Shown: positions 1-64,000 of the stretch, in pieces | How positions within the stretch are numbered: position 1 is the first letter of the stretch | Layout of the letters: every line of letters begins with the position of its first letter | Assembly (NCBI GenBank): GCA_964291315.2 | Contig: OZ219753.1 | Location: forward strand, 480,001 to 544,000 | DNA: 64,000 bases | Source of the DNA: Candidatus Poribacteria bacterium | Lineage (GTDB): Bacteria > Poribacteria > WGA-4E > WGA-3G | Reading direction: 5' to 3' | Translations under genes and position numbers: made by a program | Notes under the pieces: generated by a model | What the model saw: only the letters and a program-made list of their open reading frames with translations | What the model was told of the DNA's origin: nothing | Databases searched by the model: none

Positions 1-482
1 ACATTATTACAAAATCAATTGAAGACCTCGGTATGAAGGTAATTAATGGTAATCGGTTAGAGAGAAGTAAAAATCTATCAACGGAACTGAGGCGAGTTAA
101 GCAAAATTTGGAGATTGATTACGGAGAATTTGGGTTGCATCTACCCGATGTCGATATAGTCGTTCACGACCCGAAAAATCAGAAAATAATCGCGCTTATT
201 TCTAGCAAGGTTACACTGCGTGAGCGAATTGCCCAGACAGGGTATTGGAAACTCAAATTGTTGGCGGATCGAACTACTGAGCATATTAAAGTCTACTTTA
301 TTACGCCTGACGAGGATGGCACTTTGACCAGTACATATGTTCCGAAAAAGGGTAGAGCTGTTGTAGAGACAGATCTTGATGGAACCTATGTCTTAACCGA
401 AGCGGACCTAGAGGAAAGCAGCAAGGTCAAACTTTTTGATCATTTCATTGAGGATTTCAAACAGCTCATAAAAGATAAATAA
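1..482 (+). CDS. BsaWI-family type II restriction endonuclease, 5'-truncated by the window edge
   Basis: The frame is open back to the window start. PDVDIVV...SSKVTLRERIAQTGYWKLKL matches the PD-(D/E)xK / K-x-x-LRER motif of BsaWI/Cfr10I-like enzymes. Confidence 0.7.
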   Translation, partial: IITKSIEDLGMKVINGNRLERSKNLSTELRRVKQNLEIDYGEFGLHLPDVDIVVHDPKNQKIIALISSKVTLRERIAQTGYWKLKLLADRTTEHIKVYFITPDEDGTLTSTYVPKKGRAVVETDLDGTYVLTEADLEESSKVKLFDHFIEDFKQLIKDK

Positions 483-489
483 TAGCATT

Positions 490-1383
490 ATGAAGATCGC
501 AAATGCTCCATGCTCATGGGGTGTGCTTGAATTTGAATTGAACGGAGAAACCCCTGACTATCTACAAGTGTTAAATGAGATGAGTGCCATCGGTTACACC
601 GGGACCGAGTTAGGCGATTGGGGCTTCATGCCGACAGACGGCGCAAAACTCCGGGCGGAACTCGCCGCGCGCCGGTTGAAAATGTTAGGCGGATTTGTAG
701 CTGTAGCACTTGCTGACCCAGAAACGCATGCAGCAGGAGAGGCAAAAGCACTGCAGCACGCTCGATTGATGGCAGAGGCCGGCGGCGAAACGCCGCTCAT
801 CGTACTATCAGACGACAACGGTACAATAGAACTGCGTACCCGCTATGCAGGACGAATCCGTCGAGAACACGGGTTGACACCAAAACGGTGGGATACTTTT
901 ATACAAGGAGCACATCGTATTGCACAATCAGTCCGAGACGAGACAGGACTCCGCACCGTTTTCCATCCACATTGTGCAGGGTATATAGAGACCCCAGAAG
1001 AGATTGACACATTGATGCAGTGCACCGACTCGGACCTCATCGGATTGTGCTTTGATACAGGGCATTACCGATTCGGCGGAGGTCAACCAGTTGAGGCTTA
1101 TGCACATCATGCAGATCGAATCTGGCACGTCCATCTCAAGGATTGCGACCCTGAAATCGCTGCCCGTTCTCGCATCGAAGAATGGGATTATTTTGAATCT
1201 GTCAGCAACGGCATTTTTTGTGAGTTAGGTAAAGGCGACATTGATTTTCCAGCGTTTATCACAGAATTACAAAAACGAAACTACGAGGGTTGGGTCGTCG
1301 TAGAGCAAGACGTTTTGCCTAGTATGGGCAGTCCTTATGAGAGCGCTAGGCGGAATCTGCAGTATCTAAATTCCGTAATCTAA
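490..1383 (+). CDS. iolE: Inosose dehydratase-like TIM-barrel sugar isomerase (IolE family)
   Basis: N-terminal NAPCSWG, plus FHPHCAGYIET, CFDTGH, HVHLKD and VVEQD metal-binding motifs. Confidence 0.7.
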   Translation: MKIANAPCSWGVLEFELNGETPDYLQVLNEMSAIGYTGTELGDWGFMPTDGAKLRAELAARRLKMLGGFVAVALADPETHAAGEAKALQHARLMAEAGGETPLIVLSDDNGTIELRTRYAGRIRREHGLTPKRWDTFIQGAHRIAQSVRDETGLRTVFHPHCAGYIETPEEIDTLMQCTDSDLIGLCFDTGHYRFGGGQPVEAYAHHADRIWHVHLKDCDPEIAARSRIEEWDYFESVSNGIFCELGKGDIDFPAFITELQKRNYEGWVVVEQDVLPSMGSPYESARRNLQYLNSVI

Positions 1384-1390
1384 AATGTTT

Positions 1391-2593
1391 CTATAGCCTA
1401 TCGACCGTATACGCTTCCAGCAACGCTTCGTCCAAATCCACGCCGAACCCCGGCGTACCGCTCACGGTGAAGAAACCGTCACAAGGTGCTGGTCGTAGAA
1501 GACGATATAGCTCATTTTCAACGCCGTCGCGAGAGGGACCAAAAGTCTCTGCCATACACGGTATTGGAAGACATGCCGTAAGATGCAGACCCCATGGTGT
1601 TCCTGCTTGGTGGAGCCACGTCGGAATGTCTTGTACAGCAGCCTCATGAGCAATACGCAAACATTCGGTAAAACCGCCTGCCCAACTGATGTCCGGTTGA
1701 ATCATATCTGCGGCCTCCCAACGCAGCAATTCGCGGAACCCGTATCGCGTAAACTCATGTTCGCCAGAAACAATCCAGGTCGGCTGAATATCGCGTACTA
1801 ATTGTGCCATACCTGCATAGTCGTCAACAGGGACCGGTTCCTCTATCCATTTGAGCCGCACATCCGCTGCCGCCTCAGCAAAACGGAGGGTATAGTCTGC
1901 ATCCCAACGAAGATAGACATCTGTCATTAACTCTGTATCCGGTCCAATAGCATCGCGGGCAGTGTGTATCATTTCCACATTTTCAGCGAACCCGTCTTCA
2001 CCTTCAGCGAGACCGTTCCGTAAAGGCAGCTTACAAGCAAGAAAACCATTTTCTGCGTAGTAACCTACGTCCGCACCGGTGGCGTAAGCAGGAATCTTAA
2101 GGATAGGGGTATCTGTAATTAGGCCATAGACAGGGACATCCACAATCTTTCCACATAGGTCAACAAGCGCGAGCTCTATACCGCTTAAGGCATAAATCAC
2201 CACACCGCGTCTCCCGTAAATGGAAGTGATGTGATAGAGATAATCCCAAATCTCTTCAACATCAAGCGGGTCGCGTCCATGAACAAATTGTTGGAGATGT
2301 CTTTCAATAATCAAAGCACTAGCAAGTCCACCCCCGCCAAGCCCGTACCCTTTTAATCCTTTGTCAGTGGTTACTTCAACAACTAACGCCCCAGCTTGTG
2401 CAGCGAAGGGACCTCGCCAATCGACGTGACCTATCTGGGAAGTCGACTTCTGCCATTGCCCTTTTGCGAATCCTAAGCTCGGCATCGCTTGAGGGTTCAG
2501 ATTGACGTGCCATGTGCGAACTCCAGCAACAGCGTGTCGAGTTTTTGCACGCGTTTTCCACTCGGATGCCAGCCGGTATTCCTTCGGCTGCAT
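1391..2593 (-). CDS. Mandelate racemase/enolase-superfamily acid-sugar dehydratase (L-rhamnonate dehydratase-like)
   Basis: YGRRG, ALVDLCGK, MTD, WIEEP, GEHEFTRYGF and QPDISWAGG motifs. Confidence 0.75.
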   Translation of the reverse strand: MQPKEYRLASEWKTRAKTRHAVAGVRTWHVNLNPQAMPSLGFAKGQWQKSTSQIGHVDWRGPFAAQAGALVVEVTTDKGLKGYGLGGGGLASALIIERHLQQFVHGRDPLDVEEIWDYLYHITSIYGRRGVVIYALSGIELALVDLCGKIVDVPVYGLITDTPILKIPAYATGADVGYYAENGFLACKLPLRNGLAEGEDGFAENVEMIHTARDAIGPDTELMTDVYLRWDADYTLRFAEAAADVRLKWIEEPVPVDDYAGMAQLVRDIQPTWIVSGEHEFTRYGFRELLRWEAADMIQPDISWAGGFTECLRIAHEAAVQDIPTWLHQAGTPWGLHLTACLPIPCMAETFGPSRDGVENELYRLLRPAPCDGFFTVSGTPGFGVDLDEALLEAYTVDRL

Positions 2594-2823
2594 AACATTT
2601 CTCCTTTACGAAAGACTATAGACACACAGAGGAACTCCAAAATTCTAGGATTTAGACGATATGAGTGCCACTTTACCCATACAACGTGAGATCAATAAAG
2701 TGTTGCTATAATTTAGGTTTTGACACCAACAAAATGTGTCAGTCAGGCTGAATATATTAAAGCATAGATTGACTTTACCTAAATGACAGCTCTGACAGTT
2801 ACCATTTTAACCGCGGCCAAAGG

Positions 2824-4854
2824 TCATGAGGGGAGGGCAAAATAACCGATCCCTGTGAAAAAGCCGACGATCATCCATACTCCAACCATCACGTACTCTC
2901 CAAAAATCAGACCGAACGCTACAGGACGTATCTTCCGATACGCCGAAGCACCACCGAACTTAAGTGCCATGTACTTGATGAACCATCCGATCAGAATCGA
3001 CGACCAGAGATGAAACGGCGGATATGTCGCTCCGAGCAGATAACCGATCGGGTGCAGCGACCACCAGACAAAGTTCTGGCGCATCCAGAGCATGAAACCT
3101 GTAAATCCTGCTCCTGCAATCATGCTGTATACCTCGTCCCACTTCGTCTCAATAGGGAATTGGATGAGACTGCTCATTCGTTGAAAATAGTTACGAGGCG
3201 CTGCGACAAAAGCCCAGTTCTGTAAAAATAGAGCCCCTTTGTCGTAGATCAACGTTAGCGATGCATAAACAGATACCAAAGCCGCGACGACAATTGAGAT
3301 ACCTAAGATTGGAACGAGCTTCCGCCGAGCTAGTCGCACCTCATCTGCTGCCTTAAAACTGTGGAGGAAGTTCGGCATCATACATTCACCCCAATCCCGT
3401 AAGAACGTGCGTTGGAAGCTTAATATAGCAAGACTCTTATGCCCTAAAGCATTGGAACCCAAGGTAATATCGATATACTCCGATGGAAAGAAGGGGGCCT
3501 GCACAAGCAACAGGCCTCCGTTGACAATCATCCACGTTAGTACAATAGACGTGATAAAAATAGAGAGGAGTGTGACTAAGGCAACCCATGTCGTTATACC
3601 AGCAAGAACTAAAAATATAATAAGTGTGATGAGGCCCAAAAAAAAACCAAGCAGCGCGACCCGATACGAGATCGGTTCATTTGAGTCGTCTATGCTTTGT
3701 TTGCTGGAAATCATGGAACTTGTCTTTGCGCGTTCCATACCGAATGTCTTTCTGAAGATTGTAGCGAGATGTTCACGCCCCACCCAGAAAACTGCAGGTA
3801 CAAAGACGAGATATCCGCCCATCACTTGACGACTGCAGCTAATCCATGGACCGATGCTCAGACCGATCACATTCATGATAATATATTGGAATTTGAAAAA
3901 GAGATAGAAGAACCAGAGACTGAATGAGACCTCAAGCGTCAGTAAGGATGCGATCCCAATAACTGAAAAATAGATGACGAATCGCATCGCGGGCCACCAT
4001 CCAAGTGTATGCCACGGTTTTTCTGTGAAAACGGTGTAGATATTATAAATCAGCGGAATCTCCGGCATTTTCGGAAAATGCGCGTGTAATCCGTTGATGA
4101 GATGCAACACAACTGGAAGCGCCATCCCGGCCCAAAGCAGCCTGCTTTTGAAAAAAGAGTTAAGAAGGTTGCCGCGCTCAGGTTCCGCAGCGAGTTGTAC
4201 CGGAATCTGGATTAACGGAAATGAAAACCTTTCTCGTTCTACCCACTGCTTTCGCAGGATCACCGAAAGGCAGAGCGTCGTAAAATAGAAAACAAGAACG
4301 AAAAGCCCCCAGATAAGCAGTGGTTCCAGCCAGACCGTCCACGGAACTCCTTCTGCAGGACCGATACCTTCATAGAAGTCTGTTATAGCTTGAGGCTCCG
4401 TAACAACAAGCCATTCTGGAACATGTGGGTGGAGGGTTTCTGACCAGTCATTTTCGGGAGTCGCGAAGTAGTGCACCGCAACAAGCGATGGAAGCAGAAA
4501 CTGCAGCAAACCCATTGACGGGATCCCAACCGCAACAATTAACATAATCCAGATAACGGTTAATTCAAGGGCAGAGAAAACGAAACGGCCGTTCCGCATC
4601 AACTTACGCAACGGCACATTGACGAGAAATATCAGAAGAAGGATTCCGAAGATTGAGCCTACTGGCAGGTGATTCCCTGCAATCTTGGAATTTTGTAGGT
4701 AGTAATTATTGTAGGGCGTAACTGCACACATCGCTGCAACTAACAGCAGCCCTACGAGGATAGCACGGAGTCGAATTTTTTGGCGGGTTGTGTCGTCAAA
4801 ACTGTTAGCAACCGAGTGTGTACCTACCTTCCGTTCCGATGTTTGTTGCTCCAA
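2824..4854 (-). CDS. Polytopic membrane protein, DUF6785/DUF6784-like putative transporter
   Basis: Many hydrophobic helices. RKQWVERERFSFPL, WWSLHPIGY and GWFIK...FGG motifs are typical of this family. Confidence 0.65.
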   Translation of the reverse strand: MEQQTSERKVGTHSVANSFDDTTRQKIRLRAILVGLLLVAAMCAVTPYNNYYLQNSKIAGNHLPVGSIFGILLLIFLVNVPLRKLMRNGRFVFSALELTVIWIMLIVAVGIPSMGLLQFLLPSLVAVHYFATPENDWSETLHPHVPEWLVVTEPQAITDFYEGIGPAEGVPWTVWLEPLLIWGLFVLVFYFTTLCLSVILRKQWVERERFSFPLIQIPVQLAAEPERGNLLNSFFKSRLLWAGMALPVVLHLINGLHAHFPKMPEIPLIYNIYTVFTEKPWHTLGWWPAMRFVIYFSVIGIASLLTLEVSFSLWFFYLFFKFQYIIMNVIGLSIGPWISCSRQVMGGYLVFVPAVFWVGREHLATIFRKTFGMERAKTSSMISSKQSIDDSNEPISYRVALLGFFLGLITLIIFLVLAGITTWVALVTLLSIFITSIVLTWMIVNGGLLLVQAPFFPSEYIDITLGSNALGHKSLAILSFQRTFLRDWGECMMPNFLHSFKAADEVRLARRKLVPILGISIVVAALVSVYASLTLIYDKGALFLQNWAFVAAPRNYFQRMSSLIQFPIETKWDEVYSMIAGAGFTGFMLWMRQNFVWWSLHPIGYLLGATYPPFHLWSSILIGWFIKYMALKFGGASAYRKIRPVAFGLIFGEYVMVGVWMIVGFFTGIGYFALPS

Positions 4855-4873
4855 AGTTTTGCTCCTACGTACG

Positions 4874-6334
4874 TCAGCCTTCTTCTCTTACTGAAGGGCG
4901 ATAGAGACATAGCTCCGCATCAACCACGCGACCATCAGGTAATGTGTATTGGTTCGGTGTGCCTTTACCCCATGGTTCTTTAAAGTCCCGGCTTCGTACT
5001 ACGTCTGATGCTTTCTGCTCTGCAGCGGATTCCCATGAGAAACCACCCATGAGCTGCTCATGCAGAGACATCTCTAAGTCCCGATATACTGACTGCCCGG
5101 CGAGGTTCTCGAATTCACCTGGATCTGCCTCTAAATCGAAGAGAATAGATTCATCCTCAGGAAAAGCAACATACTTATAACGAGGCGTTCTAAGCATGCG
5201 CATCGGTCCCGTGGTCTGATTTGACCAGTACTCAGTGATCGCGGTGTCGCGCCAACCCTCCGCATCGCCAGACATAAGACGCGTCAGGTCCGAACCATCT
5301 AAACCTTCAGGTGTAGGGACACCTGCTCTGGCACACAGTGTTGGAAAGAGATCGTTCAATTCGACAGGGGCCGTCACTCGTGTACCGTGTGATTGCTGTA
5401 AACTTCTATCCCACACAATTAACGGCACCCGTGCTGATGCCTCATAGTAGCTCGACTTCCACCACTGCCCATGTTCGCCTGCCATTTCACCATGGTCTGT
5501 TGTATAGACAATAATTGTATTATCTAATAAACCATCGCGCTCCAAAAGGGCAAGCAAGTCACCAACAATTTCATCTAAGAATTCACAACAAGCGTAATAC
5601 GCTGCTCGTGCTTTACGGGTTTCTTCCGGCGGGATCTCCGCTGTTTTGAAGTTATCGCGTAAGCCTTGCGCATACCGGTGGGTCTGGTCTAAATGCCCCG
5701 GCGGAATGTGTGGCATATCTACATTGTCGGGCCAATACTTATCGAAAAGACGCTTAGGGGCTGTCAGCGGAAAATGCGGACGACTATAGCTCGCAAGCAA
5801 GAACCACGGTTGCTCCGTCGGTTGCGACCTTAAATATTCAAGAGTCTCCATATTAATAACGTTCTCTTGAAGGAGACTCGTTGGGATTTCTGTGACCCCT
5901 GCCAAGCGTGTCCGTTCCCGCACGCCTGATGGTGCTTTCAAGGGATCTGTCTGATGTCCAGCAGTGCCGCGCAAGTCTCCATAAGGACGGAACTGAAAAC
6001 CGTTAAGTTGTTCTTTTCCCCCGAAGTGCATCTTACCCACAAGTGCAGTCGAGTAACCGTGTTGTGCGAAATGTGCAGGCAGCGTGAGATGTTCCGGGAA
6101 AAGAATAGAACCGTTATGCCACGCCGAACAGCGATGGGCATGTTTCCCGGTGAGCATACACATCCGAGACGGTGTACACAACGGAACCTGGCAATAGGCA
6201 CTCTCAAAATAGGTGCCAGAGGCCGCCAGTCTGTTAAGATTTGGCGTTTGGACAATTGGATTGCCTTCACATCCTATGGCATGCGGACTATGTTCATCAC
6301 TCATGAGAAACAGAACGTTCGGTCTTTGAGCCAT
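4874..6334 (-). CDS. Cys-type sulfatase (choline-sulfatase-like)
   Basis: RPNVLFLMSDEH, the CTPSR formylglycine motif, GKMHF and TTDHGEM. Confidence 0.9.
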   Translation of the reverse strand: MAQRPNVLFLMSDEHSPHAIGCEGNPIVQTPNLNRLAASGTYFESAYCQVPLCTPSRMCMLTGKHAHRCSAWHNGSILFPEHLTLPAHFAQHGYSTALVGKMHFGGKEQLNGFQFRPYGDLRGTAGHQTDPLKAPSGVRERTRLAGVTEIPTSLLQENVINMETLEYLRSQPTEQPWFLLASYSRPHFPLTAPKRLFDKYWPDNVDMPHIPPGHLDQTHRYAQGLRDNFKTAEIPPEETRKARAAYYACCEFLDEIVGDLLALLERDGLLDNTIIVYTTDHGEMAGEHGQWWKSSYYEASARVPLIVWDRSLQQSHGTRVTAPVELNDLFPTLCARAGVPTPEGLDGSDLTRLMSGDAEGWRDTAITEYWSNQTTGPMRMLRTPRYKYVAFPEDESILFDLEADPGEFENLAGQSVYRDLEMSLHEQLMGGFSWESAAEQKASDVVRSRDFKEPWGKGTPNQYTLPDGRVVDAELCLYRPSVREEG

Positions 6335-6505
6335 TAATCAAAATTCTCCTCTTCACTCAACTAATCAGACATTCTCTCTACTTATTTAGTCTACACGATT
6401 TCTCACCGATATTCAAGCAGGTTTTTCAAGATGCCCCCTGCTAACGAACCGCTATCCACAGTCCTGATTCCCACGATCTGCCGCTAAATCTACCATATAT
6501 GCCCG

Positions 6506-8572
6506 TCAATGAGAGGGTTCCGCTTTGCGTTTTCCGACACCGATCGCCAAAGCTGGTAACACCGTTTCCGAAAGGTCAGCCGCATAGTCAAAAATTGCCC
6601 AACCTGAAGCCCCCAAATAACGCGACAAGTAGACTTGTTCAATAACAGCATCTGCACTTAGTAGAGAATTAGATGCAGTCGCACCGATACCAGGATAAAT
6701 CGCGACACTATGAGGCATCAAAGCGAGTTGAGCTGTTAACAACTCCGTGAAATAGCCCGTATCTTCGGTATAATTCATCGGACACACAAAGTCGACATAG
6801 CCCGCCTCCGCCCAAGCAATCCAATCCTGACCGATAGAAGTAACGCATGCCGGGTAACCACCGAAAACCGCTGCGGAAATTTTGATGTCAGGATCTGTTT
6901 CGCGCACACGTTTGCGCAATAAACGGACCAAACGCGTTATCTGTTGGCTCCGCCACTGAATATATCTATCGGCATATTTCCCAGTTTTTGGCAAAACTTC
7001 TGCGGGCCACTCTTCAACCCTCTCCCGGGTCGTATTCATGAATCTTTCGCGGCATCCTTCACAGTAGCACGCATGGCTCCCCGGATAACGGATATAATCC
7101 AAGTGAATGCCATCTATCTCGTAATTCGCTATAATCTCAAATACGATCTCCAATTCCAATTGAACATTTTTCGGATGCGACGGGCAAAGCCAATTGAGCG
7201 GTTTTCCGGTTGAGGATACTTGTGTCCGGCCGGCCTCCCGCATCCTCTCAATAAATTCTTGTGGGGCACCTTCCAGATTCCATGTAATCTTCCATACATG
7301 CACCTCTAACTCATGCTTTTGTGCTGCTGCAATGCATTGTGCAAGTTGATCCCCGTATTGTGAAAAAGTTTCGCTCTGTGGTAATAATTTACTCGGATAA
7401 TGCGCTACACCTGCCCATGCCATATTTGGAAAAATCATGTTAATCCCTGCACCCGCTAATTCTCTAGCAGATCGGTCCCAATCTCCCGGATACGCACCTA
7501 GTCCGGAATGATTCCACACCGCTCTCCCTTCCGTTTCAATACTGATGTGCGATAGGAAATAAGCTCTTGAAAACGCCGCACGGCTTGCACGGGCCATAGT
7601 TATAGCGGCACTGTAAGTTCGTGTTTCGTATGAAATGTCCGCCTGTCTCATCAGATTTTTCCCGGTTTCTAAAGCCTCTATTGCCTCTACCACGCCCTTC
7701 TGTTGAACAAACTGTTCCAGTTTCTCAAGGTCGTTTGTATGTCCGACAGTCGTTATTGCCCTTATTGCTCGTTCAGCGAGCGGGCGCCGAAATTCCGGAA
7801 CGAGATGTGCTAGGATTGCTCCAAGGAGCTGGGTTTTGGTGTGGATGTCGTCCGGCAGGAAAACGTGACTGAAGAAAACGCCCGCCTCGTTCATAAAAAG
7901 AGCAGGTAAACCGGTCGGTTTTCCAGTCGCATCGTGCCAGTAACCAATGATTTTTGTTCCAGCAGTCGTCGGTTCTGCCACGGTTATGTTCCAGGATGCT
8001 TGTTTGACAGATGGCGGCATGTCAGGTATTTCAGGGGCATTCAGTTGAATACTAGAAAAACGTCCAGGCGGGTCGTCTTTTAGCCAATCCGTTTGGCGCA
8101 GACCGAGAAGCGGCGCTACTGCGTTTGGGAGGTTGTAAGTTACGAAAAGCTTGCCCCCGTCTTTAACGAAGTCCTTCAAAAATGCCGCCGTTTGTGAGGT
8201 TATGCTCGGATTTAATGGAAGAATAATTAACCGACGCGATTTTAATTTTGCTTTAGAAAGCGATTCCTCTTCAAGCATGTCAGCGGGAAGCCCGATACTA
8301 TTAAGCATCTGATTGAACCGCTTGCTGACAGAACGAACGTATTGAACATCACCTGGCGACGCTCCGGATGTACCTGTGGGCAAGACAATCGCGATTTCTG
8401 ACTGCTGTGCTGACACAAAGCTGTATCCGTTAGTAACTGAGAGCAGCACACCTGCAAGGAAGATGATCCGGATGACTCCTTGCTTCTTATGCTTTGCAGA
8501 AAATCGTGGTCTCGAAACACTCTTTACTTTCTTTGATCGATTTTGATTTGCAAGCTCGGCCGAAAGCATCAC
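6506..8572 (-). CDS. GHL10/DUF187-like glycoside hydrolase with an N-terminal GATase-like domain
   Basis: EGRAVW, EVHVW, WLCPSHP, IDGIHLDYIRYP, QDW..W and VDFVCPMNY. The true start may lie downstream of the one called. Confidence 0.7.
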   Translation of the reverse strand: MMLSAELANQNRSKKVKSVSRPRFSAKHKKQGVIRIIFLAGVLLSVTNGYSFVSAQQSEIAIVLPTGTSGASPGDVQYVRSVSKRFNQMLNSIGLPADMLEEESLSKAKLKSRRLIILPLNPSITSQTAAFLKDFVKDGGKLFVTYNLPNAVAPLLGLRQTDWLKDDPPGRFSSIQLNAPEIPDMPPSVKQASWNITVAEPTTAGTKIIGYWHDATGKPTGLPALFMNEAGVFFSHVFLPDDIHTKTQLLGAILAHLVPEFRRPLAERAIRAITTVGHTNDLEKLEQFVQQKGVVEAIEALETGKNLMRQADISYETRTYSAAITMARASRAAFSRAYFLSHISIETEGRAVWNHSGLGAYPGDWDRSARELAGAGINMIFPNMAWAGVAHYPSKLLPQSETFSQYGDQLAQCIAAAQKHELEVHVWKITWNLEGAPQEFIERMREAGRTQVSSTGKPLNWLCPSHPKNVQLELEIVFEIIANYEIDGIHLDYIRYPGSHACYCEGCRERFMNTTRERVEEWPAEVLPKTGKYADRYIQWRSQQITRLVRLLRKRVRETDPDIKISAAVFGGYPACVTSIGQDWIAWAEAGYVDFVCPMNYTEDTGYFTELLTAQLALMPHSVAIYPGIGATASNSLLSADAVIEQVYLSRYLGASGWAIFDYAADLSETVLPALAIGVGKRKAEPSH

Positions 8573-9996
8573 TGATCCTCCCCAAGACTTTTAGCAACAA
8601 TCTTTGGACTTTGAGATTTCGCAAACGGAGTCTCACTTGTCTTTTGCAGGAAACTATCAACACCTTCAGCTATAGCGGTGGCTATTTTATGTTGATACGC
8701 CGGAGTCGCAAGCTTCCGTGCCTCTGTCGGGTTCGACACAAATCCTGCTTCAACGAGAATAGAAGGTACGTTTGTCCCAATCAAGACCACAAAGCGAGCA
8801 TACTTGACCCCGCGATCGACGGCGCCCGTTGCCTGGACCAGTCTGTGCTGTACCTCTGTTGCCAAACGTTTGCTGTCCTCGCTCTTGCTCTCTTGTATTA
8901 GACCCTTTAGCAAAGATTCGAGCTCTTGGATGCTGTAGCCGGAGTTTGCATTTTCCCGCGCTGCAATCTGTTCCGAGATTTCATCTGTACTGCTAACATT
9001 CAGATAGTAGGTCTCTATACCCTCTGTTTGCGGGCTTTTGCTACCATTCGCATGGATGCTCAGAAAAAGGTCCGCCTTGTGTCGCGTTGCAAATTTAGTA
9101 CGATCTTTGAGTGAAATGAAACGGTTATTCTCTCGCGTCATCAGTACAGTGTACCCTCTCGACATTAATATCTGGCGGAGTTTTTCCGATATATTCAGAA
9201 CAATGCTTTTTTCTTGTAGCGTACCACTCCCCACAGCACCTGGATCTTGACCACCGTGCCCCGGATCAATAACAATTGTCTTCGCGATCAATCCAAACTC
9301 TCGTGTCAGCGATCCAGGGTTTAATACTTCTTTACCTAGTGTCGATACCGGGCGTTTCGATGGTGTACCTGTTTTTCCACGTTTTTCACCGGCTAATAGT
9401 GGCTGTTTTTGTTGCAGAGCTTGCAGCTCCGCGGAAGCAGCTGCAACAATTTCGGGATCTGTCGAAAAACTAACGAGGTCTTTGTAAAACGCCTCCGCGC
9501 GCGTCCGATAGCCTTGTCTCGTGTATAGACGTGCCAATTCTAATTGCGCAGGTTCCAATAATTTAGAATCCGCATAACGGTTCTCCACAATTTGGTACTG
9601 TGTGATGGCTTGATAATCCTGATTGACATACGCATAGCAGCGACCTAGCCAATAATGAGCATGTGGTACATATGGCGAATTCGGATAGGTACGCACCAGT
9701 GTTTGGAAGGCTTCAATCGCTTCCTGTGGAGCTCTGGTGTCGCCGGTCGTAATGCTCCACATCCAACTTGAAGCAACCGCATATTGTGCATCATCCGCGA
9801 ATGGACCTCGAGGATCTGTACTAATAACGTGCTGGAACTCTGAAACAAGCTCACGCCACTCCTCAGCAGTTGTATCTTCTTCACCACTTGCATATGCATA
9901 GTGGCGCAATGCCGCCTCTTTATAACCTGATAAACTCGTACACCCTGACAATACTGCCAGAAAAACTATCAATAAACAAGAACAATATATTTTCAC
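8569..9996 (-). CDS. Lipoprotein N-acetylmuramoyl-L-alanine amidase (Amidase_3) with an N-terminal BamD-like TPR region
   Basis: Lipobox LSGC, TPR-like helices (ADDAQY, YPNSPY, AHYWLG), and IDPGHGG, SIHAN and LVEAGFVSN. Confidence 0.85.
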   Translation of the reverse strand: MKIYCSCLLIVFLAVLSGCTSLSGYKEAALRHYAYASGEEDTTAEEWRELVSEFQHVISTDPRGPFADDAQYAVASSWMWSITTGDTRAPQEAIEAFQTLVRTYPNSPYVPHAHYWLGRCYAYVNQDYQAITQYQIVENRYADSKLLEPAQLELARLYTRQGYRTRAEAFYKDLVSFSTDPEIVAAASAELQALQQKQPLLAGEKRGKTGTPSKRPVSTLGKEVLNPGSLTREFGLIAKTIVIDPGHGGQDPGAVGSGTLQEKSIVLNISEKLRQILMSRGYTVLMTRENNRFISLKDRTKFATRHKADLFLSIHANGSKSPQTEGIETYYLNVSSTDEISEQIAARENANSGYSIQELESLLKGLIQESKSEDSKRLATEVQHRLVQATGAVDRGVKYARFVVLIGTNVPSILVEAGFVSNPTEARKLATPAYQHKIATAIAEGVDSFLQKTSETPFAKSQSPKIVAKSLGEDQ

Positions 9997-10234
9997 GTTT
10001 TCCCTCTCCTCTCATGTTCATCATATTTTTTGCCCCTTATTTTATCTACCTTAAAATAAAACGGACTTTTCCATTTTCCGTTACTAAATTGTGCTATTAC
10101 GTCCCGATTTATTTTCGGCTTTGGCACTGGTATCCCCCTTGTTCTCTTATAATCCATGCTAAATTTTTGTTTGTACTCGCAATTCTTAAGAGTGATACAA
10201 TTCAGCAGAAGGCTCTGGCTTTTTTTGAAAAAAG

Positions 10235-10263
10235 TTGACAAAGAACTAAAATAGGGGTATAAT
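10235..10263 (+). promoter_or_regulatory. Consensus sigma70 promoter
   Basis: TTGACA (10235-10240), a 17-nt spacer, then TATAAT (10258-10263). Confidence 0.75.
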
Positions 10264-10433
10264 TAATTTGATAGAACATCGAAATAGATGTAAAATTAAT
10301 ATTGTATTAAAACGCGGGCTTGATAATTATTGAGAGGTTCTTTGTTGGCTAGGGAGCTTTTGCATAGTCGAACGGCTTATACTGCAAGCGTTGCAGAGGC
10401 ATAGGTAGCGAAAAATATTCGCGAGAGGAGTCT

Positions 10434-10808
10434 GTGATGAAAAAGGTATTTATAATCTGTGTGTTCTTTTTTGTGCTTGCCTCGCCTGTGTTCTGTGAGT
10501 TAACGGATGCCGATCTGGATAAGATCCGGTTGATCATCAACGCGGAGCTGAAGCCGATAAGAGCCGACATCTTGACCCTAAAGACTCAAGTCGCTGTCCT
10601 CAATGGACGCATCGACGGTGTAGAAGCGCGCATCGAAGGTATAGAAAAAATGATGACGTGGTTGATGGTAATAATAGGGGTCGTCATTGGGCTGCCACAG
10701 GTGATAATGATGTGGCGCATTAGAAAAGAACGCATCTTCGAAAATCGGATTGAGGCACTCGCAGCAGATATCGAGATCCTCAAGCAACAACGGATCGTCC
10801 AACCATAA
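10434..10808 (+). CDS. Small exported coiled-coil protein with a C-terminal transmembrane helix
   Basis: GAGGAG RBS, signal peptide, heptad region, then a hydrophobic WLMVIIGVVIGLP segment. Confidence 0.7.
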   Translation: MMKKVFIICVFFFVLASPVFCELTDADLDKIRLIINAELKPIRADILTLKTQVAVLNGRIDGVEARIEGIEKMMTWLMVIIGVVIGLPQVIMMWRIRKERIFENRIEALAADIEILKQQRIVQP

Positions 10809-11326
10809 CGGGCAGAGGCAGTCGCTGAAATAAAGCGACATTAAAGAGTCTATCAATAATTTCGGTATTTGATATAGGGGTAGGAAACGATGGGGAACTT
10901 TCATATAGCCATGGACATGAGTCAATGCAAATCAGTTGTTCTTCTGCGGCGTGCGTGCTGTGTTAGTTCTGTGTGCTGCGTGCGTTTCGTTGATCTGTGT
11001 TGCAATGTTAACTGTGAGTTAACATTTACTTACCCCCCCATATCTACATAAGTTAAGTGTTTTAGTTTATATTTGTTCACCAAACTGCGTCGGCATTTGC
11101 TGCTGTCGTGGTTTTTTTGCGCCTGCTCGTGCTTTGCACGTTGCGGGCTATTTTTGTTGTGGCATTGGGTTGCGCCCGAATGTTTGTTATCCTTGTCAAA
11201 GTGTATAAGCGGATATCTGTCCGAACACCACGACAGGGAGTCTATACAGTAAGCTCTGTCGCTGCCCCCACCGAAAGGGTGTGTAGTGCATAGTAAACCC
11301 GGAACATAGTAGGAGAAAGTTTCAAA

Positions 11327-12424
11327 ATGACTACTGATGGAAAGAAAATAAAGAAAACCGTTTTATCCATTGATGGAGGCGGTATTCGCGGTATCATCCC
11401 GGCGATGATTCTTGTTGAAATAGAAAGGCGAACCCTCGACAAGATTAAGGATTCGACAGAACAGGTCCCAGAAGGCCGCCGTGAAGAGTTCAAACGGAGT
11501 GTTAATGAGAGAGTTAAGACTAGGAAGGGTAGAGAGTTCATTCCGACTTCTGACCTTTTCGATCTGATTGCTGGGACTTCAACTGGAGGTATCCTTGCTT
11601 TGGGGCTTACCAAACCTATCGATCAAGGAGGGGGTCCTGATTACATGGCAAGGGACTTAGTTGATCTGTATCAAGAAACAGGCGGAAGCATCTTCCACAG
11701 ATCATTCTGGCACAAAATTCATTCAGGGTTTGGAATGACCGAAGAGAAATATCCAGCAACGGGAATTGAGAGTGTTCTAGAGACATATTTTGGAGAAACT
11801 CGCCTCGGGGATGCACTGACTAATGTGCTGATTCCTAGCTATAGCTTGGAGAATGGACATCCTCGGTTCTTTAAAAGTCATCGTGCTCAAGATGAAAACT
11901 GCCGAATGCGGGAAGTTGCCCGTGCGACTTCCGCCGCTCCCACCTATTTTGAACCCTTTAGAGGTTTTGAACCCTTTAGAGGACTAGTGGATGGTGGAAT
12001 ATTTGCAAATAATCCTGCAATGTGTGCCTACGCTGAGATATTGAATGTGTGTCCAGAGTCGGAAGGCAATATTTTACTTGTCTCACTGGGAACTGGGCAG
12101 TTAACTCGCGATATCCCGCACGAAGAGGCGGCGGGTTGGGGGCGCATTAACTGGATACTCCCGCTTTTCAGAATTATTTTTGATGGTGTGAGTGATACGG
12201 TGAATTATCAACTCATTCAGCTTCTGCCTCAAGGTCCGTATTATCGGTTTCAACCCAGGTTAGATATAGGTAACGATGATCTGGATGATGCTAGCAAAAC
12301 TAACTTATTGGCTCTGAGAAGGGTAGCTGAAAGACACGTCCAAGAGCATGAGGAAACATTGGAGGAGCTGTGTCGTCGCTTGAGTGAACGGTTCGTGGAG
12401 CGCTGGCTTGAGCTTGTAGCATAA
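11327..12424 (+). CDS. Patatin-like phospholipase
   Basis: DGGGIRG oxyanion loop, GTSTG nucleophile elbow, SAAPTYF and DGG. AGGAG RBS upstream. Confidence 0.9.
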   Translation: MTTDGKKIKKTVLSIDGGGIRGIIPAMILVEIERRTLDKIKDSTEQVPEGRREEFKRSVNERVKTRKGREFIPTSDLFDLIAGTSTGGILALGLTKPIDQGGGPDYMARDLVDLYQETGGSIFHRSFWHKIHSGFGMTEEKYPATGIESVLETYFGETRLGDALTNVLIPSYSLENGHPRFFKSHRAQDENCRMREVARATSAAPTYFEPFRGFEPFRGLVDGGIFANNPAMCAYAEILNVCPESEGNILLVSLGTGQLTRDIPHEEAAGWGRINWILPLFRIIFDGVSDTVNYQLIQLLPQGPYYRFQPRLDIGNDDLDDASKTNLLALRRVAERHVQEHEETLEELCRRLSERFVERWLELVA

Positions 12425-12518
12425 CCTGTTAGGTTGTGCAGTATCTCTTGTAGCATAACCTGTTAGGTTGTGCATCTGTCCAGAAACTGTGTAGCACAGA
12501 CTGACAGTCTATGCTACA
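12416..12518. repeat. Cluster of GTAG-type REP-like palindromes
   Basis: GTAGCATAACCTGTTAGGTTGTGC occurs at 12416-12439 and 12450-12473. TGTAGCACAGACTGACAGTCTATGCTACA occurs at 12490-12518. Confidence 0.8.
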
Positions 12519-12599
12519 GATATAACAACAATCCCCTCTCGTCCACGCTTGTGTTGGAAGAGAGGAACCTTAACCCCTATAACAGAGGAGTATTTACCA

Positions 12600-13163
12600 A
12601 TGAAAACGTATGTGACGATCCCGAAACTGATGATTGCCGTGCTCGCTATCGGCGCCTGCGGCTACGCCCTGCACGCCTGGAGCAAGGCACAATCGCCCGC
12701 TGAGAACCCCTCGGCTACACTGCAAGTAGAAGTAGACCTGCGGCTTATCATTGAACCCGATGCGATGCCGACTGAACCGGGCGAATCGGAGCCCGCCGTT
12801 GTGCGCGCCAGACAAGCCGCATTGGAAAGGAGTGCGCGTTTGCTGTCTGAGAAAAACATAGCGGCACCGCGGCAATCAGCATTGCTGCCGAACTACCCGA
12901 ACCCGTTCAACCCAGAGACGTGGATTCCGTATGAGCTGTCCGAGGCTGCTGATGTCAGTGTATCCATCTATTCAACGGATGGCAGCCTGGTACGGACGTT
13001 GGGCTTAGGGCATCAGGTGCCCGGTGTTTACCGTAGCAAGTCTCGGTCGGTGTATTGGGACGGTCGCAACGATTCGGGCGAGCGTGTTTCGAGCGGTGTC
13101 TATTTCTATACGCTTGAGGCGGGTTCTTTCCGTGCGACGCGTAAAATGTTAATAGTGAAGTAA
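12600..13163 (+). CDS. Small secreted protein with a FlgD-Ig / T9SS type-A-like C-terminal domain
   Basis: GAGGAG RBS before ATG 12600, signal peptide, LLPNYPNPFNPETWIPY, WDGRN and SGVYFY...TRKMLIVK. Confidence 0.8.
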   Translation: MKTYVTIPKLMIAVLAIGACGYALHAWSKAQSPAENPSATLQVEVDLRLIIEPDAMPTEPGESEPAVVRARQAALERSARLLSEKNIAAPRQSALLPNYPNPFNPETWIPYELSEAADVSVSIYSTDGSLVRTLGLGHQVPGVYRSKSRSVYWDGRNDSGERVSSGVYFYTLEAGSFRATRKMLIVK

Positions 13164-13169
13164 TCAGCT

Positions 13170-13283
13170 GTAGCATAACCTATTAGGTTGTGCATTGTAT
13201 CATATTAAAAAGAGGCACAGACTGTCAGTCTATGCTACAAGCACACAAAGGATTTACTTGTAGCCTACCCTGTTAGGTTGTGC
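13170..13283. repeat. Second cluster of GTAG-type REP-like palindromes
   Basis: Copies at 13170-13193, 13215-13238 (inverted) and 13260-13283. Confidence 0.8.
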
Positions 13284-13318
13284 CGTATATTAAACCTAAA
13301 GAATAAAGGAGAATTGAA

Positions 13319-14707
13319 ATGAGAAGGACAATGTTTGTTCTGTCAACTGTTGCGGTGCTGATGTTTTCGGTTGCTCAGTTAGCAGCGGCGCAATGGAAGG
13401 CGAACCCTGTAACGAATCAGACCAATGAGAGTTTGTATGTGATCCATTCGACGTGGCGGCCTGCGAAGGCGGGCATTCCGAGCGGGTTTCGGACGCGCGG
13501 GTATTATCGTCTGTCGGCGGGTGAGACGCGTAAGTTTTATTCGTGGTCAGATAACAGCATCTACTTCCATATCTCGCGTTCGGGTGAGGCGATAAAACCG
13601 AAGAGTGGCACGTTGACGTTTGATTTTTGGATTCATCCGCTTCGTTCGTTTATGATAGTCTCGGATGAGCTGAGTGCGGCTGTGAAGTTGTCTGATTTGA
13701 GTTATGTGAATCGTCCTCGTGCTGGTTTTGTTCGCGAGGATGGTTTTATGAAGTATCCGGGTCGTTCTGTAGTGACTATCACGTCTAGTTGGGTATCTGC
13801 GGTGCCGGAGGCGCCGGACACTGGCACTGTTGTGGATCCGCCTGTTGCTGGCAATGGTGGTGGTTCTGATGGTACGCCTCCCCCTACTACTACCCCTACT
13901 ACCACTACTGTGCCTATTGTCACTCCGCCGGATCCACCTCCGCCCGAGGGCATGGTATTGATCCCTGCGGGTGAGTTTCAGATGGGCAGCAACGATGCGG
14001 AATCTGGCACGGATGAGCAGCCCGTTCATACTGTCTACGTGGATGCGTTTTATATGGACACGCATGAAGTGACGAATTTGGACTTCAAGCGTTTTGTGTT
14101 GGCGAACCCGCGGCAGAAGAGCCGGATTCCGGACAACTTGCACAATGGAAACTACCTATATCATTGGGATGATTCGAACAACTATCCTGCGGGCAAGGCG
14201 AACCATCCTGTGAGCCATGTGAGTTGGTATGCTGCGGTGGGGTATGCGAAGTGGGCAGGCAAACGGCTGCCGACGGAGGCGGAGTGGGAGAAAGCCGCAC
14301 GCGGTGGCAAGTCTGGGCTGAAGTATCCGTGGGGAAACACGATTAGCAGCACACAGGCGAACTACGGCCGTAATGTCGGTGGGACGACTGCAGTGGGTGC
14401 GTATGCTGCGAATGGGTATGGTCTGTATGATATGGCGGGGAATGTCTGGGAGTGGTGTCTGGATGCGTATAACAAGGACTACTATTTTAGTTCGCCTTCT
14501 CGCAATCCGTTGTCAGACGTGAACACGCTATCCAATGTAGACCTGATATTAGATAACTATACACAAATAAAGTCGTCCCGCGTCTTGCGTGGCGGCTCCT
14601 GGGACACTACAGCCCAGTTCGTGCGGGTCGCCAGCCGCTACTACGGTACGCCAACGCTCACGTACGACAACTACGGTTTTCGTTGTGCGAGGTCTGTATC
14701 GCCCTGA
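13319..14707 (+). CDS. DGR target 1: signal peptide, DUF1036-like N-domain, Pro/Thr linker, FGE-sulfatase (CLec-fold) domain with a C-terminal VR
   Basis: MVLIPAGEFQMGS, HEVTN, RLPTEAEWE, GLYDMAGNVWEW and RGGSW...GFRCAR. AAGGAG RBS. The N-domain assignment is tentative. Confidence 0.9.
   Translation: MRRTMFVLSTVAVLMFSVAQLAAAQWKANPVTNQTNESLYVIHSTWRPAKAGIPSGFRTRGYYRLSAGETRKFYSWSDNSIYFHISRSGEAIKPKSGTLTFDFWIHPLRSFMIVSDELSAAVKLSDLSYVNRPRAGFVREDGFMKYPGRSVVTITSSWVSAVPEAPDTGTVVDPPVAGNGGGSDGTPPPTTTPTTTTVPIVTPPDPPPPEGMVLIPAGEFQMGSNDAESGTDEQPVHTVYVDAFYMDTHEVTNLDFKRFVLANPRQKSRIPDNLHNGNYLYHWDDSNNYPAGKANHPVSHVSWYAAVGYAKWAGKRLPTEAEWEKAARGGKSGLKYPWGNTISSTQANYGRNVGGTTAVGAYAANGYGLYDMAGNVWEWCLDAYNKDYYFSSPSRNPLSDVNTLSNVDLILDNYTQIKSSRVLRGGSWDTTAQFVRVASRYYGTPTLTYDNYGFRCARSVSP
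14574..14704 (+). repeat. DGR variable repeat VR1
   Basis: TGG GAC ACT ACA GCC CAG TTC GTG CGG GTC GCC AGC CGC TAC TAC GGT ACG CCA ACG CTC ACG TAC GAC AAC TAC GGT TTT CGT TGT GCG. Differences fall at template A positions. Confidence 0.9.
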
Positions 14708-14732
14708 GTCTTTACTACTTAACATATTATAC

Positions 14733-14757
14733 CCCACGCCTGCTATGCAGGCGTGGG
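14733..14757. other. Perfect 11-bp hairpin downstream of VR1 (candidate DGR homing stem-loop)
   Basis: CCCACGCCTGC-TAT-GCAGGCGTGGG, starting 26 nt after the target 1 stop. Confidence 0.6.
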
Positions 14758-14811
14758 CGGCCCAAAATCAGCACTTTACTTAACTGATAATTACTTATTT
14801 AATACATCAAA

Positions 14812-15159
14812 ATGCCAGCTTCCACAGTTCAAGCTGTCCCTAAACTCTACGATGTGATTATGTGGCTGCTCGGACGCGTCGAAAGATTTCCGCGCTCCCA
14901 AAAGTTCACCCTCGGCGATAGAACCATCACTCTCGCCTTGGACACCCTCGACGTGCTCATCGAAGCCACCTATACGCGAAAACGGTTACATTTACTTCAG
15001 AGAGCCAACGTGCAGTTGGAGAAACTCCGGTATCTCATCCGTTTATCTCATGACTTCAAGCTCCTCTCTACAAAACAGTACGCATACATCTCTCAAGAGG
15101 TCAATGAAGTCGGCAAACTGATAGGAGGCTGGATACGCAGCCAATCTACTGCATCATGA
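14812..15159 (+). CDS. avd: DGR accessory variability determinant (four-helix bundle)
   Basis: 115 aa and basic, with [23 protein letters not shown] and EVGKLIGGW. Overlaps the RT start (ATGA). Confidence 0.9.
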
Positions 15160-16214
15160 AAACGCACAACCGACTCTTTGAAAAAATCTGCTCTTATCTG
15201 AACCTCTACGAGGCGGCTCAGAAGGCGCAACGTGGCAAACGTTTTCGGGCGGACATCGCCCGCTTCAACTTCCACTTGGAAAAAGAGCTGTATCAGCTCC
15301 AAGAGGAGCTGCAAACACAGACGTATCGCCCCGGTGAATATCGGGAGTTCTCTATCTACGAGCCGAAACCTCGCAAGATCAGTGCTGCCCCGTATCGTGA
15401 TAGGGTGGTGCATCACGCCTTGTGTAATGTGATCGAGCCGCTCTTCGACCGGACGTTCATCTTCGATACCTATGCCTGCCGAAAGGGCAAGGGAACGCAT
15501 AAGGCGGTGGACCGGTTCACTGCGTTCAGTCGTAAGAATACGTATGTGCTGAAGTGCGACATCAAGAAGTATTTTCCTTCTATCGACCACAGCATCCTCA
15601 AGTCGCGCTTCCGCCGAAAGATCCGGGACCCAAAAGTGTTAGCGTTGATGGATCTGATTGTCGACCGGAGCAACCCGCAAGAGCCGGTGCGTGAATACTT
15701 TGAAGGCGATGATCTGCTGACCTCGCTCCATAGAAACCGCGGCATCCCGATCGGTAACTTGACGAGCCAGTTTTTCGCGAATATCCATCTCAACGGGTTC
15801 GACCATTTTGTCAAAGAAGACTTGAAGTGTCGCTACTATATCCGTTATGTAGACGATTTTGTGGTGCTTGATAGAGACAAGGCGCGGCTCCATTGGGTAA
15901 AAGCGGAGATGGCCGCCTACCTGTCTCAGCTGCGGTTGAAGCTCCATAAGCACAAGTGCCAAGTGTTTCCGGTGAAAGCGGGGACAGATTTTTTGGGGTA
16001 TCAGGTTTTCCCGACGCATCGTCGGCTCCGCCCGTCTTCGGTGAGACGTGCACGGCGGCGGTTGTGCGGCTTGAGAGATGCCTATAGTGCTGGGGAGATA
16101 TCGTGGGCGGATGTCAACCACTCGGTGCAGAGCTGGCTCGGGCACGTTCAGCATGCGGACACGTATGGGCTGCGCCGCTCTCTTTTCTCTGACACTATTT
16201 TTCGGAAGTCCTGA
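15156..16214 (+). CDS. DGR reverse transcriptase
   Basis: 352 aa with [34 protein letters not shown] (DGR-type SQ motif), YIRYVDDF and DFLGY. No maturase or endonuclease extension. Confidence 0.95.
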
Positions 16215-16282
16215 CCTATCTATTTTCAAAGCCGTGTCGCTTCCCGCCTGTTAGGCGTGAGGCACTCGAGGTTTCAAGCCGA

Positions 16283-16414
16283 ACGTCCCGCGTGTTGCGT
16301 GGCGGCTCCTGGAACAATACAGCACAGAACGTGCGGGTCGCCTCCCGCAACTTCAATGCGCCTACGAGCTCGTACGACTTCTACGGTTTTCGTTGTGCGA
16401 GGTCTGTATCCCCT
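16283..16414 (+). repeat. Template-repeat position: TR(5')/VR(3') chimera
   Basis: 16313-16330 (AAC AAT ACA GCA CAG AAC) is adenine-intact. 16343-16384 (TCC CGC AAC TTC AAT GCG CCT ACG AGC TCG TAC GAC TTC TAC) has non-A bases where other VRs have A. Confidence 0.8.
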
Positions 16415-17914
16415 TCGGATGCTGGCGATGGTGCTACCCCTACCCCTACTACCCCGCAGCAGGAGCCTCCTCCTCCGCCCGAGGGCATGGTGTTGATCCC
16501 TGCGGGCGAGTTTCAGATGGGCAGCAACGACGCGGAATCTGGTACAGATGAGCAGCCCGTTCATACCGTCTACGTAGATGCGTTTTATATGGACACGCAT
16601 GAAGTGACGAATGCGGACTTCCAGCGTTTTGTGTTAGCGAACCCACAGTGGCAGAAGAGCAGTATTCCGGACAACTTACACGATGGAAGCTACCTAGCTC
16701 TTTGGGATAGTTCTAGCAACTACCCTGCGGGCAAGGCGAACCATCCCGTGGTGTGTGTGAGTTGGTATGCTGCTGTGGCGTATGCGAAGTGGGCAGGCAA
16801 ACGGCTGCCGACGGAAGCGGAATGGGAGAAAGCTGCGCGCGGTGGCAAGTCGGGGCTAGAGTATCCCTGGGGAAACACGATTGACAGCACACAGGCGAAC
16901 TACGGCGAAAATGTCGGTGGGACGACGGCAGTGGGTACATATCTTGTGAATGGATACGGTCTGTATGATATGGTGGGGAATGTCTCGGAGTGGTGTCTGG
17001 ATGAGTATAAAGTTAAGTCATCCCGCGTCGTGCGCGGCGGCTCCTGGAGCAATATAGCGCAGCGGGTCACCGACCGCGGCGGCGGTACGTCTTCGTACGC
17101 GTTCCTCAACGTCGGTTTTCGTTGTGCGAGGTCTGTATCCGCTATAGGGTTAGCTCCTACGGGCATGGTATTAATTCCTGCGGGGGAGTTTGAGATGGGC
17201 AGCAATGACGCGGATGAGCAGCCCATTCATACCGTCTATGTAGATGCCTTTTACATGGACAGACATGAAGTGACGAATTTGGACTTCAAGCGGTTTGTGT
17301 TGGCAAACCCGCAGTGGCAGAAGAGCCGGATTCCGGACAACTTACACAATGGAGACTACCTATATGATTGGGATGATGATAACAACTATCCTGCGGGCAA
17401 GGCGAACCATCCCGTGGTGAATGTGAGTTGGTATGCTGCTGTGGCGTATGCGAAGTGGGTGGGCAAACGCCTTCCCACAGAGGCAGAATGGGAGTATGCC
17501 GCGCGTGGTGGCAAGTCGGGGCTAAAGTATCCCTGGGGAAACACAATTGGCAGCACACAGGCGAACTACGGCCGTAATGTCGGTGGGACGACGGCAGTGG
17601 GTTTGTATCCAGCGAGTGGGTATGGGCTCTATGATATGGCCGGGAATGTCTGGGAGTGGTGTCTGGATGCGTATGACGGGAACTTCTATTTTACGTCCCC
17701 TGCTCGTAATCCGCTATCAGATGTGAATACATTGTCTAATGTAGACCTGATATTAGATAATTATACACAAGTAAAGTCCGACCGCGTCGTGCGTGGCGGC
17801 TCCTGGATCAATACAGCACAGCTCATGCGGGTCGCCTACCGCAGCTCCAATTCGCCGACGTACACGGACTTCCTCAACCGCGGTTTTCGTTGTGCGAGGT
17901 CTGTATCCCCTTGA
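16292..17914 (+). CDS. DGR target 2, 5'-truncated: VR remnant, linker and two tandem FGE-sulfatase/CLec domains
   Basis: The ORF begins inside the repeat with no signal peptide or clear RBS. It contains two MVLIPAGEF...GFRCARSVS domains. Confidence 0.75.
   Translation: MLRGGSWNNTAQNVRVASRNFNAPTSSYDFYGFRCARSVSPSDAGDGATPTPTTPQQEPPPPPEGMVLIPAGEFQMGSNDAESGTDEQPVHTVYVDAFYMDTHEVTNADFQRFVLANPQWQKSSIPDNLHDGSYLALWDSSSNYPAGKANHPVVCVSWYAAVAYAKWAGKRLPTEAEWEKAARGGKSGLEYPWGNTIDSTQANYGENVGGTTAVGTYLVNGYGLYDMVGNVSEWCLDEYKVKSSRVVRGGSWSNIAQRVTDRGGGTSSYAFLNVGFRCARSVSAIGLAPTGMVLIPAGEFEMGSNDADEQPIHTVYVDAFYMDRHEVTNLDFKRFVLANPQWQKSRIPDNLHNGDYLYDWDDDNNYPAGKANHPVVNVSWYAAVAYAKWVGKRLPTEAEWEYAARGGKSGLKYPWGNTIGSTQANYGRNVGGTTAVGLYPASGYGLYDMAGNVWEWCLDAYDGNFYFTSPARNPLSDVNTLSNVDLILDNYTQVKSDRVVRGGSWINTAQLMRVAYRSSNSPTYTDFLNRGFRCARSVSP
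17021..17140 (+). repeat. DGR variable repeat VR2 (internal, degenerate)
   Basis: Homologous to the other repeats but has a 6-nt deletion and three non-adenine changes (ATA, ACC, TCT). Confidence 0.75.
17783..17911 (+). repeat. DGR variable repeat VR3
   Basis: Same scaffold, with five NNC codons (GAC TTC CTC AAC CGC) before GGT TTT where the others have four. Confidence 0.85.
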
Positions 17915-17987
17915 GTCTTTACTCATTCACGACTTAGGTTTCCAAGCTGCTACGCATGCAGCACATTCAATTTTGTTATTTGTTTTC

Positions 17988-18014
17988 AGGTGAGGCCTCC
18001 GGGCCTCGCCTTTT
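17988..18014 (+). terminator. Rho-independent terminator
   Basis: AGGTGAGGCC-TCCG-GGCCTCGCCT followed by a T run. Confidence 0.6.
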
Positions 18015-18074
18015 AGAAAATTTATGTTGTTTCAATCCGAAAAATTCTGTATAATTGTTTTAGAAAAGGAAAAT

Positions 18075-19109
18075 ATGTACTATCTTAATTCTAACCAGGG
18101 GATTGTACCACCATACATTATTGAACGCTTAGCTCAATCTGAAAACCCAGAGGTCCGTGCTGAAGCAATCGCCCAATTATCCGCTGACGCAGCGCTTCGA
18201 GCCTTAAGGCATTCGGACCCTATGCCAGATTTAACTGCAATGGCAGCACCAAACCGCCAAAGATTCCGCTGTGTGTACGACGCTCAATACACTGATCAAT
18301 TGCCGGGAACGCTTGTTCGCGCGGAGGGCCAGGATGATGTCGAGGATGAAGCCGTAAACGAGGCTTATCACTTTTCAGGAGATGTCTACGATTTTTACGA
18401 ACAAGTGTTTGGAAGAAATTCCTTGGATGACAACGGAATGGTCCTGATTTCGTCTGTACACATCACTACGCGGAACAATGCTTTTTGGAATGGAAGGCAG
18501 GCGGCTTACGGAGATGGCAATGGCTCGATATTCCAACGATTTACTCGCTCATTGGATGTTATTGGGCATGAATTTACTCACGGCGTGCAGCAGTTCACAA
18601 GCAATCTCCGTTATTATGGACAGTCCGGCGCGCTCAACGAGCATTTTGCGGATGTGTTCGGTATTTTAATACGCCAGTGGACAAACAGAGAAACTGTCGG
18701 TAATGCAAACTGGCTCATTGGCAGCGAGATTCTGGTTCCCGCTGAGGCCCCTATAACCCGGCGTGGAATCCGAGATATGGAAAACCCCGGCACCGCTTAT
18801 GATGATCCGGACATGGGAAGGGACCCGCAACCGGCTCATATGGACCAGATTTACGAGGGAACTAGGGATTATAGCGGGGTCCACATCAACTCCGGCATTC
18901 CGAATCGGGCTTTTGTGTTAACTGCACAAGCCCTCGGCGACAATGCGTGGGATGTTGCAGGGCGTATCCGGTACAAAACTATGTTAGCGTTACCCCGAGA
19001 CAGCCAATTTGCCGACTGCGCTAGGCAGACTGTTCAAGTGGCAGCAGCCTATGGGCAAGAAGCAGAGACAGCAAGCAGCCGCGGAGAGCTGGGCAACCGT
19101 CGGTGTTGA
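18075..19109 (+). CDS. Protealysin-like M4 metallopeptidase (C-terminus apparently frameshifted)
   Basis: IVPPYII propeptide motif, NAFWNG, HEFTH, GALNEHFAD and GVHINSGIPN. AAGGA RBS before ATG 18075. Confidence 0.88.
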   Translation: MYYLNSNQGIVPPYIIERLAQSENPEVRAEAIAQLSADAALRALRHSDPMPDLTAMAAPNRQRFRCVYDAQYTDQLPGTLVRAEGQDDVEDEAVNEAYHFSGDVYDFYEQVFGRNSLDDNGMVLISSVHITTRNNAFWNGRQAAYGDGNGSIFQRFTRSLDVIGHEFTHGVQQFTSNLRYYGQSGALNEHFADVFGILIRQWTNRETVGNANWLIGSEILVPAEAPITRRGIRDMENPGTAYDDPDMGRDPQPAHMDQIYEGTRDYSGVHINSGIPNRAFVLTAQALGDNAWDVAGRIRYKTMLALPRDSQFADCARQTVQVAAAYGQEAETASSRGELGNRRC

Positions 19110-19140
19110 TCTATGACGGATAAACAGAGGAGGCACTACA

Positions 19141-19446
19141 ATGAAAGTCGATTTTACGCAATCAGGCGGTTTTCTGGGGGGATGCCGCGGGTGTGAACTT
19201 GACACCGCAAAGCTGCCTGCAGACACCGGGGAAAAACTGGTAGACCTAGCAAAAGCGAGCGGAATCTCGGCATCAGGGACCTTTTTCTCGGCATCGGGCC
19301 GCGATCTTCAGCAGTATGATATTACAATCCACGATGGATACTCCGAGATATCTGTCACCTTTGACGATGAGACGCTTCCACCGGCTGTGCAACCGCTTAT
19401 CGATTATCTACAAAAACACGCTCGTCCCAAAACCTTAAAAGACTAA
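19141..19446 (+). CDS. Emfourin (protealysin inhibitor)
   Basis: QSGGFLG N-terminus and D..QYDITI. Lies directly downstream of the M4 gene with a GAGGAGG RBS. Confidence 0.85.
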   Translation: MKVDFTQSGGFLGGCRGCELDTAKLPADTGEKLVDLAKASGISASGTFFSASGRDLQQYDITIHDGYSEISVTFDDETLPPAVQPLIDYLQKHARPKTLKD

Positions 19447-19575
19447 GACTTGGGCCCTGTGTTCCTTTCCTCTAGGGACAAGCTCCTTCCCTTCGGTGGA
19501 GATGAGCCAAAGATAAAATCCGGGGCGTGGTGGCAGGTAGGCTTCCGCTGATAGCTATCACGCCCCTCTTATCTA

Positions 19576-19695
19576 CTGCCTGCAGGAGGAAACTCCGATT
19601 TCCGACGGCACAATAGATGCCAAGTCTGCTATAATAGTTATAGCGGTAGGGCGACGGCAGCGCCTTGTAGCATGAACTGGCACGTTGGGCAACTT
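19576..19695 (+). repeat. ~120-bp imperfect direct repeat, copy 1 (copy 2 at 21481-21600)
   Basis: Both copies share CTGCCTGCAGGAGGAAAC.CCGATTTCCGAC...TAGATGCCAAGTCTGCTATAATAG..ATAGCG...GGGCGACGGCAG. Confidence 0.85.
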
Positions 19696-19768
19696 AACCC
19701 TATTTTATGCCACTTCCGCTATGCAGGTGTGGGCAATCTAACAATCAACGCATAAAACGAGGTGAAAC

Positions 19769-21466
19769 ATGTCTAAATGGAAATTGACGATTGTTGCTTT
19801 ACTGAGTGTCGCTCTCTGTCGCTGCCTCCAAGCGGAAGAGACAGATAACGGAACTCCGGAGGACACCGCTCCTGCGGGCATGGTGTTGATCCCTGCGGGC
19901 GCGTTTCAGATGGGTAGCAACGATGCGGAAGATGAGCAGCCGGTTCATACCGTCTACGTGGATGCGTTTTATATGGACACACATGAAGTGACGAATGCGG
20001 ACTTCCAGCGGTTTGTGTTGGCGAACCCGCAGTGGCAGAAGAGCCGGATTCCGGCCAACTTACAAGATGGGTCTTACCTATCTCATTGGGATGATTCTAA
20101 CAACTATCCTGCGGGCAAGGCGAATCATCCTGTTGTTTATGTGAGCTGGTATGGTGCGGTGGCGTATGCGAAGTGGGCGGGCAAACGGCTCCCCACAGAG
20201 GCAGAATGGGAGAAAGCTGCACGCGGTGGCAAGTCGGGTCTGAAGTATCCCTGGGGAAACACGATTAGCAGCACACAGGCGAACTACGGCAAAAATGTCG
20301 GTGGGACGACGGCAGTGGGTACATATCTTGTGAATGGATACGGTCTGTATGATATGGCGGGTAATGTCTGGGAGTGGTGTCTGGATGAGTATAATTGGAA
20401 CTTCTATACTATTTCCCCGGTCCGTAATCCGCTGTCAGGTGCACCCAATATCAAGTGGTTATTAGATAACTATACAAATATTGATAGTAACCGCGTCTTG
20501 CGTGGCGGCTCCTGGTACCTTACGGCTCAGAGCGTGCGGGTCGCCTACCGCGGCGGCATTCCGCCTACGTTCTCGGTCAGCACCGACGGTTTTCGTTGTG
20601 CGAGGACTGTATCCCCTTCGGATGCTGGCGAGGGGACGGGTCCTGGTGCTGCCCCTACTGCTCCTGTGCCTAGTGTCACTCCCCTGCCACAGGAGCTTCC
20701 TGCTGCGCCCGAGGGCATGGTGTTGATCCCTGCGGGCGAGTTTGAGATGGGCAGCAACGATGCGGAATCTGACACGGATGAGCAGCCCATTCATACTGTC
20801 TACGTGGATGCGTTTTATATGGACACACATGAAGTGACGAATGCGGACTTCCAGCGTTTTGTGTTGGCGAACCCACAGTGGCAGAAGAGCCGGATTCCAC
20901 GCAACTTACACAATGGGTACTACCTACATTATTGGGATGATGATAACAACTACCCTGCGGGCAAGGCGAACCATCCTGTTGTTGAAGTGAGTTGGTATGC
21001 TGCTGTGGCATATGCGAAGTGGGCAGGGAAACGGCTGCCTACAGAGGCGGAGTGGGAGAAAGCCGCACGCGGTGGCAGGTCGGGGTTAAGGTATCCCTGG
21101 GGAAACACGATTAGCAGCACACACACGAACTATGGCAAAAATGTTAATGATACGACGGCAGTGGGTGCGTATCCTGCGAATGGGTATGGTCTCTATGATA
21201 TGGCGGGGAATGTAGAGGAGTGGTGTCTGGATGGGTATGACGAAGACTTCTATACTATTTCCCCGGTCCGTAATCCGTTGTCAGGTGCGCCCAATATCAA
21301 GTGGTTATTAGATAACTATACAAAAGTTAATTCGTCCCGCGTGTTGCGTGGCGGCTCCTGGCTCGATGCAGCCCGGAGCGTGCGGGTCGCCAACCGCAGC
21401 GCCGATACGCCGGCGTTCACGGGCAACAACCTCGGGTTCCGTTGTGTGTGGTCTGTATCCCCTTGA
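19769..21466 (+). CDS. DGR target 3: signal peptide and two tandem FGE-sulfatase/CLec domains, each ending in a VR
   Basis: GAGGTG RBS, signal peptide, and two complete domains joined by a Pro/Ala linker. Confidence 0.9.
   Translation: MSKWKLTIVALLSVALCRCLQAEETDNGTPEDTAPAGMVLIPAGAFQMGSNDAEDEQPVHTVYVDAFYMDTHEVTNADFQRFVLANPQWQKSRIPANLQDGSYLSHWDDSNNYPAGKANHPVVYVSWYGAVAYAKWAGKRLPTEAEWEKAARGGKSGLKYPWGNTISSTQANYGKNVGGTTAVGTYLVNGYGLYDMAGNVWEWCLDEYNWNFYTISPVRNPLSGAPNIKWLLDNYTNIDSNRVLRGGSWYLTAQSVRVAYRGGIPPTFSVSTDGFRCARTVSPSDAGEGTGPGAAPTAPVPSVTPLPQELPAAPEGMVLIPAGEFEMGSNDAESDTDEQPIHTVYVDAFYMDTHEVTNADFQRFVLANPQWQKSRIPRNLHNGYYLHYWDDDNNYPAGKANHPVVEVSWYAAVAYAKWAGKRLPTEAEWEKAARGGRSGLRYPWGNTISSTHTNYGKNVNDTTAVGAYPANGYGLYDMAGNVEEWCLDGYDEDFYTISPVRNPLSGAPNIKWLLDNYTKVNSSRVLRGGSWLDAARSVRVANRSADTPAFTGNNLGFRCVWSVSP
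20492..20617 (+). repeat. DGR variable repeat VR4 (internal)
   Basis: TGG TAC CTT ACG GCT CAG AGC GTG CGG GTC GCC TAC CGC GGC GGC ATT CCG CCT ACG TTC TCG GTC AGC ACC GAC GGT TTT. All core changes fall at inferred A positions. Confidence 0.88.
21333..21463 (+). repeat. DGR variable repeat VR5
   Basis: TGG CTC GAT GCA GCC CGG AGC GTG CGG GTC GCC AAC CGC AGC GCC GAT ACG CCG GCG TTC ACG GGC AAC AAC CTC. The 3' constant part is diverged (GGG TTC CGT TGT GTG TGG). Confidence 0.85.
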
Positions 21467-21480
21467 ACCTTATTTTTTAT

Positions 21481-21600
21481 CTGCCTGCAGGAGGAAACCC
21501 CGATTTCCGACATCACCCTAGATGCCAAGTCTGCTATAATAGGCATAGCGATGGGGCGACGGCAGTGCATTGTTGCATAACCTGCTGGGTTGTGTAACTT
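21481..21600 (+). repeat. ~120-bp imperfect direct repeat, copy 2
   Basis: Matches 19576-19695. Confidence 0.85.
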
Positions 21601-21729
21601 CAGGTCTTCTTCCACAACCTGAGAGGCTGTGCAGATGAAACCAATAATTATCAAAATCGCGTTATAATGAGCGGTAACTCAAAGATCAATAAAAAATTGT
21701 TCTGTTATTTTTCTAAAAAATATTTTTTC

Positions 21730-21758
21730 TTGACAAACGTCAAATTATGTAGTATACT
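21730..21758 (+). promoter_or_regulatory. sigma70 promoter of the tRNA-Val/Asp operon
   Basis: TTGACA, a 17-nt spacer, then TATACT, with an AT-rich upstream element. Confidence 0.75.
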
Positions 21759-21838
21759 TAATAATGTCCTTTATATGAGGTAGTGCCGAATAGCGCTATT
21801 GATACATGAATTGTTTCCGCTTCGTATCTATCTCATTT

Positions 21839-21912
21839 GGGCGGGTAGCTCAGGTGGCTAGAGCGACAGCCTTACAAGCTGTAGGTCACAGGTTCAAGTC
21901 CTGTCCCGCCTA
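21839..21912 (+). tRNA. tRNA-Val(TAC)
   Basis: Cloverleaf with anticodon arm ACAGC-CTTACAA-GCTGT and a GGTTCAAGTCC T-arm. Confidence 0.95.
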
Positions 21913-21931
21913 CCTGTTAGCTATCTATTGA

Positions 21932-22006
21932 GGGCTCGTGGCGCAGTTGGTCTAGCGCGCCTGCCTGTCACGCAGGAGGTCGCGGGTTCAAGTCCCGTCG
22001 GGCCCG
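21932..22006 (+). tRNA. tRNA-Asp(GTC)
   Basis: Anticodon arm CCTGC-CTGTCAC-GCAGG and a GGTTCAAGTCC T-arm. Confidence 0.95.
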
Positions 22007-22024
22007 TTTCTATCGTGTCGAATT

Positions 22025-22060
22025 AGCCGCACGTTGTGCCTCACAACGTTGTGGCTTTTT
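22025..22060 (+). terminator. Rho-independent terminator after the tRNAs
   Basis: AGCCGCACGTTGTG-CCT-CACAACGTTGTGGCT followed by a T run. Confidence 0.75.
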
Positions 22061-22160
22061 CATTATAGGAACAATCGCTATATATAATCCCGATCTCGAC
22101 ATCTTATCTTTTCAATACGGCTTCCTAAACAAAACTTTACAATAAAGGAGCAAAATCACT

Positions 22161-23450
22161 GTGCTCGACCTTAAATTTATTCGCGAAAATATTGTGGCTG
22201 TCCGCCAGATGGTAGCAGACCGCCACATTGACGCTGACCTGGACCGGTTGGTAGAGTTGGATACATGCTGGCGTGAAAACTTGACATATACACAGTCCCT
22301 CAAAGCACACCAAAATAGGATCTCCCAAGAAATTGCGCAACTGAAAAAAGCAAATGTGGAGACTACAGAAACTGTCGATGAGATGCGAGAACTCTCCCAA
22401 AAAATCAAAAAACTTACCGCCGAAGCCAACATTATGAAAACCGAGATAGATGCCATCTTATTGACGATCCCGAATATGCCTGAAGCAAGCACGCCCGTTG
22501 GAACTACTGAAGCGGATAACATTGAAATCAAAACCTGGGGCGAATTGCCCAGCTTCAATTTCCAACCAAAGCCGCACTGGGAAATCGCTGAACAGCTAGA
22601 TATTGTCGATTTTCAACGCGGGGCAAAAGTGGCGGGGAGTAACTTCCCCCTTTTCAAGGGGCTAGGCGCAAGGTTAGAACGAGCCTTGATTCAATTCATG
22701 CTTGACTTGCACACAACCGAGCACGGCTATACGGAAGTCTCTCCACCGTTTCTTGCCAACCGACCTACAATGACTGGAACTGGACAGCTTCCCAAATTTG
22801 AGGCAGATATGTATCGATGTGATAGGAATGAAGAGAACCCTGATAGCGACCTATTCCTGATACCAACTGCCGAGGTCCCTCTGACGAATATCTTCGCAGG
22901 TGAGATACTTTCTGCAGACGAGCTGCCTATCTACTACACGGCTTATACACCTTGCTTCCGACGTGAAGCGGGCGCTTACGGGAAGGGTACACGCGGTCTA
23001 CAACGCGTCCATCAATTTGACAAAGTAGAGATGGTAAAATTCACCACACCGCAAACCTCCTACGCCGAGCATGAATCACTGCTCACAAACGCTGAAAGTG
23101 TCTTGCAAGCACTCGGTTTGCCCTATCGCGTTGTGCAACACTGCACTGTGGAGCTCTCCTTCGCCGCAGCAAAATGTTACGATATTGAGGTCTGGGCACC
23201 TACCGCCCAAAGATTCCTAGAGGTATCTTCGTGTAGTAACTTCGAGGCGTTCCAAGCACGCAGAGCAAATATCCGATTCCGACCAGCGCCCGGAGCGAAA
23301 CCAGAGTTTGTTCACACACTCAACGCCTCCGGAACAGCATTACCGCGCGTTGTCATCGCGCTGCTTGAGACGTATCAGAATACTGACGGCACAGTCCGTG
23401 TACCTACGATCCTGCAACCTTACATGGGAGGACTGACACAGATCGCGTAA
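22161..23450 (+). CDS. serS: Serine--tRNA ligase
   Basis: MLDLKFIREN, GTGQLPKF, LIPTAEVP, FRREAG, QFDKVE and HTLNASG. Confidence 0.97.
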   Translation: MLDLKFIRENIVAVRQMVADRHIDADLDRLVELDTCWRENLTYTQSLKAHQNRISQEIAQLKKANVETTETVDEMRELSQKIKKLTAEANIMKTEIDAILLTIPNMPEASTPVGTTEADNIEIKTWGELPSFNFQPKPHWEIAEQLDIVDFQRGAKVAGSNFPLFKGLGARLERALIQFMLDLHTTEHGYTEVSPPFLANRPTMTGTGQLPKFEADMYRCDRNEENPDSDLFLIPTAEVPLTNIFAGEILSADELPIYYTAYTPCFRREAGAYGKGTRGLQRVHQFDKVEMVKFTTPQTSYAEHESLLTNAESVLQALGLPYRVVQHCTVELSFAAAKCYDIEVWAPTAQRFLEVSSCSNFEAFQARRANIRFRPAPGAKPEFVHTLNASGTALPRVVIALLETYQNTDGTVRVPTILQPYMGGLTQIA

Positions 23451-23567
23451 TAGTATTGCAAATGTCTGAAGAAAAGATATGCTTCCTTTAGCGGAGAAAT
23501 AGCAGGTGAATTTTCCGAGCCTCACCGATGTACGTTGTTTGCAAGCGCGGACATTCTACCCATAAGC

Positions 23568-24635
23568 CTATACATTGGATTCCATTCGCGGTCGGAGTAC
23601 TTTCAGCTCCTTGAGCAGCACACTTCTTTTTTCTTTATGTTGCTCTATGCCTGCCACGTCTGTTTTCACCGTAAATCCTGCATCCGTGATCATCTCGAGT
23701 GTGCGTGATGTTGCTGCCCCTGTTGCATTCAGATAGCCGTCTACAAATAACGAATTCGCCGGATAGAGCGCCATCACTTCCATGCTCCGAAGATGGTGTT
23801 CTCTACCTGCTGCCACCCGTAACTCCGCTCGTGGATTCAAAAACCGATACAGACAGAGCACGCGGAGACAATACTCCGGTGTCAATGATGGTGCTTCTGT
23901 TAACTGCGTTCCTGATATTGGAAGAAAAAAGTTGACAGGAAGCGAAGCAACCTCAAGGCGTTGGAGTTCTTTTGCGACTTGAATTAAGTCCTCTATTCCC
24001 TCACCCATCCCAAGAATTACACCGGAACAACAGGCGAGTCCAACCCTTTGTGCCGCATATAGAGTCTTCATCCTATCCTGATAGGTGTGAGTATTACATA
24101 TCTTCGGATAGTGTGCCTCCGAGGTATTCAGATTGTGATTCAATCTATCCAATCCGGCAGCTTTCAACGTCTGAGCCGCTTCAACGTCAATGAGTCCGGC
24201 GGAAAGACATACTTCGATCGGATAACGAGCTTTCACAGCACGAATGAGTTTAGCGAGGTGAGCAACCCGTTTTCGTGACGGACCGCGTCCGCTCAAAACG
24301 AGGCAGTAGCGATAAGCCCCTGATTTGTAAGCACGTTCGGCTTCTGCTAAAATCTCAACTTCAGGTTTTAAAGGGTACTCCTCAATATCTGCTGTCGCAG
24401 AACTCGCTTGCGCACAGTAGGAGCAGTCCTCAGGGCAAAAACCGTTCTGAGCATTGTTCAGGATATGTAGATGCACATCATTTTGAAAATAAGTTTTGCG
24501 CACCTGATACGCAGCATCCAAAAGCGGAAGAAGTTCCACCTCCGAGGCTGTTAGAATCTTTTCACAACAAGCATCTGAAAGTAATTTACCGTGAAGACTT
24601 GTCGTTGTCAATTTTTGATAAAATGTTGCTTCCAT
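23568..24635 (-). CDS. bioB: Biotin synthase
   Basis: CPEDCSYCAQ radical-SAM motif, NHNLNTS, CCSGVILGMGE and RVAAGRE. Confidence 0.93.
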   Translation of the reverse strand: MEATFYQKLTTTSLHGKLLSDACCEKILTASEVELLPLLDAAYQVRKTYFQNDVHLHILNNAQNGFCPEDCSYCAQASSATADIEEYPLKPEVEILAEAERAYKSGAYRYCLVLSGRGPSRKRVAHLAKLIRAVKARYPIEVCLSAGLIDVEAAQTLKAAGLDRLNHNLNTSEAHYPKICNTHTYQDRMKTLYAAQRVGLACCSGVILGMGEGIEDLIQVAKELQRLEVASLPVNFFLPISGTQLTEAPSLTPEYCLRVLCLYRFLNPRAELRVAAGREHHLRSMEVMALYPANSLFVDGYLNATGAATSRTLEMITDAGFTVKTDVAGIEQHKEKRSVLLKELKVLRPRMESNV

Positions 24636-24707
24636 CTTTTAATTTAATTTTTTAATGCTAGCAGAATGTTGCAACGTTGTGCATATTTCAGTTCCGTTCC
24701 ATCCGTT

Positions 24708-25523
24708 CTAAGTGTCCCACACAATCTCGACAGCGTTGAAAACCGGACCCTCGGTGCAAATACGCTGATATTCAAAACTGTCTCTGCCCGTTCGGACAGG
24801 GCAAACACAACCGAGACAAACACCCATAGCACATCCCATCCGATTTTCCATAGCGATTTGGGCCGGTACTTCAAAATCTGATGCAATCTTTGTAACTGCA
24901 GCTAGCATTCCATGCGGCCCACACGCATAAATCGTCGGACAGGGCCAATCGGTCTGTCTAAGCAGGCCGGTAAGGAGGTCAGTGACGTATCCACAATACC
25001 CGATGCTACCGTCATCTGTCGCAATATGCACCGGAATACCTATAGATTCTAAATCCTGTACACTCAGAAGTCGAGCGTAATGCTGTGCTCCCACTAATCC
25101 GATCGTCTCAATACCGTTTTTACGTAATGCTGTAGCAAGCAACATGAGTGAAGCAATACCGGCCCCGCCACCAGCAAGTACCGCAGGTTTAGGTTTGCTT
25201 TCAAAATTAAATGCGTTACCAAGTGGACCCAAAACTTGCAATGAGCCACCCTCTGGCATTTCTGACAAATGTTTTGTTCCGTTGCCGATGATCTGGTAGA
25301 GCATCGTTATTTCGCTGCCTTCCACCGTGTAGATAGTGAACGGGCGCCGAAGTAAAAGACCACGACCTTGCGGAATCAGAACATGCACAAACTGCCCCGG
25401 ACGTGCCTGTCTTGCAATCTCAGCACACTCACATCGCAATAAGTAATGGGCTTCTGCTACCTCTTCATTTGAGAGAATAGTCGTATGGACATCGAAGCTG
25501 CTTGAAAGATGCTCGTTTCGCAT
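24708..25523 (-). CDS. pyrK: Dihydroorotate dehydrogenase electron-transfer subunit
   Basis: PGQFV, LLRRPFT, GPLGN, YACGP and MGCAMGVCLGC...CTEGPVF. The start is uncertain. Confidence 0.88.
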   Translation of the reverse strand: MRNEHLSSSFDVHTTILSNEEVAEAHYLLRCECAEIARQARPGQFVHVLIPQGRGLLLRRPFTIYTVEGSEITMLYQIIGNGTKHLSEMPEGGSLQVLGPLGNAFNFESKPKPAVLAGGGAGIASLMLLATALRKNGIETIGLVGAQHYARLLSVQDLESIGIPVHIATDDGSIGYCGYVTDLLTGLLRQTDWPCPTIYACGPHGMLAAVTKIASDFEVPAQIAMENRMGCAMGVCLGCVCPVRTGRDSFEYQRICTEGPVFNAVEIVWDT

Positions 25524-25873
25524 ACCATATATGTTACCACCAAAAGTAGAATATAGCAAGGCCATCCTTGACAACGTTACTTAGTGTCCCTATAGCACAG
25601 AAACCTTAATGCCGATTTTCGACTGTCTTCTATACGCAGCATTTCCAAACGCAAAAAATAAATGAATACCTCTGTTTTTACTATCTTTTTCCAGACAAAT
25701 GTCTCTAAACAAATAGCACAACCTTGCTCCGGTAAGTTTTAATATGTGGCTTCTCACACTCACCGGGTTGGGCACACTAATTTCTCTTTATACCGTGGGG
25801 CATTAAGAGATTTGCTTGCAACTTCTGAAAATTGTGTTACAATACAATTAAACACGAAGGAGTACAATAAAAA

Positions 25874-26818
25874 GTGAAAAATATATTGAAGTTTCGCAAC
25901 GATTACCGTTTCAAAATCGTTCAATTTACTGATATTCATTGGCACAACGGGGAAGAACCTGACCAGCAATCAGCCGCATTGATGCGACAAATCGTAACAG
26001 CCGAATCTCCGGATCTAATTGTGCTGACAGGCGATATTTTAGCCGGCGGTGGATGTAATGATGCCGCCGACTCCCTCCGACAAGTTATCAAGGTTGTCGA
26101 GGAGGCAGACATTCCCTGGGCAGCGGTCTTAGGTAACCACGATGACGAAGGCACAGCTGACCGCCATGAGCTAATGGATATCATGCAACAAAGCTCGTTA
26201 TCACTTACACAACCAGGACCCTCAACGGTGCCTGGAGTCGGGAACTATGTCTTACCTATCCAGAGCTCTGACGGAAGCTCAACAACCGCAGTTTTATATT
26301 TCATTGACTCAGGCAGCTACGCCCAAACAGATATTGACGGTTACGATTGGATCAAACGAGAACAGATCGCCTGGTACCTGCAAGAGTCTCAAAAATTCAC
26401 AGCTGAAGCAGGACACCCGCTTCCTGCGCTTGCTTTCTTCCATATACCAATTCCTGAATATGACGAGGTATGGGATTTCCATACGTGTTATGGCGTGAAA
26501 TATGAAAGTGTTTGCGCCCCTCGAGTTAATACAGGTTTCTTCGCCGCTATGCATGAAGCCGGCGACGTGATGGGCACTTTTGTTGGGCACGAGCATATCA
26601 ATGACTTCTGGGGCAATTTGCATGGAATCCGCCTCTGCTACGGGCGCGCCACCGGCTACAATACATACGGCAAGGAAGGGTTTCTCCGCGGCGGACGCAT
26701 AATTGTATTGCAGGAAGGCACACGGCAATTTGAAACATGGCTACGCCTTGATGACGGCACAAGAGTCCATGCACAACCTGAGCATGCACCGATCCAACGA
26801 ACTTTTACTGAAGAATAA
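25874..26818 (+). CDS. Calcineurin-like metallophosphoesterase (Dcr2/PAP28-29-like)
   Basis: FKIVQFTDIH, LTGD, GNHD, FFHIPIPEY and GHEHIND. Confidence 0.85.
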   Translation: MKNILKFRNDYRFKIVQFTDIHWHNGEEPDQQSAALMRQIVTAESPDLIVLTGDILAGGGCNDAADSLRQVIKVVEEADIPWAAVLGNHDDEGTADRHELMDIMQQSSLSLTQPGPSTVPGVGNYVLPIQSSDGSSTTAVLYFIDSGSYAQTDIDGYDWIKREQIAWYLQESQKFTAEAGHPLPALAFFHIPIPEYDEVWDFHTCYGVKYESVCAPRVNTGFFAAMHEAGDVMGTFVGHEHINDFWGNLHGIRLCYGRATGYNTYGKEGFLRGGRIIVLQEGTRQFETWLRLDDGTRVHAQPEHAPIQRTFTEE

Positions 26819-26868
26819 TAGTTTGTATGGAATCTAACAAGGCCAGGCTTATTTGATAGGAGAAAATT

Positions 26869-27213
26869 TTGAGAGCAAATTCCCAAATTTCTGTGCGACA
26901 CACAGGAAAAGTCGCCATATTTGACATTACCGGGTATCTCACTGATGCTTCTGAACCTATGTTGAGTGAGGCTTACGCCAGTCATGAGGTACAGGATGCT
27001 GAAAAGATTTTGCTTAATTTTGAACGGCGCAGTTTCATCACAAGTAGTGGGTTCGGTGAAATTATCAGGCTGCTCTGGAAAGTACGAGACAGAGGACAGG
27101 TTTTACGCGTTGCACACCCGTCTACCCAAGTCAGAAACATCTTCAATACCATCGGACTCACACAAAGCATCGATATTTTTGAATCCGAAGAAGCAGCCTT
27201 GAAGGGTTTTTAA
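26869..27213 (+). CDS. STAS-domain anti-sigma-factor antagonist
   Basis: 114 aa with FITSSGFG (phospho-Ser motif) and FESEEAAL. AGGAG RBS. Confidence 0.85.
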   Translation: MRANSQISVRHTGKVAIFDITGYLTDASEPMLSEAYASHEVQDAEKILLNFERRSFITSSGFGEIIRLLWKVRDRGQVLRVAHPSTQVRNIFNTIGLTQSIDIFESEEAALKGF

Positions 27214-27543
27214 TGCAATACGATCGCCACAAGCGCTCTGAAAAGCAACCGTTCAAATAGCCATTCTAAAAAAAATAAAAACCACATCCAACTGCTAATC
27301 CAATACGCATAGTAGGCAGAAAACCACATGTTCAACAATCGAAGCCGTTACACCTTGATGCCACTACCATAAGAGCTGCAATGCCCCTCTATTCTCTGGC
27401 AGCGGAAATGCCCACTGATTTTGAATGCTGCTAGCTGGTACAGCAGCACAGCGTAACCATGCGCAAATTATAGCACTATTTTTGCCATTCTTCACTCTTT
27501 GTGCTATAATAGGAGACACACGATTGCACAAAGTGGAGTAACT

Positions 27544-28605
27544 ATGCCATCCCGCATTCTGGTCGGTGAGACGCTTCCTAACATCGATAAAATACTCGTT
27601 ATCCGTGTCGACGGCATCGGCGACCTGCTCAATTCGACACCGGCGATTGCGCTGTTACGAGCGAACTACCCCACTGCGGAAATCGCAGTTCTAACGCGTC
27701 CGATCAATGCGCCGGTCTTAACAGCGAACCTAGATGTAGATAGAGTCATCCTCTTCGATAGTGAGGACAAGCATCATGGTTTAACCGCACAACTCCGGTT
27801 CTACCGGGACTTACGGAGCGAAAAGTTTCAGCTGGCCGTTGCGCTGCAGACAGGAACGTGGCCCCATCTCGTTGCTCGCCTCTCCGGGGCTCCCTACCGC
27901 TTAGGCCGGTATCAGAAACGATTCAGGTCCACACTTACACACGCATGGCGCGGTAGATATCGAAAGGGAGAGAACCATGAAGTCGATAGAAACTTGGAGC
28001 TAGTACGATTAGTCTGTAACGGAGAAGGCGCACGGGAACTAAAATTTCATCTGTTACCTAATGAGATCGACGCTGCTAAAACGCACCTTGCATCATGTGG
28101 TCTTGATGTTGATACATTTCTCATCGGCATCCATCCGGGCGGAAGTTCCTTTGATAAACGTTGGCCCGAAAAGCGATACGCTGAACTTGCCGACAGGCTA
28201 GCCTGCCAGTACAACGCGGCAATTCTTCTCTTGCGCGGTCCCAAAGAGGAAGTATTGATATATAATATTCAGCAAGCCATGCAATCATATGCTACTGTAC
28301 ATGCACCAGAGACAATCCGTGAGCTCGGAGCACTCTTGTCTTGTTGCTCCTTAGTTGTCTGCAATGATTCAGGTCCGATGCACCTCGCCGCAGCACTAGA
28401 CGTTCCAACGGTAGCAATCTTCGGACCAACAGATCATGTCGCTTGGCATCCGATGAGCGAAAACGCTTCTGTTGTCCGACAAGATATGCCGTGTTGGCCC
28501 TGTAGCGCACATAAGTGCAAAATCGGATGGGAATGTACAAAAAGACTGCCGGTTCAAACTGTCTGGGATGCAGCCACAGCAACTATAGAAACGAGGGCAA
28601 AATGA
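27544..28605 (+). CDS. Glycosyltransferase family 9 (heptosyltransferase-like)
   Basis: GIGDLL, HPGGS..KRWP and NDSGPMHLAAA..PTVAIFGPT. Confidence 0.9.
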   Translation: MPSRILVGETLPNIDKILVIRVDGIGDLLNSTPAIALLRANYPTAEIAVLTRPINAPVLTANLDVDRVILFDSEDKHHGLTAQLRFYRDLRSEKFQLAVALQTGTWPHLVARLSGAPYRLGRYQKRFRSTLTHAWRGRYRKGENHEVDRNLELVRLVCNGEGARELKFHLLPNEIDAAKTHLASCGLDVDTFLIGIHPGGSSFDKRWPEKRYAELADRLACQYNAAILLLRGPKEEVLIYNIQQAMQSYATVHAPETIRELGALLSCCSLVVCNDSGPMHLAAALDVPTVAIFGPTDHVAWHPMSENASVVRQDMPCWPCSAHKCKIGWECTKRLPVQTVWDAATATIETRAK

Positions 28606-29849
28606 AGATTGTCGTCGTAGGCTGGGGCACAACCGGCGATGTCTATCCTGTTTTAGGATTGGCTGAACGTTTGCTTCAAAGGGGGCATCAAGTCGGTGTC
28701 TGCGCGCTTGCTCTTTATAAAGACAAGATTCTTGGAACCGGTGCGGAATTCTATGAAATCGATGTCACTTTTGACTTGGAAGAATTTCATGCTGCGATAG
28801 ATGCGATTATTCCAAAACGCGATCCACTCGCTATGCTACAGCTCATCGTTAAGGAAGGCATTGTCCGACGCGGCAAAAAATGGTATCAGGACTGCGCAGC
28901 TACGATGAGCGAGGCAGATTTGGTAATTTGCCATTCAGTAGACATCCCTGCCCAAGAGGCCGCCATCCGGAATGAGATCCCATGGATCACTGTGACGTAT
29001 TGCCCTGTCACGATAAAAAGCCTCGATGTTGCCCCATATCCGTTCCCGAATTGGGGGCGCGTATTCAATGCAATCGTCTGGAAAATTGCGCAACTGCGGC
29101 TCGCCTCAAGCGTGGATCCTCTTTTTAATCAATTTATCGTTTCCGTTGGCGGGAAACCACGCGCATCCGTGATGCTAGAGGGAATGTACTCACCGTATCT
29201 CAATCTCATCGCAGCATCTCCACTGCTCTGCCCACCGGCCGATTTCCCACCGAATCACAAATTCACCGGGGCCTGGCATCTCGCTTCCGCAAACTATGTT
29301 CCGTCTCCGCAGTTTGTCGCTTTTTTGGAAGCAGGACCACCGCCCATCATCATTACTTTTGGCTCTATGGGTGGATCAAACGCCCATGAAACCACAAGAA
29401 TCTTAATTGATGCTGTCACAAGAACAGACCAACGCGCAATTATCCAAGCAGGCTGGGCGCAACTTGGCACGCAAGAAACGCTACCGAATATTTTCTGTAC
29501 GGAGTATGTCCCGCATCAATGGCTGTTTCCACAAGCTTGCTGTATTGTGCATCACGGTGGAGCAGGTACAACCACTTCAGCCTGTCGAGCAAAAATCCCT
29601 TCTATTGTCGTCGCGCATAACGCAGATCAGCCCTATTGGGGAAAGCGCCTTTCAGCCTTAGGCGTTGCCCCGAAGCATCTCCATCGTCGAAACCTTACCG
29701 TCGAACGTCTCACAAAACGAATTCAAAGCGTACTGGATACGCCCGCTATGAAAGAACGAGCAGAAGCTTTAGGGACACAAATGGAAACCGAAGACGGCCT
29801 GACTACAGCTGTTAGAATGATAGAATCCTTTCGCTTGTCTGAACGATGA
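28602..29849 (+). CDS. GT1/GT28-family glycosyltransferase (sterol glucosyltransferase-like)
   Basis: GTTGDVYP, TFGSM, HHGGAGTT and DQPYWG. ATGA coupling at both ends. Confidence 0.88.
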   Translation: MKIVVVGWGTTGDVYPVLGLAERLLQRGHQVGVCALALYKDKILGTGAEFYEIDVTFDLEEFHAAIDAIIPKRDPLAMLQLIVKEGIVRRGKKWYQDCAATMSEADLVICHSVDIPAQEAAIRNEIPWITVTYCPVTIKSLDVAPYPFPNWGRVFNAIVWKIAQLRLASSVDPLFNQFIVSVGGKPRASVMLEGMYSPYLNLIAASPLLCPPADFPPNHKFTGAWHLASANYVPSPQFVAFLEAGPPPIIITFGSMGGSNAHETTRILIDAVTRTDQRAIIQAGWAQLGTQETLPNIFCTEYVPHQWLFPQACCIVHHGGAGTTTSACRAKIPSIVVAHNADQPYWGKRLSALGVAPKHLHRRNLTVERLTKRIQSVLDTPAMKERAEALGTQMETEDGLTTAVRMIESFRLSER

Positions 29850-30838
29850 AAAAAATCCTCGTTTTCAGCTTCAGTTTTATCGGCGATGCAGTGCTGTCTA
29901 CTGCGGTTATCCAGCCTTTGCGAGCACACTTTCCAGATGCCCATATCACCTTCCTCGTTGGCCCCCGAGCGTTTGATCTCTTTGCTGCTGAACCTAATGT
30001 TGATGCTACCTTTGTTTATGACAAACAAGGCAAGCACGCCGGGTGGAAAGGGAGATTGTACCTCATGAAGACTTTGCGACTTGACAGATTTGACCTCGTT
30101 GTGAATTTGCGAGGCAGTTTCACTGCACGGTGTATCGGAGCAGAACACTGGGGAATGCTCCGCGGCGATAGCAATCGACATGCCGTTATCCGCTATCTGG
30201 AAGTGCTTCAGAGACACTGCATTGATACAACAGATGCACGCCCGTGTTTGCAGCTAACAGCGGAAGAACAAGCAGCAGCACACCGGTTCCTTATCGAAGC
30301 CGGGCACACATCAGAACAATTATTGATTGGCATTCATCCGGGTGGGAGCTGGAAATATAAGTTGTGGAATGCACAAAACTACGCACATCTCGGAAAGGCT
30401 TTAGCAAGAAAACTAAACACAGCGATTCTAATTTTCGCTGGGCCCAACGAACGAGAACGCCAAGCGCAGGTTGCAGAGATGATGGATGTCAGACCAATTC
30501 TCGTTAAAACGGAAAATCTACGTTACCTCGCAGCACTAATTTCTGAGTGCGATCTTTATATTGGCAATGACACCGGGCCGATGCATATCGCGGCAGCAGT
30601 GGATACGCCGGTAGTCGCGCTTTTCGGTTCCACCAATCATATCCGGAGCGGTCCGTACGGTGATAAACATACCGTTGTACAGAACGAAATAGATTTGGGT
30701 TGCAACCCATGCCATCCAGGACGGAGTGCAGGCGGATGCGGGGTTGGAAATTGCGAAGTAATCGCACGGATTACGGTGAAACAGGTGTTGGAAATTGTTG
30801 TATCTTACGCTTCTTCAATCCCAACGCCTAATGCTTAG
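29846..30838 (+). CDS. Glycosyltransferase family 9
   Basis: FIGDAVL, HPGGSW..KLW and NDTGPMHIAAA..PVVALFGST. Confidence 0.9.
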   Translation: MKKILVFSFSFIGDAVLSTAVIQPLRAHFPDAHITFLVGPRAFDLFAAEPNVDATFVYDKQGKHAGWKGRLYLMKTLRLDRFDLVVNLRGSFTARCIGAEHWGMLRGDSNRHAVIRYLEVLQRHCIDTTDARPCLQLTAEEQAAAHRFLIEAGHTSEQLLIGIHPGGSWKYKLWNAQNYAHLGKALARKLNTAILIFAGPNERERQAQVAEMMDVRPILVKTENLRYLAALISECDLYIGNDTGPMHIAAAVDTPVVALFGSTNHIRSGPYGDKHTVVQNEIDLGCNPCHPGRSAGGCGVGNCEVIARITVKQVLEIVVSYASSIPTPNA

Positions 30839-30881
30839 AACTTTCTCAGACCGGTTCCTGCCTCTCTAATGCGACGGACTT

Positions 30882-31023
30882 GTAGCATGGTTTCTATCAG
30901 TCTGTGCCTGTTCAGTTCTTGTAGCATAGACTGTGAGTCTGCGCCTCTTCAACGCCTCTTGTACAAAAGGGCTCTCTTTATCAAAAGATGTGCCAAATAA
31001 TTATAATTATCAAGCTCCCCTTA
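30882..31023 (+). repeat. REP-like palindromes plus a MITE-like end; homologous to 37597-37709
   Basis: GTAGCATAGACTGTGAGTCTGCGCCTCTTCAAC...CTCTTTATC.AAAGA...AATTATCAAGCTCCCCTTA. Confidence 0.7.
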
Positions 31024-31029
31024 TCTACA

Positions 31030-31824
31030 TCATTTATCGCTTTCTTGCAGGCGTTTTAGTTCAGCCAATGCCGCTGCTGCGCGTGCGTCTGCTTGTTGTC
31101 GTGCTTTTGCCTCTGTTGCCGCCCGTGCGTCTGCCGCTGCTGCGCGTGCATCAGCCGCTGCTGCGCGTGCATCAGCCGCTGCTGCTTGTTCTTCTGCTTG
31201 TTGTCGTGCTTTTGCCTCTGCTGCTGCCCGTGCATCAGCGCGTCTAACCTGTCTGTCCAAAGGCTCCAGCCACACCGAACGCACCGGATCATACAAACCG
31301 AGAACACCATCACGCTCGCCTAACTCTAAACCCAGCACAAGCGACGGCAAACGATCGCCTACAAATCCTATCTCCTGATACACGCCTGCCACAAGACGAT
31401 ACCCGAGAAAAGCGGGCGACACCTCGCCATAGGGATCGTAAATGTAATACTCACGCACACCCAGCACCGACGCATATAACTCACGCTTCGTCGTCAAATC
31501 CTGCCGATAGGTGCTCCTGCTCGCCAACTCTAACACAAAATCGGGAGCGTGTCCCTCTTCCCACACCCGATAGGTGCGCCGCTGCTTTTTGCTGACACCG
31601 AAGACAACAAACACATCCGGAGACACCGATTTCTTAGGGTTCCCCTCCTCATAATACATCATCAGATTGCCAGAGACATGCACATCGTCGACGTTGCGGA
31701 AGTGGTGCTTGAGCATTTGAATGCAATCCATCATGAGGTCTCTGTGTTTCTCGGTCTCTGCCATAGGTTTACCATCCGATTCGGGATAGACGAGCGTTGG
31801 AGCGGCTTTTATTCTTCTGTCCAT
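31030..31824 (-). CDS. Uma2 family endonuclease-like protein with a repetitive coiled-coil tail
   Basis: YPESDGKPMAET, SPDVFV, VLELAS.ST and EYYIYDP. The tail has AAAADAR x3 (21-bp unit). GGAGGT RBS before ATG 31824. Confidence 0.9.
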   Translation of the reverse strand: MDRRIKAAPTLVYPESDGKPMAETEKHRDLMMDCIQMLKHHFRNVDDVHVSGNLMMYYEEGNPKKSVSPDVFVVFGVSKKQRRTYRVWEEGHAPDFVLELASRSTYRQDLTTKRELYASVLGVREYYIYDPYGEVSPAFLGYRLVAGVYQEIGFVGDRLPSLVLGLELGERDGVLGLYDPVRSVWLEPLDRQVRRADARAAAEAKARQQAEEQAAAADARAAAADARAAAADARAATEAKARQQADARAAAALAELKRLQESDK

Positions 31825-31963
31825 GGGACTACCTCCTGCCTCTACTATCATATTAACTTATATGATGAAGTATATCACACAGAGACCTAGATATCAAACG
31901 GATTCTAAGCTGGGCCTTCGAGCGGTGTTTCTCTCGACTCGCGGTTTGTATAGCCGGGGCACC

Positions 31964-34783
31964 CTACACTTCTTCAACCTCAATGCCGAGTGCGCGAAGC
32001 TGCTCCTTGAATTCTTCGTAAGCTCCCTCCGAGATTTCCCCATCAGAGGCGTGCAGCTGGATCTGTACGTCTTGAAAACTTGATTGCAGATGGTGCAAGA
32101 GCTGTAAGACATCGCTCACTTTTCCGGATGGCAGTGTAAAGCGGATACCGATTTCGGTCTTGGTAAGAACCGGTGTTGGCGGCGGTGACGGCTCGGGCGG
32201 CGGTGAAGTGTTCACGTCTGTTGTTCCTCTCACGCCTCCTCGGTCTGGCGGCTCTACGACAAGCCCCGTGCAAAGTGATGCAGCGAGGATCAGTTCGTTA
32301 TCCGCAAAGGTAAGCGGCGGGCACTTCTCTCTAAACGCTCGCGGCACAAATGTATCACCGATGTTCTCACCGAGACCAAACACACCGCTCTCAACGCCTT
32401 CACGGATCGCCGCCTCCCACACACTGCGAAGCGGGCGTGCACAATTATCGCCTCCCGACGCATATGAGAACGGGTGAGACGTGGAAATCGCATCGGTGTC
32501 TCCCAGGTACTCGCGGAGGATATCCTCGGTTGTGATGCGCTCACGGATGAGATGCGGCTTCATAATCACTTCGCTATCCTCTAAGGTTACCTCTGACGGC
32601 AGCTCCCTAAAGGTGCCGGGGATCAGTTTATCGGCTGTTTTCTCACCGAGGGCGAAGAACCCCTTTTCAACACCTTCCTTGATGCTCGCTACCCATGCAT
32701 CCCGAAGAACCCGCTGCTCTCCCGGTGCACGCAGACTCGTGTGGAAGAGTTGTGCCGTCGGCAGTAGCTCCCGCTCGTTCTGATCAAGATAGCGGATTGA
32801 GAGGTTTCGCGGTCCGATGCTTGTTAAGACGTGCTCTTTCATACAGAGCATCTCATAGATGTCCTCATCAAGCGGCTTGTCCATACCGGAGGCAGGCAGT
32901 CCGAGGTCTTCGGTATCGAAACCGTCCCTGGTCGGTATCAGCACCATTCGATAGTCTTGACGTGCCGCGGCTTTCAAGGCATCTCTGGACTGCTTGAGCG
33001 TGTTGTTAATCTCTTGCCGCTGTGTCGCAGATAGGTTCAGTGCCTTATCTTTCTTAATCTCTTCGTAGGCGAGCACCTCTTTTGTCTTTTCTTCTAATTG
33101 CTCGGGTGTCCCTGATACTGGCACGAGGAAAAAGAGCGTATTGCGGTAAATGCGCGGCTTGTCACCGCGAGACTCGCTGAGCCTTTGGCAAAGTGCGTCA
33201 TCTTGTTTGGAGAGAACCACCAGCTTCAGTACCTCGGTGTCCGGGATATCGGTGCTCTTCGTTGGCGAGATATACGTCTGCATTTTAGCGGACGTAGCGG
33301 TGAGTCGCTGAAGTTGGGCGTGCATCCGTTTCGCAATGTCTTCAGGCGCGAGGTTCTCCATCCGGGTGCGCACAATCCGCTTCAGATTCGGTTGCGTGTC
33401 AAAATAAGCAGTGCCGTTCTCGGTGCGGAGATAAAAGAGATGCTCAGCCAGCTGGCTCTTCGCTGAATCTATGATCGCCGCGGGTTGATCCACCGGCACT
33501 GTGCTGCGTTTAATCTCTTCGGAGCTGGCGCCTCGCTCCACACCGCCCGTAAACGAATACAAGAAGATAGTCGTGGCCGTGCGACTGCCGAGCGCCAACT
33601 TCTCGTAGGTATCGCCCAGGGCGTTATCGGCAGCCTTCGCGCCCGCGTTGTAGCCCGTGATGTCGCTGGCGATGACGCTTTTGTATTGAGCGTCTATGTG
33701 TTCAAGGAGTTCCTCGCGGATATCGGTGTCCGATAAGTCAAAATCGGCAAGCGTCAGATACGGACGCTGCTTGCCACATGCACGATTCACCACGCGTGCG
33801 AGCAACCTGAGCACGCCTCTTGTTCGTTGAAAGTTGGGAAAACTGCCCCATCTATGATATAGCACCTCTATAACCTCGGGCAGGAACGGATAGCTCGCTA
33901 GGAATCGCTCTCGATACTCGGACTCTTGTGTGCCCGTTGGCAGAATGCCTTCTTTTCTCGCGTGCCGGGCGAAGTCGCGAACTATCTTCTTAGCCTCGGT
34001 GTGCTTGAAATCATCTTTAGAGAAGAGCCTATGCCGGATGACGCTGGCGATCTCGGCATCGTTGACCGGCGTGATCGTCCGGCTCATTCGCTTCAGCAGG
34101 TCTCGGAAGAGGGGGAAGCGACTCTCAAGGGGCGCGACCTCGCTCTCTTGCAGCGTCACAACAAAGACGACGTGCGGAGAGGCTGCCACCGCCTCTGTCA
34201 GCGAAAGCATAAACGCGATGCTCTGCTCGGCTAAGGTGCTGCCTTCCACAGCGATGCCCGCAGCAGAAGTCAAGTAGTGCAGCACCTCATCCATCAAGAT
34301 CAGCACCGGTCTGCTGCTCTTTTTGAACAATTCTGCGATGCTGTTGCCGCCCGGGCGGATCTGTGTGCCGAAGTGGGTGATCCGTCCCGTGAGCTGCCTC
34401 TCTATCTCTCCCCAGAAGGTGTCGGTGGTGTCTATCTCGGAGCCGACAATGGCGACGGGCGTTGCGTTCCACTCCTTCGCCTTGTGGTAAAGAGCGATGA
34501 GCGTGTGCGTTTTGCCACCGCCAAACGGGGTCTGCAGCTGCAGGATCGGGTCCTGGTTCTGGCGGTCTCGCCCTTTTAGTCGTCCCTCGATGCCAGAGAT
34601 CAAGCCTTTCAACCCATCGGTGAGATAGGTTTTCTGAAAGAACTGCTGGGCATTTTTGTACTCAGAGGGTCCTTGGTTTTTGACCACCTGTCCGAGCTTC
34701 GCGGCATAGGTGTCGGCTGTGAAGAGGCCGCGTAGGATATCTCTATGCGGTTTGGCAATTGTTTCAAATGCTACCGGTTTCAT
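31964..34783 (-). CDS. DUF499 AAA+ ATPase
   Basis: PHRDIL, FFQKTYLT, QTPFGGGKTH (Walker A), LILMDE (Walker B), YPFLPE and FQRTRGVLR. Confidence 0.9.
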   Translation of the reverse strand: MKPVAFETIAKPHRDILRGLFTADTYAAKLGQVVKNQGPSEYKNAQQFFQKTYLTDGLKGLISGIEGRLKGRDRQNQDPILQLQTPFGGGKTHTLIALYHKAKEWNATPVAIVGSEIDTTDTFWGEIERQLTGRITHFGTQIRPGGNSIAELFKKSSRPVLILMDEVLHYLTSAAGIAVEGSTLAEQSIAFMLSLTEAVAASPHVVFVVTLQESEVAPLESRFPLFRDLLKRMSRTITPVNDAEIASVIRHRLFSKDDFKHTEAKKIVRDFARHARKEGILPTGTQESEYRERFLASYPFLPEVIEVLYHRWGSFPNFQRTRGVLRLLARVVNRACGKQRPYLTLADFDLSDTDIREELLEHIDAQYKSVIASDITGYNAGAKAADNALGDTYEKLALGSRTATTIFLYSFTGGVERGASSEEIKRSTVPVDQPAAIIDSAKSQLAEHLFYLRTENGTAYFDTQPNLKRIVRTRMENLAPEDIAKRMHAQLQRLTATSAKMQTYISPTKSTDIPDTEVLKLVVLSKQDDALCQRLSESRGDKPRIYRNTLFFLVPVSGTPEQLEEKTKEVLAYEEIKKDKALNLSATQRQEINNTLKQSRDALKAAARQDYRMVLIPTRDGFDTEDLGLPASGMDKPLDEDIYEMLCMKEHVLTSIGPRNLSIRYLDQNERELLPTAQLFHTSLRAPGEQRVLRDAWVASIKEGVEKGFFALGEKTADKLIPGTFRELPSEVTLEDSEVIMKPHLIRERITTEDILREYLGDTDAISTSHPFSYASGGDNCARPLRSVWEAAIREGVESGVFGLGENIGDTFVPRAFREKCPPLTFADNELILAASLCTGLVVEPPDRGGVRGTTDVNTSPPPEPSPPPTPVLTKTEIGIRFTLPSGKVSDVLQLLHHLQSSFQDVQIQLHASDGEISEGAYEEFKEQLRALGIEVEEV

Positions 34784-37478
34784 GGTAAAATCTCCTGTTG
34801 CGTGTTTTCCGAGGCTTTTGCGACTTCGCGCTGAATGGCGGCTTTGCCCGCAAGCCAGCCGTCAAGCCATTGCCGTTCCTGATTGTCGCTCGGCAGCGCG
34901 TCTCTTATCTGCTCTGCTACGTTCCATACCAGCTCGTTGAGGCCGACATTCCGCTTCGAAAGACACTGGATCATTTCAGAGCTGTTGCTAGACGACCAGA
35001 GCAGCAGGGCACGGTGCAGAATATCTATCAACTCTTCGCTGCCGGAGAGGTCGGTGTCCTTTCGATCCTGAGGTCCCAGAACCCGCACGTTCGTCTTCTC
35101 CTGCTGGATAAAACTCTCTGCACCCCACACTTCGGTTAGCTCAATACCGAGGGAAAAAGCGAGCTCGCGGGCATCGTTGAAAGGTGCAGCCTTTGCACCG
35201 TGTTGCCGCCGCCACCGGAGGTAAAAACGGGTAAGATCCGTGCCTGCTGCACCCGATTGATCGTCCTCGAACCGCAAGAGTATCTCCCGGATGTCAGCGA
35301 TCATTTTATCGGCACGCACGACGTTGTCGTCTTTGTCGAGCACCTGTTGATAGGCACCGAACACCTCAATCCCGATCCCAATTGCAGCGATGAACAGACC
35401 GACCCCAGAGAACCCCCACTCCCACAAGGTAAAGAGGCGCTGTTCTAAGTAGCTCTCCATTTCCGTTTTAACGTCCTGATAGAGCCCGAGGGGTTTCCGA
35501 TCTCTCTTGCGGGCGACCATGTAGATAGTGGATGAAAGAACTGCAGAGTCTTGTGCTCGGAGCCGAGAGGGCAGCTCTGTATCTATGGGCCACGCCGCCG
35601 TGATGACAAGTTCCGATTCCAAGAGGGCGTTAATCAAAGCTTCCCAGCCTGCCGTGGATTTGTGGCCGTAGACAATAATTGCGATGCCGTCTGCTTTTAA
35701 CACGCGATGCATCTCCTGAAACGCCATCGCAAGGCCGACTTCAAACAACTGCTTACCTGCCTTCAATCCGCCCGGGCCATGCCCGTAAGCCACGATCTCC
35801 CCTTCCTTCGGTGTCAAGGGGGTTTTAAAGAGCTCGGGGTAGTGTGCGCCGATACTCCGTTTCAGCCACACATAGAAGAATTCGGAGAGATAGGCATATG
35901 CCACGTTATTGTAGTAAGGAGGATCGGTGAGGATAGCATCGAAGGTGTCGTCTGGATAGGGGAGGCTCAGGGCGGATGCCTGTCTCACGGTGGATACAGG
36001 CTCCCTGTCCATTTGGCAGAGATGCGCCATCGACCTGAGAACGGTTTTTAATCGATTTGCCCCGACACGAAACGGGTTCGCCTCTCCATAATCCCAGACC
36101 ATCAGCAACGCTGCTATTGAGAAAATTTTATCAGCAGCTTCATGTGTGTTCACCCATGGACTAAGGTTAGAACCAGTGTCAGCGACACGATCCAACCAGA
36201 GCCCTAAGTAGGTGCAGACCGCCTTGGCGTATTCAGGGTCATAGTTCTCACGCGCTTGCATTTCTGCAGCGGCACCGCGAATCTTCTCTGTCAGGGTGAC
36301 GAGGGTGAGTTGTTGGCGAGGATTGAACAGATCACCATAGGTCTTCAGGTTGTAATTATCTAATTTACCCCCCAGCACCCTGGAATCAGGTGTTGGTTCA
36401 TCGGGTACCGGGTCAATCCCCCACTTGTCTTTGAGGAGCGAACGTTTTTCGGAAAGTCGTTGCTGTGCGCGCTTGAAAATTACGAGGTCTTCCGCAGTCG
36501 CAAGTCGATACGATCTGCCGGTCCGTTTTGAGTGATGTGTTACCACCGCCAGCATCCGCTCACCCGAGTGCCCCTCTTGAAAGAAGCGGCGCGTCTGCTC
36601 CGCAGCGATGGTGTTCTGGCAAAGCGGACACGTAACAATAGACCGGGAAATCGTGCCCTTCGCAGGCTCAAAGCCGTCCGGCATCGCCGCGTGCCCTGTG
36701 CCGACAATGCGGAAACCGATCTGTCCCTCAGCATCATAGGGGAACAGCGCTATTTGCTTGGATTTATCTTTCTTTTTTTCATTTTTCTTTTGTGCCAACC
36801 AGAATTGACGCATGAGCGGAATAACCGCATTGCAATTCAGGTTTTGACACGGTAGCGTGCGCGCCCAAATATAGGCGTAGACCTCCGAGCCGTCCGGCTC
36901 TTTCGGGTAGAAAGCCGTAAGCTCCGTCTTTATCTCTGCAAGTATCCGCTCTCCCCACCTCTTGACATCGTCGTAAAGGCGCTGTCCATATCTTTGCGGG
37001 TATTCGAGGTTGCACTTCTGGATTAGAACAGAGAGCGGGTTGAGGTCAGTGGCGTGCGTTTCGCAGCCGAGTCGTTGTGCTTCCAACGGAATGGCCCCGG
37101 TTCCCCCGAAGGGGTCTAGGATTTTAGGCGGTTTTCCGTTGTGAGACCGTAGGATATCTGCTCTCGCCTGTTGGATCCAGAGCGGGTTGAGAGCGTTCTC
37201 CCATCTGGCGAGTTCTGCGATGAAATTGTGTTTAGGGGGGAGTAGGGAGGTATGTGTGGATGTGTTAATATACTTATCACATGTGGATATGGGGGGGTCA
37301 GGGGCGAATCTGCGCGGACTAGTGCAGCATAAGCTGTAGCACGCGATGGCCCCAGCGGACGACTCGCCCAATAGATGTGCAGACCCGTAATTTGGGATTT
37401 GTGTTTGTCGCGGCGCCCCTCTCTGCTCACGGCCTCCACCGGAAATCCGACTTCAATGATACGTCTGTTGTCGTTCAT
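34780..37478 (-). pseudogene. DUF1156 adenine DNA methyltransferase, split by a frameshift at ~37235-37297
   Basis: The N-terminus (IEVGFP..., LHIYWASRPL) is in ORF 37116-37478. The remainder (LDPFGGTGAIPLEA, TDPPYYNN) is in ORF 34780-37371. Confidence 0.85.
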
Positions 37479-37581
37479 ATATTCACTGCTTTCTATAAGG
37501 TAATTTGAGCTTCAATAAATAATCTACTGTTCTCTTTCTCTAAAGTCCCTTTTGTACAATAACGTGAATTAAAACAATATC

Positions 37582-37709
37582 TAGGGGAGCTCTTTTGTAG
37601 CATAGACTGTCAGTCTCTGCCTCTTCAACACTTATAGCAAAACCTGTTAAGCTATACTAAGGGTCCTCTTTATCCAAAGAGGAGCAAAATAATTACCAAG
37701 CTCGCGTTA
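37582..37709 (+). repeat. MITE-like element containing REP-like palindromes
   Basis: Begins TAGGGGAGCT and ends AGCTCGCGTTA, with internal GTAGCATAGACTGTCAGTCTCTGC. Confidence 0.55.
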
Positions 37710-37914
37710 TAAATTATTGTAAGTTATCATATCAAATCACGATTTAATTGTCCAATTGATTTTTAATAGGTGATATGTCGGTTCTTATAGTTTTGGCTAC
37801 TGTAGGACGGATTGCGACATCTCGATGGATGTATTCGGGCATTGGAGTTCCCTGCCACAGAAAAGAGAACAGCATTCGGATTCATAGGATTTGTAGCATT
37901 GATATTTAATTAAT

Positions 37915-37943
37915 TTGACAGGTGCGGAAAAATAGTGTATAAT
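37915..37943 (+). promoter_or_regulatory. Consensus sigma70 promoter of the tRNA cluster
   Basis: TTGACA, a 17-nt spacer, then TATAAT. Confidence 0.85.
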
Positions 37944-38056
37944 TTAAACGTCTTGGGAAGAGATCTGTCAAGTGACCTTACAAATGTGCTGACAGTTGCG
38001 GACGCAGTTTTTAGTGAGAAGTGGGTCACTTGTAAGTATAGGCGCTGAGTAAGTCT

Positions 38057-38132
<76 letters not shown>

Positions 38133-38162
38133 TAAAAAAAAAGAATGGGCTATTTAACACAA

Positions 38163-38236
<74 letters not shown>

Positions 38237-38256
38237 CTTTTCATAACTCAAAACGT

Positions 38257-38329
38257 GGTGGATGTAGCTCAGGGGTAGAGCACTTGACTGTGGATCAAGT
38301 GGTCGTGGGTTCAAATCCCATCATCCACC
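38257..38329 (+). tRNA. tRNA-His(GTG)
   Basis: Encoded G-1 and anticodon arm CTTGA-CTGTGGA-TCAAG. Confidence 0.95.
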
Positions 38330-38513
38330 CTCATTCATATCTCGGGGCCGGCTGTGCGGCAGAACGCCCGGTTGAATACGGGGACATCAGAAAGCAGTAA
38401 GTGTCCATTCCGTTCACTGCGAATCATTGGTGGGATATTCCGAGAACAAGCAAACGCCACGGTTAGAACAAGAGACGTGGATCTGTCCCAACGGGCGAGA
38501 ATACCAACCAGGT

Positions 38514-38586
38514 GCGCCGTTAGCTCAATTGGCAGAGCATCTGACTCTTAATCAGGCGGTTGAAGGTTCGATTCCTTCACGGCGCA
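38514..38586 (+). tRNA. tRNA-Lys(CTT)
   Basis: Anticodon arm TCTGA-CTCTTAA-TCAGG. Confidence 0.95.
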
Positions 38587-38608
38587 TCGCTTCTAATATA
38601 GAACGTTC

Positions 38609-38693
38609 GGGCGGGTGCTGGAATTGGTAGACAGGATAGACTTAGGATCTATTGGGGTTACGCCTCGTGAGGGTTCAAGTCCCTCCTCGCCCA
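38609..38693 (+). tRNA. tRNA-Leu(TAG)
   Basis: Anticodon arm ATAGA-CTTAGGA-TCTAT and a long variable arm. Confidence 0.95.
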
Positions 38694-38833
38694 TGATTGC
38701 AAGAAATTGGTGGCGGCCGGGAAACAGCGGCGGTTAACCTCCGACATTGCTACCTATCACTTGCCAAGAAACAGGCACCATCAGTGATTTGAAAGCACCC
38801 GGGCTCTCAACGCTCGGCATGAGGACAAAAGAC

Positions 38834-40138
38834 TTGAAAGTTCAAATTGAAAGGTTAGATGCCACACGAGTTCGACTCAATATAGAGGTTCCATCCGAAG
38901 ATGTTAACAATGCGTTAACGGAAACTTATGAAACGTTGCGAGGAAGAGCTTCTATTCCCGGTTTTCGCAAAGGGCGCGTCCCAATAGCCATCCTTAAGTC
39001 GCGATTTCCAGAATACGTCAACTCAGAAGCTATCCGATATCTCGTTACTCCTGCTTACGAAGACGCAATTAATAGTGAAAAACTTAATCCTATTTCACAA
39101 CCTACTTTCTTACCCTCCCTTAATGAATTGCAGGTCGAGGAAAATAAACCGCTGAGCTTCTCTGCAACCGTGGAGACGCGACCCAATATCCAGCTCCCGA
39201 ATTACGACGAATTGACCATCGATAAAAATCCCGTTGATGTCCCACGAGAGGATGTTGATGCCTATGTTACACGGCTACAAGCACATTCCGCAACCTATGA
39301 ACCCCTCGATGTTGAACGCCCAATTCAAGAAGGCGATTGTGTGCGTATGGATTGGGAATGTCTAATCGACGGCGAACGAATTGAAACCGAATCGCGACAA
39401 GATGCTGACATAGAAATTGGAAACGCGGATATCCACGAAACACTCGAACACGCCTTGATCGGGATGCAAATCGGCGATACAAAATCTGTAGACATTCAAC
39501 TCTCACAAGAACACAGTGATCCTAACCTTGCTGGAAAATCCGCCCGTTATGAAATTATGCCGCATGCTATCACGCAAAAACATCTCCCTGATTTAGATGA
39601 CGAATTCGCAAAAGACCTCGGCTATGAAAATTATTCTCAACTCTACGGAATGATATGGAACAACCTTGTCGAGGAGGAAACGAGTCTGCATGTCGAAAAA
39701 CAAAAATCAGAGCTCCTAAACCAACTCATCGAAAAGACAGATATTCCTATCCCCGAGCCTCTAGTAGAGCAATATGTACAACAAACCCTTCAGACTTTTC
39801 AACAGCAGCTGGCAACCGAAGGTAAAACGCCCGAACAGGCCGGAATTGACCTTAATATACTCCCCGATGAATTGCGGAAAGATGTCATCAAACAAACAAA
39901 ACAGTCATGGATTTTCGAGGCAATAGCCGAAAAAGAAGGTGTTTTCGTAACTGATGACGAACTCGAATACGAAATTCGGCGCGCCGCCGAACGACAAAAC
40001 CGGGACGCTCAAAAATACGCTGCACTGCTCAAATCAAACAATCGATTAGAGGAATTACGGGGGCAGCTACGACATGAAAAAATTTATCAGATCCTGATTC
40101 ACCGCGCTGCTGCTAAACAGGCGCTTGTCATTACCTAA
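38834..40138 (+). CDS. tig: Trigger factor
   Basis: IPGFRKGRVP ribosome-binding motif, FKBP domain and LDDEFAK. A TTG start follows GAGGA. Lies upstream of clpP. Confidence 0.93.
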   Translation: MKVQIERLDATRVRLNIEVPSEDVNNALTETYETLRGRASIPGFRKGRVPIAILKSRFPEYVNSEAIRYLVTPAYEDAINSEKLNPISQPTFLPSLNELQVEENKPLSFSATVETRPNIQLPNYDELTIDKNPVDVPREDVDAYVTRLQAHSATYEPLDVERPIQEGDCVRMDWECLIDGERIETESRQDADIEIGNADIHETLEHALIGMQIGDTKSVDIQLSQEHSDPNLAGKSARYEIMPHAITQKHLPDLDDEFAKDLGYENYSQLYGMIWNNLVEEETSLHVEKQKSELLNQLIEKTDIPIPEPLVEQYVQQTLQTFQQQLATEGKTPEQAGIDLNILPDELRKDVIKQTKQSWIFEAIAEKEGVFVTDDELEYEIRRAAERQNRDAQKYAALLKSNNRLEELRGQLRHEKIYQILIHRAAAKQALVIT

Positions 40139-40159
40139 GGAATAGTTAACCATCGAAAT

Positions 40160-40759
40160 ATGAATTTGATACCTGTCGTCGTTGAACAAACAAGCCGGGG
40201 AGAACGCTCCTATGACATCTATTCTCGCCTACTTGAAGACCGTATCATCATGATCGGGACGCCTATTGACGATGATGCCGTTGCAAACATTGTAACCGCC
40301 CAAATGCTCTTCCTTGAAGGAAAGGACCCGGATGCAGACATTGTGCTCTATATCAACACCCCCGGCGGCTCTGTCTCTGCAGGCCTGGCGATCTACGATA
40401 CAATGCAATACATCAAAGCCGATGTACAAACTTGGTGTTTGGGTAGAGCCTATAGTATGGGCGCTATCTTACTCGCCGCCGGGGCCCCGGGCAAACGCTA
40501 CGCCCTGCCACACGCCAAAGCACTCATCCACCAGCCCATGGCGAGTGGTATTAGCGGGCAAGCCTCTGATATCAGCATTCACGCAAGCGAAATTTTACAC
40601 GAACGCGATCGGCTCTACGCGATTCTAGCAAAACATACCGGACAAAACGTTGAAAAAATCGCTACCGATGCCGACAGAGATTTTTACATGACTGCAGAAC
40701 AAGCACTTGAATACGGATTGGTCGATCAGCTTGTTTCCCAACGCGCAACAGCCGAGTAG
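40160..40759 (+). CDS. clpP: Clp protease proteolytic subunit
   Basis: [27 protein letters not shown] and DRDFYM. Confidence 0.97.
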
Positions 40760-40899
40760 TTGTCAAGCACCGGGGACCAATTCTGGATTAAAGAAGACAC
40801 TGGTAACAACATGTCCAGCTTTGCAGTCCATCGGAAACGGGGAAGTGTTACCAAGCTCACTATAGCTGGCTACTGACAACTATAAAAGGAGAAACCTGT

Positions 40900-42381
40900 A
40901 TGTCACAATCCATCCGCCGTGAGTTATTTTGTTCTTTCTGTCAACAGGATAGCGCACAAGTCCGACGCCTCTTTCAAGGCAGAGAAGCGAATATTTGCGT
41001 TGAATGTATTGTTCGACTCTCAGCGTCCACCGCCCAAGACGCTACCTGCGCTTTTTGTCAACGCAACAATACACTAGTCGAAAGACTCTTTAACGGCATT
41101 GACGCGAATATCTGTGACAAGTGTCTTGCTGAATGTCTTGCTGTCTGTAAGGACATTCTTGGACAACAACCGGAGAACAGTCTTGACGTGTTAACAGAAG
41201 AAGCCCCTCAAGAGAACCAAGAACTTCACACAAGACAACTAGCACAAACACAAGCCGAAAGCATAACGGCCTCCCAAGCACAAACGCAATATGAAACACC
41301 CGCAAAACCGCCTTCACCCGAAGAGATAAAAGCAAAACTTGATGAATACGTGATAGGTCAAGAAGAAGCAAAGAAAAACTTATCTGTTGCTGTTTATAAC
41401 TCCTATAAGCGATTACACCACGACGAAACAACAGACGACATCGAATTAGACAAAAGCAATATCTTACTCATAGGCCCAACAGGTACTGGAAAAACGCTAC
41501 TCGCTCAAACACTCGCTAAGGTCTTGGATGTTCCATTCGCTATTGCTGACGCAACGACACTGACCGAAGCTGGCTATGTCGGTGAAGATGTTGAAAATAT
41601 CATATTGAAGTTGGTACAGGCAGCCGATGGCGATGTTGCACGCGCTGAAACTGGTATCATCTATATTGATGAAATTGATAAGATTACACGAAAATCCGAA
41701 AACCCATCTATTACTCGAGATGTCTCCGGCGAAGGAGTCCAACAAGCACTGCTTAAAATCCTTGAAGGAACAACAGCAAGTGTTCCGCCCCATGGTGGTA
41801 GAAAGCATCCTCACCAAGAGATGATTGAGGTAAATACCAACAAAGTCTTGTTTATCTGCGGAGGAACCTTTATTGGTCTGGAGAAAGCTATTAAGGATAG
41901 ACTTGGGAAACAGAGCATCGGCTTTGGGACTACCATACAATCCAAGAATGAAACCAAAATTCATGAGATTATCGCACAAGTAACACCGAAAGATCTCATT
42001 AAATATGGATTTATACCGGAACTGATTGGACGACTCCCTATTGTTACAACCTTGCATGAATTAGATGCACCAGCGTTAATTCGTATCCTCACAGAGCCGA
42101 AGAACGCACTCGTCAAACAATACCGTCAGCTCTTAGCTTACGAAGGAGTCGAATTCCATGTAACCGAAGCTGCATTAACGGCCATCGCCGATGAGGTGAT
42201 TGAGCGAGAAACCGGGGCCCGGGGGTTAAGAGCTATTTTTGAGAAAATTATGCTCGATACCCTCTATCGACTCCCGTCACTCGAAAATGTTGAGGCATGT
42301 CATATTACAGAGGACGTTGTTCGCAAGAGTGAACCGCCGCAACTCATCTACAGAAAATCCGAAGAACTTAAAACCGCTTAA
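40900..42381 (+). CDS. clpX: ClpX ATPase with a duplicated N-terminal zinc-binding domain
   Basis: [26 protein letters not shown] and the IGF loop. Two CxxC...CxxC domains at the N-terminus. Confidence 0.95.
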
Positions 42382-42497
42382 TAGATGCCATATCTCGGTT
42401 TTCGGTTAAAGAGCAAGTAAAGATAGAAAAAACGTTCACAAGCACCACAACGGGTGACCGACAGCTGACAACCGATAACTATGAGAGGACAAAAATC

Positions 42498-44939
42498 ATG
42501 CATTCGACAGCAACGAAAGAATATGAAACGGTAAGTTTACCTGTTATCTATCTGCCTTCCGATTTTAACGCGATCTTTCCGAGGAGAAGATCTCTCCTAA
42601 ATGTCGCTCGCAAGATGGGGGTCGCAGCAACACGTGATGCACTCCAATCACAGTCCGATATATTCCTCCTCCATCAAAAAGTAGAATTAGAGGATGGACA
42701 AGAAGCAGCTCCTGAAGACCTCCATACAATCGGTACTGTTGCAAATATTATCGAATCTTATGAACCCGGCGACGGCACTATCCGTATCGCCGTTCTATTA
42801 CAACAACGCGCCATTGTCCTCCGTTACACGCAAATAAAGGAATTTTTGAAAGCCGACGTGCAGATTGTTCATGAGGAAATCGGCTTAGCTAATACTGCCA
42901 AACCTCTCATGAGAGAAGCCAGGGAGCTTTTCAGGAATTACGCAAAAATTCGACAGAAAGACGAAGCACAAGACTCACAATCCCACGTTCTGACCTCCGA
43001 AGATGTCAAACGCGCTATTACAGAGCAGGAAGAACCCGGACACCTCGCCGATACCATCGCCGGACTTATCAATCTCAAACCATTCGAACGGCAAGCTGTT
43101 CTTGATGAACTTAACCCCATTAAGCGGCTTCAGCTCGTCATCCAATACCTAAAGGAAGCTCTAGAACGTGGCGAATTGCGCGACGATATCCACAACCAGG
43201 TCCGTGAATCTATTCAAAAAACACACCGCGAATTTTACCTACAAGAGCAGATGAAGGTAATACAGAAAGAACTCGGGCGCGACGACATCGCAGAAGTCGA
43301 TGAGCTTCGAGAACAGGTGAAAAACGCCGGAATGTCTGAAGAAGCCGAAGAAAAAGCTCTCAAAGAACTCGAACGACTTTCACAGATCCCACCACAATCT
43401 GCTGAATCCGGTGTTATTCGTACCTATGTCGATTGGATACTCGACCTACCCTGGAAAGAGAGTACTGAGCATCAACTCCATCTGCCTGAGGCTGAACGGA
43501 TTCTTGACGAGGACCACTACAGTTTAGAAAAACCCAAGGAAAACATCCTCGAATATCTCGCCGTTCTGCAGCTCGTCAAACATCTAAAAGGTCCTATTGT
43601 TTGCCTCGTCGGGCCCCCAGGTGTCGGCAAAACTTCGCTAGGAAAATCAATCGCCCGCGCAACCGGGAGAAAATTTGTTAGAATGTCGCTCGGCGGTGTC
43701 CGAGATGAAGCGGAAATCCGAGGGCATAGACGCACTTATATCGGCGCAATTCCCGGCAGAATTATCCAAGGGCTCCGGGATGTCAAGTCAAAAAATCCCC
43801 TCTTCCTGCTTGACGAAATTGATAAACTCAGCTCCGATTTCCGCGGAGATCCCGCCTCAGCACTCCTCGAAGTCCTTGACCCGGAACAGAACGCAACCTT
43901 CCGAGACCATTACATGGATATCGCTTTCGATCTTTCTGATGTGATGTTTATCACAACCGCTAACACCCGGGTTACTATCCCACCTCCACTTCAGGACCGA
44001 ATGGAAATTATCGATCTACCAGGTTATACCGATTTCGAGAAGCACAAAATCGCTACCTTTACGCCCAAGGGACTTATCCCAAAACAACTAGAACGTCACG
44101 GATTGTCATCCGAGCAGATTACTTTCACTGACGAAGCCATTTTTGAGATGATCCACAAATACACACGCGAGGCCGGGGTACGAAATCTCGAAAGGACCGT
44201 CACCACCGTCATGCGGAAGGTCGCAAAAGAAATTGTCACCGAAGAAAAACCTGACATTAAGGTTGAAGTCACTACAGCAAATTTGAGCGACTATCTCGGC
44301 CCCCCTAAATGGACGCGCACAAAAGCTGAAGAGAATGACGAAGTCGGAGTCGCAACAGGACTCGTGTGGACCCAGATTGGAGGCGATATCGTCTCCGTCG
44401 AAGCCACAACAATGCCTGGGGAAGGAAAACTCAATATGACAGGGCAGCTCCAAGAAGTAATGCGCGAGTCAGTCCAGGCAGCAGTCGCCTATATCCGATC
44501 CCGCGCAGAATCCTTTGGCATATCTGAAAAGATGTTCGAAAAACAGGACATTCATATCCACATCCCCGAGGGGGCGGTCCCAAAAGATGGACCCTCCGCC
44601 GGTATTACAGTTGCTACCGCCATACTTTCCGCCTTGACAGGAAAATCTGTCCGGAAAGATGTTGCTATGACCGGTGAGATTACGCTTCGCGGCAGAGTGC
44701 TGCCAATCGGAGGCCTAAAAGAGAAAGCACTAGCTGCCTACCGCAACGGTATTTTCGACATCATCATTCCTAGCGATAATGAAAAAGATGAAGTCGACGT
44801 CCCAAACGAAATTCGCGAGGAAATCCGTTTCCACAAAGTCGATGATATGACACAGGTGCTAGACCACGCACTTAGGGAGCCCATCATAACCGAAGTCCCC
44901 ATAGAAAAAATGCCTGTCGCCTCCGAATCATCAGTTTGA
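42498..44939 (+). CDS. lon: Lon protease
   Basis: [28 protein letters not shown] and GGLKEK. Confidence 0.97.
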
Positions 44940-45032
44940 TATTTATCAGTTGTTATTTATCAGCTCTTGTGACAATTGACAACATGTGTAACTACCATAT
45001 CTGTTGCTGACAGCCAGCAGCGAATAAAAAAA

Positions 45033-45320
45033 ATGCGATTAGACAAATTTTTACAACTGAGCCGTCTTGTGAAACGACGGACAGTTGCTAATACTCTCTG
45101 CAGTCGAGGAGAAGTTAGTGTCAACGGGCACATCGCAAAAGCCGGAAAAATGCTTGCTATCGGTGATGTGATTCGATTGCCAGGGCCCCCATCTGCCCAT
45201 CAGGACAAGGACTCGGATGAGGAAAGTGCGCCTGAGCTTGAGTATGAGGTTCTCGAACTCCCATCGGGGAACGTTTCACGCGCCCGCGCCACAACACTCT
45301 ATCGTCTAATAAAACCGTAA
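45033..45320 (+). CDS. S4-domain RNA-binding protein (RqcP/YabO/Hsp15-like)
   Basis: MRLDKFL..SRLVKRRTVA...G.V.VNG..AK. Confidence 0.85.
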   Translation: MRLDKFLQLSRLVKRRTVANTLCSRGEVSVNGHIAKAGKMLAIGDVIRLPGPPSAHQDKDSDEESAPELEYEVLELPSGNVSRARATTLYRLIKP

Positions 45321-45441
45321 ACCTTATCTCTTGATCGGGGCCAAGGTAATCACCTGGAGGGCCTAACCTTTATTCGGAAAAGGCATTCCCGGCTAGCTAC
45401 CGGCGAGAACACCACGTTCGATCAACGGAGAGAAACTTGTA

Positions 45442-46593
45442 ATGAACCGCGAAAATGCCCAAAGCCGCCGCAAACCAACACAAACTCTACCAACATACGT
45501 GTCGTCCAATGTAACGAAACCAAGGAAACCAAGGATTGGTATAACGATGGGCGATGCAGCCGGCATTGGGCCTGAGATCATTGTCAAGGCGCTTGCGCAT
45601 GAAAGTATATATTCAGTATGCCAACCGATAGTTATCGGTAGCCCAGATATCCTTGAAAAAGCGGCTCTCCAATTTACGCCGCCCTATATACCACGACTAA
45701 AGCTCAATATTATCAATTCACCAGCCCAAGCACTTGCAGTACACGGCACAATTGATGTTTTGAGTGTCAGTTCGCTATCTCCACATAATATTTCCATAGG
45801 CACCGTAAGTGTCCGCGCAGGCCGAGCTGCTGTCAACGCAATTGAAACAGCAACACATCTTGCTATGCAGGGCGACATTGACGCGATTACAACCGCACCA
45901 ATCTGCAAAGCTGCTATACATCGCGCCGGGTCCCCTTATCCCGGGCACACTGAAATGATTGCTGCTCTCACCAATACCTCTAGCGTAGTGATGATGCTTT
46001 GCACGACTGAAACACTGAAGTCTAACGCTGCTTTGAAAGCGACAAATTGCCCCAATCTTTCTGATAACAGAGCCGCTTTTGCTGTGTCTTTCGTGACAAA
46101 TCACGTCGCACTCGCTGACATACCGAAACATTTGTCCGTACAAAGAATAGTGGATGTCCTCTGCCTCACCCGGCAAGTGCTCATTCGAAGCGGTATCTCT
46201 GAACCAAGACTCGTTGCCGCTGGGCTGAATCCACACGCAGGTGAAGAAGGAATGTTCGGGAAAGAGGAAAAACACCTCATCTCTCCAGCTATTGCCCAGG
46301 TGCAAGCCCAAGCTCACGCCGGCATAATAGATGGTCCCCTTCCTGCAGATTCCCTTTTTGTCAAGGCAATCCAAGGGAAGTGGCACGCCGTTATCGCTAT
46401 GTATCATGATCAGGGAAATATTCCGATAAAACTCTTGCGATTCGGTGAACTTGTGAACGTCACCTTAGGTCTACCGATAATCCGTACTAGCGTTGATCAC
46501 GGCACCGCTTTTGACATAGCGGGCAAAGGGATCGCCAGCGAAACGAGTTTAATAGCGGCACTAAAATGCGCCTCACAACTCACACAGACGTAG
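45442..46593 (+). CDS. pdxA: 4-hydroxythreonine-4-phosphate dehydrogenase
   Basis: TMGDAAGIGPE, GHTE, LNPHAGE, MYHDQG and RTSVDHGTAFDIAG. Confidence 0.92.
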   Translation: MNRENAQSRRKPTQTLPTYVSSNVTKPRKPRIGITMGDAAGIGPEIIVKALAHESIYSVCQPIVIGSPDILEKAALQFTPPYIPRLKLNIINSPAQALAVHGTIDVLSVSSLSPHNISIGTVSVRAGRAAVNAIETATHLAMQGDIDAITTAPICKAAIHRAGSPYPGHTEMIAALTNTSSVVMMLCTTETLKSNAALKATNCPNLSDNRAAFAVSFVTNHVALADIPKHLSVQRIVDVLCLTRQVLIRSGISEPRLVAAGLNPHAGEEGMFGKEEKHLISPAIAQVQAQAHAGIIDGPLPADSLFVKAIQGKWHAVIAMYHDQGNIPIKLLRFGELVNVTLGLPIIRTSVDHGTAFDIAGKGIASETSLIAALKCASQLTQT

Positions 46594-46611
46594 GTGCACA
46601 TCTCAAGACCG

Positions 46612-49600
46612 ATGAAAAAATCTGCTATCTTTTCTTTTATAGTCCTCATCTGCTGTACTATCCCAACAATGGTTTCTGTAGCCCAGACGCAGCAGAACTC
46701 ACCACTGCAAATTTTTTCAACCACGGCAGATACTCTCACGGCACGTTTCAAATTGCCCGAACTTCGAGTAGGAAACGGCGCTTATGCTGTTGATGAAGAT
46801 GCTCCCGACACAGTAACCCGAATTTATTTTGCAGGTGCAGATTGGACGCTAGACGTAGGTAAACCTCGACTCCCTGTCTACGTACGGCGTATCGGGATTC
46901 CTGTCGTCGGGATTCCTGTCGTTACCATTATTCAGGCACGTTCTGAAGTAAAAAGCGTCAAAAACGTTCCTATTACACCGGATGACCCGATTTTCCCAGC
47001 CTTAACCCCGCTGCGCCGGGAACCACGAGGATTTTATCCTACAAAGCTGGTCGAAGTTGTTCCGATCGGTTTTGTCCGCGATCAGCGCATCGCGAGTCTG
47101 CAGATCAATCCGGTACGATATAACGCCACAACAAAGCAATTAAAAATCTACTCATCTGTTACCTTCCGCATTGAGTTTCCAGGTGCAGCAACCACTAAGC
47201 AGCAAAACCGGATGCCAACCACCACTTTCGCGCCGGCCGTCTTCGCACCTTTCCGTTCTGCTGTCTTTGAGAACCTGTTCCAAGGAACACTGCAAAATTA
47301 TGAGCAGGCAAGATCGTGGCGAAACCAGCGACGCGGCTATAGCGACACGCCTAGAAATAGCATCGCTAGGGCCCCAACATTAGCGGTTTCTGAAGCTTAC
47401 AGATTTAAAATTCCAGTTATCAGGACAGATCTCTATCGCATCACTTACAACAACATTAAGGTTGCTGCTAGTATTGAACCGGAAAATATTGATTTGGACA
47501 CCCTTCAGCTGGAAAATGGCGGACAAAAACAGGGCGTTTACATTTTTGATGAAAATGAAAACAATATATTTGAGATGGGCGAACAAATCATTTTCTATGG
47601 ACGCGCCTTAGCAGACAACAAATTTACCGAGGAAAACGTCTACTGGCTCCGCTTTGCTTTGCGTGGAGAACCTGCCATGGGCGGACTAGAATCCTCTCGT
47701 GTGGCAACGCGGGACGCTACACCCCGCTCCGAAAACTTAGTAACACCGACCGCTTTTTTAACACGAGCCCGCTTTGAAAAAAACATACATCACGATGCGT
47801 TAGCCGGTACCTCTGTTAAGTCCGAGCTTGCCGATCACTACTTTTGGAGTGCTTTTCGTGGCGGGAACGTCCAATCGAGTCGCAAGGATTTTCCTATAGA
47901 GCTGCCGAGGGCAGTCCCACGCCTCAAGATTGATCGCAACGCAACCCTACGCATCAAATTTCAAGGGGCTTCCCGCAGAGGAGCAGCACTCCACCGAGCG
48001 CGAATCACTTTCAATGGACTACAACTCGGCAGGATCGAGGAATGGAAACGGCAAGTTTCACAAATTGCTACCCGTGGCATTCCACAAGCGCGCATCCACC
48101 ACAATCAGGTCAATTTCATGCGCATCGACGCTCTTGATGATAATAAAACCGCCCCAGGATCCTACGATTTCTACCTTGATTGGTATGAACTCGATTATTG
48201 GCGCAGCTTTCAGGCAAACGCTAACCGTCTTGAATTCAATACGAATACCGAACCTCCCAACCGGGGGCAAGTCCAATACCGCATCGAAAATTTTTTTACC
48301 GAAGCCATTGACGTATACCAGCTCAATGCAAAAGGTATTGTAAATAAACTTGTTGGTGGGGAAGTCTCACAGACTGGCGCAAGTTACCAAATTCTCTTCG
48401 AAGACACCATCGACCAGCATACGCGCTATTTTGTCATAAGCCGCACCGCGTATCGGAGTATCAATGCCCTCATTCCGGCACCGCCTACCACACTTCGCAA
48501 TCCCGCCAACCAGGCCGACTATGTCGTTATAACACATCCAACCTTTACCGAGAGCATACAGCCTCTCGTTAAATTCCGACGTTCGCAGGGCCTGACAGCC
48601 CTGGTAGTCGACATCGAGGACATCTACGATGAGTTTAGTGATGGCCTCTTTAACCCGCTTGCAATTCAAAAATTCCTTCGATATACCTATAACAATTGGC
48701 AAGAACCTGTACCGACTTATGTTGTCCTCGTCGGGGATGCGCACTACGATTACAAGTTTGCTACCGTTGAACGCTACCGTGAAGACCCAAACTTCCAAGG
48801 GGTTTATAATCTGTATCCTATCTTCGTACCAACGTTCCACGGTTGGGCACCTGAAAGTGGGGAGACTGCTATGGACCAGCGCTTTGTCAACGTTAGTGGT
48901 GAAGACCCACTGCCAGATATGCTTATTGGAAGACTTTCTGTCCAGACTCCTAGTGAACTCGTAACTATGGTTGAGAAAATTATCAACTATGAAAAGAATC
49001 TCAAAACTGGACTATGGCAAGGAACTCTCATTCAGGTAGCTGATGACAACACGGACAACCCTGGTGATGGACTCTTTGAAATATCGCGCGACAGACTCAT
49101 TGCAGATATTATACCTGTCGGCTACGATACCCGCCAAATCTATCTCCGAAAAATTGAAAGCCCCGAACTCACACGCCTCCAAATCCGTGATGCTCTTAAC
49201 CAAGGCGCACTCGCGATTGAATACACAGGACACGGGGGGATCCAGACCTGGTCGGATGAAGCTATCTTTCGAAGTGAGGATGTCATCGGTTTGCGGAACC
49301 GATACCTGCCTTTTGTTATAACGACAACTTGTCTCAATGGACAATTTGATAAACCGCAGCAGGTCGGAAACTTCTGTCTCAGTGAGCAATTTCTATTAGG
49401 TGAATATGGTGCTATCGCAGCACTCTCAGCCACTCGGTTAACCTACGGGACAGCAAACGCGGCGTTTGACAACGACCTCTTTGAATCTTTATTCGGAATC
49501 GGGCGCGCCGGAAACTTGGAAACACGATTTCAATCGACCGGAACTTCACAGACGGTCGGACATATTGTTGCTAACGCCAAAATTAGTTTTCTCACTCGGA

Positions 49601-52600
49601 TCCGAAACACGCAATGGATTCCAGGCACAGAACAATATACCCTCTTTGGCGATCCTGCATCCCGACTCGCGATCCCAGAACTTCATGTAAAGGTTGAACT
49701 AGAGCGCATCGCACTCAACAACACCCACGAAATCGTCATCAAAGCGAACGAAGTCGGAACAATTGAAAATTTGGGAGCCGGACACACAACGGATCCAGTC
49801 TTCAAACGTGCAACCGACTTTAGTACAGAGGCCCTCTCTGCTTTCGCTACCTTTGCAAATAATTTTGACGATAACATCAGGAATGAACTAACGCGCCGTA
49901 CAGGAGGCAGAATTTGGCAAGGTGAATATGGAACAATCCGAATTGATGTACCGGATAGCGCACTGCCCGGCCCGGGCAGTGCAAGAATCTTCGCCTTTGA
50001 CGACACTCGTGCCGCTATCGGCGGCACCCGATTCTGGGTTGATACCCCCGTTGTACATGACATCCGAGAAACACTCGATATTAAAGTCACTGATACCCTT
50101 AATATCGCAGCCCTTGTTGTTGATGACCTTGGACCCGCAGGTATACGGAGCATTAAGGTCTTATGGGATAACACTGCTACCTTCAAAGACCAAATAGCAC
50201 TTATGGTTAAAGCACCTGCACCGCTCGGCGAAGTACCACAGGGCGGACAGTGGTATCAACTCCAAACACCTATTCCTGTGCCACAAGACGGACGACAGAT
50301 CCGCTACCGAATCCTTATCACCGATAGTAACGGACACGAAATTGCCGTTCCTTCAAAACTAGAACGCAACATCGTTAAAATCCCCGAAGGTCCCAATATC
50401 GCAATCGGTACAGAGAAAAACGACAAGCCACCTATCCGCTACGAATTTGATGAGGCAGAAGAGGGGTACCAACTCGTCGCAGAAATCGTCAATAGCGGTG
50501 GACGACCTGTCCGATCGGATATTGAGGTCGTGTTCGCTGAAGGAAACCCTGATAGCGAAGCGGATAGCATAATTGACGAAGACGCTAATATCTTAGGCCG
50601 ATTAACCGTCAAAACCACTGATTGGATAGATGGCACTCATGTCCTGCAACGTATAAGTACGACGCTCTACCTTGATAAACCCCTCGGAGCAGGCGTACAC
50701 AAAATCTATGTCTTCGCGGATCCGGATGACCCGGGAATCGATGACAAAATTCTCGGAAACGTTCAGGAATCGCGCCAGTTTGATAACAAGCAGCACATCT
50801 CTTTTATCGTCAATGAATTTAGTTATAAGCCACAGGAGGAATTAACGGCGTTCAGTCTGGATAGAGTGTTTGATATCCATTTGCCGGCAAATGCCCTCAA
50901 TGTGAGGCAACAAAGTAGAGGAGGGATTCCGCTCTCTGTATCTTCACAGACACCTACCGAGCCATTCCAACCAGATCTCCAATTCGCGCCTATTCCCCGC
51001 GTCGCTGCACTCCGACAAGGACTCATCCGACAAGGAACAGAGGTTGCACAATACTATCAACCCATCTTCCGGAACGGGGTAACAGAACTCGCTAAACCCG
51101 CTAAAGTCAAACTCCGTTTTGATGTCAGCGCCTTGGAAGATACTGTGCGCGAGGAGACAGCCCTCCAACCTGACAGCCCGGCATTTAAAACCGCGTTGAT
51201 AGAAATTGCGAAGCAGATGGCAATCTATGCATGGCAAGCAGACTTCTCGGCATGGCGGCGCCTCTCATCGCAAATTAACTATAACTCCGAAGCAGATTTT
51301 TTGCTCGAGAACTATGTCACACCAACGCAGATGGAAAATGCAAGCCAACAGGAATTAGCAGAATCCGACATCACTATTAATCCAAATCTGACACCTGCTG
51401 GAACCTGGGCACTAATTTTTTTAGATGCCGCTGAATACGAAGTGTTTCTCCAACGAAAAGGGGAAACAACCGTTCAGAAACTAGATCAGTCAGGACAATT
51501 GGATAACACGTTCAGGGAGGAAGGCTTCGGGTTAGAGATACAGATCCCGAGGCTAGAGAGCACGCCGCTAGGGGTTAATTACACCTTTGAATTTGCGGAT
51601 GTCCTCGTTTTTGAAACTGACTATAACCCCGGAGGCGATGTCGTCCTCACTCGCACTTGGCGGGCAAACACCGGGAACGGCAAAGCAACAGTCAGCAGCA
51701 GACGCGGGCCCAAAGCGGAATTCGCCATAGGCGATTGGTTTATTTTTTTTACACAACCTGAACGTTATGAACTCCGTGATGTCTCTGGCGAACCTATTCA
51801 CTATCCTAACGGTGTTAAAGTCCGAGGCAAAGTGAACGAACCAATTTACCTCAGTCACCTCGGTTTGGAAATTCTCGTCACCGCAAGCTCTGAAACCTTC
51901 GCGTTTGGCGATAAAATTAAATTTAGCAGCACTCAAGTTGGAACAATTACAGCAGAAGTCAATGAACTTACACACTTCAGCCTCATGCGTAGCACGGATA
52001 TCGAACCCCCCGCGCTTAGCCTGTGGTTAGATGGAATTCGACCGCAAACAGGAAGTGTGATTCCACCGCGGCCTACCTTCTCTATTGTCTTGGAAGATAT
52101 CAACGGCGTTGATCTGAAATCCTTTACTTTTGAAAAGAGAAAGGACGGCGGTCGTTTTGAGACCATCACCGACTATAAAATTCGAGTACAAGGAAAAGCG
52201 CAAACCGTACCAATCGATTACCAGCCAATACTCTTCCCTGGCGAATACACATTTAACGTCACAGCACAAGACTTCAACGGAAACGCTATTGGCGGAGACG
52301 AAAAAGTCGCTAGTTACCGATTTTTTGTCATCGACACCCCTGACCTCAAGCCACCCACTATTGATATCCAAGTGATTGCACTCGTTACAGGTTCAGCACG
52401 CGAACCAACCGGTGAACCGTTGACAGAGGGCGCAGTACTCAGAGAACAACCACGCTTTAAGATTACACTCACCGATGATAGCGCACTTGATGAAACCTCG
52501 TTCAATCTCAATTTTGGACATTTGCACGAACTGATTGAACCGTTGGACGCGATCAATTATACTAAAATTTTTGACCCTGCCGCTCCTGCCCAAGCCTCTA

Positions 52601-53007
52601 TTACTTACACCCCAGATCTTGCTAACGGCGAATATCAATTCCATATCACCGCCGCAGATACTAGCAACAACACAGCCGAATTTATTACCACCTTCGTCTT
52701 GAATGAGGAAGTTGCTCTCAGTGAGGTATTCAACGTTCCGAACCCGACAGTTGATGGTAAAACCTTTTTTACCTATTACCTTGCCCAAGCCCCCGACACC
52801 GTCACTATTAAAATTTACAGCGTCAACGGCAGACTCCTTCGAACGCTCGCCGATGCAAGTGCCACCCGCGGAGGAAACGAAACCCGTTGGGACGGCAGAG
52901 ACGAAACAGGAATGCGATGCGCCAACGGGGTGTATCTCTATCGCGTCATCGCTCATACAGAGAATGGAAAAGTCGAACAGGTCGGAAAATTAGCCGTCTT
53001 GCGGTAA
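46612..53007 (+). CDS. Large secreted C25 (gingipain/PorU-like) cysteine peptidase with Ig-like repeats and a FlgD-type C-terminal domain
   Basis: Signal peptide, propeptide-like region, ADYVVIT, LVGDA, IGRL, catalytic GHG and TTCLNG, LFGDP, and C-terminal PNP...WDGRD...ANGVYLY. Confidence 0.85.
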   Translation: MKKSAIFSFIVLICCTIPTMVSVAQTQQNSPLQIFSTTADTLTARFKLPELRVGNGAYAVDEDAPDTVTRIYFAGADWTLDVGKPRLPVYVRRIGIPVVGIPVVTIIQARSEVKSVKNVPITPDDPIFPALTPLRREPRGFYPTKLVEVVPIGFVRDQRIASLQINPVRYNATTKQLKIYSSVTFRIEFPGAATTKQQNRMPTTTFAPAVFAPFRSAVFENLFQGTLQNYEQARSWRNQRRGYSDTPRNSIARAPTLAVSEAYRFKIPVIRTDLYRITYNNIKVAASIEPENIDLDTLQLENGGQKQGVYIFDENENNIFEMGEQIIFYGRALADNKFTEENVYWLRFALRGEPAMGGLESSRVATRDATPRSENLVTPTAFLTRARFEKNIHHDALAGTSVKSELADHYFWSAFRGGNVQSSRKDFPIELPRAVPRLKIDRNATLRIKFQGASRRGAALHRARITFNGLQLGRIEEWKRQVSQIATRGIPQARIHHNQVNFMRIDALDDNKTAPGSYDFYLDWYELDYWRSFQANANRLEFNTNTEPPNRGQVQYRIENFFTEAIDVYQLNAKGIVNKLVGGEVSQTGASYQILFEDTIDQHTRYFVISRTAYRSINALIPAPPTTLRNPANQADYVVITHPTFTESIQPLVKFRRSQGLTALVVDIEDIYDEFSDGLFNPLAIQKFLRYTYNNWQEPVPTYVVLVGDAHYDYKFATVERYREDPNFQGVYNLYPIFVPTFHGWAPESGETAMDQRFVNVSGEDPLPDMLIGRLSVQTPSELVTMVEKIINYEKNLKTGLWQGTLIQVADDNTDNPGDGLFEISRDRLIADIIPVGYDTRQIYLRKIESPELTRLQIRDALNQGALAIEYTGHGGIQTWSDEAIFRSEDVIGLRNRYLPFVITTTCLNGQFDKPQQVGNFCLSEQFLLGEYGAIAALSATRLTYGTANAAFDNDLFESLFGIGRAGNLETRFQSTGTSQTVGHIVANAKISFLTRIRNTQWIPGTEQYTLFGDPASRLAIPELHVKVELERIALNNTHEIVIKANEVGTIENLGAGHTTDPVFKRATDFSTEALSAFATFANNFDDNIRNELTRRTGGRIWQGEYGTIRIDVPDSALPGPGSARIFAFDDTRAAIGGTRFWVDTPVVHDIRETLDIKVTDTLNIAALVVDDLGPAGIRSIKVLWDNTATFKDQIALMVKAPAPLGEVPQGGQWYQLQTPIPVPQDGRQIRYRILITDSNGHEIAVPSKLERNIVKIPEGPNIAIGTEKNDKPPIRYEFDEAEEGYQLVAEIVNSGGRPVRSDIEVVFAEGNPDSEADSIIDEDANILGRLTVKTTDWIDGTHVLQRISTTLYLDKPLGAGVHKIYVFADPDDPGIDDKILGNVQESRQFDNKQHISFIVNEFSYKPQEELTAFSLDRVFDIHLPANALNVRQQSRGGIPLSVSSQTPTEPFQPDLQFAPIPRVAALRQGLIRQGTEVAQYYQPIFRNGVTELAKPAKVKLRFDVSALEDTVREETALQPDSPAFKTALIEIAKQMAIYAWQADFSAWRRLSSQINYNSEADFLLENYVTPTQMENASQQELAESDITINPNLTPAGTWALIFLDAAEYEVFLQRKGETTVQKLDQSGQLDNTFREEGFGLEIQIPRLESTPLGVNYTFEFADVLVFETDYNPGGDVVLTRTWRANTGNGKATVSSRRGPKAEFAIGDWFIFFTQPERYELRDVSGEPIHYPNGVKVRGKVNEPIYLSHLGLEILVTASSETFAFGDKIKFSSTQVGTITAEVNELTHFSLMRSTDIEPPALSLWLDGIRPQTGSVIPPRPTFSIVLEDINGVDLKSFTFEKRKDGGRFETITDYKIRVQGKAQTVPIDYQPILFPGEYTFNVTAQDFNGNAIGGDEKVASYRFFVIDTPDLKPPTIDIQVIALVTGSAREPTGEPLTEGAVLREQPRFKITLTDDSALDETSFNLNFGHLHELIEPLDAINYTKIFDPAAPAQASITYTPDLANGEYQFHITAADTSNNTAEFITTFVLNEEVALSEVFNVPNPTVDGKTFFTYYLAQAPDTVTIKIYSVNGRLLRTLADASATRGGNETRWDGRDETGMRCANGVYLYRVIAHTENGKVEQVGKLAVLR

Positions 53008-53014
53008 ACCGAAG

Positions 53015-53344
53015 CTATTGCAACGGTGAATAATCCGTCGGTTCAAGTATTTTGGAACTCGCTACACTTACCAGCGGTCCCCCAACTTCTGTCAACCGTT
53101 TTGCTTGCTGCCACTCCGGATCTGCGATAAATGCGTCCCATGCCCGCTGGTAGTGTCCGAGATCGTCAAAGGCAAGCATATAGACGAGCTCGGTTGTCGT
53201 CGCTTCACCAATAGCTGTTTCCCAAAAACCGATGATCTTCATACCGTGTTTCTCAAACAATGGAACCGTAATATCCGCAAACCGATCGTTTAAGTTTTTC
53301 ATTTTTCCCGGCACAACTTGATAGGTGCGCAATTCATAAATCAT
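53015..53344 (-). CDS. NIPSNAP family protein
   Basis: MIYELRTY, F..DPEW and L.PTDYSPL. AAGGA RBS. Confidence 0.9.
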   Translation of the reverse strand: MIYELRTYQVVPGKMKNLNDRFADITVPLFEKHGMKIIGFWETAIGEATTTELVYMLAFDDLGHYQRAWDAFIADPEWQQAKRLTEVGGPLVSVASSKILEPTDYSPLQ

Positions 53345-53412
53345 TTTTTCATTTTCCTTTCCAACAATACATGGAACCGCAGCCGGACTGGACATACGAG
53401 CTTTTTCTTTCG

Positions 53413-54111
53413 TCAAAGTATACCATATTTATCATAAACTTCCCGCAGTATCGCGCCGGCTCGGAGGGCATCACGGGTGTACTTCTCTCTACTCACCTTT
53501 GTCAAGGCCGACTCAATCACCACTGTTTCCACTGCTTGTGGAATAACAGCAACTCCGTCCATGTCACCGAACACAATATCACCCGGATGAACTGTGACAC
53601 CCCCGCATTCAATTGGAACGTTGTATGCAACAACGTCAACACGTCCGGAAGAGTCTACGGGAGACAGACCTGTCATAAAGACCGGAAATTGCATCTCTAT
53701 AATCTGTCGGGCATCTCGAATGAAACCTTCAATAATCGCACCACGTGCTCCACGCCCCCGTGCTGCTATTGAAAGCAGTTCGCCCCAAATGCAGCTACGT
53801 GTGCTCTGATTCGTAGAGCACACGAAAATGTCATTCTGTTTGAGACTATCTACGGCTATAATTTCCCGCTGATATGGTTCATCCGGAATTTTGTAGACAT
53901 CTACACACAGTACAGGCATCGCTCGCCCTACGACAACCGACCCCGCGTACAACGGGCGGATTGTGTGTTGCAGGACCTGTTCACGGTACCCAATTCCATC
54001 AAGGGCATCCGAAATTACAGCAGCGTATAGATGCTTTTCCATCTTATCAAACAGTTCTGTGTCATCGTGCCACTTTTGAGTTTCCATAATTTCCCTTGTA
54101 TGGACTATCAA
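53413..54111 (-). CDS. RraA family / HMG aldolase-like protein
   Basis: VISDALD, WGELL, GFIRD and PGDIVFGDMDGVAVIP. Confidence 0.88.
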   Translation of the reverse strand: MIVHTREIMETQKWHDDTELFDKMEKHLYAAVISDALDGIGYREQVLQHTIRPLYAGSVVVGRAMPVLCVDVYKIPDEPYQREIIAVDSLKQNDIFVCSTNQSTRSCIWGELLSIAARGRGARGAIIEGFIRDARQIIEMQFPVFMTGLSPVDSSGRVDVVAYNVPIECGGVTVHPGDIVFGDMDGVAVIPQAVETVVIESALTKVSREKYTRDALRAGAILREVYDKYGIL

Positions 54112-54209
54112 CTTTCATCACTTTGAAGAAATCAGAATATCTTGCTACTGTGTTTAAGACTCGCTGGAGCTTAACTGCTGTTCTTCTGAACACGACTTCT
54201 TTCTGACGG

Positions 54210-54737
54210 TTAGTAATTCTGATAGCCGACTTCTTGAAGACGCGCGGCTTTCTCCGCGACACCATCGCTCAACTTTTTTTTATATGCCAACAATTTCGCT
54301 TCCAGCTCTGGGAATTGGAGCCCCAAGATTTGGACAGCGAAGAGTCCAGCATTTCGGGCACCCCCGGATCCAATCGCCATTGTTCCAACAGGAATGCCGG
54401 GTGGCATTTGCACCGTTGCATAAAGTGCATCCACACCGTTAAGCGGGCCCCCGTCAATCGGTACACCGATAACCGGCAGAGGGGTGTGTGCTGCGATGAC
54501 ACCAGCAAGGTGCGCTGCGCGTCCCGCCCCAGCGATAATTACCTTTCCCCCTTCGGCTTTAATCTTTTCTGTCCAAGCAACTGTCCTTTCCGGTGAACGG
54601 TGGGCAGAGGAGATAGTTATCTCAAATGGGACCTCAAATTCTTCTAAAACCTTTGCGGCTTCCGCCATCTTTTCTAAATCGGAATCACTTCCCATCACAA
54701 TACCAACTAAAGGGGTTTTCTGCTCTCGAAGCGACAT
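54210..54737 (-). CDS. purE: N5-CAIR mutase
   Basis: MGSDSD, SAHRSP, AGAG.AAHLAG and VQMPPGIPV. Confidence 0.97.
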   Translation of the reverse strand: MSLREQKTPLVGIVMGSDSDLEKMAEAAKVLEEFEVPFEITISSAHRSPERTVAWTEKIKAEGGKVIIAGAGRAAHLAGVIAAHTPLPVIGVPIDGGPLNGVDALYATVQMPPGIPVGTMAIGSGGARNAGLFAVQILGLQFPELEAKLLAYKKKLSDGVAEKAARLQEVGYQNY

Positions 54738-54871
54738 ATTTGTATAGTACCTTTCAAGTTTAATAGTTATCAGTACAGTTTGCTAAGCAAACCTGCCTGT
54801 CGATTATCAGTTAAAGCCTGCCGAATCCAAATATATTCGGTAGGCCGCGCTGTGTAACTGCCAACTGTTAA

Positions 54872-55660
54872 TTAATAAACAATATGTGAGTTTCTCTGAA
54901 TAATAAGCGGTTCTGGACCACCCACAGGAAAATTGGATGCCCACTCGTTTGGATCGTAATCACGAGTGACAAAGCAGGCACGATGCCCTGGCACAGCATG
55001 CTTCAAACCGATACGCGTTGCCATTTTCACGCATCCATCGTAGAACGGAAATTCACCCTCTGTCGGGTGACTCGTTAGGAAACCGATATGCGGCTCATAA
55101 GCTGCTACTGCCGAAATCAGTGCATCATGTTCAGCGAAGTTGTTAATCGGGTCTCCACTGAAATAGAGTATTACACCGCCGCTAACAATAACATACCCCA
55201 AATGCGTAACATCAGGCGGGGCTATGTCCACAGATGCATCGCCTTCAGGAGGTTTAGCATAGACAGCATGTACAGTGAGACTGTTAAGCCTCGCCGATTC
55301 ACCTGCACAAATTTCTGATATGTGTGATGATCCGACATTCGTTTCTGCTAGAATCTGACGCACACTCTCTTCGGGACCCACAAACCGTGTAGCATTGGAG
55401 GTCTCCCATATCCGGTTTATAGACTCTGAGCAGGTATGATCTCCGTGTGCGTGTGTCAAGAGAACAAAATCGGTTGGAAGGGTCGATTCATCGAGCGGGG
55501 TGGTGGTATGAATAAAACGCGCAGCAGGACGTTCCCGCGGAAAATATGGGTCAATTTGGATAATCGTGCCAGCCGAATCCTTCACTGCGAAACTGCTCTG
55601 TTCAAACCAGTGGACAGCGATGGACCCTTTCGGCACGTTCAAGTCAACAAGTAGATGCAT
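54872..55660 (-). CDS. MBL-fold metallo-hydrolase (UlaG-like)
   Basis: IDPY, THAHGDH and YFSGD. Has its own AAAGGA RBS before ATG 55660 and is in frame with the upstream VanZ ORF. Confidence 0.8.
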   Translation of the reverse strand: MHLLVDLNVPKGSIAVHWFEQSSFAVKDSAGTIIQIDPYFPRERPAARFIHTTTPLDESTLPTDFVLLTHAHGDHTCSESINRIWETSNATRFVGPEESVRQILAETNVGSSHISEICAGESARLNSLTVHAVYAKPPEGDASVDIAPPDVTHLGYVIVSGGVILYFSGDPINNFAEHDALISAVAAYEPHIGFLTSHPTEGEFPFYDGCVKMATRIGLKHAVPGHRACFVTRDYDPNEWASNFPVGGPEPLIIQRNSHIVY

Positions 55661-56164
55661 ATTGCTTCCTTTTTTAGGAGTTTTCAATTGTCGTCTATCA
55701 ATTCTCCGAACATTCTTGAGGCGATAGCTAGAGTTATCAACGTCCGCAGTAGGCCCCGGCCTGATAGCCGAAGATGAACGTAACGAACGGGCTGGCGAGC
55801 GATAACTATAATAGAGATAGACACCAAATACGCCTGCAATGGAGCCGAGCGCGTCCGCAACCCAATCCGCAACGGTTGCTGATCTACCAGGGACAAAGGT
55901 CTGATGCCACTCGTCGCTTGCGCCATAAAGAATCGACAGTAGTGCTGCGATATACCATATCAGTCGTGACTGCACTATTGAAGGTTTTGTCTTCACAAAA
56001 GCACGAGCGATTAGTCCACCAAGTACGACGTATTCGATAAAATGGTAAAGTTTGTCAATCGTTAACCATTCAAATTCTGGTGTCGGAAGCGGCGGCTGCT
56101 TCATGGACGAGATACCAAAGATGAGAACCATGTACAGGAAGGGCGGTACCCAATATTTTATCAT
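55661..56164 (-). CDS. VanZ family membrane protein (no stop codon; reads through into the MBL gene)
   Basis: DKLYHFIEY, YGASDEWHQTFVPGR and DWVAD. Confidence 0.8.
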
Positions 56165-56302
56165 CTTTTTAACGATTGAAAGGGCGTTGCTGCATCCGTT
56201 GTCCTTGCGAATTTTGAACTTGAATTGGTAAGAAACCTTTCATCGTCCAGAGGCGATGGATTTAACCAGAAATCACTCGGGAACGCTACCCAAGCTGAAT
56301 AG

Positions 56303-58267
56303 TTAAGCGAGCGCATTAAGGATTGCGTCTACGTCGTAGACACACCCGCCCCATGTGCCACCACCGACAGATTGCAATGCTGCCCAAAGCCTCGTATCGT
56401 CTGGTAGTGCTTCATCCGGTGCCAGGTCTGGCCGCGGGTGTCGTTCTGATAACAGATGTTCACCAGCTTCAGCACCAAAATGCTCCTCACCGTGTCCTAC
56501 CAGATCAATATGGCCTACGAGTCGCCGCGTATCAATCTCAATCCGAATTATATCGTCTTCAAGTATCTTTCCAATAGGACCGCCTGCAAGAGCTTCCGGC
56601 CCGACATGTCCGATACACGCCCCTGTTGAGACGCCGGAGAATCGCGCATCTGTAATCAGGGCGATATTCTTCCCAAACGAAAGATGTTTCAGTGCAGCTG
56701 TGAGTTGATAAACCTCTTCCATACCCGTGCCTTGCGGACCGCGGCAACACAAAACTACAATGTCACCAGGTAGAATGTTTGCTCCGCCTTGTCCCTTAAG
56801 CGCTTGTATTGCTTCAGATTCCCGGACGAAAACCCGCGCCGGGCCCGTCATCCGATACACACCATCCGCGTCAACAACACTTGGGTCAATAGCGGTACTT
56901 TTGATGACGGATCCCTCTGGAGCAAGGTTGCCTCGCGGGAACGTGACGCTACTTGTCAATCCCGCTGCTGCCGCTGCCGCCGGATTCAGGATTACCTCGT
57001 CCGGAGTGACGTTATCCTCTTTTTCAAGGATTTCACGGACGCGGATACGTCGTCCGGAACCCAACCACCAATCAAGATTACTACCCAGAGATTCGCCTGT
57101 TACCGTTAGCACGTCTTCGTTAAGGTGTCCTAGTTCACGAAGGTGGAGCATAACTTCAGGAACGCCCCCGGCGAGGAAAACACGTACCGTCGGGTGGCCA
57201 ACGGGACCGTTCGGTAGAACATCCACGAGACGCGGGACGCCCTGGTTGACTTCCGTCCAGTCATCTACCGTTGGACGTTCGAGCCCAGCAGCATGTGCAA
57301 TCGCAGGAATGTGCAGTAAGAGATTCGTCGAGCCACCAAAGGCTGCATGTACCACCATAGCGTTCCGAATTGATTCTGGTGTTACAATGTCGTTCATCGT
57401 CAAACCCTTGGCAGCTAAATTCACCACGGCACGGGCTGAACGGAGTCCCATATCTGACCAGATGTTCTGGCCCGACGGGGCTAAGGCTGTATGCGGTAAG
57501 CTCATACCTAGCGCTTCACCAATCACTTGTGAAGTTGCTGCAGTCCCAAGAAATTGACAACCGCCCCCGGGAGTCGCACAAGCGCGGCATCCCATATCCG
57601 CCGCGTCTTGCAGACTTATTTCGCCGTGTGCGAAACGTGCTCCGACAGTCTGAATTTTTCCGGCATCCTCGCCTATCGTCGGCGGCAGCGTCACGCCCCC
57701 CGGAACGAGGACAGCCGGCAGCTGCCGCATTGAAGCAAGCGCCATCATCATCGCAGGTAAACCTTTATCACACGTAGCAACGCCGACAACGCCTTTGCGT
57801 GTTGGTAGAGATCGGATGAGTCTCCGGAAAATCTGCGCAGCATCGTTACGATAGGCGAGACTGTCCATCATACCCACGGTACCTTGTGTGCGACCATCAC
57901 ATGGATCAGAGCAATAACCGGCAAACGGGATCGCAGCCAGCTCTTTAAGTTCTTGGGCAACCGCTTGCATGAGAAGCCCAACCTCCCAATGCCCGGTATG
58001 GTAACCGAGGGCAATAGGCGCACCATCAGGCGCACGGATACCGCCTTGCGTGCTGAGAATCAGGAATTCCTCGCGGCGCAACTCCGACGGGGCCCACCCC
58101 ATTGCTGTGTTGTGACTCAAGCCGAATATATCACCGCTCGGTCGAGTGAGGAGCATTTCTGCCGTGAGTGGTAGGCTGCCCTCAGGACCAGCAGCATGGG
58201 TTCGGAGATCATAGATGCGGCTATCCCCGGTCTCTAAAATGTCAGTGTAGTGTATCGATTTCGCCAT
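56303..58267 (-). CDS. YjhG/YagF-family D-xylonate dehydratase (IlvD/Edd family)
   Basis: [35 protein letters not shown] and TDARFSG. Confidence 0.9.
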
Positions 58268-58609
58268 TAAGCAGTCTCTCCATTTCCTCTCTTTTTGATA
58301 TTCAGTGCCCTCTGTTCATTCAGGCTACACACAAATTCTCCAACAACATCTTCGCCCATCAATGTGTCTTCATAAGTGAGCAACGTGAAATTTGTGTCGT
58401 AACGATAGACCGTAACAGCCGCTAGTTCCGGAGGAACAAGCGAACCTTTGCATCTGATATATTCATAACCTTCTAAGTTGTCTCAGAGAAACCCGTCTAG
58501 CCACGTTGTACTGGCCGTGGATGTTCTCTCAATCGTTTCAGCGGATGCTTGCAAGTTAAGCATCTATTTTCCTCGCTGATAGGGCAGTTGGGAAAACCGC
58601 TATCAGTGC

Positions 58610-60844
58610 CTATTTCTTGCTAGAGTCGGAGATCAGTTTTATAACCTCGACTCTGCCCGCCTTGACTTCTGCTTCGTCCACTTCTATCCGTAGTAACCCA
58701 GCTATAAATAGCGTTAATTCCCAGTCAACTTTTGCTGCATCGAGAGGTGTAATGCCGTCACTATTCCGAAGGGTCGTATCGGCACCTTTTTCTAGGAGTA
58801 ACTTTACCGTTTCAGCGCGTCCCAAGAAAGCCGCCGCGTGGAGTGCTGTTCCCCCGTTTCGATCTGTCACATTGATGTCTGCGCCCTGTTCAAGGAGCAT
58901 AGCGACTGCCTTTGTCTGTCCCATCACTGCTGCGGTACTCAACAGTGTAGATCCCGACTCCAAGTTTTTGGCATTAGGGTCCGCACCATCTCTTAAAGCC
59001 TGCTCAAGAGCCTCGGTGTTACCGATGAACGCTGATTCCCATATATCAGTTGTCCCCATGTGTTGTTCCGAGGGGAGGCTAATATTGAGCATATCAGCAA
59101 TTCTGATTCTCGCCGCTTCTACCTGCTTCTTCTCCAACTTTATGCCTAAAGGTTCTGATAAATGCCTTGTCGTTTCCCAAGGGACTGCCAAAAGGTCTGT
59201 CAGTGTAGCACCGTCGCTGTTTTTTACGTTCACATCGGCTCCATTCTTTATAAGCAGCTCGGCGGTTTCAGCACGTCCCATAAACGCAGCCAGATGCAAA
59301 GCAGTATTACCGTCTCTATTTCTGCCGTTGATATCTGCTCCATTCTGAAGAAGCAGTTCAACAGCTGCTGTCTTGCCCATCATGGCAGCCCATGCCAGGG
59401 GCGGCATTTCGAAACGCATCTCATTAACATCAGCACCTTCCGCTAGGTAACGTTTAATCGCCATAAGGTCTCCGGCGTGTGCAGCACCTACTAAGGTATT
59501 TTCCATTAATTTTAGGAATCCGGTCATGGAATCTCCGTCTTCAGGCATAACGAAGGGCGGGTCGGGTCGTTTCCTCCACACCGGCATCTGCTTAGCGATC
59601 TCTGTCTCTATATCGTTCTTACGGTCGCGGATGAAGTCGCGAGCCGCTTCTAATTCACTCGCATAAGTCGGCTTAGATTCCTGCCCCCACCTTTCACCTC
59701 TATTCCATTCTTCTTCAATTACACGCTGAGCAGGCACTAAATGTGGTTCAACCATCAGGGCAATTTTGTCTAATGTTGCTAACAATTCTGCGGTGTTCCA
59801 ATGTTTTTCTAGAATGTCTGTGAGCACTTCCTTATATCGCCGCCGTCCAGCCTCGAATTGATACAACTTATAGGCAATTAGGCCCTGGGTCTTTACAGAT
59901 ATTGGGGCCCGCGCGTCGTTCATAAAGTCAAGTTTACTCAACTTGGTAAAAATAGAGTCCATACCCCACGGAATGAAGTAGAATTTGTTGTCATCCGGGT
60001 TAAGATAAATGAAAAAGTTGTTTTTATTCCCGGAGTAACCGTCCCAGAAACCGACTAAACTCTCAGCCGCCCAGAACTTATAAAACGACTCTAAATCTAC
60101 CAATGTACCGATGTCAGCTTCCGTCGTTTTCGGGTCCTCCAGCAAGTTAATCAAGGTTTTAATTTGTCTTCTACCGCGTGTGTCGTCACCACGCTTGTGT
60201 TCGAAGCTATTCTCCCACCCTTCATAAAAATCCACAACCGTTCCTTCATAGAGCGAGCCATCGTCGTTCCCGAAAGCACGTTTCAACAACGGTTTCCGAA
60301 CAGTCTCCACGTGTGAATAAATGCCAAGGTTCTTACCGTTCACTGTCACCATCGCATATGCACACCGCGGGGCAGGTGACCCAATTGCGTTAAACAAAGC
60401 GTACCCCATAAATTGACTCACCAAACCTGTATCTTGTTTATTGTTGTTAAGTGTTAGGTTTGTTAGGCCCGCAATCCCACTCTCTTTGTCAATGTGATTT
60501 AGTTTGATTTTAAGTGAAGGACGAGTATGGCTTAGGGAACCAATAAATCCTTTTTTCCGCAGTCCTACTTTCGGGAAAGAGACACCGTCAATGCTGACAC
60601 TCGCTTCTACGTAGGTATACGGACGCTCCATCGGCCCAAATTGTCGGGATGCAGCAAGGGCAGTCCTGAAATCCCGCGACTGGTATCGGATTGTATCCCA
60701 ATCCTGCTGTGAGAGCGTAATCTGTACGTCTATAACGCGGTCTGTCGGGAAAATATCATCTAAGGTTAGATCTTTCGCGCTGACGGGATGCAAGGCTATC
60801 CCAAGACAGAAAATGATTGCTGAGTACATTATCCATTTTGCCAT
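58610..60844 (-). CDS. Secreted CotH-kinase-like protein with C-terminal ankyrin repeats
   Basis: Signal peptide, VGLRKKG, NGKNLGIY, WDGY..NKNNF and PWGMD. Ankyrin motifs G.TALH.AA..G and GADVN. Confidence 0.85.
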   Translation of the reverse strand: MAKWIMYSAIIFCLGIALHPVSAKDLTLDDIFPTDRVIDVQITLSQQDWDTIRYQSRDFRTALAASRQFGPMERPYTYVEASVSIDGVSFPKVGLRKKGFIGSLSHTRPSLKIKLNHIDKESGIAGLTNLTLNNNKQDTGLVSQFMGYALFNAIGSPAPRCAYAMVTVNGKNLGIYSHVETVRKPLLKRAFGNDDGSLYEGTVVDFYEGWENSFEHKRGDDTRGRRQIKTLINLLEDPKTTEADIGTLVDLESFYKFWAAESLVGFWDGYSGNKNNFFIYLNPDDNKFYFIPWGMDSIFTKLSKLDFMNDARAPISVKTQGLIAYKLYQFEAGRRRYKEVLTDILEKHWNTAELLATLDKIALMVEPHLVPAQRVIEEEWNRGERWGQESKPTYASELEAARDFIRDRKNDIETEIAKQMPVWRKRPDPPFVMPEDGDSMTGFLKLMENTLVGAAHAGDLMAIKRYLAEGADVNEMRFEMPPLAWAAMMGKTAAVELLLQNGADINGRNRDGNTALHLAAFMGRAETAELLIKNGADVNVKNSDGATLTDLLAVPWETTRHLSEPLGIKLEKKQVEAARIRIADMLNISLPSEQHMGTTDIWESAFIGNTEALEQALRDGADPNAKNLESGSTLLSTAAVMGQTKAVAMLLEQGADINVTDRNGGTALHAAAFLGRAETVKLLLEKGADTTLRNSDGITPLDAAKVDWELTLFIAGLLRIEVDEAEVKAGRVEVIKLISDSSKK

Positions 60845-61201
60845 GTTTTTTCTCCTTCATCCAGATTTCTGTTTATGATTAGTTTAGCACATTTTGGTTT
60901 TTTATGCTTGCAAATATGTTAGATATCTAGAGTCATTACGCAAAAAAATATCTGCGAATGAATTTTAATCTAGCCTAAGGCCACCTAATGCCCTAGTTCT
61001 TCTGTGAATACCTCGATATCCAATGCCCGAGATATATTGTGAAAGAAGGGACTTGAAATCTCCTCACTTATAAAGGCAAAACAAACCGTAGATCATAGTC
61101 AAGTCCGAAGAACCTAAACGGCAACATTGACAAATCCGCGGAGGGCGGATTGGCTGCGCCAATTGCTGCGGTGCAATTGCTTGTATCAAGATTAAAAAAC
61201 A

Positions 61202-63106
61202 TCAAAACGACGCTCCTAAACTGACATGAATTTTCCCTTTTAACACGGAATCTCCAGCGGCGAGCCCGTAGTTCAATCGTAAGATGCCTCCTTTCGATTC
61301 GAGCCTCGCGCCAAGTCCGTAGCCAACTCGAAGTCTGTTGAAAGTAGAGGGGGTTTCAACCAACGTCACAGCTCCTAAATCCGTGAAAATAAAAATCTGG
61401 GAGTCGGATCCGACAAGATACCGATATTCGATGTTTGCATACACGCGCCGCGGGCCGGAGAACCAGTCCTCATCATATCCGCGCAACGTGGTTGCTCCAC
61501 CTAGATAGAAGAGCTCTGTCGGCGGAATATTAACCCCCCATGCTGCAGCACCGTGAAGCTCTACCGCCACTGTCTGCTTCCGCCACGTCGGGAAATATTG
61601 TTGCAGGGAAAACCAAACCTTCCGAAGCCGAAAATCGCTCCGTGATACCTCAAGGGCGATGCTGTCGCGACGTCCCCGCGTCGGATTGAGAAAATAATCG
61701 CGGGTATCGCGAGCCAACCGGAATGTAACGCTATACTTCGTCCCACTATACGGCTCCCCGGCCACCCACGGCGCGGCAATCGGAGCTTGAACCTCAAGGG
61801 ACCTCCCCGCTATTGGGGATCGAGCCATGTCTGGCACATTAATCTGCTTATATCCTAACGTCATAGCGCCCTCAAAGATCCGTCCAAAGTTTGTAGTTAT
61901 GCTCACACTGCTTGAACGCTCTTCCGAGACCGTTCTATTGTCGCCAAGTGTAGACGCCGCAACCTGTTCTCCATTAAAATTCTGCTGTTTAAGTTGTCCA
62001 TATTCTACGCTAATCGTTACCGGTTTCCCAAGTATCCACGGCTCTGCGTAACTGAGGCGGAGGATTCTAAGCAGCCCAGATTTCCAATAGAAGTTGAAAC
62101 GTCTACCTGTTCCTAACAAATTGGTTTCACTAGCTTCCAAAATACCAGTGAGTTGTGGAGCCTCATTAACTTCGGAATCCGGCGGTGCATATCCGATCAC
62201 CCCACTCAGGCGCCCAGTTTTTGCTTCTGTTACTTGCGCATGGAAGTTAATTCTATCTGCCATTTTGCCTGCCTCTAACACATTCGGGTTAATCTGGTAG
62301 AAGTAGCCTAAATTGCGCAGTCGGCGGTAACTTGTGTCAATAGCGCGTTGATCAAAACGCTGGTTAGGTTTCACCGAAATTTCTCGGAGGACCACCTCGC
62401 TTCTCGTTTTCTGGAGACCGCTCACTTTGACCTCGCCGATCCGAATCTGAGAACCTTCACGAATATGCAATTCAAAGTCAACGGTAGCTGCCTCCGGCGA
62501 TAATCGAATGTCCCTCGGTTCAATCTCAATCTTCGGGTAACCGTTTTCACTGTATAACGTCTGTAACCGGCGAATTCCGTTGACGAATGCAGCCTCCGTA
62601 AACACGCTACCGCGTTTTAAGCCGGCCTCGGCACGAATCTCATCCGCAGAAAAGCGTTGGTTTCCTGTAAAACTCAACGCACCTATCCGGATCTGTCTGC
62701 CTTCCGTAATCTTTACCCGAATAGACACATACGGTTCGCTTTCAGTAATCGATGAAACGTCCGGTACCATTTTTACAAATACAAACCCGTCTTTCCGATA
62801 AGCCGCAAGGATCCGTTCAAATCCATCTCTGATTTCCGACTCAGAATATGCCTTTTCCACCTGCCAGTTAAATAAGTCGGTCAATCTTCTCTGATTTAAA
62901 CGCTCGTTTCCATCAAAACGGAGTTGCTGAATATAATAGTGCGGTTCAGTGGTTTTATTTTCTATGCTATTGCTAACAGCTGCCTCTTCCAAGTCGCGAC
63001 TTTCATTTCTGTCATCGCTACTGTGCAAAGCTTCAAGTCTTCCAAAGATACAGAAAAGTGAAAAACTGATCAATATAAAGGCGGAGCGGAGTCTCTGTTT
63101 GTACAT
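61202..63106 (-). CDS. BamA/TamA-family outer-membrane protein with POTRA domains
   Basis: POTRA repeats (FTGN, LY...GY, I.EG), NLLGTG, LGG.TTLRGY and a C-terminal Phe. Confidence 0.88.
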   Translation of the reverse strand: MYKQRLRSAFILISFSLFCIFGRLEALHSSDDRNESRDLEEAAVSNSIENKTTEPHYYIQQLRFDGNERLNQRRLTDLFNWQVEKAYSESEIRDGFERILAAYRKDGFVFVKMVPDVSSITESEPYVSIRVKITEGRQIRIGALSFTGNQRFSADEIRAEAGLKRGSVFTEAAFVNGIRRLQTLYSENGYPKIEIEPRDIRLSPEAATVDFELHIREGSQIRIGEVKVSGLQKTRSEVVLREISVKPNQRFDQRAIDTSYRRLRNLGYFYQINPNVLEAGKMADRINFHAQVTEAKTGRLSGVIGYAPPDSEVNEAPQLTGILEASETNLLGTGRRFNFYWKSGLLRILRLSYAEPWILGKPVTISVEYGQLKQQNFNGEQVAASTLGDNRTVSEERSSSVSITTNFGRIFEGAMTLGYKQINVPDMARSPIAGRSLEVQAPIAAPWVAGEPYSGTKYSVTFRLARDTRDYFLNPTRGRRDSIALEVSRSDFRLRKVWFSLQQYFPTWRKQTVAVELHGAAAWGVNIPPTELFYLGGATTLRGYDEDWFSGPRRVYANIEYRYLVGSDSQIFIFTDLGAVTLVETPSTFNRLRVGYGLGARLESKGGILRLNYGLAAGDSVLKGKIHVSLGASF

Positions 63107-63270
63107 CTATTGTCTCCATTGAGTCTACATCTATTGCAATGATATTTTAGCATGTCCAGTGTGATGAAGGCAAACCGCCTTGTCTTTACGACTCATAATC
63201 CACGCGCAGTGCCGTACGCACATTCGGCAGACATATCTTTCCTTGTAGTAGGAGCAAGCTCAAGAAAAAT

Positions 63271-63299
63271 TTGATAAAAATTGGAGAACATGGTATAAT
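63271..63299 (+). promoter_or_regulatory. sigma70 promoter
   Basis: TTGATA, a 17-nt spacer ending TGG, then TATAAT. Confidence 0.65.
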
Positions 63300-63391
63300 A
63301 TTATCTACATTGCTTAAACCAAATAATTTATTTCAGAAAAAATTGGCAATATGGGTAGAATAGTTGTACCCGTCAGGAGTCCGTGTAAGTT

Positions 63392-64000
63392 ATGCTAAAC
63401 GCTCTATTAATTTATCCCAAATTTCCGCCTTCTTATTGGGGATTTAAATATGCCTTAGATTTCCTTGGGAAAAGATCCTCAATGCCACCGCTCGGGTTAT
63501 TGACTATCGCTGGAATGTTCCCGAAAAATTATAACCTAAAAGTCGTTGATGTTAATATTGAACCCCTTACTGATAAACATATCCAGTGGGCAGATGTCGC
63601 TTTCACATCAACAATGATTGTTCAAAAATCTTCCCTTTATGAGGTTGCTGAGCGTTGCAATCGAGCAGGCGTTCCCATTATCGCAGGAGGACCGCATCCG
63701 ACATCTTACTACGATAATATCAAAGCAGAAACTGATGCGACGATCAACCATTTTCTTTTTGGAGAAGTTGAAGAAACCTTTGAAGACTTCTTAACCGATT
63801 TTGAAAGTGGAAACGCAAAAGAGGTTTACCGCGAAGCCCGCAAACCGGATATCACAAAAACCCCTGCACCTCGCTACGATCTTATCGATATTAATTCGTA
63901 TGGATCAATGGCACTCCAATTCTCACGCGGTTGTCCCTTCAATTGCGAATTTTGTGATATTACGAAGTTGTTTGGGCGGGTACCTCGCACAAAAAGTAAC
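63392..64000 (+). CDS. B12-binding-domain radical SAM protein, 3'-truncated by the window edge
   Basis: Not in the ORF track. Translated by hand: MLNALLIYPKFPPSYWGF...PPLGLLT...GGPHP...RGCPFNCEFCD. Confidence 0.88.
   Translation, partial: MLNALLIYPKFPPSYWGFKYALDFLGKRSSMPPLGLLTIAGMFPKNYNLKVVDVNIEPLTDKHIQWADVAFTSTMIVQKSSLYEVAERCNRAGVPIIAGGPHPTSYYDNIKAETDATINHFLFGEVEETFEDFLTDFESGNAKEVYREARKPDITKTPAPRYDLIDINSYGSMALQFSRGCPFNCEFCDITKLFGRVPRTKSN

Follow-up and report, generated by a model that had tools for sequence, protein, structure and literature searches.

The 64,000-nt stretch of Candidatus Poribacteria DNA analysed here (contig OZ219753.1, positions 480,001 to 544,000; hereafter the window) raises the question of how the template repeat (TR) of a DGR has come to run, in frame, into a target gene. 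A first-pass annotation, made from the letters of the window, described the element as a chimera between TR and variable repeat (VR) joined in frame to a headless target gene, and offered three explanations: namely, TR x VR recombination, a coding TR that is itself retrohomed, or a collapse of the assembly. The description was right, and of these explanations recombination has the most support; quite probably, the hybrid arose by recombination between TR and VR and identifies its cassette as degenerate, while the template of a sister cassette on another contig (C3) acts in trans. The host is a sponge-symbiont genome.

The window cassette, its sister copy and the TR spacer

The window holds the parts of a DGR (target, bAvd and RT), arranged with their neighbours as follows.

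13319..14707 (+): DGR target 1, with signal peptide, N-terminal domain, linker and FGE-sulfatase (C-type-lectin-fold) domain (Pfam FGE-sulfatase, E=4e-65)
14574-14703 (+): VR1; 15 adenine mismatches and 1 non-adenine mismatch to the intact C3 TR
14812..15159 (+): bAvd, accessory variability determinant (Pfam bAvd, E=1e-21); 99.1% amino acid identity with the C3 copy
15156..16214 (+): full-length DGR RT (Pfam RVT_1, E=1e-21); 350/352 amino acids identical to the C3 copy
16215..16283 (+): non-coding 5' flank of the TR, also present at the intact C3 TR and retained in related Poribacteria
16292..17914 (+): headless open frame; 41-aa C-terminal FGE stub (the hybrid), linker and two complete FGE-sulfatase domains with VR2 and VR3
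17010-17139 (+): VR2; 6 non-adenine mismatches and 6 gap positions against the intact C3 TR
17778-17907 (+): VR3; 3 non-adenine mismatches and a 3-nt indel against the intact C3 TR
18024..19109 (+): M4 (thermolysin-family) metallopeptidase (Pfam Peptidase_M4 and M4_C); single copy in the genome
19141..19446 (+): Emfourin-family protein (Pfam Emfourin, E=1e-14); stop codon within the spacer remnant
19437..19566 (+): distal TR-spacer remnant; 26/30 and then 278/307 identical to the C3 sequence 3' of its TR, with a terminal hairpin at 19522-19566
19769..21466 (+): two-domain lipoprotein-type target carrying VR4 and VR5
20487-20616 (+): VR4; 22-23 adenine mismatches and 1 non-adenine mismatch to the intact C3 TR
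21333-21462 (+): VR5; 19 adenine and 2 non-adenine mismatches to the intact C3 TR

The bAvd gene lies directly upstream of the RT gene and overlaps its start, and in the RT the motifs IGNLTSQ and YVDD are visible, which we take to be DGR-typical. The RT type, the adjacent Avd, the C-type-lectin-fold targets (all of them Pfam FGE-sulfatase, with a VR at the end of each domain) and the adenine-only differences between TR and VR (13 adenine and 0 non-adenine in the hybrid) place the cassette among the DGRs. A scan of 14600-19900 for promoters and terminators found sites no commoner than in shuffled sequence.

The genome contains exactly two copies of RT/avd and one intact TR (C3:31851-31735(-)), along with about 30 related repeats. 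The window and C3 cassettes share 97% identity over 3,829 nt (about 99% in the core, 87% in the left flank and about 91% in the right flank), and their homology stops at 16400. The identity is mosaic: nine differences fall in 16139-16238 and none in 16239-16342, and the RT allele specific to the window has C at 16139, G at 16163, C at 16178 and C at 16193. Outside the repeats, the differences between the two copies are not adenine-biased, which led us to reject the idea that the DGR RT had retro-duplicated the 3.8-kb cassette as a whole.

On C3, the intact adenine-rich TR is followed by a structured spacer of roughly 200 nt. The same order of TR and conserved spacer was found at seven distinct relatives (G011=L047, G021=L049, G022, L044, L045, L046 and L048), and at all eight examined TR loci with an intact 3' end, i.e., C3 and these relatives, the TR is non-coding and the spacer comes next. 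The predicted fold of the spacer comprises 57 pairs, with compensatory changes in 9, and an Rfam scan of the C3 TR-spacer returned only snoRNA hits at chance level (E about 0.4); Poribacteria would thus have a conserved structured RNA 3' of the TR that is not in Rfam. According to the accessible parts of two reports on the Bordetella phage DGR, a non-coding segment 3' of the TR is needed for processive, self-primed cDNA synthesis (PMC6182149; 10.1101/2023.10.23.563531).

In the window, no spacer follows the hybrid: the TR lacks its 3' half, the spacer its proximal part of about 102 nt, and the distal spacer remnant is found in direct orientation 3.1 kb downstream of the hybrid, behind the M4-peptidase/emfourin pair. 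The GC profile of 12000-22500 does not set the M4/emfourin block apart in composition. A protein search for the M4 peptidase in 64 other genomes of the genus gave none at E<=1e-30, and the state of this block before the event was hence not recovered. A DNA search for the orthologous locus with 17915-19768 in 64 genomes of the genus gave about 100-nt terminator-like matches in three genomes with no synteny, and a metagenome scan for the TR flank with a degenerate pattern gave 0 hits. The comparison of related genomes proposed in the first-pass annotation has therefore yielded the TR-spacer layout at the seven relatives but no pre-event locus among the close strains and orthologous loci searched (64 genomes of the genus and the metagenome scan). 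An inversion model was rejected, since the genome has no reciprocal chimera (VR 5' half plus TR 3' half) and the spacer remnant is in direct orientation.

Anatomy of the hybrid repeat and the reality of its join

The hybrid TR/VR element occupies 16284-16413 and, when compared with the intact C3 TR, is composed of three parts.

16284..16342 (+): TR-derived 5' half; 5' constant block, adenine-intact stretch 16313-16330 and A-free block 16331-16342, with 100% identity to the C3 TR
16343..16400 (+): VR-like 3' half; 13/23 TR adenines and 0/35 other bases changed
16401..16413 (+): VR-type 3' end, starting GGTCTGTATCC..., where C3 has a TR-type end and the spacer (alignments)

At all non-adenine sites, 16284-16400 is identical to the C3 TR; the 13 mismatches across 131 nt, non-coding flank included, are all (13/13) at TR adenines. 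The first-pass annotation had noted that every adenine is intact at 16313-16330, and indeed the whole 5' half (16284-16342) has 0/10 TR adenines and 0/49 other bases changed. Also as it had noted for TCC, GCG, TCG and TTC, codons in the 3' half differ from the AAC, ACG or CCA of the C3 TR, and read TCC, TTC, GCG, CCT, AGC, TCG, TAC, GAC, TTC and TAC. The 30-mer that it had reconstructed for the lost half of the TR occurs exactly and once in the genome, at C3:31766(-). Over both halves, 0/84 non-adenines are changed, and the asymmetry in adenine changes between the halves is significant (Fisher's exact test, p = 0.002). In each of six other ungapped VRs, 5-8 of the same 10 adenines of the 5' half are changed (36/60 in total), and at this rate the probability of 0/10 in the hybrid is about 1e-4 by our own arithmetic. 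The asymmetry is therefore not chance.

In the alignments, the 3' end of the hybrid has the context of the internal VR4. The repeat, which includes an 18-nt 3' constant block (16383-16400), leads in frame into RSVSPSDAGDG, the counterpart after VR4 being RTVSPSDAGEG, so that the shared start of the linker (SVSPSDAG) pointed out earlier holds. The frame itself is open for 540 codons, with an upstream stop at 16190-16192 and a GTG at 16292, and neither Met nor a signal peptide occurs within the 33 codons preceding this GTG; a signal or lipoprotein-type N-terminus is present on most full-length paralogues in the genome, as judged by eye. The target is thus aptly called headless, and the hybrid, when regarded as a VR, is not inside a complete exported target: upstream of it lies the non-coding TR flank with no signal peptide.

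Could the join be a product of the assembly? Independent 31-mer-based contigs from run X1 are informative here, while X1 may be the sample of the genome assembly itself, which would make this evidence independent of the assembler and not of the sample. Over 16109-16268, X1 has two alleles at depths of 553 (the window-specific RT allele) and 454; a shared contig covers 16239-16342 unbranched at a depth of 1000, which corresponds to two copies and not three; and a hybrid-specific contig covers 16313-16411 with no differences at a depth of 567 (single-copy). These contigs, which span the join, bear on the coverage check suggested for 16331-16342, and X1 shows one sequence for the hybrid. Because the shared contig is at two-copy depth, X1 does not contain a third locus whose left flank is coding. 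An assembly artefact is unlikely for the hybrid because the X1 k-mer contigs carry it at single-copy depth. Related repeats do number about 30 in the genome, the two cassettes share 97% identity, and the overlapping ends of contigs C2 and C3 indicate an unfinished assembly; nonetheless, a collapse or false join of a true TR with a VR is scarcely credible when the contig containing the join has the depth of the RT allele and 16239-16342 is unbranched at that of two copies. Reads with an intact AAC-rich TR, which the first-pass annotation would have taken as a sign of an artefact, would mislead, because such reads should exist and come from the paralogous C3 cassette, not from the window locus. 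In runs X2 and X3, the contigs break at 16312, and no hybrid-specific words are among the matches listed, a reading confounded by paralogues; the variable part of the hybrid may differ in other populations.

Considered as a template, the hybrid lacks 13 of the 23 adenines of its 3' half, and a VR-type end that leads into coding sequence for the linker takes the place of a TR-type end and the spacer; it probably cannot serve in this role. Furthermore, when the hybrid is tried as template, every VR in the genome shows at least 6 non-adenine mismatches to it and none fits, whereas at least seven VRs, including VR1, VR4 and VR5, differ from the C3 TR at 1-2 non-adenine sites. Judging from these mismatches, the hybrid appears not to have been the donor for any present VR, in keeping with the earlier proposal that its changed half cannot have templated them. 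As a recipient, it has the VR-type 3' end and, in the 3' half only, the adenine-specific differences of a VR, and can probably still receive cDNA because this end is kept.

How the hybrid may have arisen

From its sequence, 16284-16413 appears to be a real recombinant, and homologous or homology-guided recombination is the mechanism that we infer for the joining. A TR would have contributed its 5' half together with the flank before it, and a VR from a multi-domain FGE-sulfatase target its diversified 3' half and VR-type end, the junction falling within the homology of the two repeats. Such a join would have cost the TR its adenine-rich 3' half and the proximal part of its structured spacer, and the target its signal peptide and first domain. 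The window cassette would then be a degenerate DGR copy with intact avd and RT genes and an unusable template, and mutagenic retrohoming would depend on the single intact TR-spacer unit of C3, which could still supply the template in trans. The earlier suggestion that recombination froze or reprogrammed the DGR does not necessarily follow, because the C3 cassette has an intact TR, a spacer and an RT identical at 350/352 residues.

Two observations complicate a single event. The sole stretch that must hold the crossover is the 12 nt of 16331-16342, and 12 nt is short for RecA-type recombination. Also, a single deletion between the TR and a downstream VR does not by itself account for the distal spacer after M4/emfourin; because this spacer survives at 19437-19566, at least one further breakpoint, or the remnant of a second, older cassette, is involved, and one deletion, as proposed earlier, may not be the full history.

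A possible, if rather unlikely, history of the same recombinant supposes a live target: the crossover would have fallen in 16383-16400 and created a "naive" VR with the full TR sequence and a 3' end of the VR type, and later retrohoming, its 5' end resolved at the A-free block 16331-16342, would have mutagenised the 3' half only. This would accord with the 5' boundary of DGR mutagenesis, which is variable and set by TR/VR homology according to the accessible part of PMC5758913, and also with the adenine specificity of all 13 changes and the 3' context shared with VR4, a well-diversified internal VR. The breaks of X2/X3 at 16312 could come from locally variable sequence, but equally from paralogous VRs matched at 90% likeness. 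The six other ungapped VRs are, however, mutated in both halves, half-length tracts not being the norm here, and this history is indistinguishable here from simple recombination with a VR that had diversified beforehand.

In a close variant, which we hold to be unlikely, the hybrid is the scar of one mis-resolved retrohoming: adenine-mutagenised cDNA primed at the VR of a target would have annealed at its far end to the DNA of the donor TR rather than to that of the VR, fusing target to template. If so, the material between target and template would have been deleted or rearranged, the sister cassette would continue to rewrite the hybrid, whose 3' end is of the VR type, and the locus would be natural evidence for DGR cDNA rearranging chromosomes and destroying its own template.

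It appears quite improbable that the 5' half is secondary, i.e., that an element once VR-like throughout was restored to TR up to 16342 by recent gene conversion from C3, the tract ending in the A-free block. While the mosaic of nine differences followed by none, and a core more identical (about 99%) than either flank (87% and about 91%), would suit such a conversion, an extra event is needed, and an earlier TR x VR join is still required for the upstream TR flank and the downstream linker.

Finally, a functional new architecture, in which a coding TR is deliberately both template and retrohomed variable region, is hardly conceivable despite the in-frame fusion, the open frame of 540 codons and the intact RT and avd genes, given that the frame lacks both a signal peptide and a start context and retains just 41 aa of a first domain, that the proximal spacer is missing, that the hybrid fits no VR as template, and that the eight TR loci described above are non-coding and followed by the spacer, which also leaves the option of a TR retrohomed by design with no support.

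Comparison with known systems

The cassettes resemble a canonical DGR of the Bordetella phage BPP-1 type in their RT, bAvd, C-type-lectin-fold (FGE-sulfatase) targets and adenine-only differences from TR to VR, and also in the distinct 3' ends of VR and TR and, on C3, the structured non-coding RNA after the TR. Unlike the canonical order (target/VR, avd, TR, spacer, RT), the order here is target-avd-RT-TR-spacer, with many remote and multi-domain targets, and in the window half of the TR is replaced by VR and fused to coding sequence, with the proximal spacer gone.

We regard the window hybrid as a new variant of known DGR decay. In Thiohalocapsa PB-PSB1, degenerate duplicate DGR loci are served in trans by one complete locus, as described in the accessible part of PMC10907252; similarly to our case, that genome has duplicated cassettes and a single locus with the full set of parts, whose TR is matched at non-adenine sites by VRs elsewhere. 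Decay there is put down to transposons and MITE-like repeats, and the accessible part of that report describes no TR/VR hybrid, whereas the template here would have been lost by joining to a VR, with RT and avd intact. RT-independent homologous recombination between TR and VR is described for engineered DGR systems in the accessible parts of 10.1101/2025.03.24.644984 and 10.1101/2025.08.18.670894; there, it is a low-frequency background on plasmids in E. coli, while the window hybrid is a fixed natural product with deletion and gene fusion. A full-text literature search found no paper on Poribacteria DGRs themselves, the listed match being concerned with cold-seep viruses.

The strict asymmetry on which a DGR depends, in which the template is never altered and the VR always is, would be broken here in a fixed natural case, where recombination between template and target removed the 3' half of the one and decapitated the other. 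This would be a concrete route of decay for redundant DGR cassettes, the template being lost while RT and Avd remain intact, and the genome offers a setting in which to test whether a single TR acts in trans on numerous distant VRs.

Other Poribacteria cassettes (L035/G022, L045 and L046) also have VR-like substitutions at adenine sites along part of the TR. L045 is without RT, L046 retains RT residues 270-352 only, and a VR search in G022, in which the TR is half-depleted, gave one weak match only. Unlike the window hybrid, none of these TRs is fused to a target, and each retains its complete spacer and a 3' end of the TR type.

The hybrid repeat and its intact counterpart

The window holds a complete neighbourhood of a diversity-generating retroelement (DGR) at 12.6-21.5 kb, and its six repeat copies can be aligned over ~130 nt, with most of the variation carried by a limited set of columns. 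The features are as follows:

within the neighbourhood, small lipoprotein-like gene with a secretion-tail domain
13319-14707, target 1, with a signal peptide, an N-terminal domain and an FGE-sulfatase domain; variable repeat (VR) VR1 at 14574-14703
14812-15159, accessory variability determinant (bAvd)
15156-16214, reverse transcriptase (RT)
16284-16413, hybrid element, in frame with an open frame to 17914 that contains two FGE-sulfatase domains (VR2, VR3)
18024-19109, M4 metallopeptidase
19141-19446, emfourin-family gene
19769-21466, two-domain lipoprotein-type target (VR4, VR5)

When the whole genome (G000; four contigs, 4.4 Mb) was searched, ~30 related repeats were found together with one copy different in kind, at 31865-31735 of contig C3 (minus strand). 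This copy, an intact template repeat (TR), has the non-coding upstream flank of the window element, abundant AAC codons along its full length and a 3′ end unlike that of any VR. The 30-mer that the first-pass annotation had reconstructed for the missing template half occurs once in the genome, as an exact match inside the C3 TR. Against this TR, the hybrid has 13 mismatches in 131 nt, every one at a TR adenine, and its two halves differ (Fisher's exact test, p = 0.002).

Changes in the hybrid relative to the intact C3 TR
Half; TR adenines changed; other bases changed
5′ half, up to 16342; 0/10; 0/49
3′ half, from 16343; 13/23; 0/35

In six other VRs, 5-8 of the same ten 5′-half adenines are changed. 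The hybrid ends at its 3′ side as a VR does, and the linker after it begins like that after VR4. Upstream, the frame is closed at 16190-16192, with no start codon and no signal peptide; most full-length paralogues in the genome have, as judged by eye, a signal or lipoprotein-type N-terminus. Given the adenine asymmetry, the VR-type end, the matching linker and the headless frame, therefore, the hybrid is a real feature, and its first-pass description as a TR/VR chimera fused to a headless target was correct in every part.

A collapse of the assembly across the repeat had also been proposed, but this is contradicted by run X1, one of three sequencing runs (X1, X2 and X3) whose k-mer contigs were compared with window positions 15700-17300. 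X1 is possibly the sample of origin of the genome.

Contigs of run X1
Window positions; differences from window; depth; identity
16109-16268; 0; 553; window RT allele
16109-16268; 9 (C3 bases); 454; C3 RT allele
16239-16342; 0; 1000; shared, unbranched, two copies
16313-16411; 0; 567; hybrid-specific
16386-16502; 0; 562; hybrid 3′ end into linker

The adenine-intact and VR-like halves are thus physically joined in the data. Also, the sole left neighbour of the shared part in X1 is the TR flank and its copies are two, not three, so that a hidden third locus with a normal VR and a coding left flank is absent from this run. X2 contains an exact copy of the join to the linker (16387-16502), with half the depth of the RT, and the variable words of the hybrid were not found among the matches listed; the X3 contig ends at 16312. 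Both of these runs are confounded by paralogues at 90% likeness.

The sister cassette and the displaced spacer

RT and avd are each present in exactly two copies in the genome. Window 12578-16400 is 97% identical to C3 35563-31735 over 3,829 nt (RT, 350/352 aa; Avd, 99.1%), with the differences concentrated in VR1, the FGE domain and the 3′ half of the hybrid. C3 is not a haplotig of C4, which carries the window at 480001-544000, because sharing between them is limited to repeats. Past the TR the two loci diverge: on C3 the TR is followed by a non-coding spacer and, beyond it, by a pair of single-domain targets. The VRs of these targets (C3:29300-29460 and 30438-30598, minus strand) show 0 differences in 161 nt in genes only 93% identical overall, which points to gene conversion or duplication that is recent and postdates the last diversification. 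Separately, C3:1-13225 is 99.99% identical to C2:1-13224 in reverse orientation, and this unresolved overlap of contig ends (13.2 kb) means that the assembly is not fully finished.

Relatives were collected from three species of the genus (DNA search) and six Candidatus Poribacteria MAG records (pattern scan), two of these records duplicating contigs already obtained for two of the species, giving seven distinct relatives. The order was RT (or an RT remnant), TR and spacer in 7/7, with a TR fused to a target in 0/7. Directly downstream of the TR, the spacer is a ~200-nt non-coding element strongly conserved across eight Poribacteria DGRs (~7523-7734, minus strand, in L031, the C3 locus; homologues in L033, L034, L035, L044, L045, L046 and L048). 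Its predicted consensus fold has 57 pairs, nine with compensatory changes, and a long terminal hairpin; no Rfam family matched. In the Bordetella phage DGR, the non-coding segment 3′ of the TR binds Avd, primes cDNA and gives processivity, as described in parts of PMC6182149 and 10.1101/2023.10.23.563531. By analogy, the Poribacteria spacer is likely an RNA that makes the TR usable, namely this lineage's equivalent of the phage spacer RNA.

In the window, the spacer is absent directly after the hybrid. Its distal part is retained 3.1 kb downstream (~19437-19566, with the terminal hairpin at 19522-19566), starting within the final codons of emfourin and followed by the upstream region and lipoprotein-type target that are also found on C3 (identity 26/30, then 278/307). 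The 3′ half of the TR has been lost along with ~102 nt of the proximal spacer, and the TR 5′ half is separated from the distal spacer by block 16343-19436, which comprises the VR-like half, linker, two FGE domains, a terminator, M4 and emfourin.

M4 and emfourin (18024-19446) form an adjacent pair in single copy in the genome, and an M4 protein query against 64 further genomes of the genus gave no match at E<=1e-30, which suggests that the pair was acquired horizontally as an insert. It resembles the protealysin/emfourin pair of Serratia. Two histories fit the arrangement: insertion of the block into the spacer and then a TR x VR deletion, or a single cassette that underwent no more than a TR x VR deletion and lies beside the remnant of an older, separately decayed one. 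Cassettes have degenerated in other species of the lineage as well: in L045 avd is truncated and RT is lacking, and L046 retains only RT residues 270-352.

Origin and standing of the hybrid

The explanation that best accounts for the hybrid is recombination between a TR and a VR, the product marking a degenerate duplicate DGR cassette for which the intact sister cassette could supply template in trans. Both register and reading frame are kept across the fusion, as would follow if TR/VR homology guided the joining of a TR 5′ half to a VR 3′ half; for a partner VR diversified in its 5′ as well as its 3′ half, the crossover would lie within the 12-nt A-free block (16331-16342). RT-independent TR-VR recombination was observed in an engineered system, according to part of 10.1101/2025.03.24.644984. 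The same sequence would be left if gene conversion from C3 had later overwritten the element as far as the A-free block, as suggested by nine window/C3 differences in 16139-16238 and none in 16239-16342. It would also be left if the crossover fell in the 18-nt constant block at the 3′ end and retrohoming over half the length came afterwards, or by a mis-resolved retrohoming event. That the 5′ boundary of DGR mutagenesis varies is documented in part of PMC5758913. Partly adenine-depleted TRs with VR-like substitutions at adenine sites were also seen in other Poribacteria, a hint that TR/VR exchange recurs in the lineage:

L035 (G022), ~1510-1640, 5′ half
L045, ~1517-1660, GCCTTTCGC block
L046, ~6267-6410, several 3′ codons

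There is no sign of the reprogramming of the DGR raised in the first-pass annotation, because seven VRs have one or two non-adenine mismatches to the C3 TR, and VR3 three and a 3-nt indel, against at least six to the hybrid for every VR in the genome. Without a TR-type end and proximal spacer, the hybrid presumably cannot be reverse-transcribed productively. It may still receive cDNA, since its 3′ context is that of VR4, an internal, well-diversified VR; the intact 5′ half shows that any full-length event must predate the join, or else a later conversion. FGE-sulfatase domains occur in ~20 proteins of the genome, including some that carry 3-5 of them in tandem (e.g., C4:2728441-2733282, C4:330226-333810 and C4:1409944-1413549). 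Only ~8 of the roughly 30 VR-like repeats match the TR at non-adenine sites, and the remainder look like old or retired targets.

In Thiohalocapsa PB-PSB1, DGR loci are duplicated, only one being complete and the targets at others diversified in trans, and transposons and MITE-like repeats are given as the cause of decay (PMC10907252, in part). No description of a natural TR/VR hybrid was found in the portions of the literature searched, and a full-text search listed no paper dedicated to Poribacteria DGRs, the one listed of its two matches concerning cold-seep viruses. The hybrid represents previously known DGR decay in a new form, not a new kind of system.

As for the surroundings, a patatin-like phospholipase gene (11327-12424) with no counterpart at the C3 locus separates the DGR cassette from the old paralogous left flank. 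The DGR genes are flanked by short repeats of two families (12413-12518, 13167-13287 and 19664-19694), namely a 28-nt CTTGTAGCATAACCTG... unit with 30 copies genome-wide and a 25-nt palindromic GCACAGACTGACAGTC... unit with 73 (at <=3 mismatches), and both look like REP or MITE-like elements.
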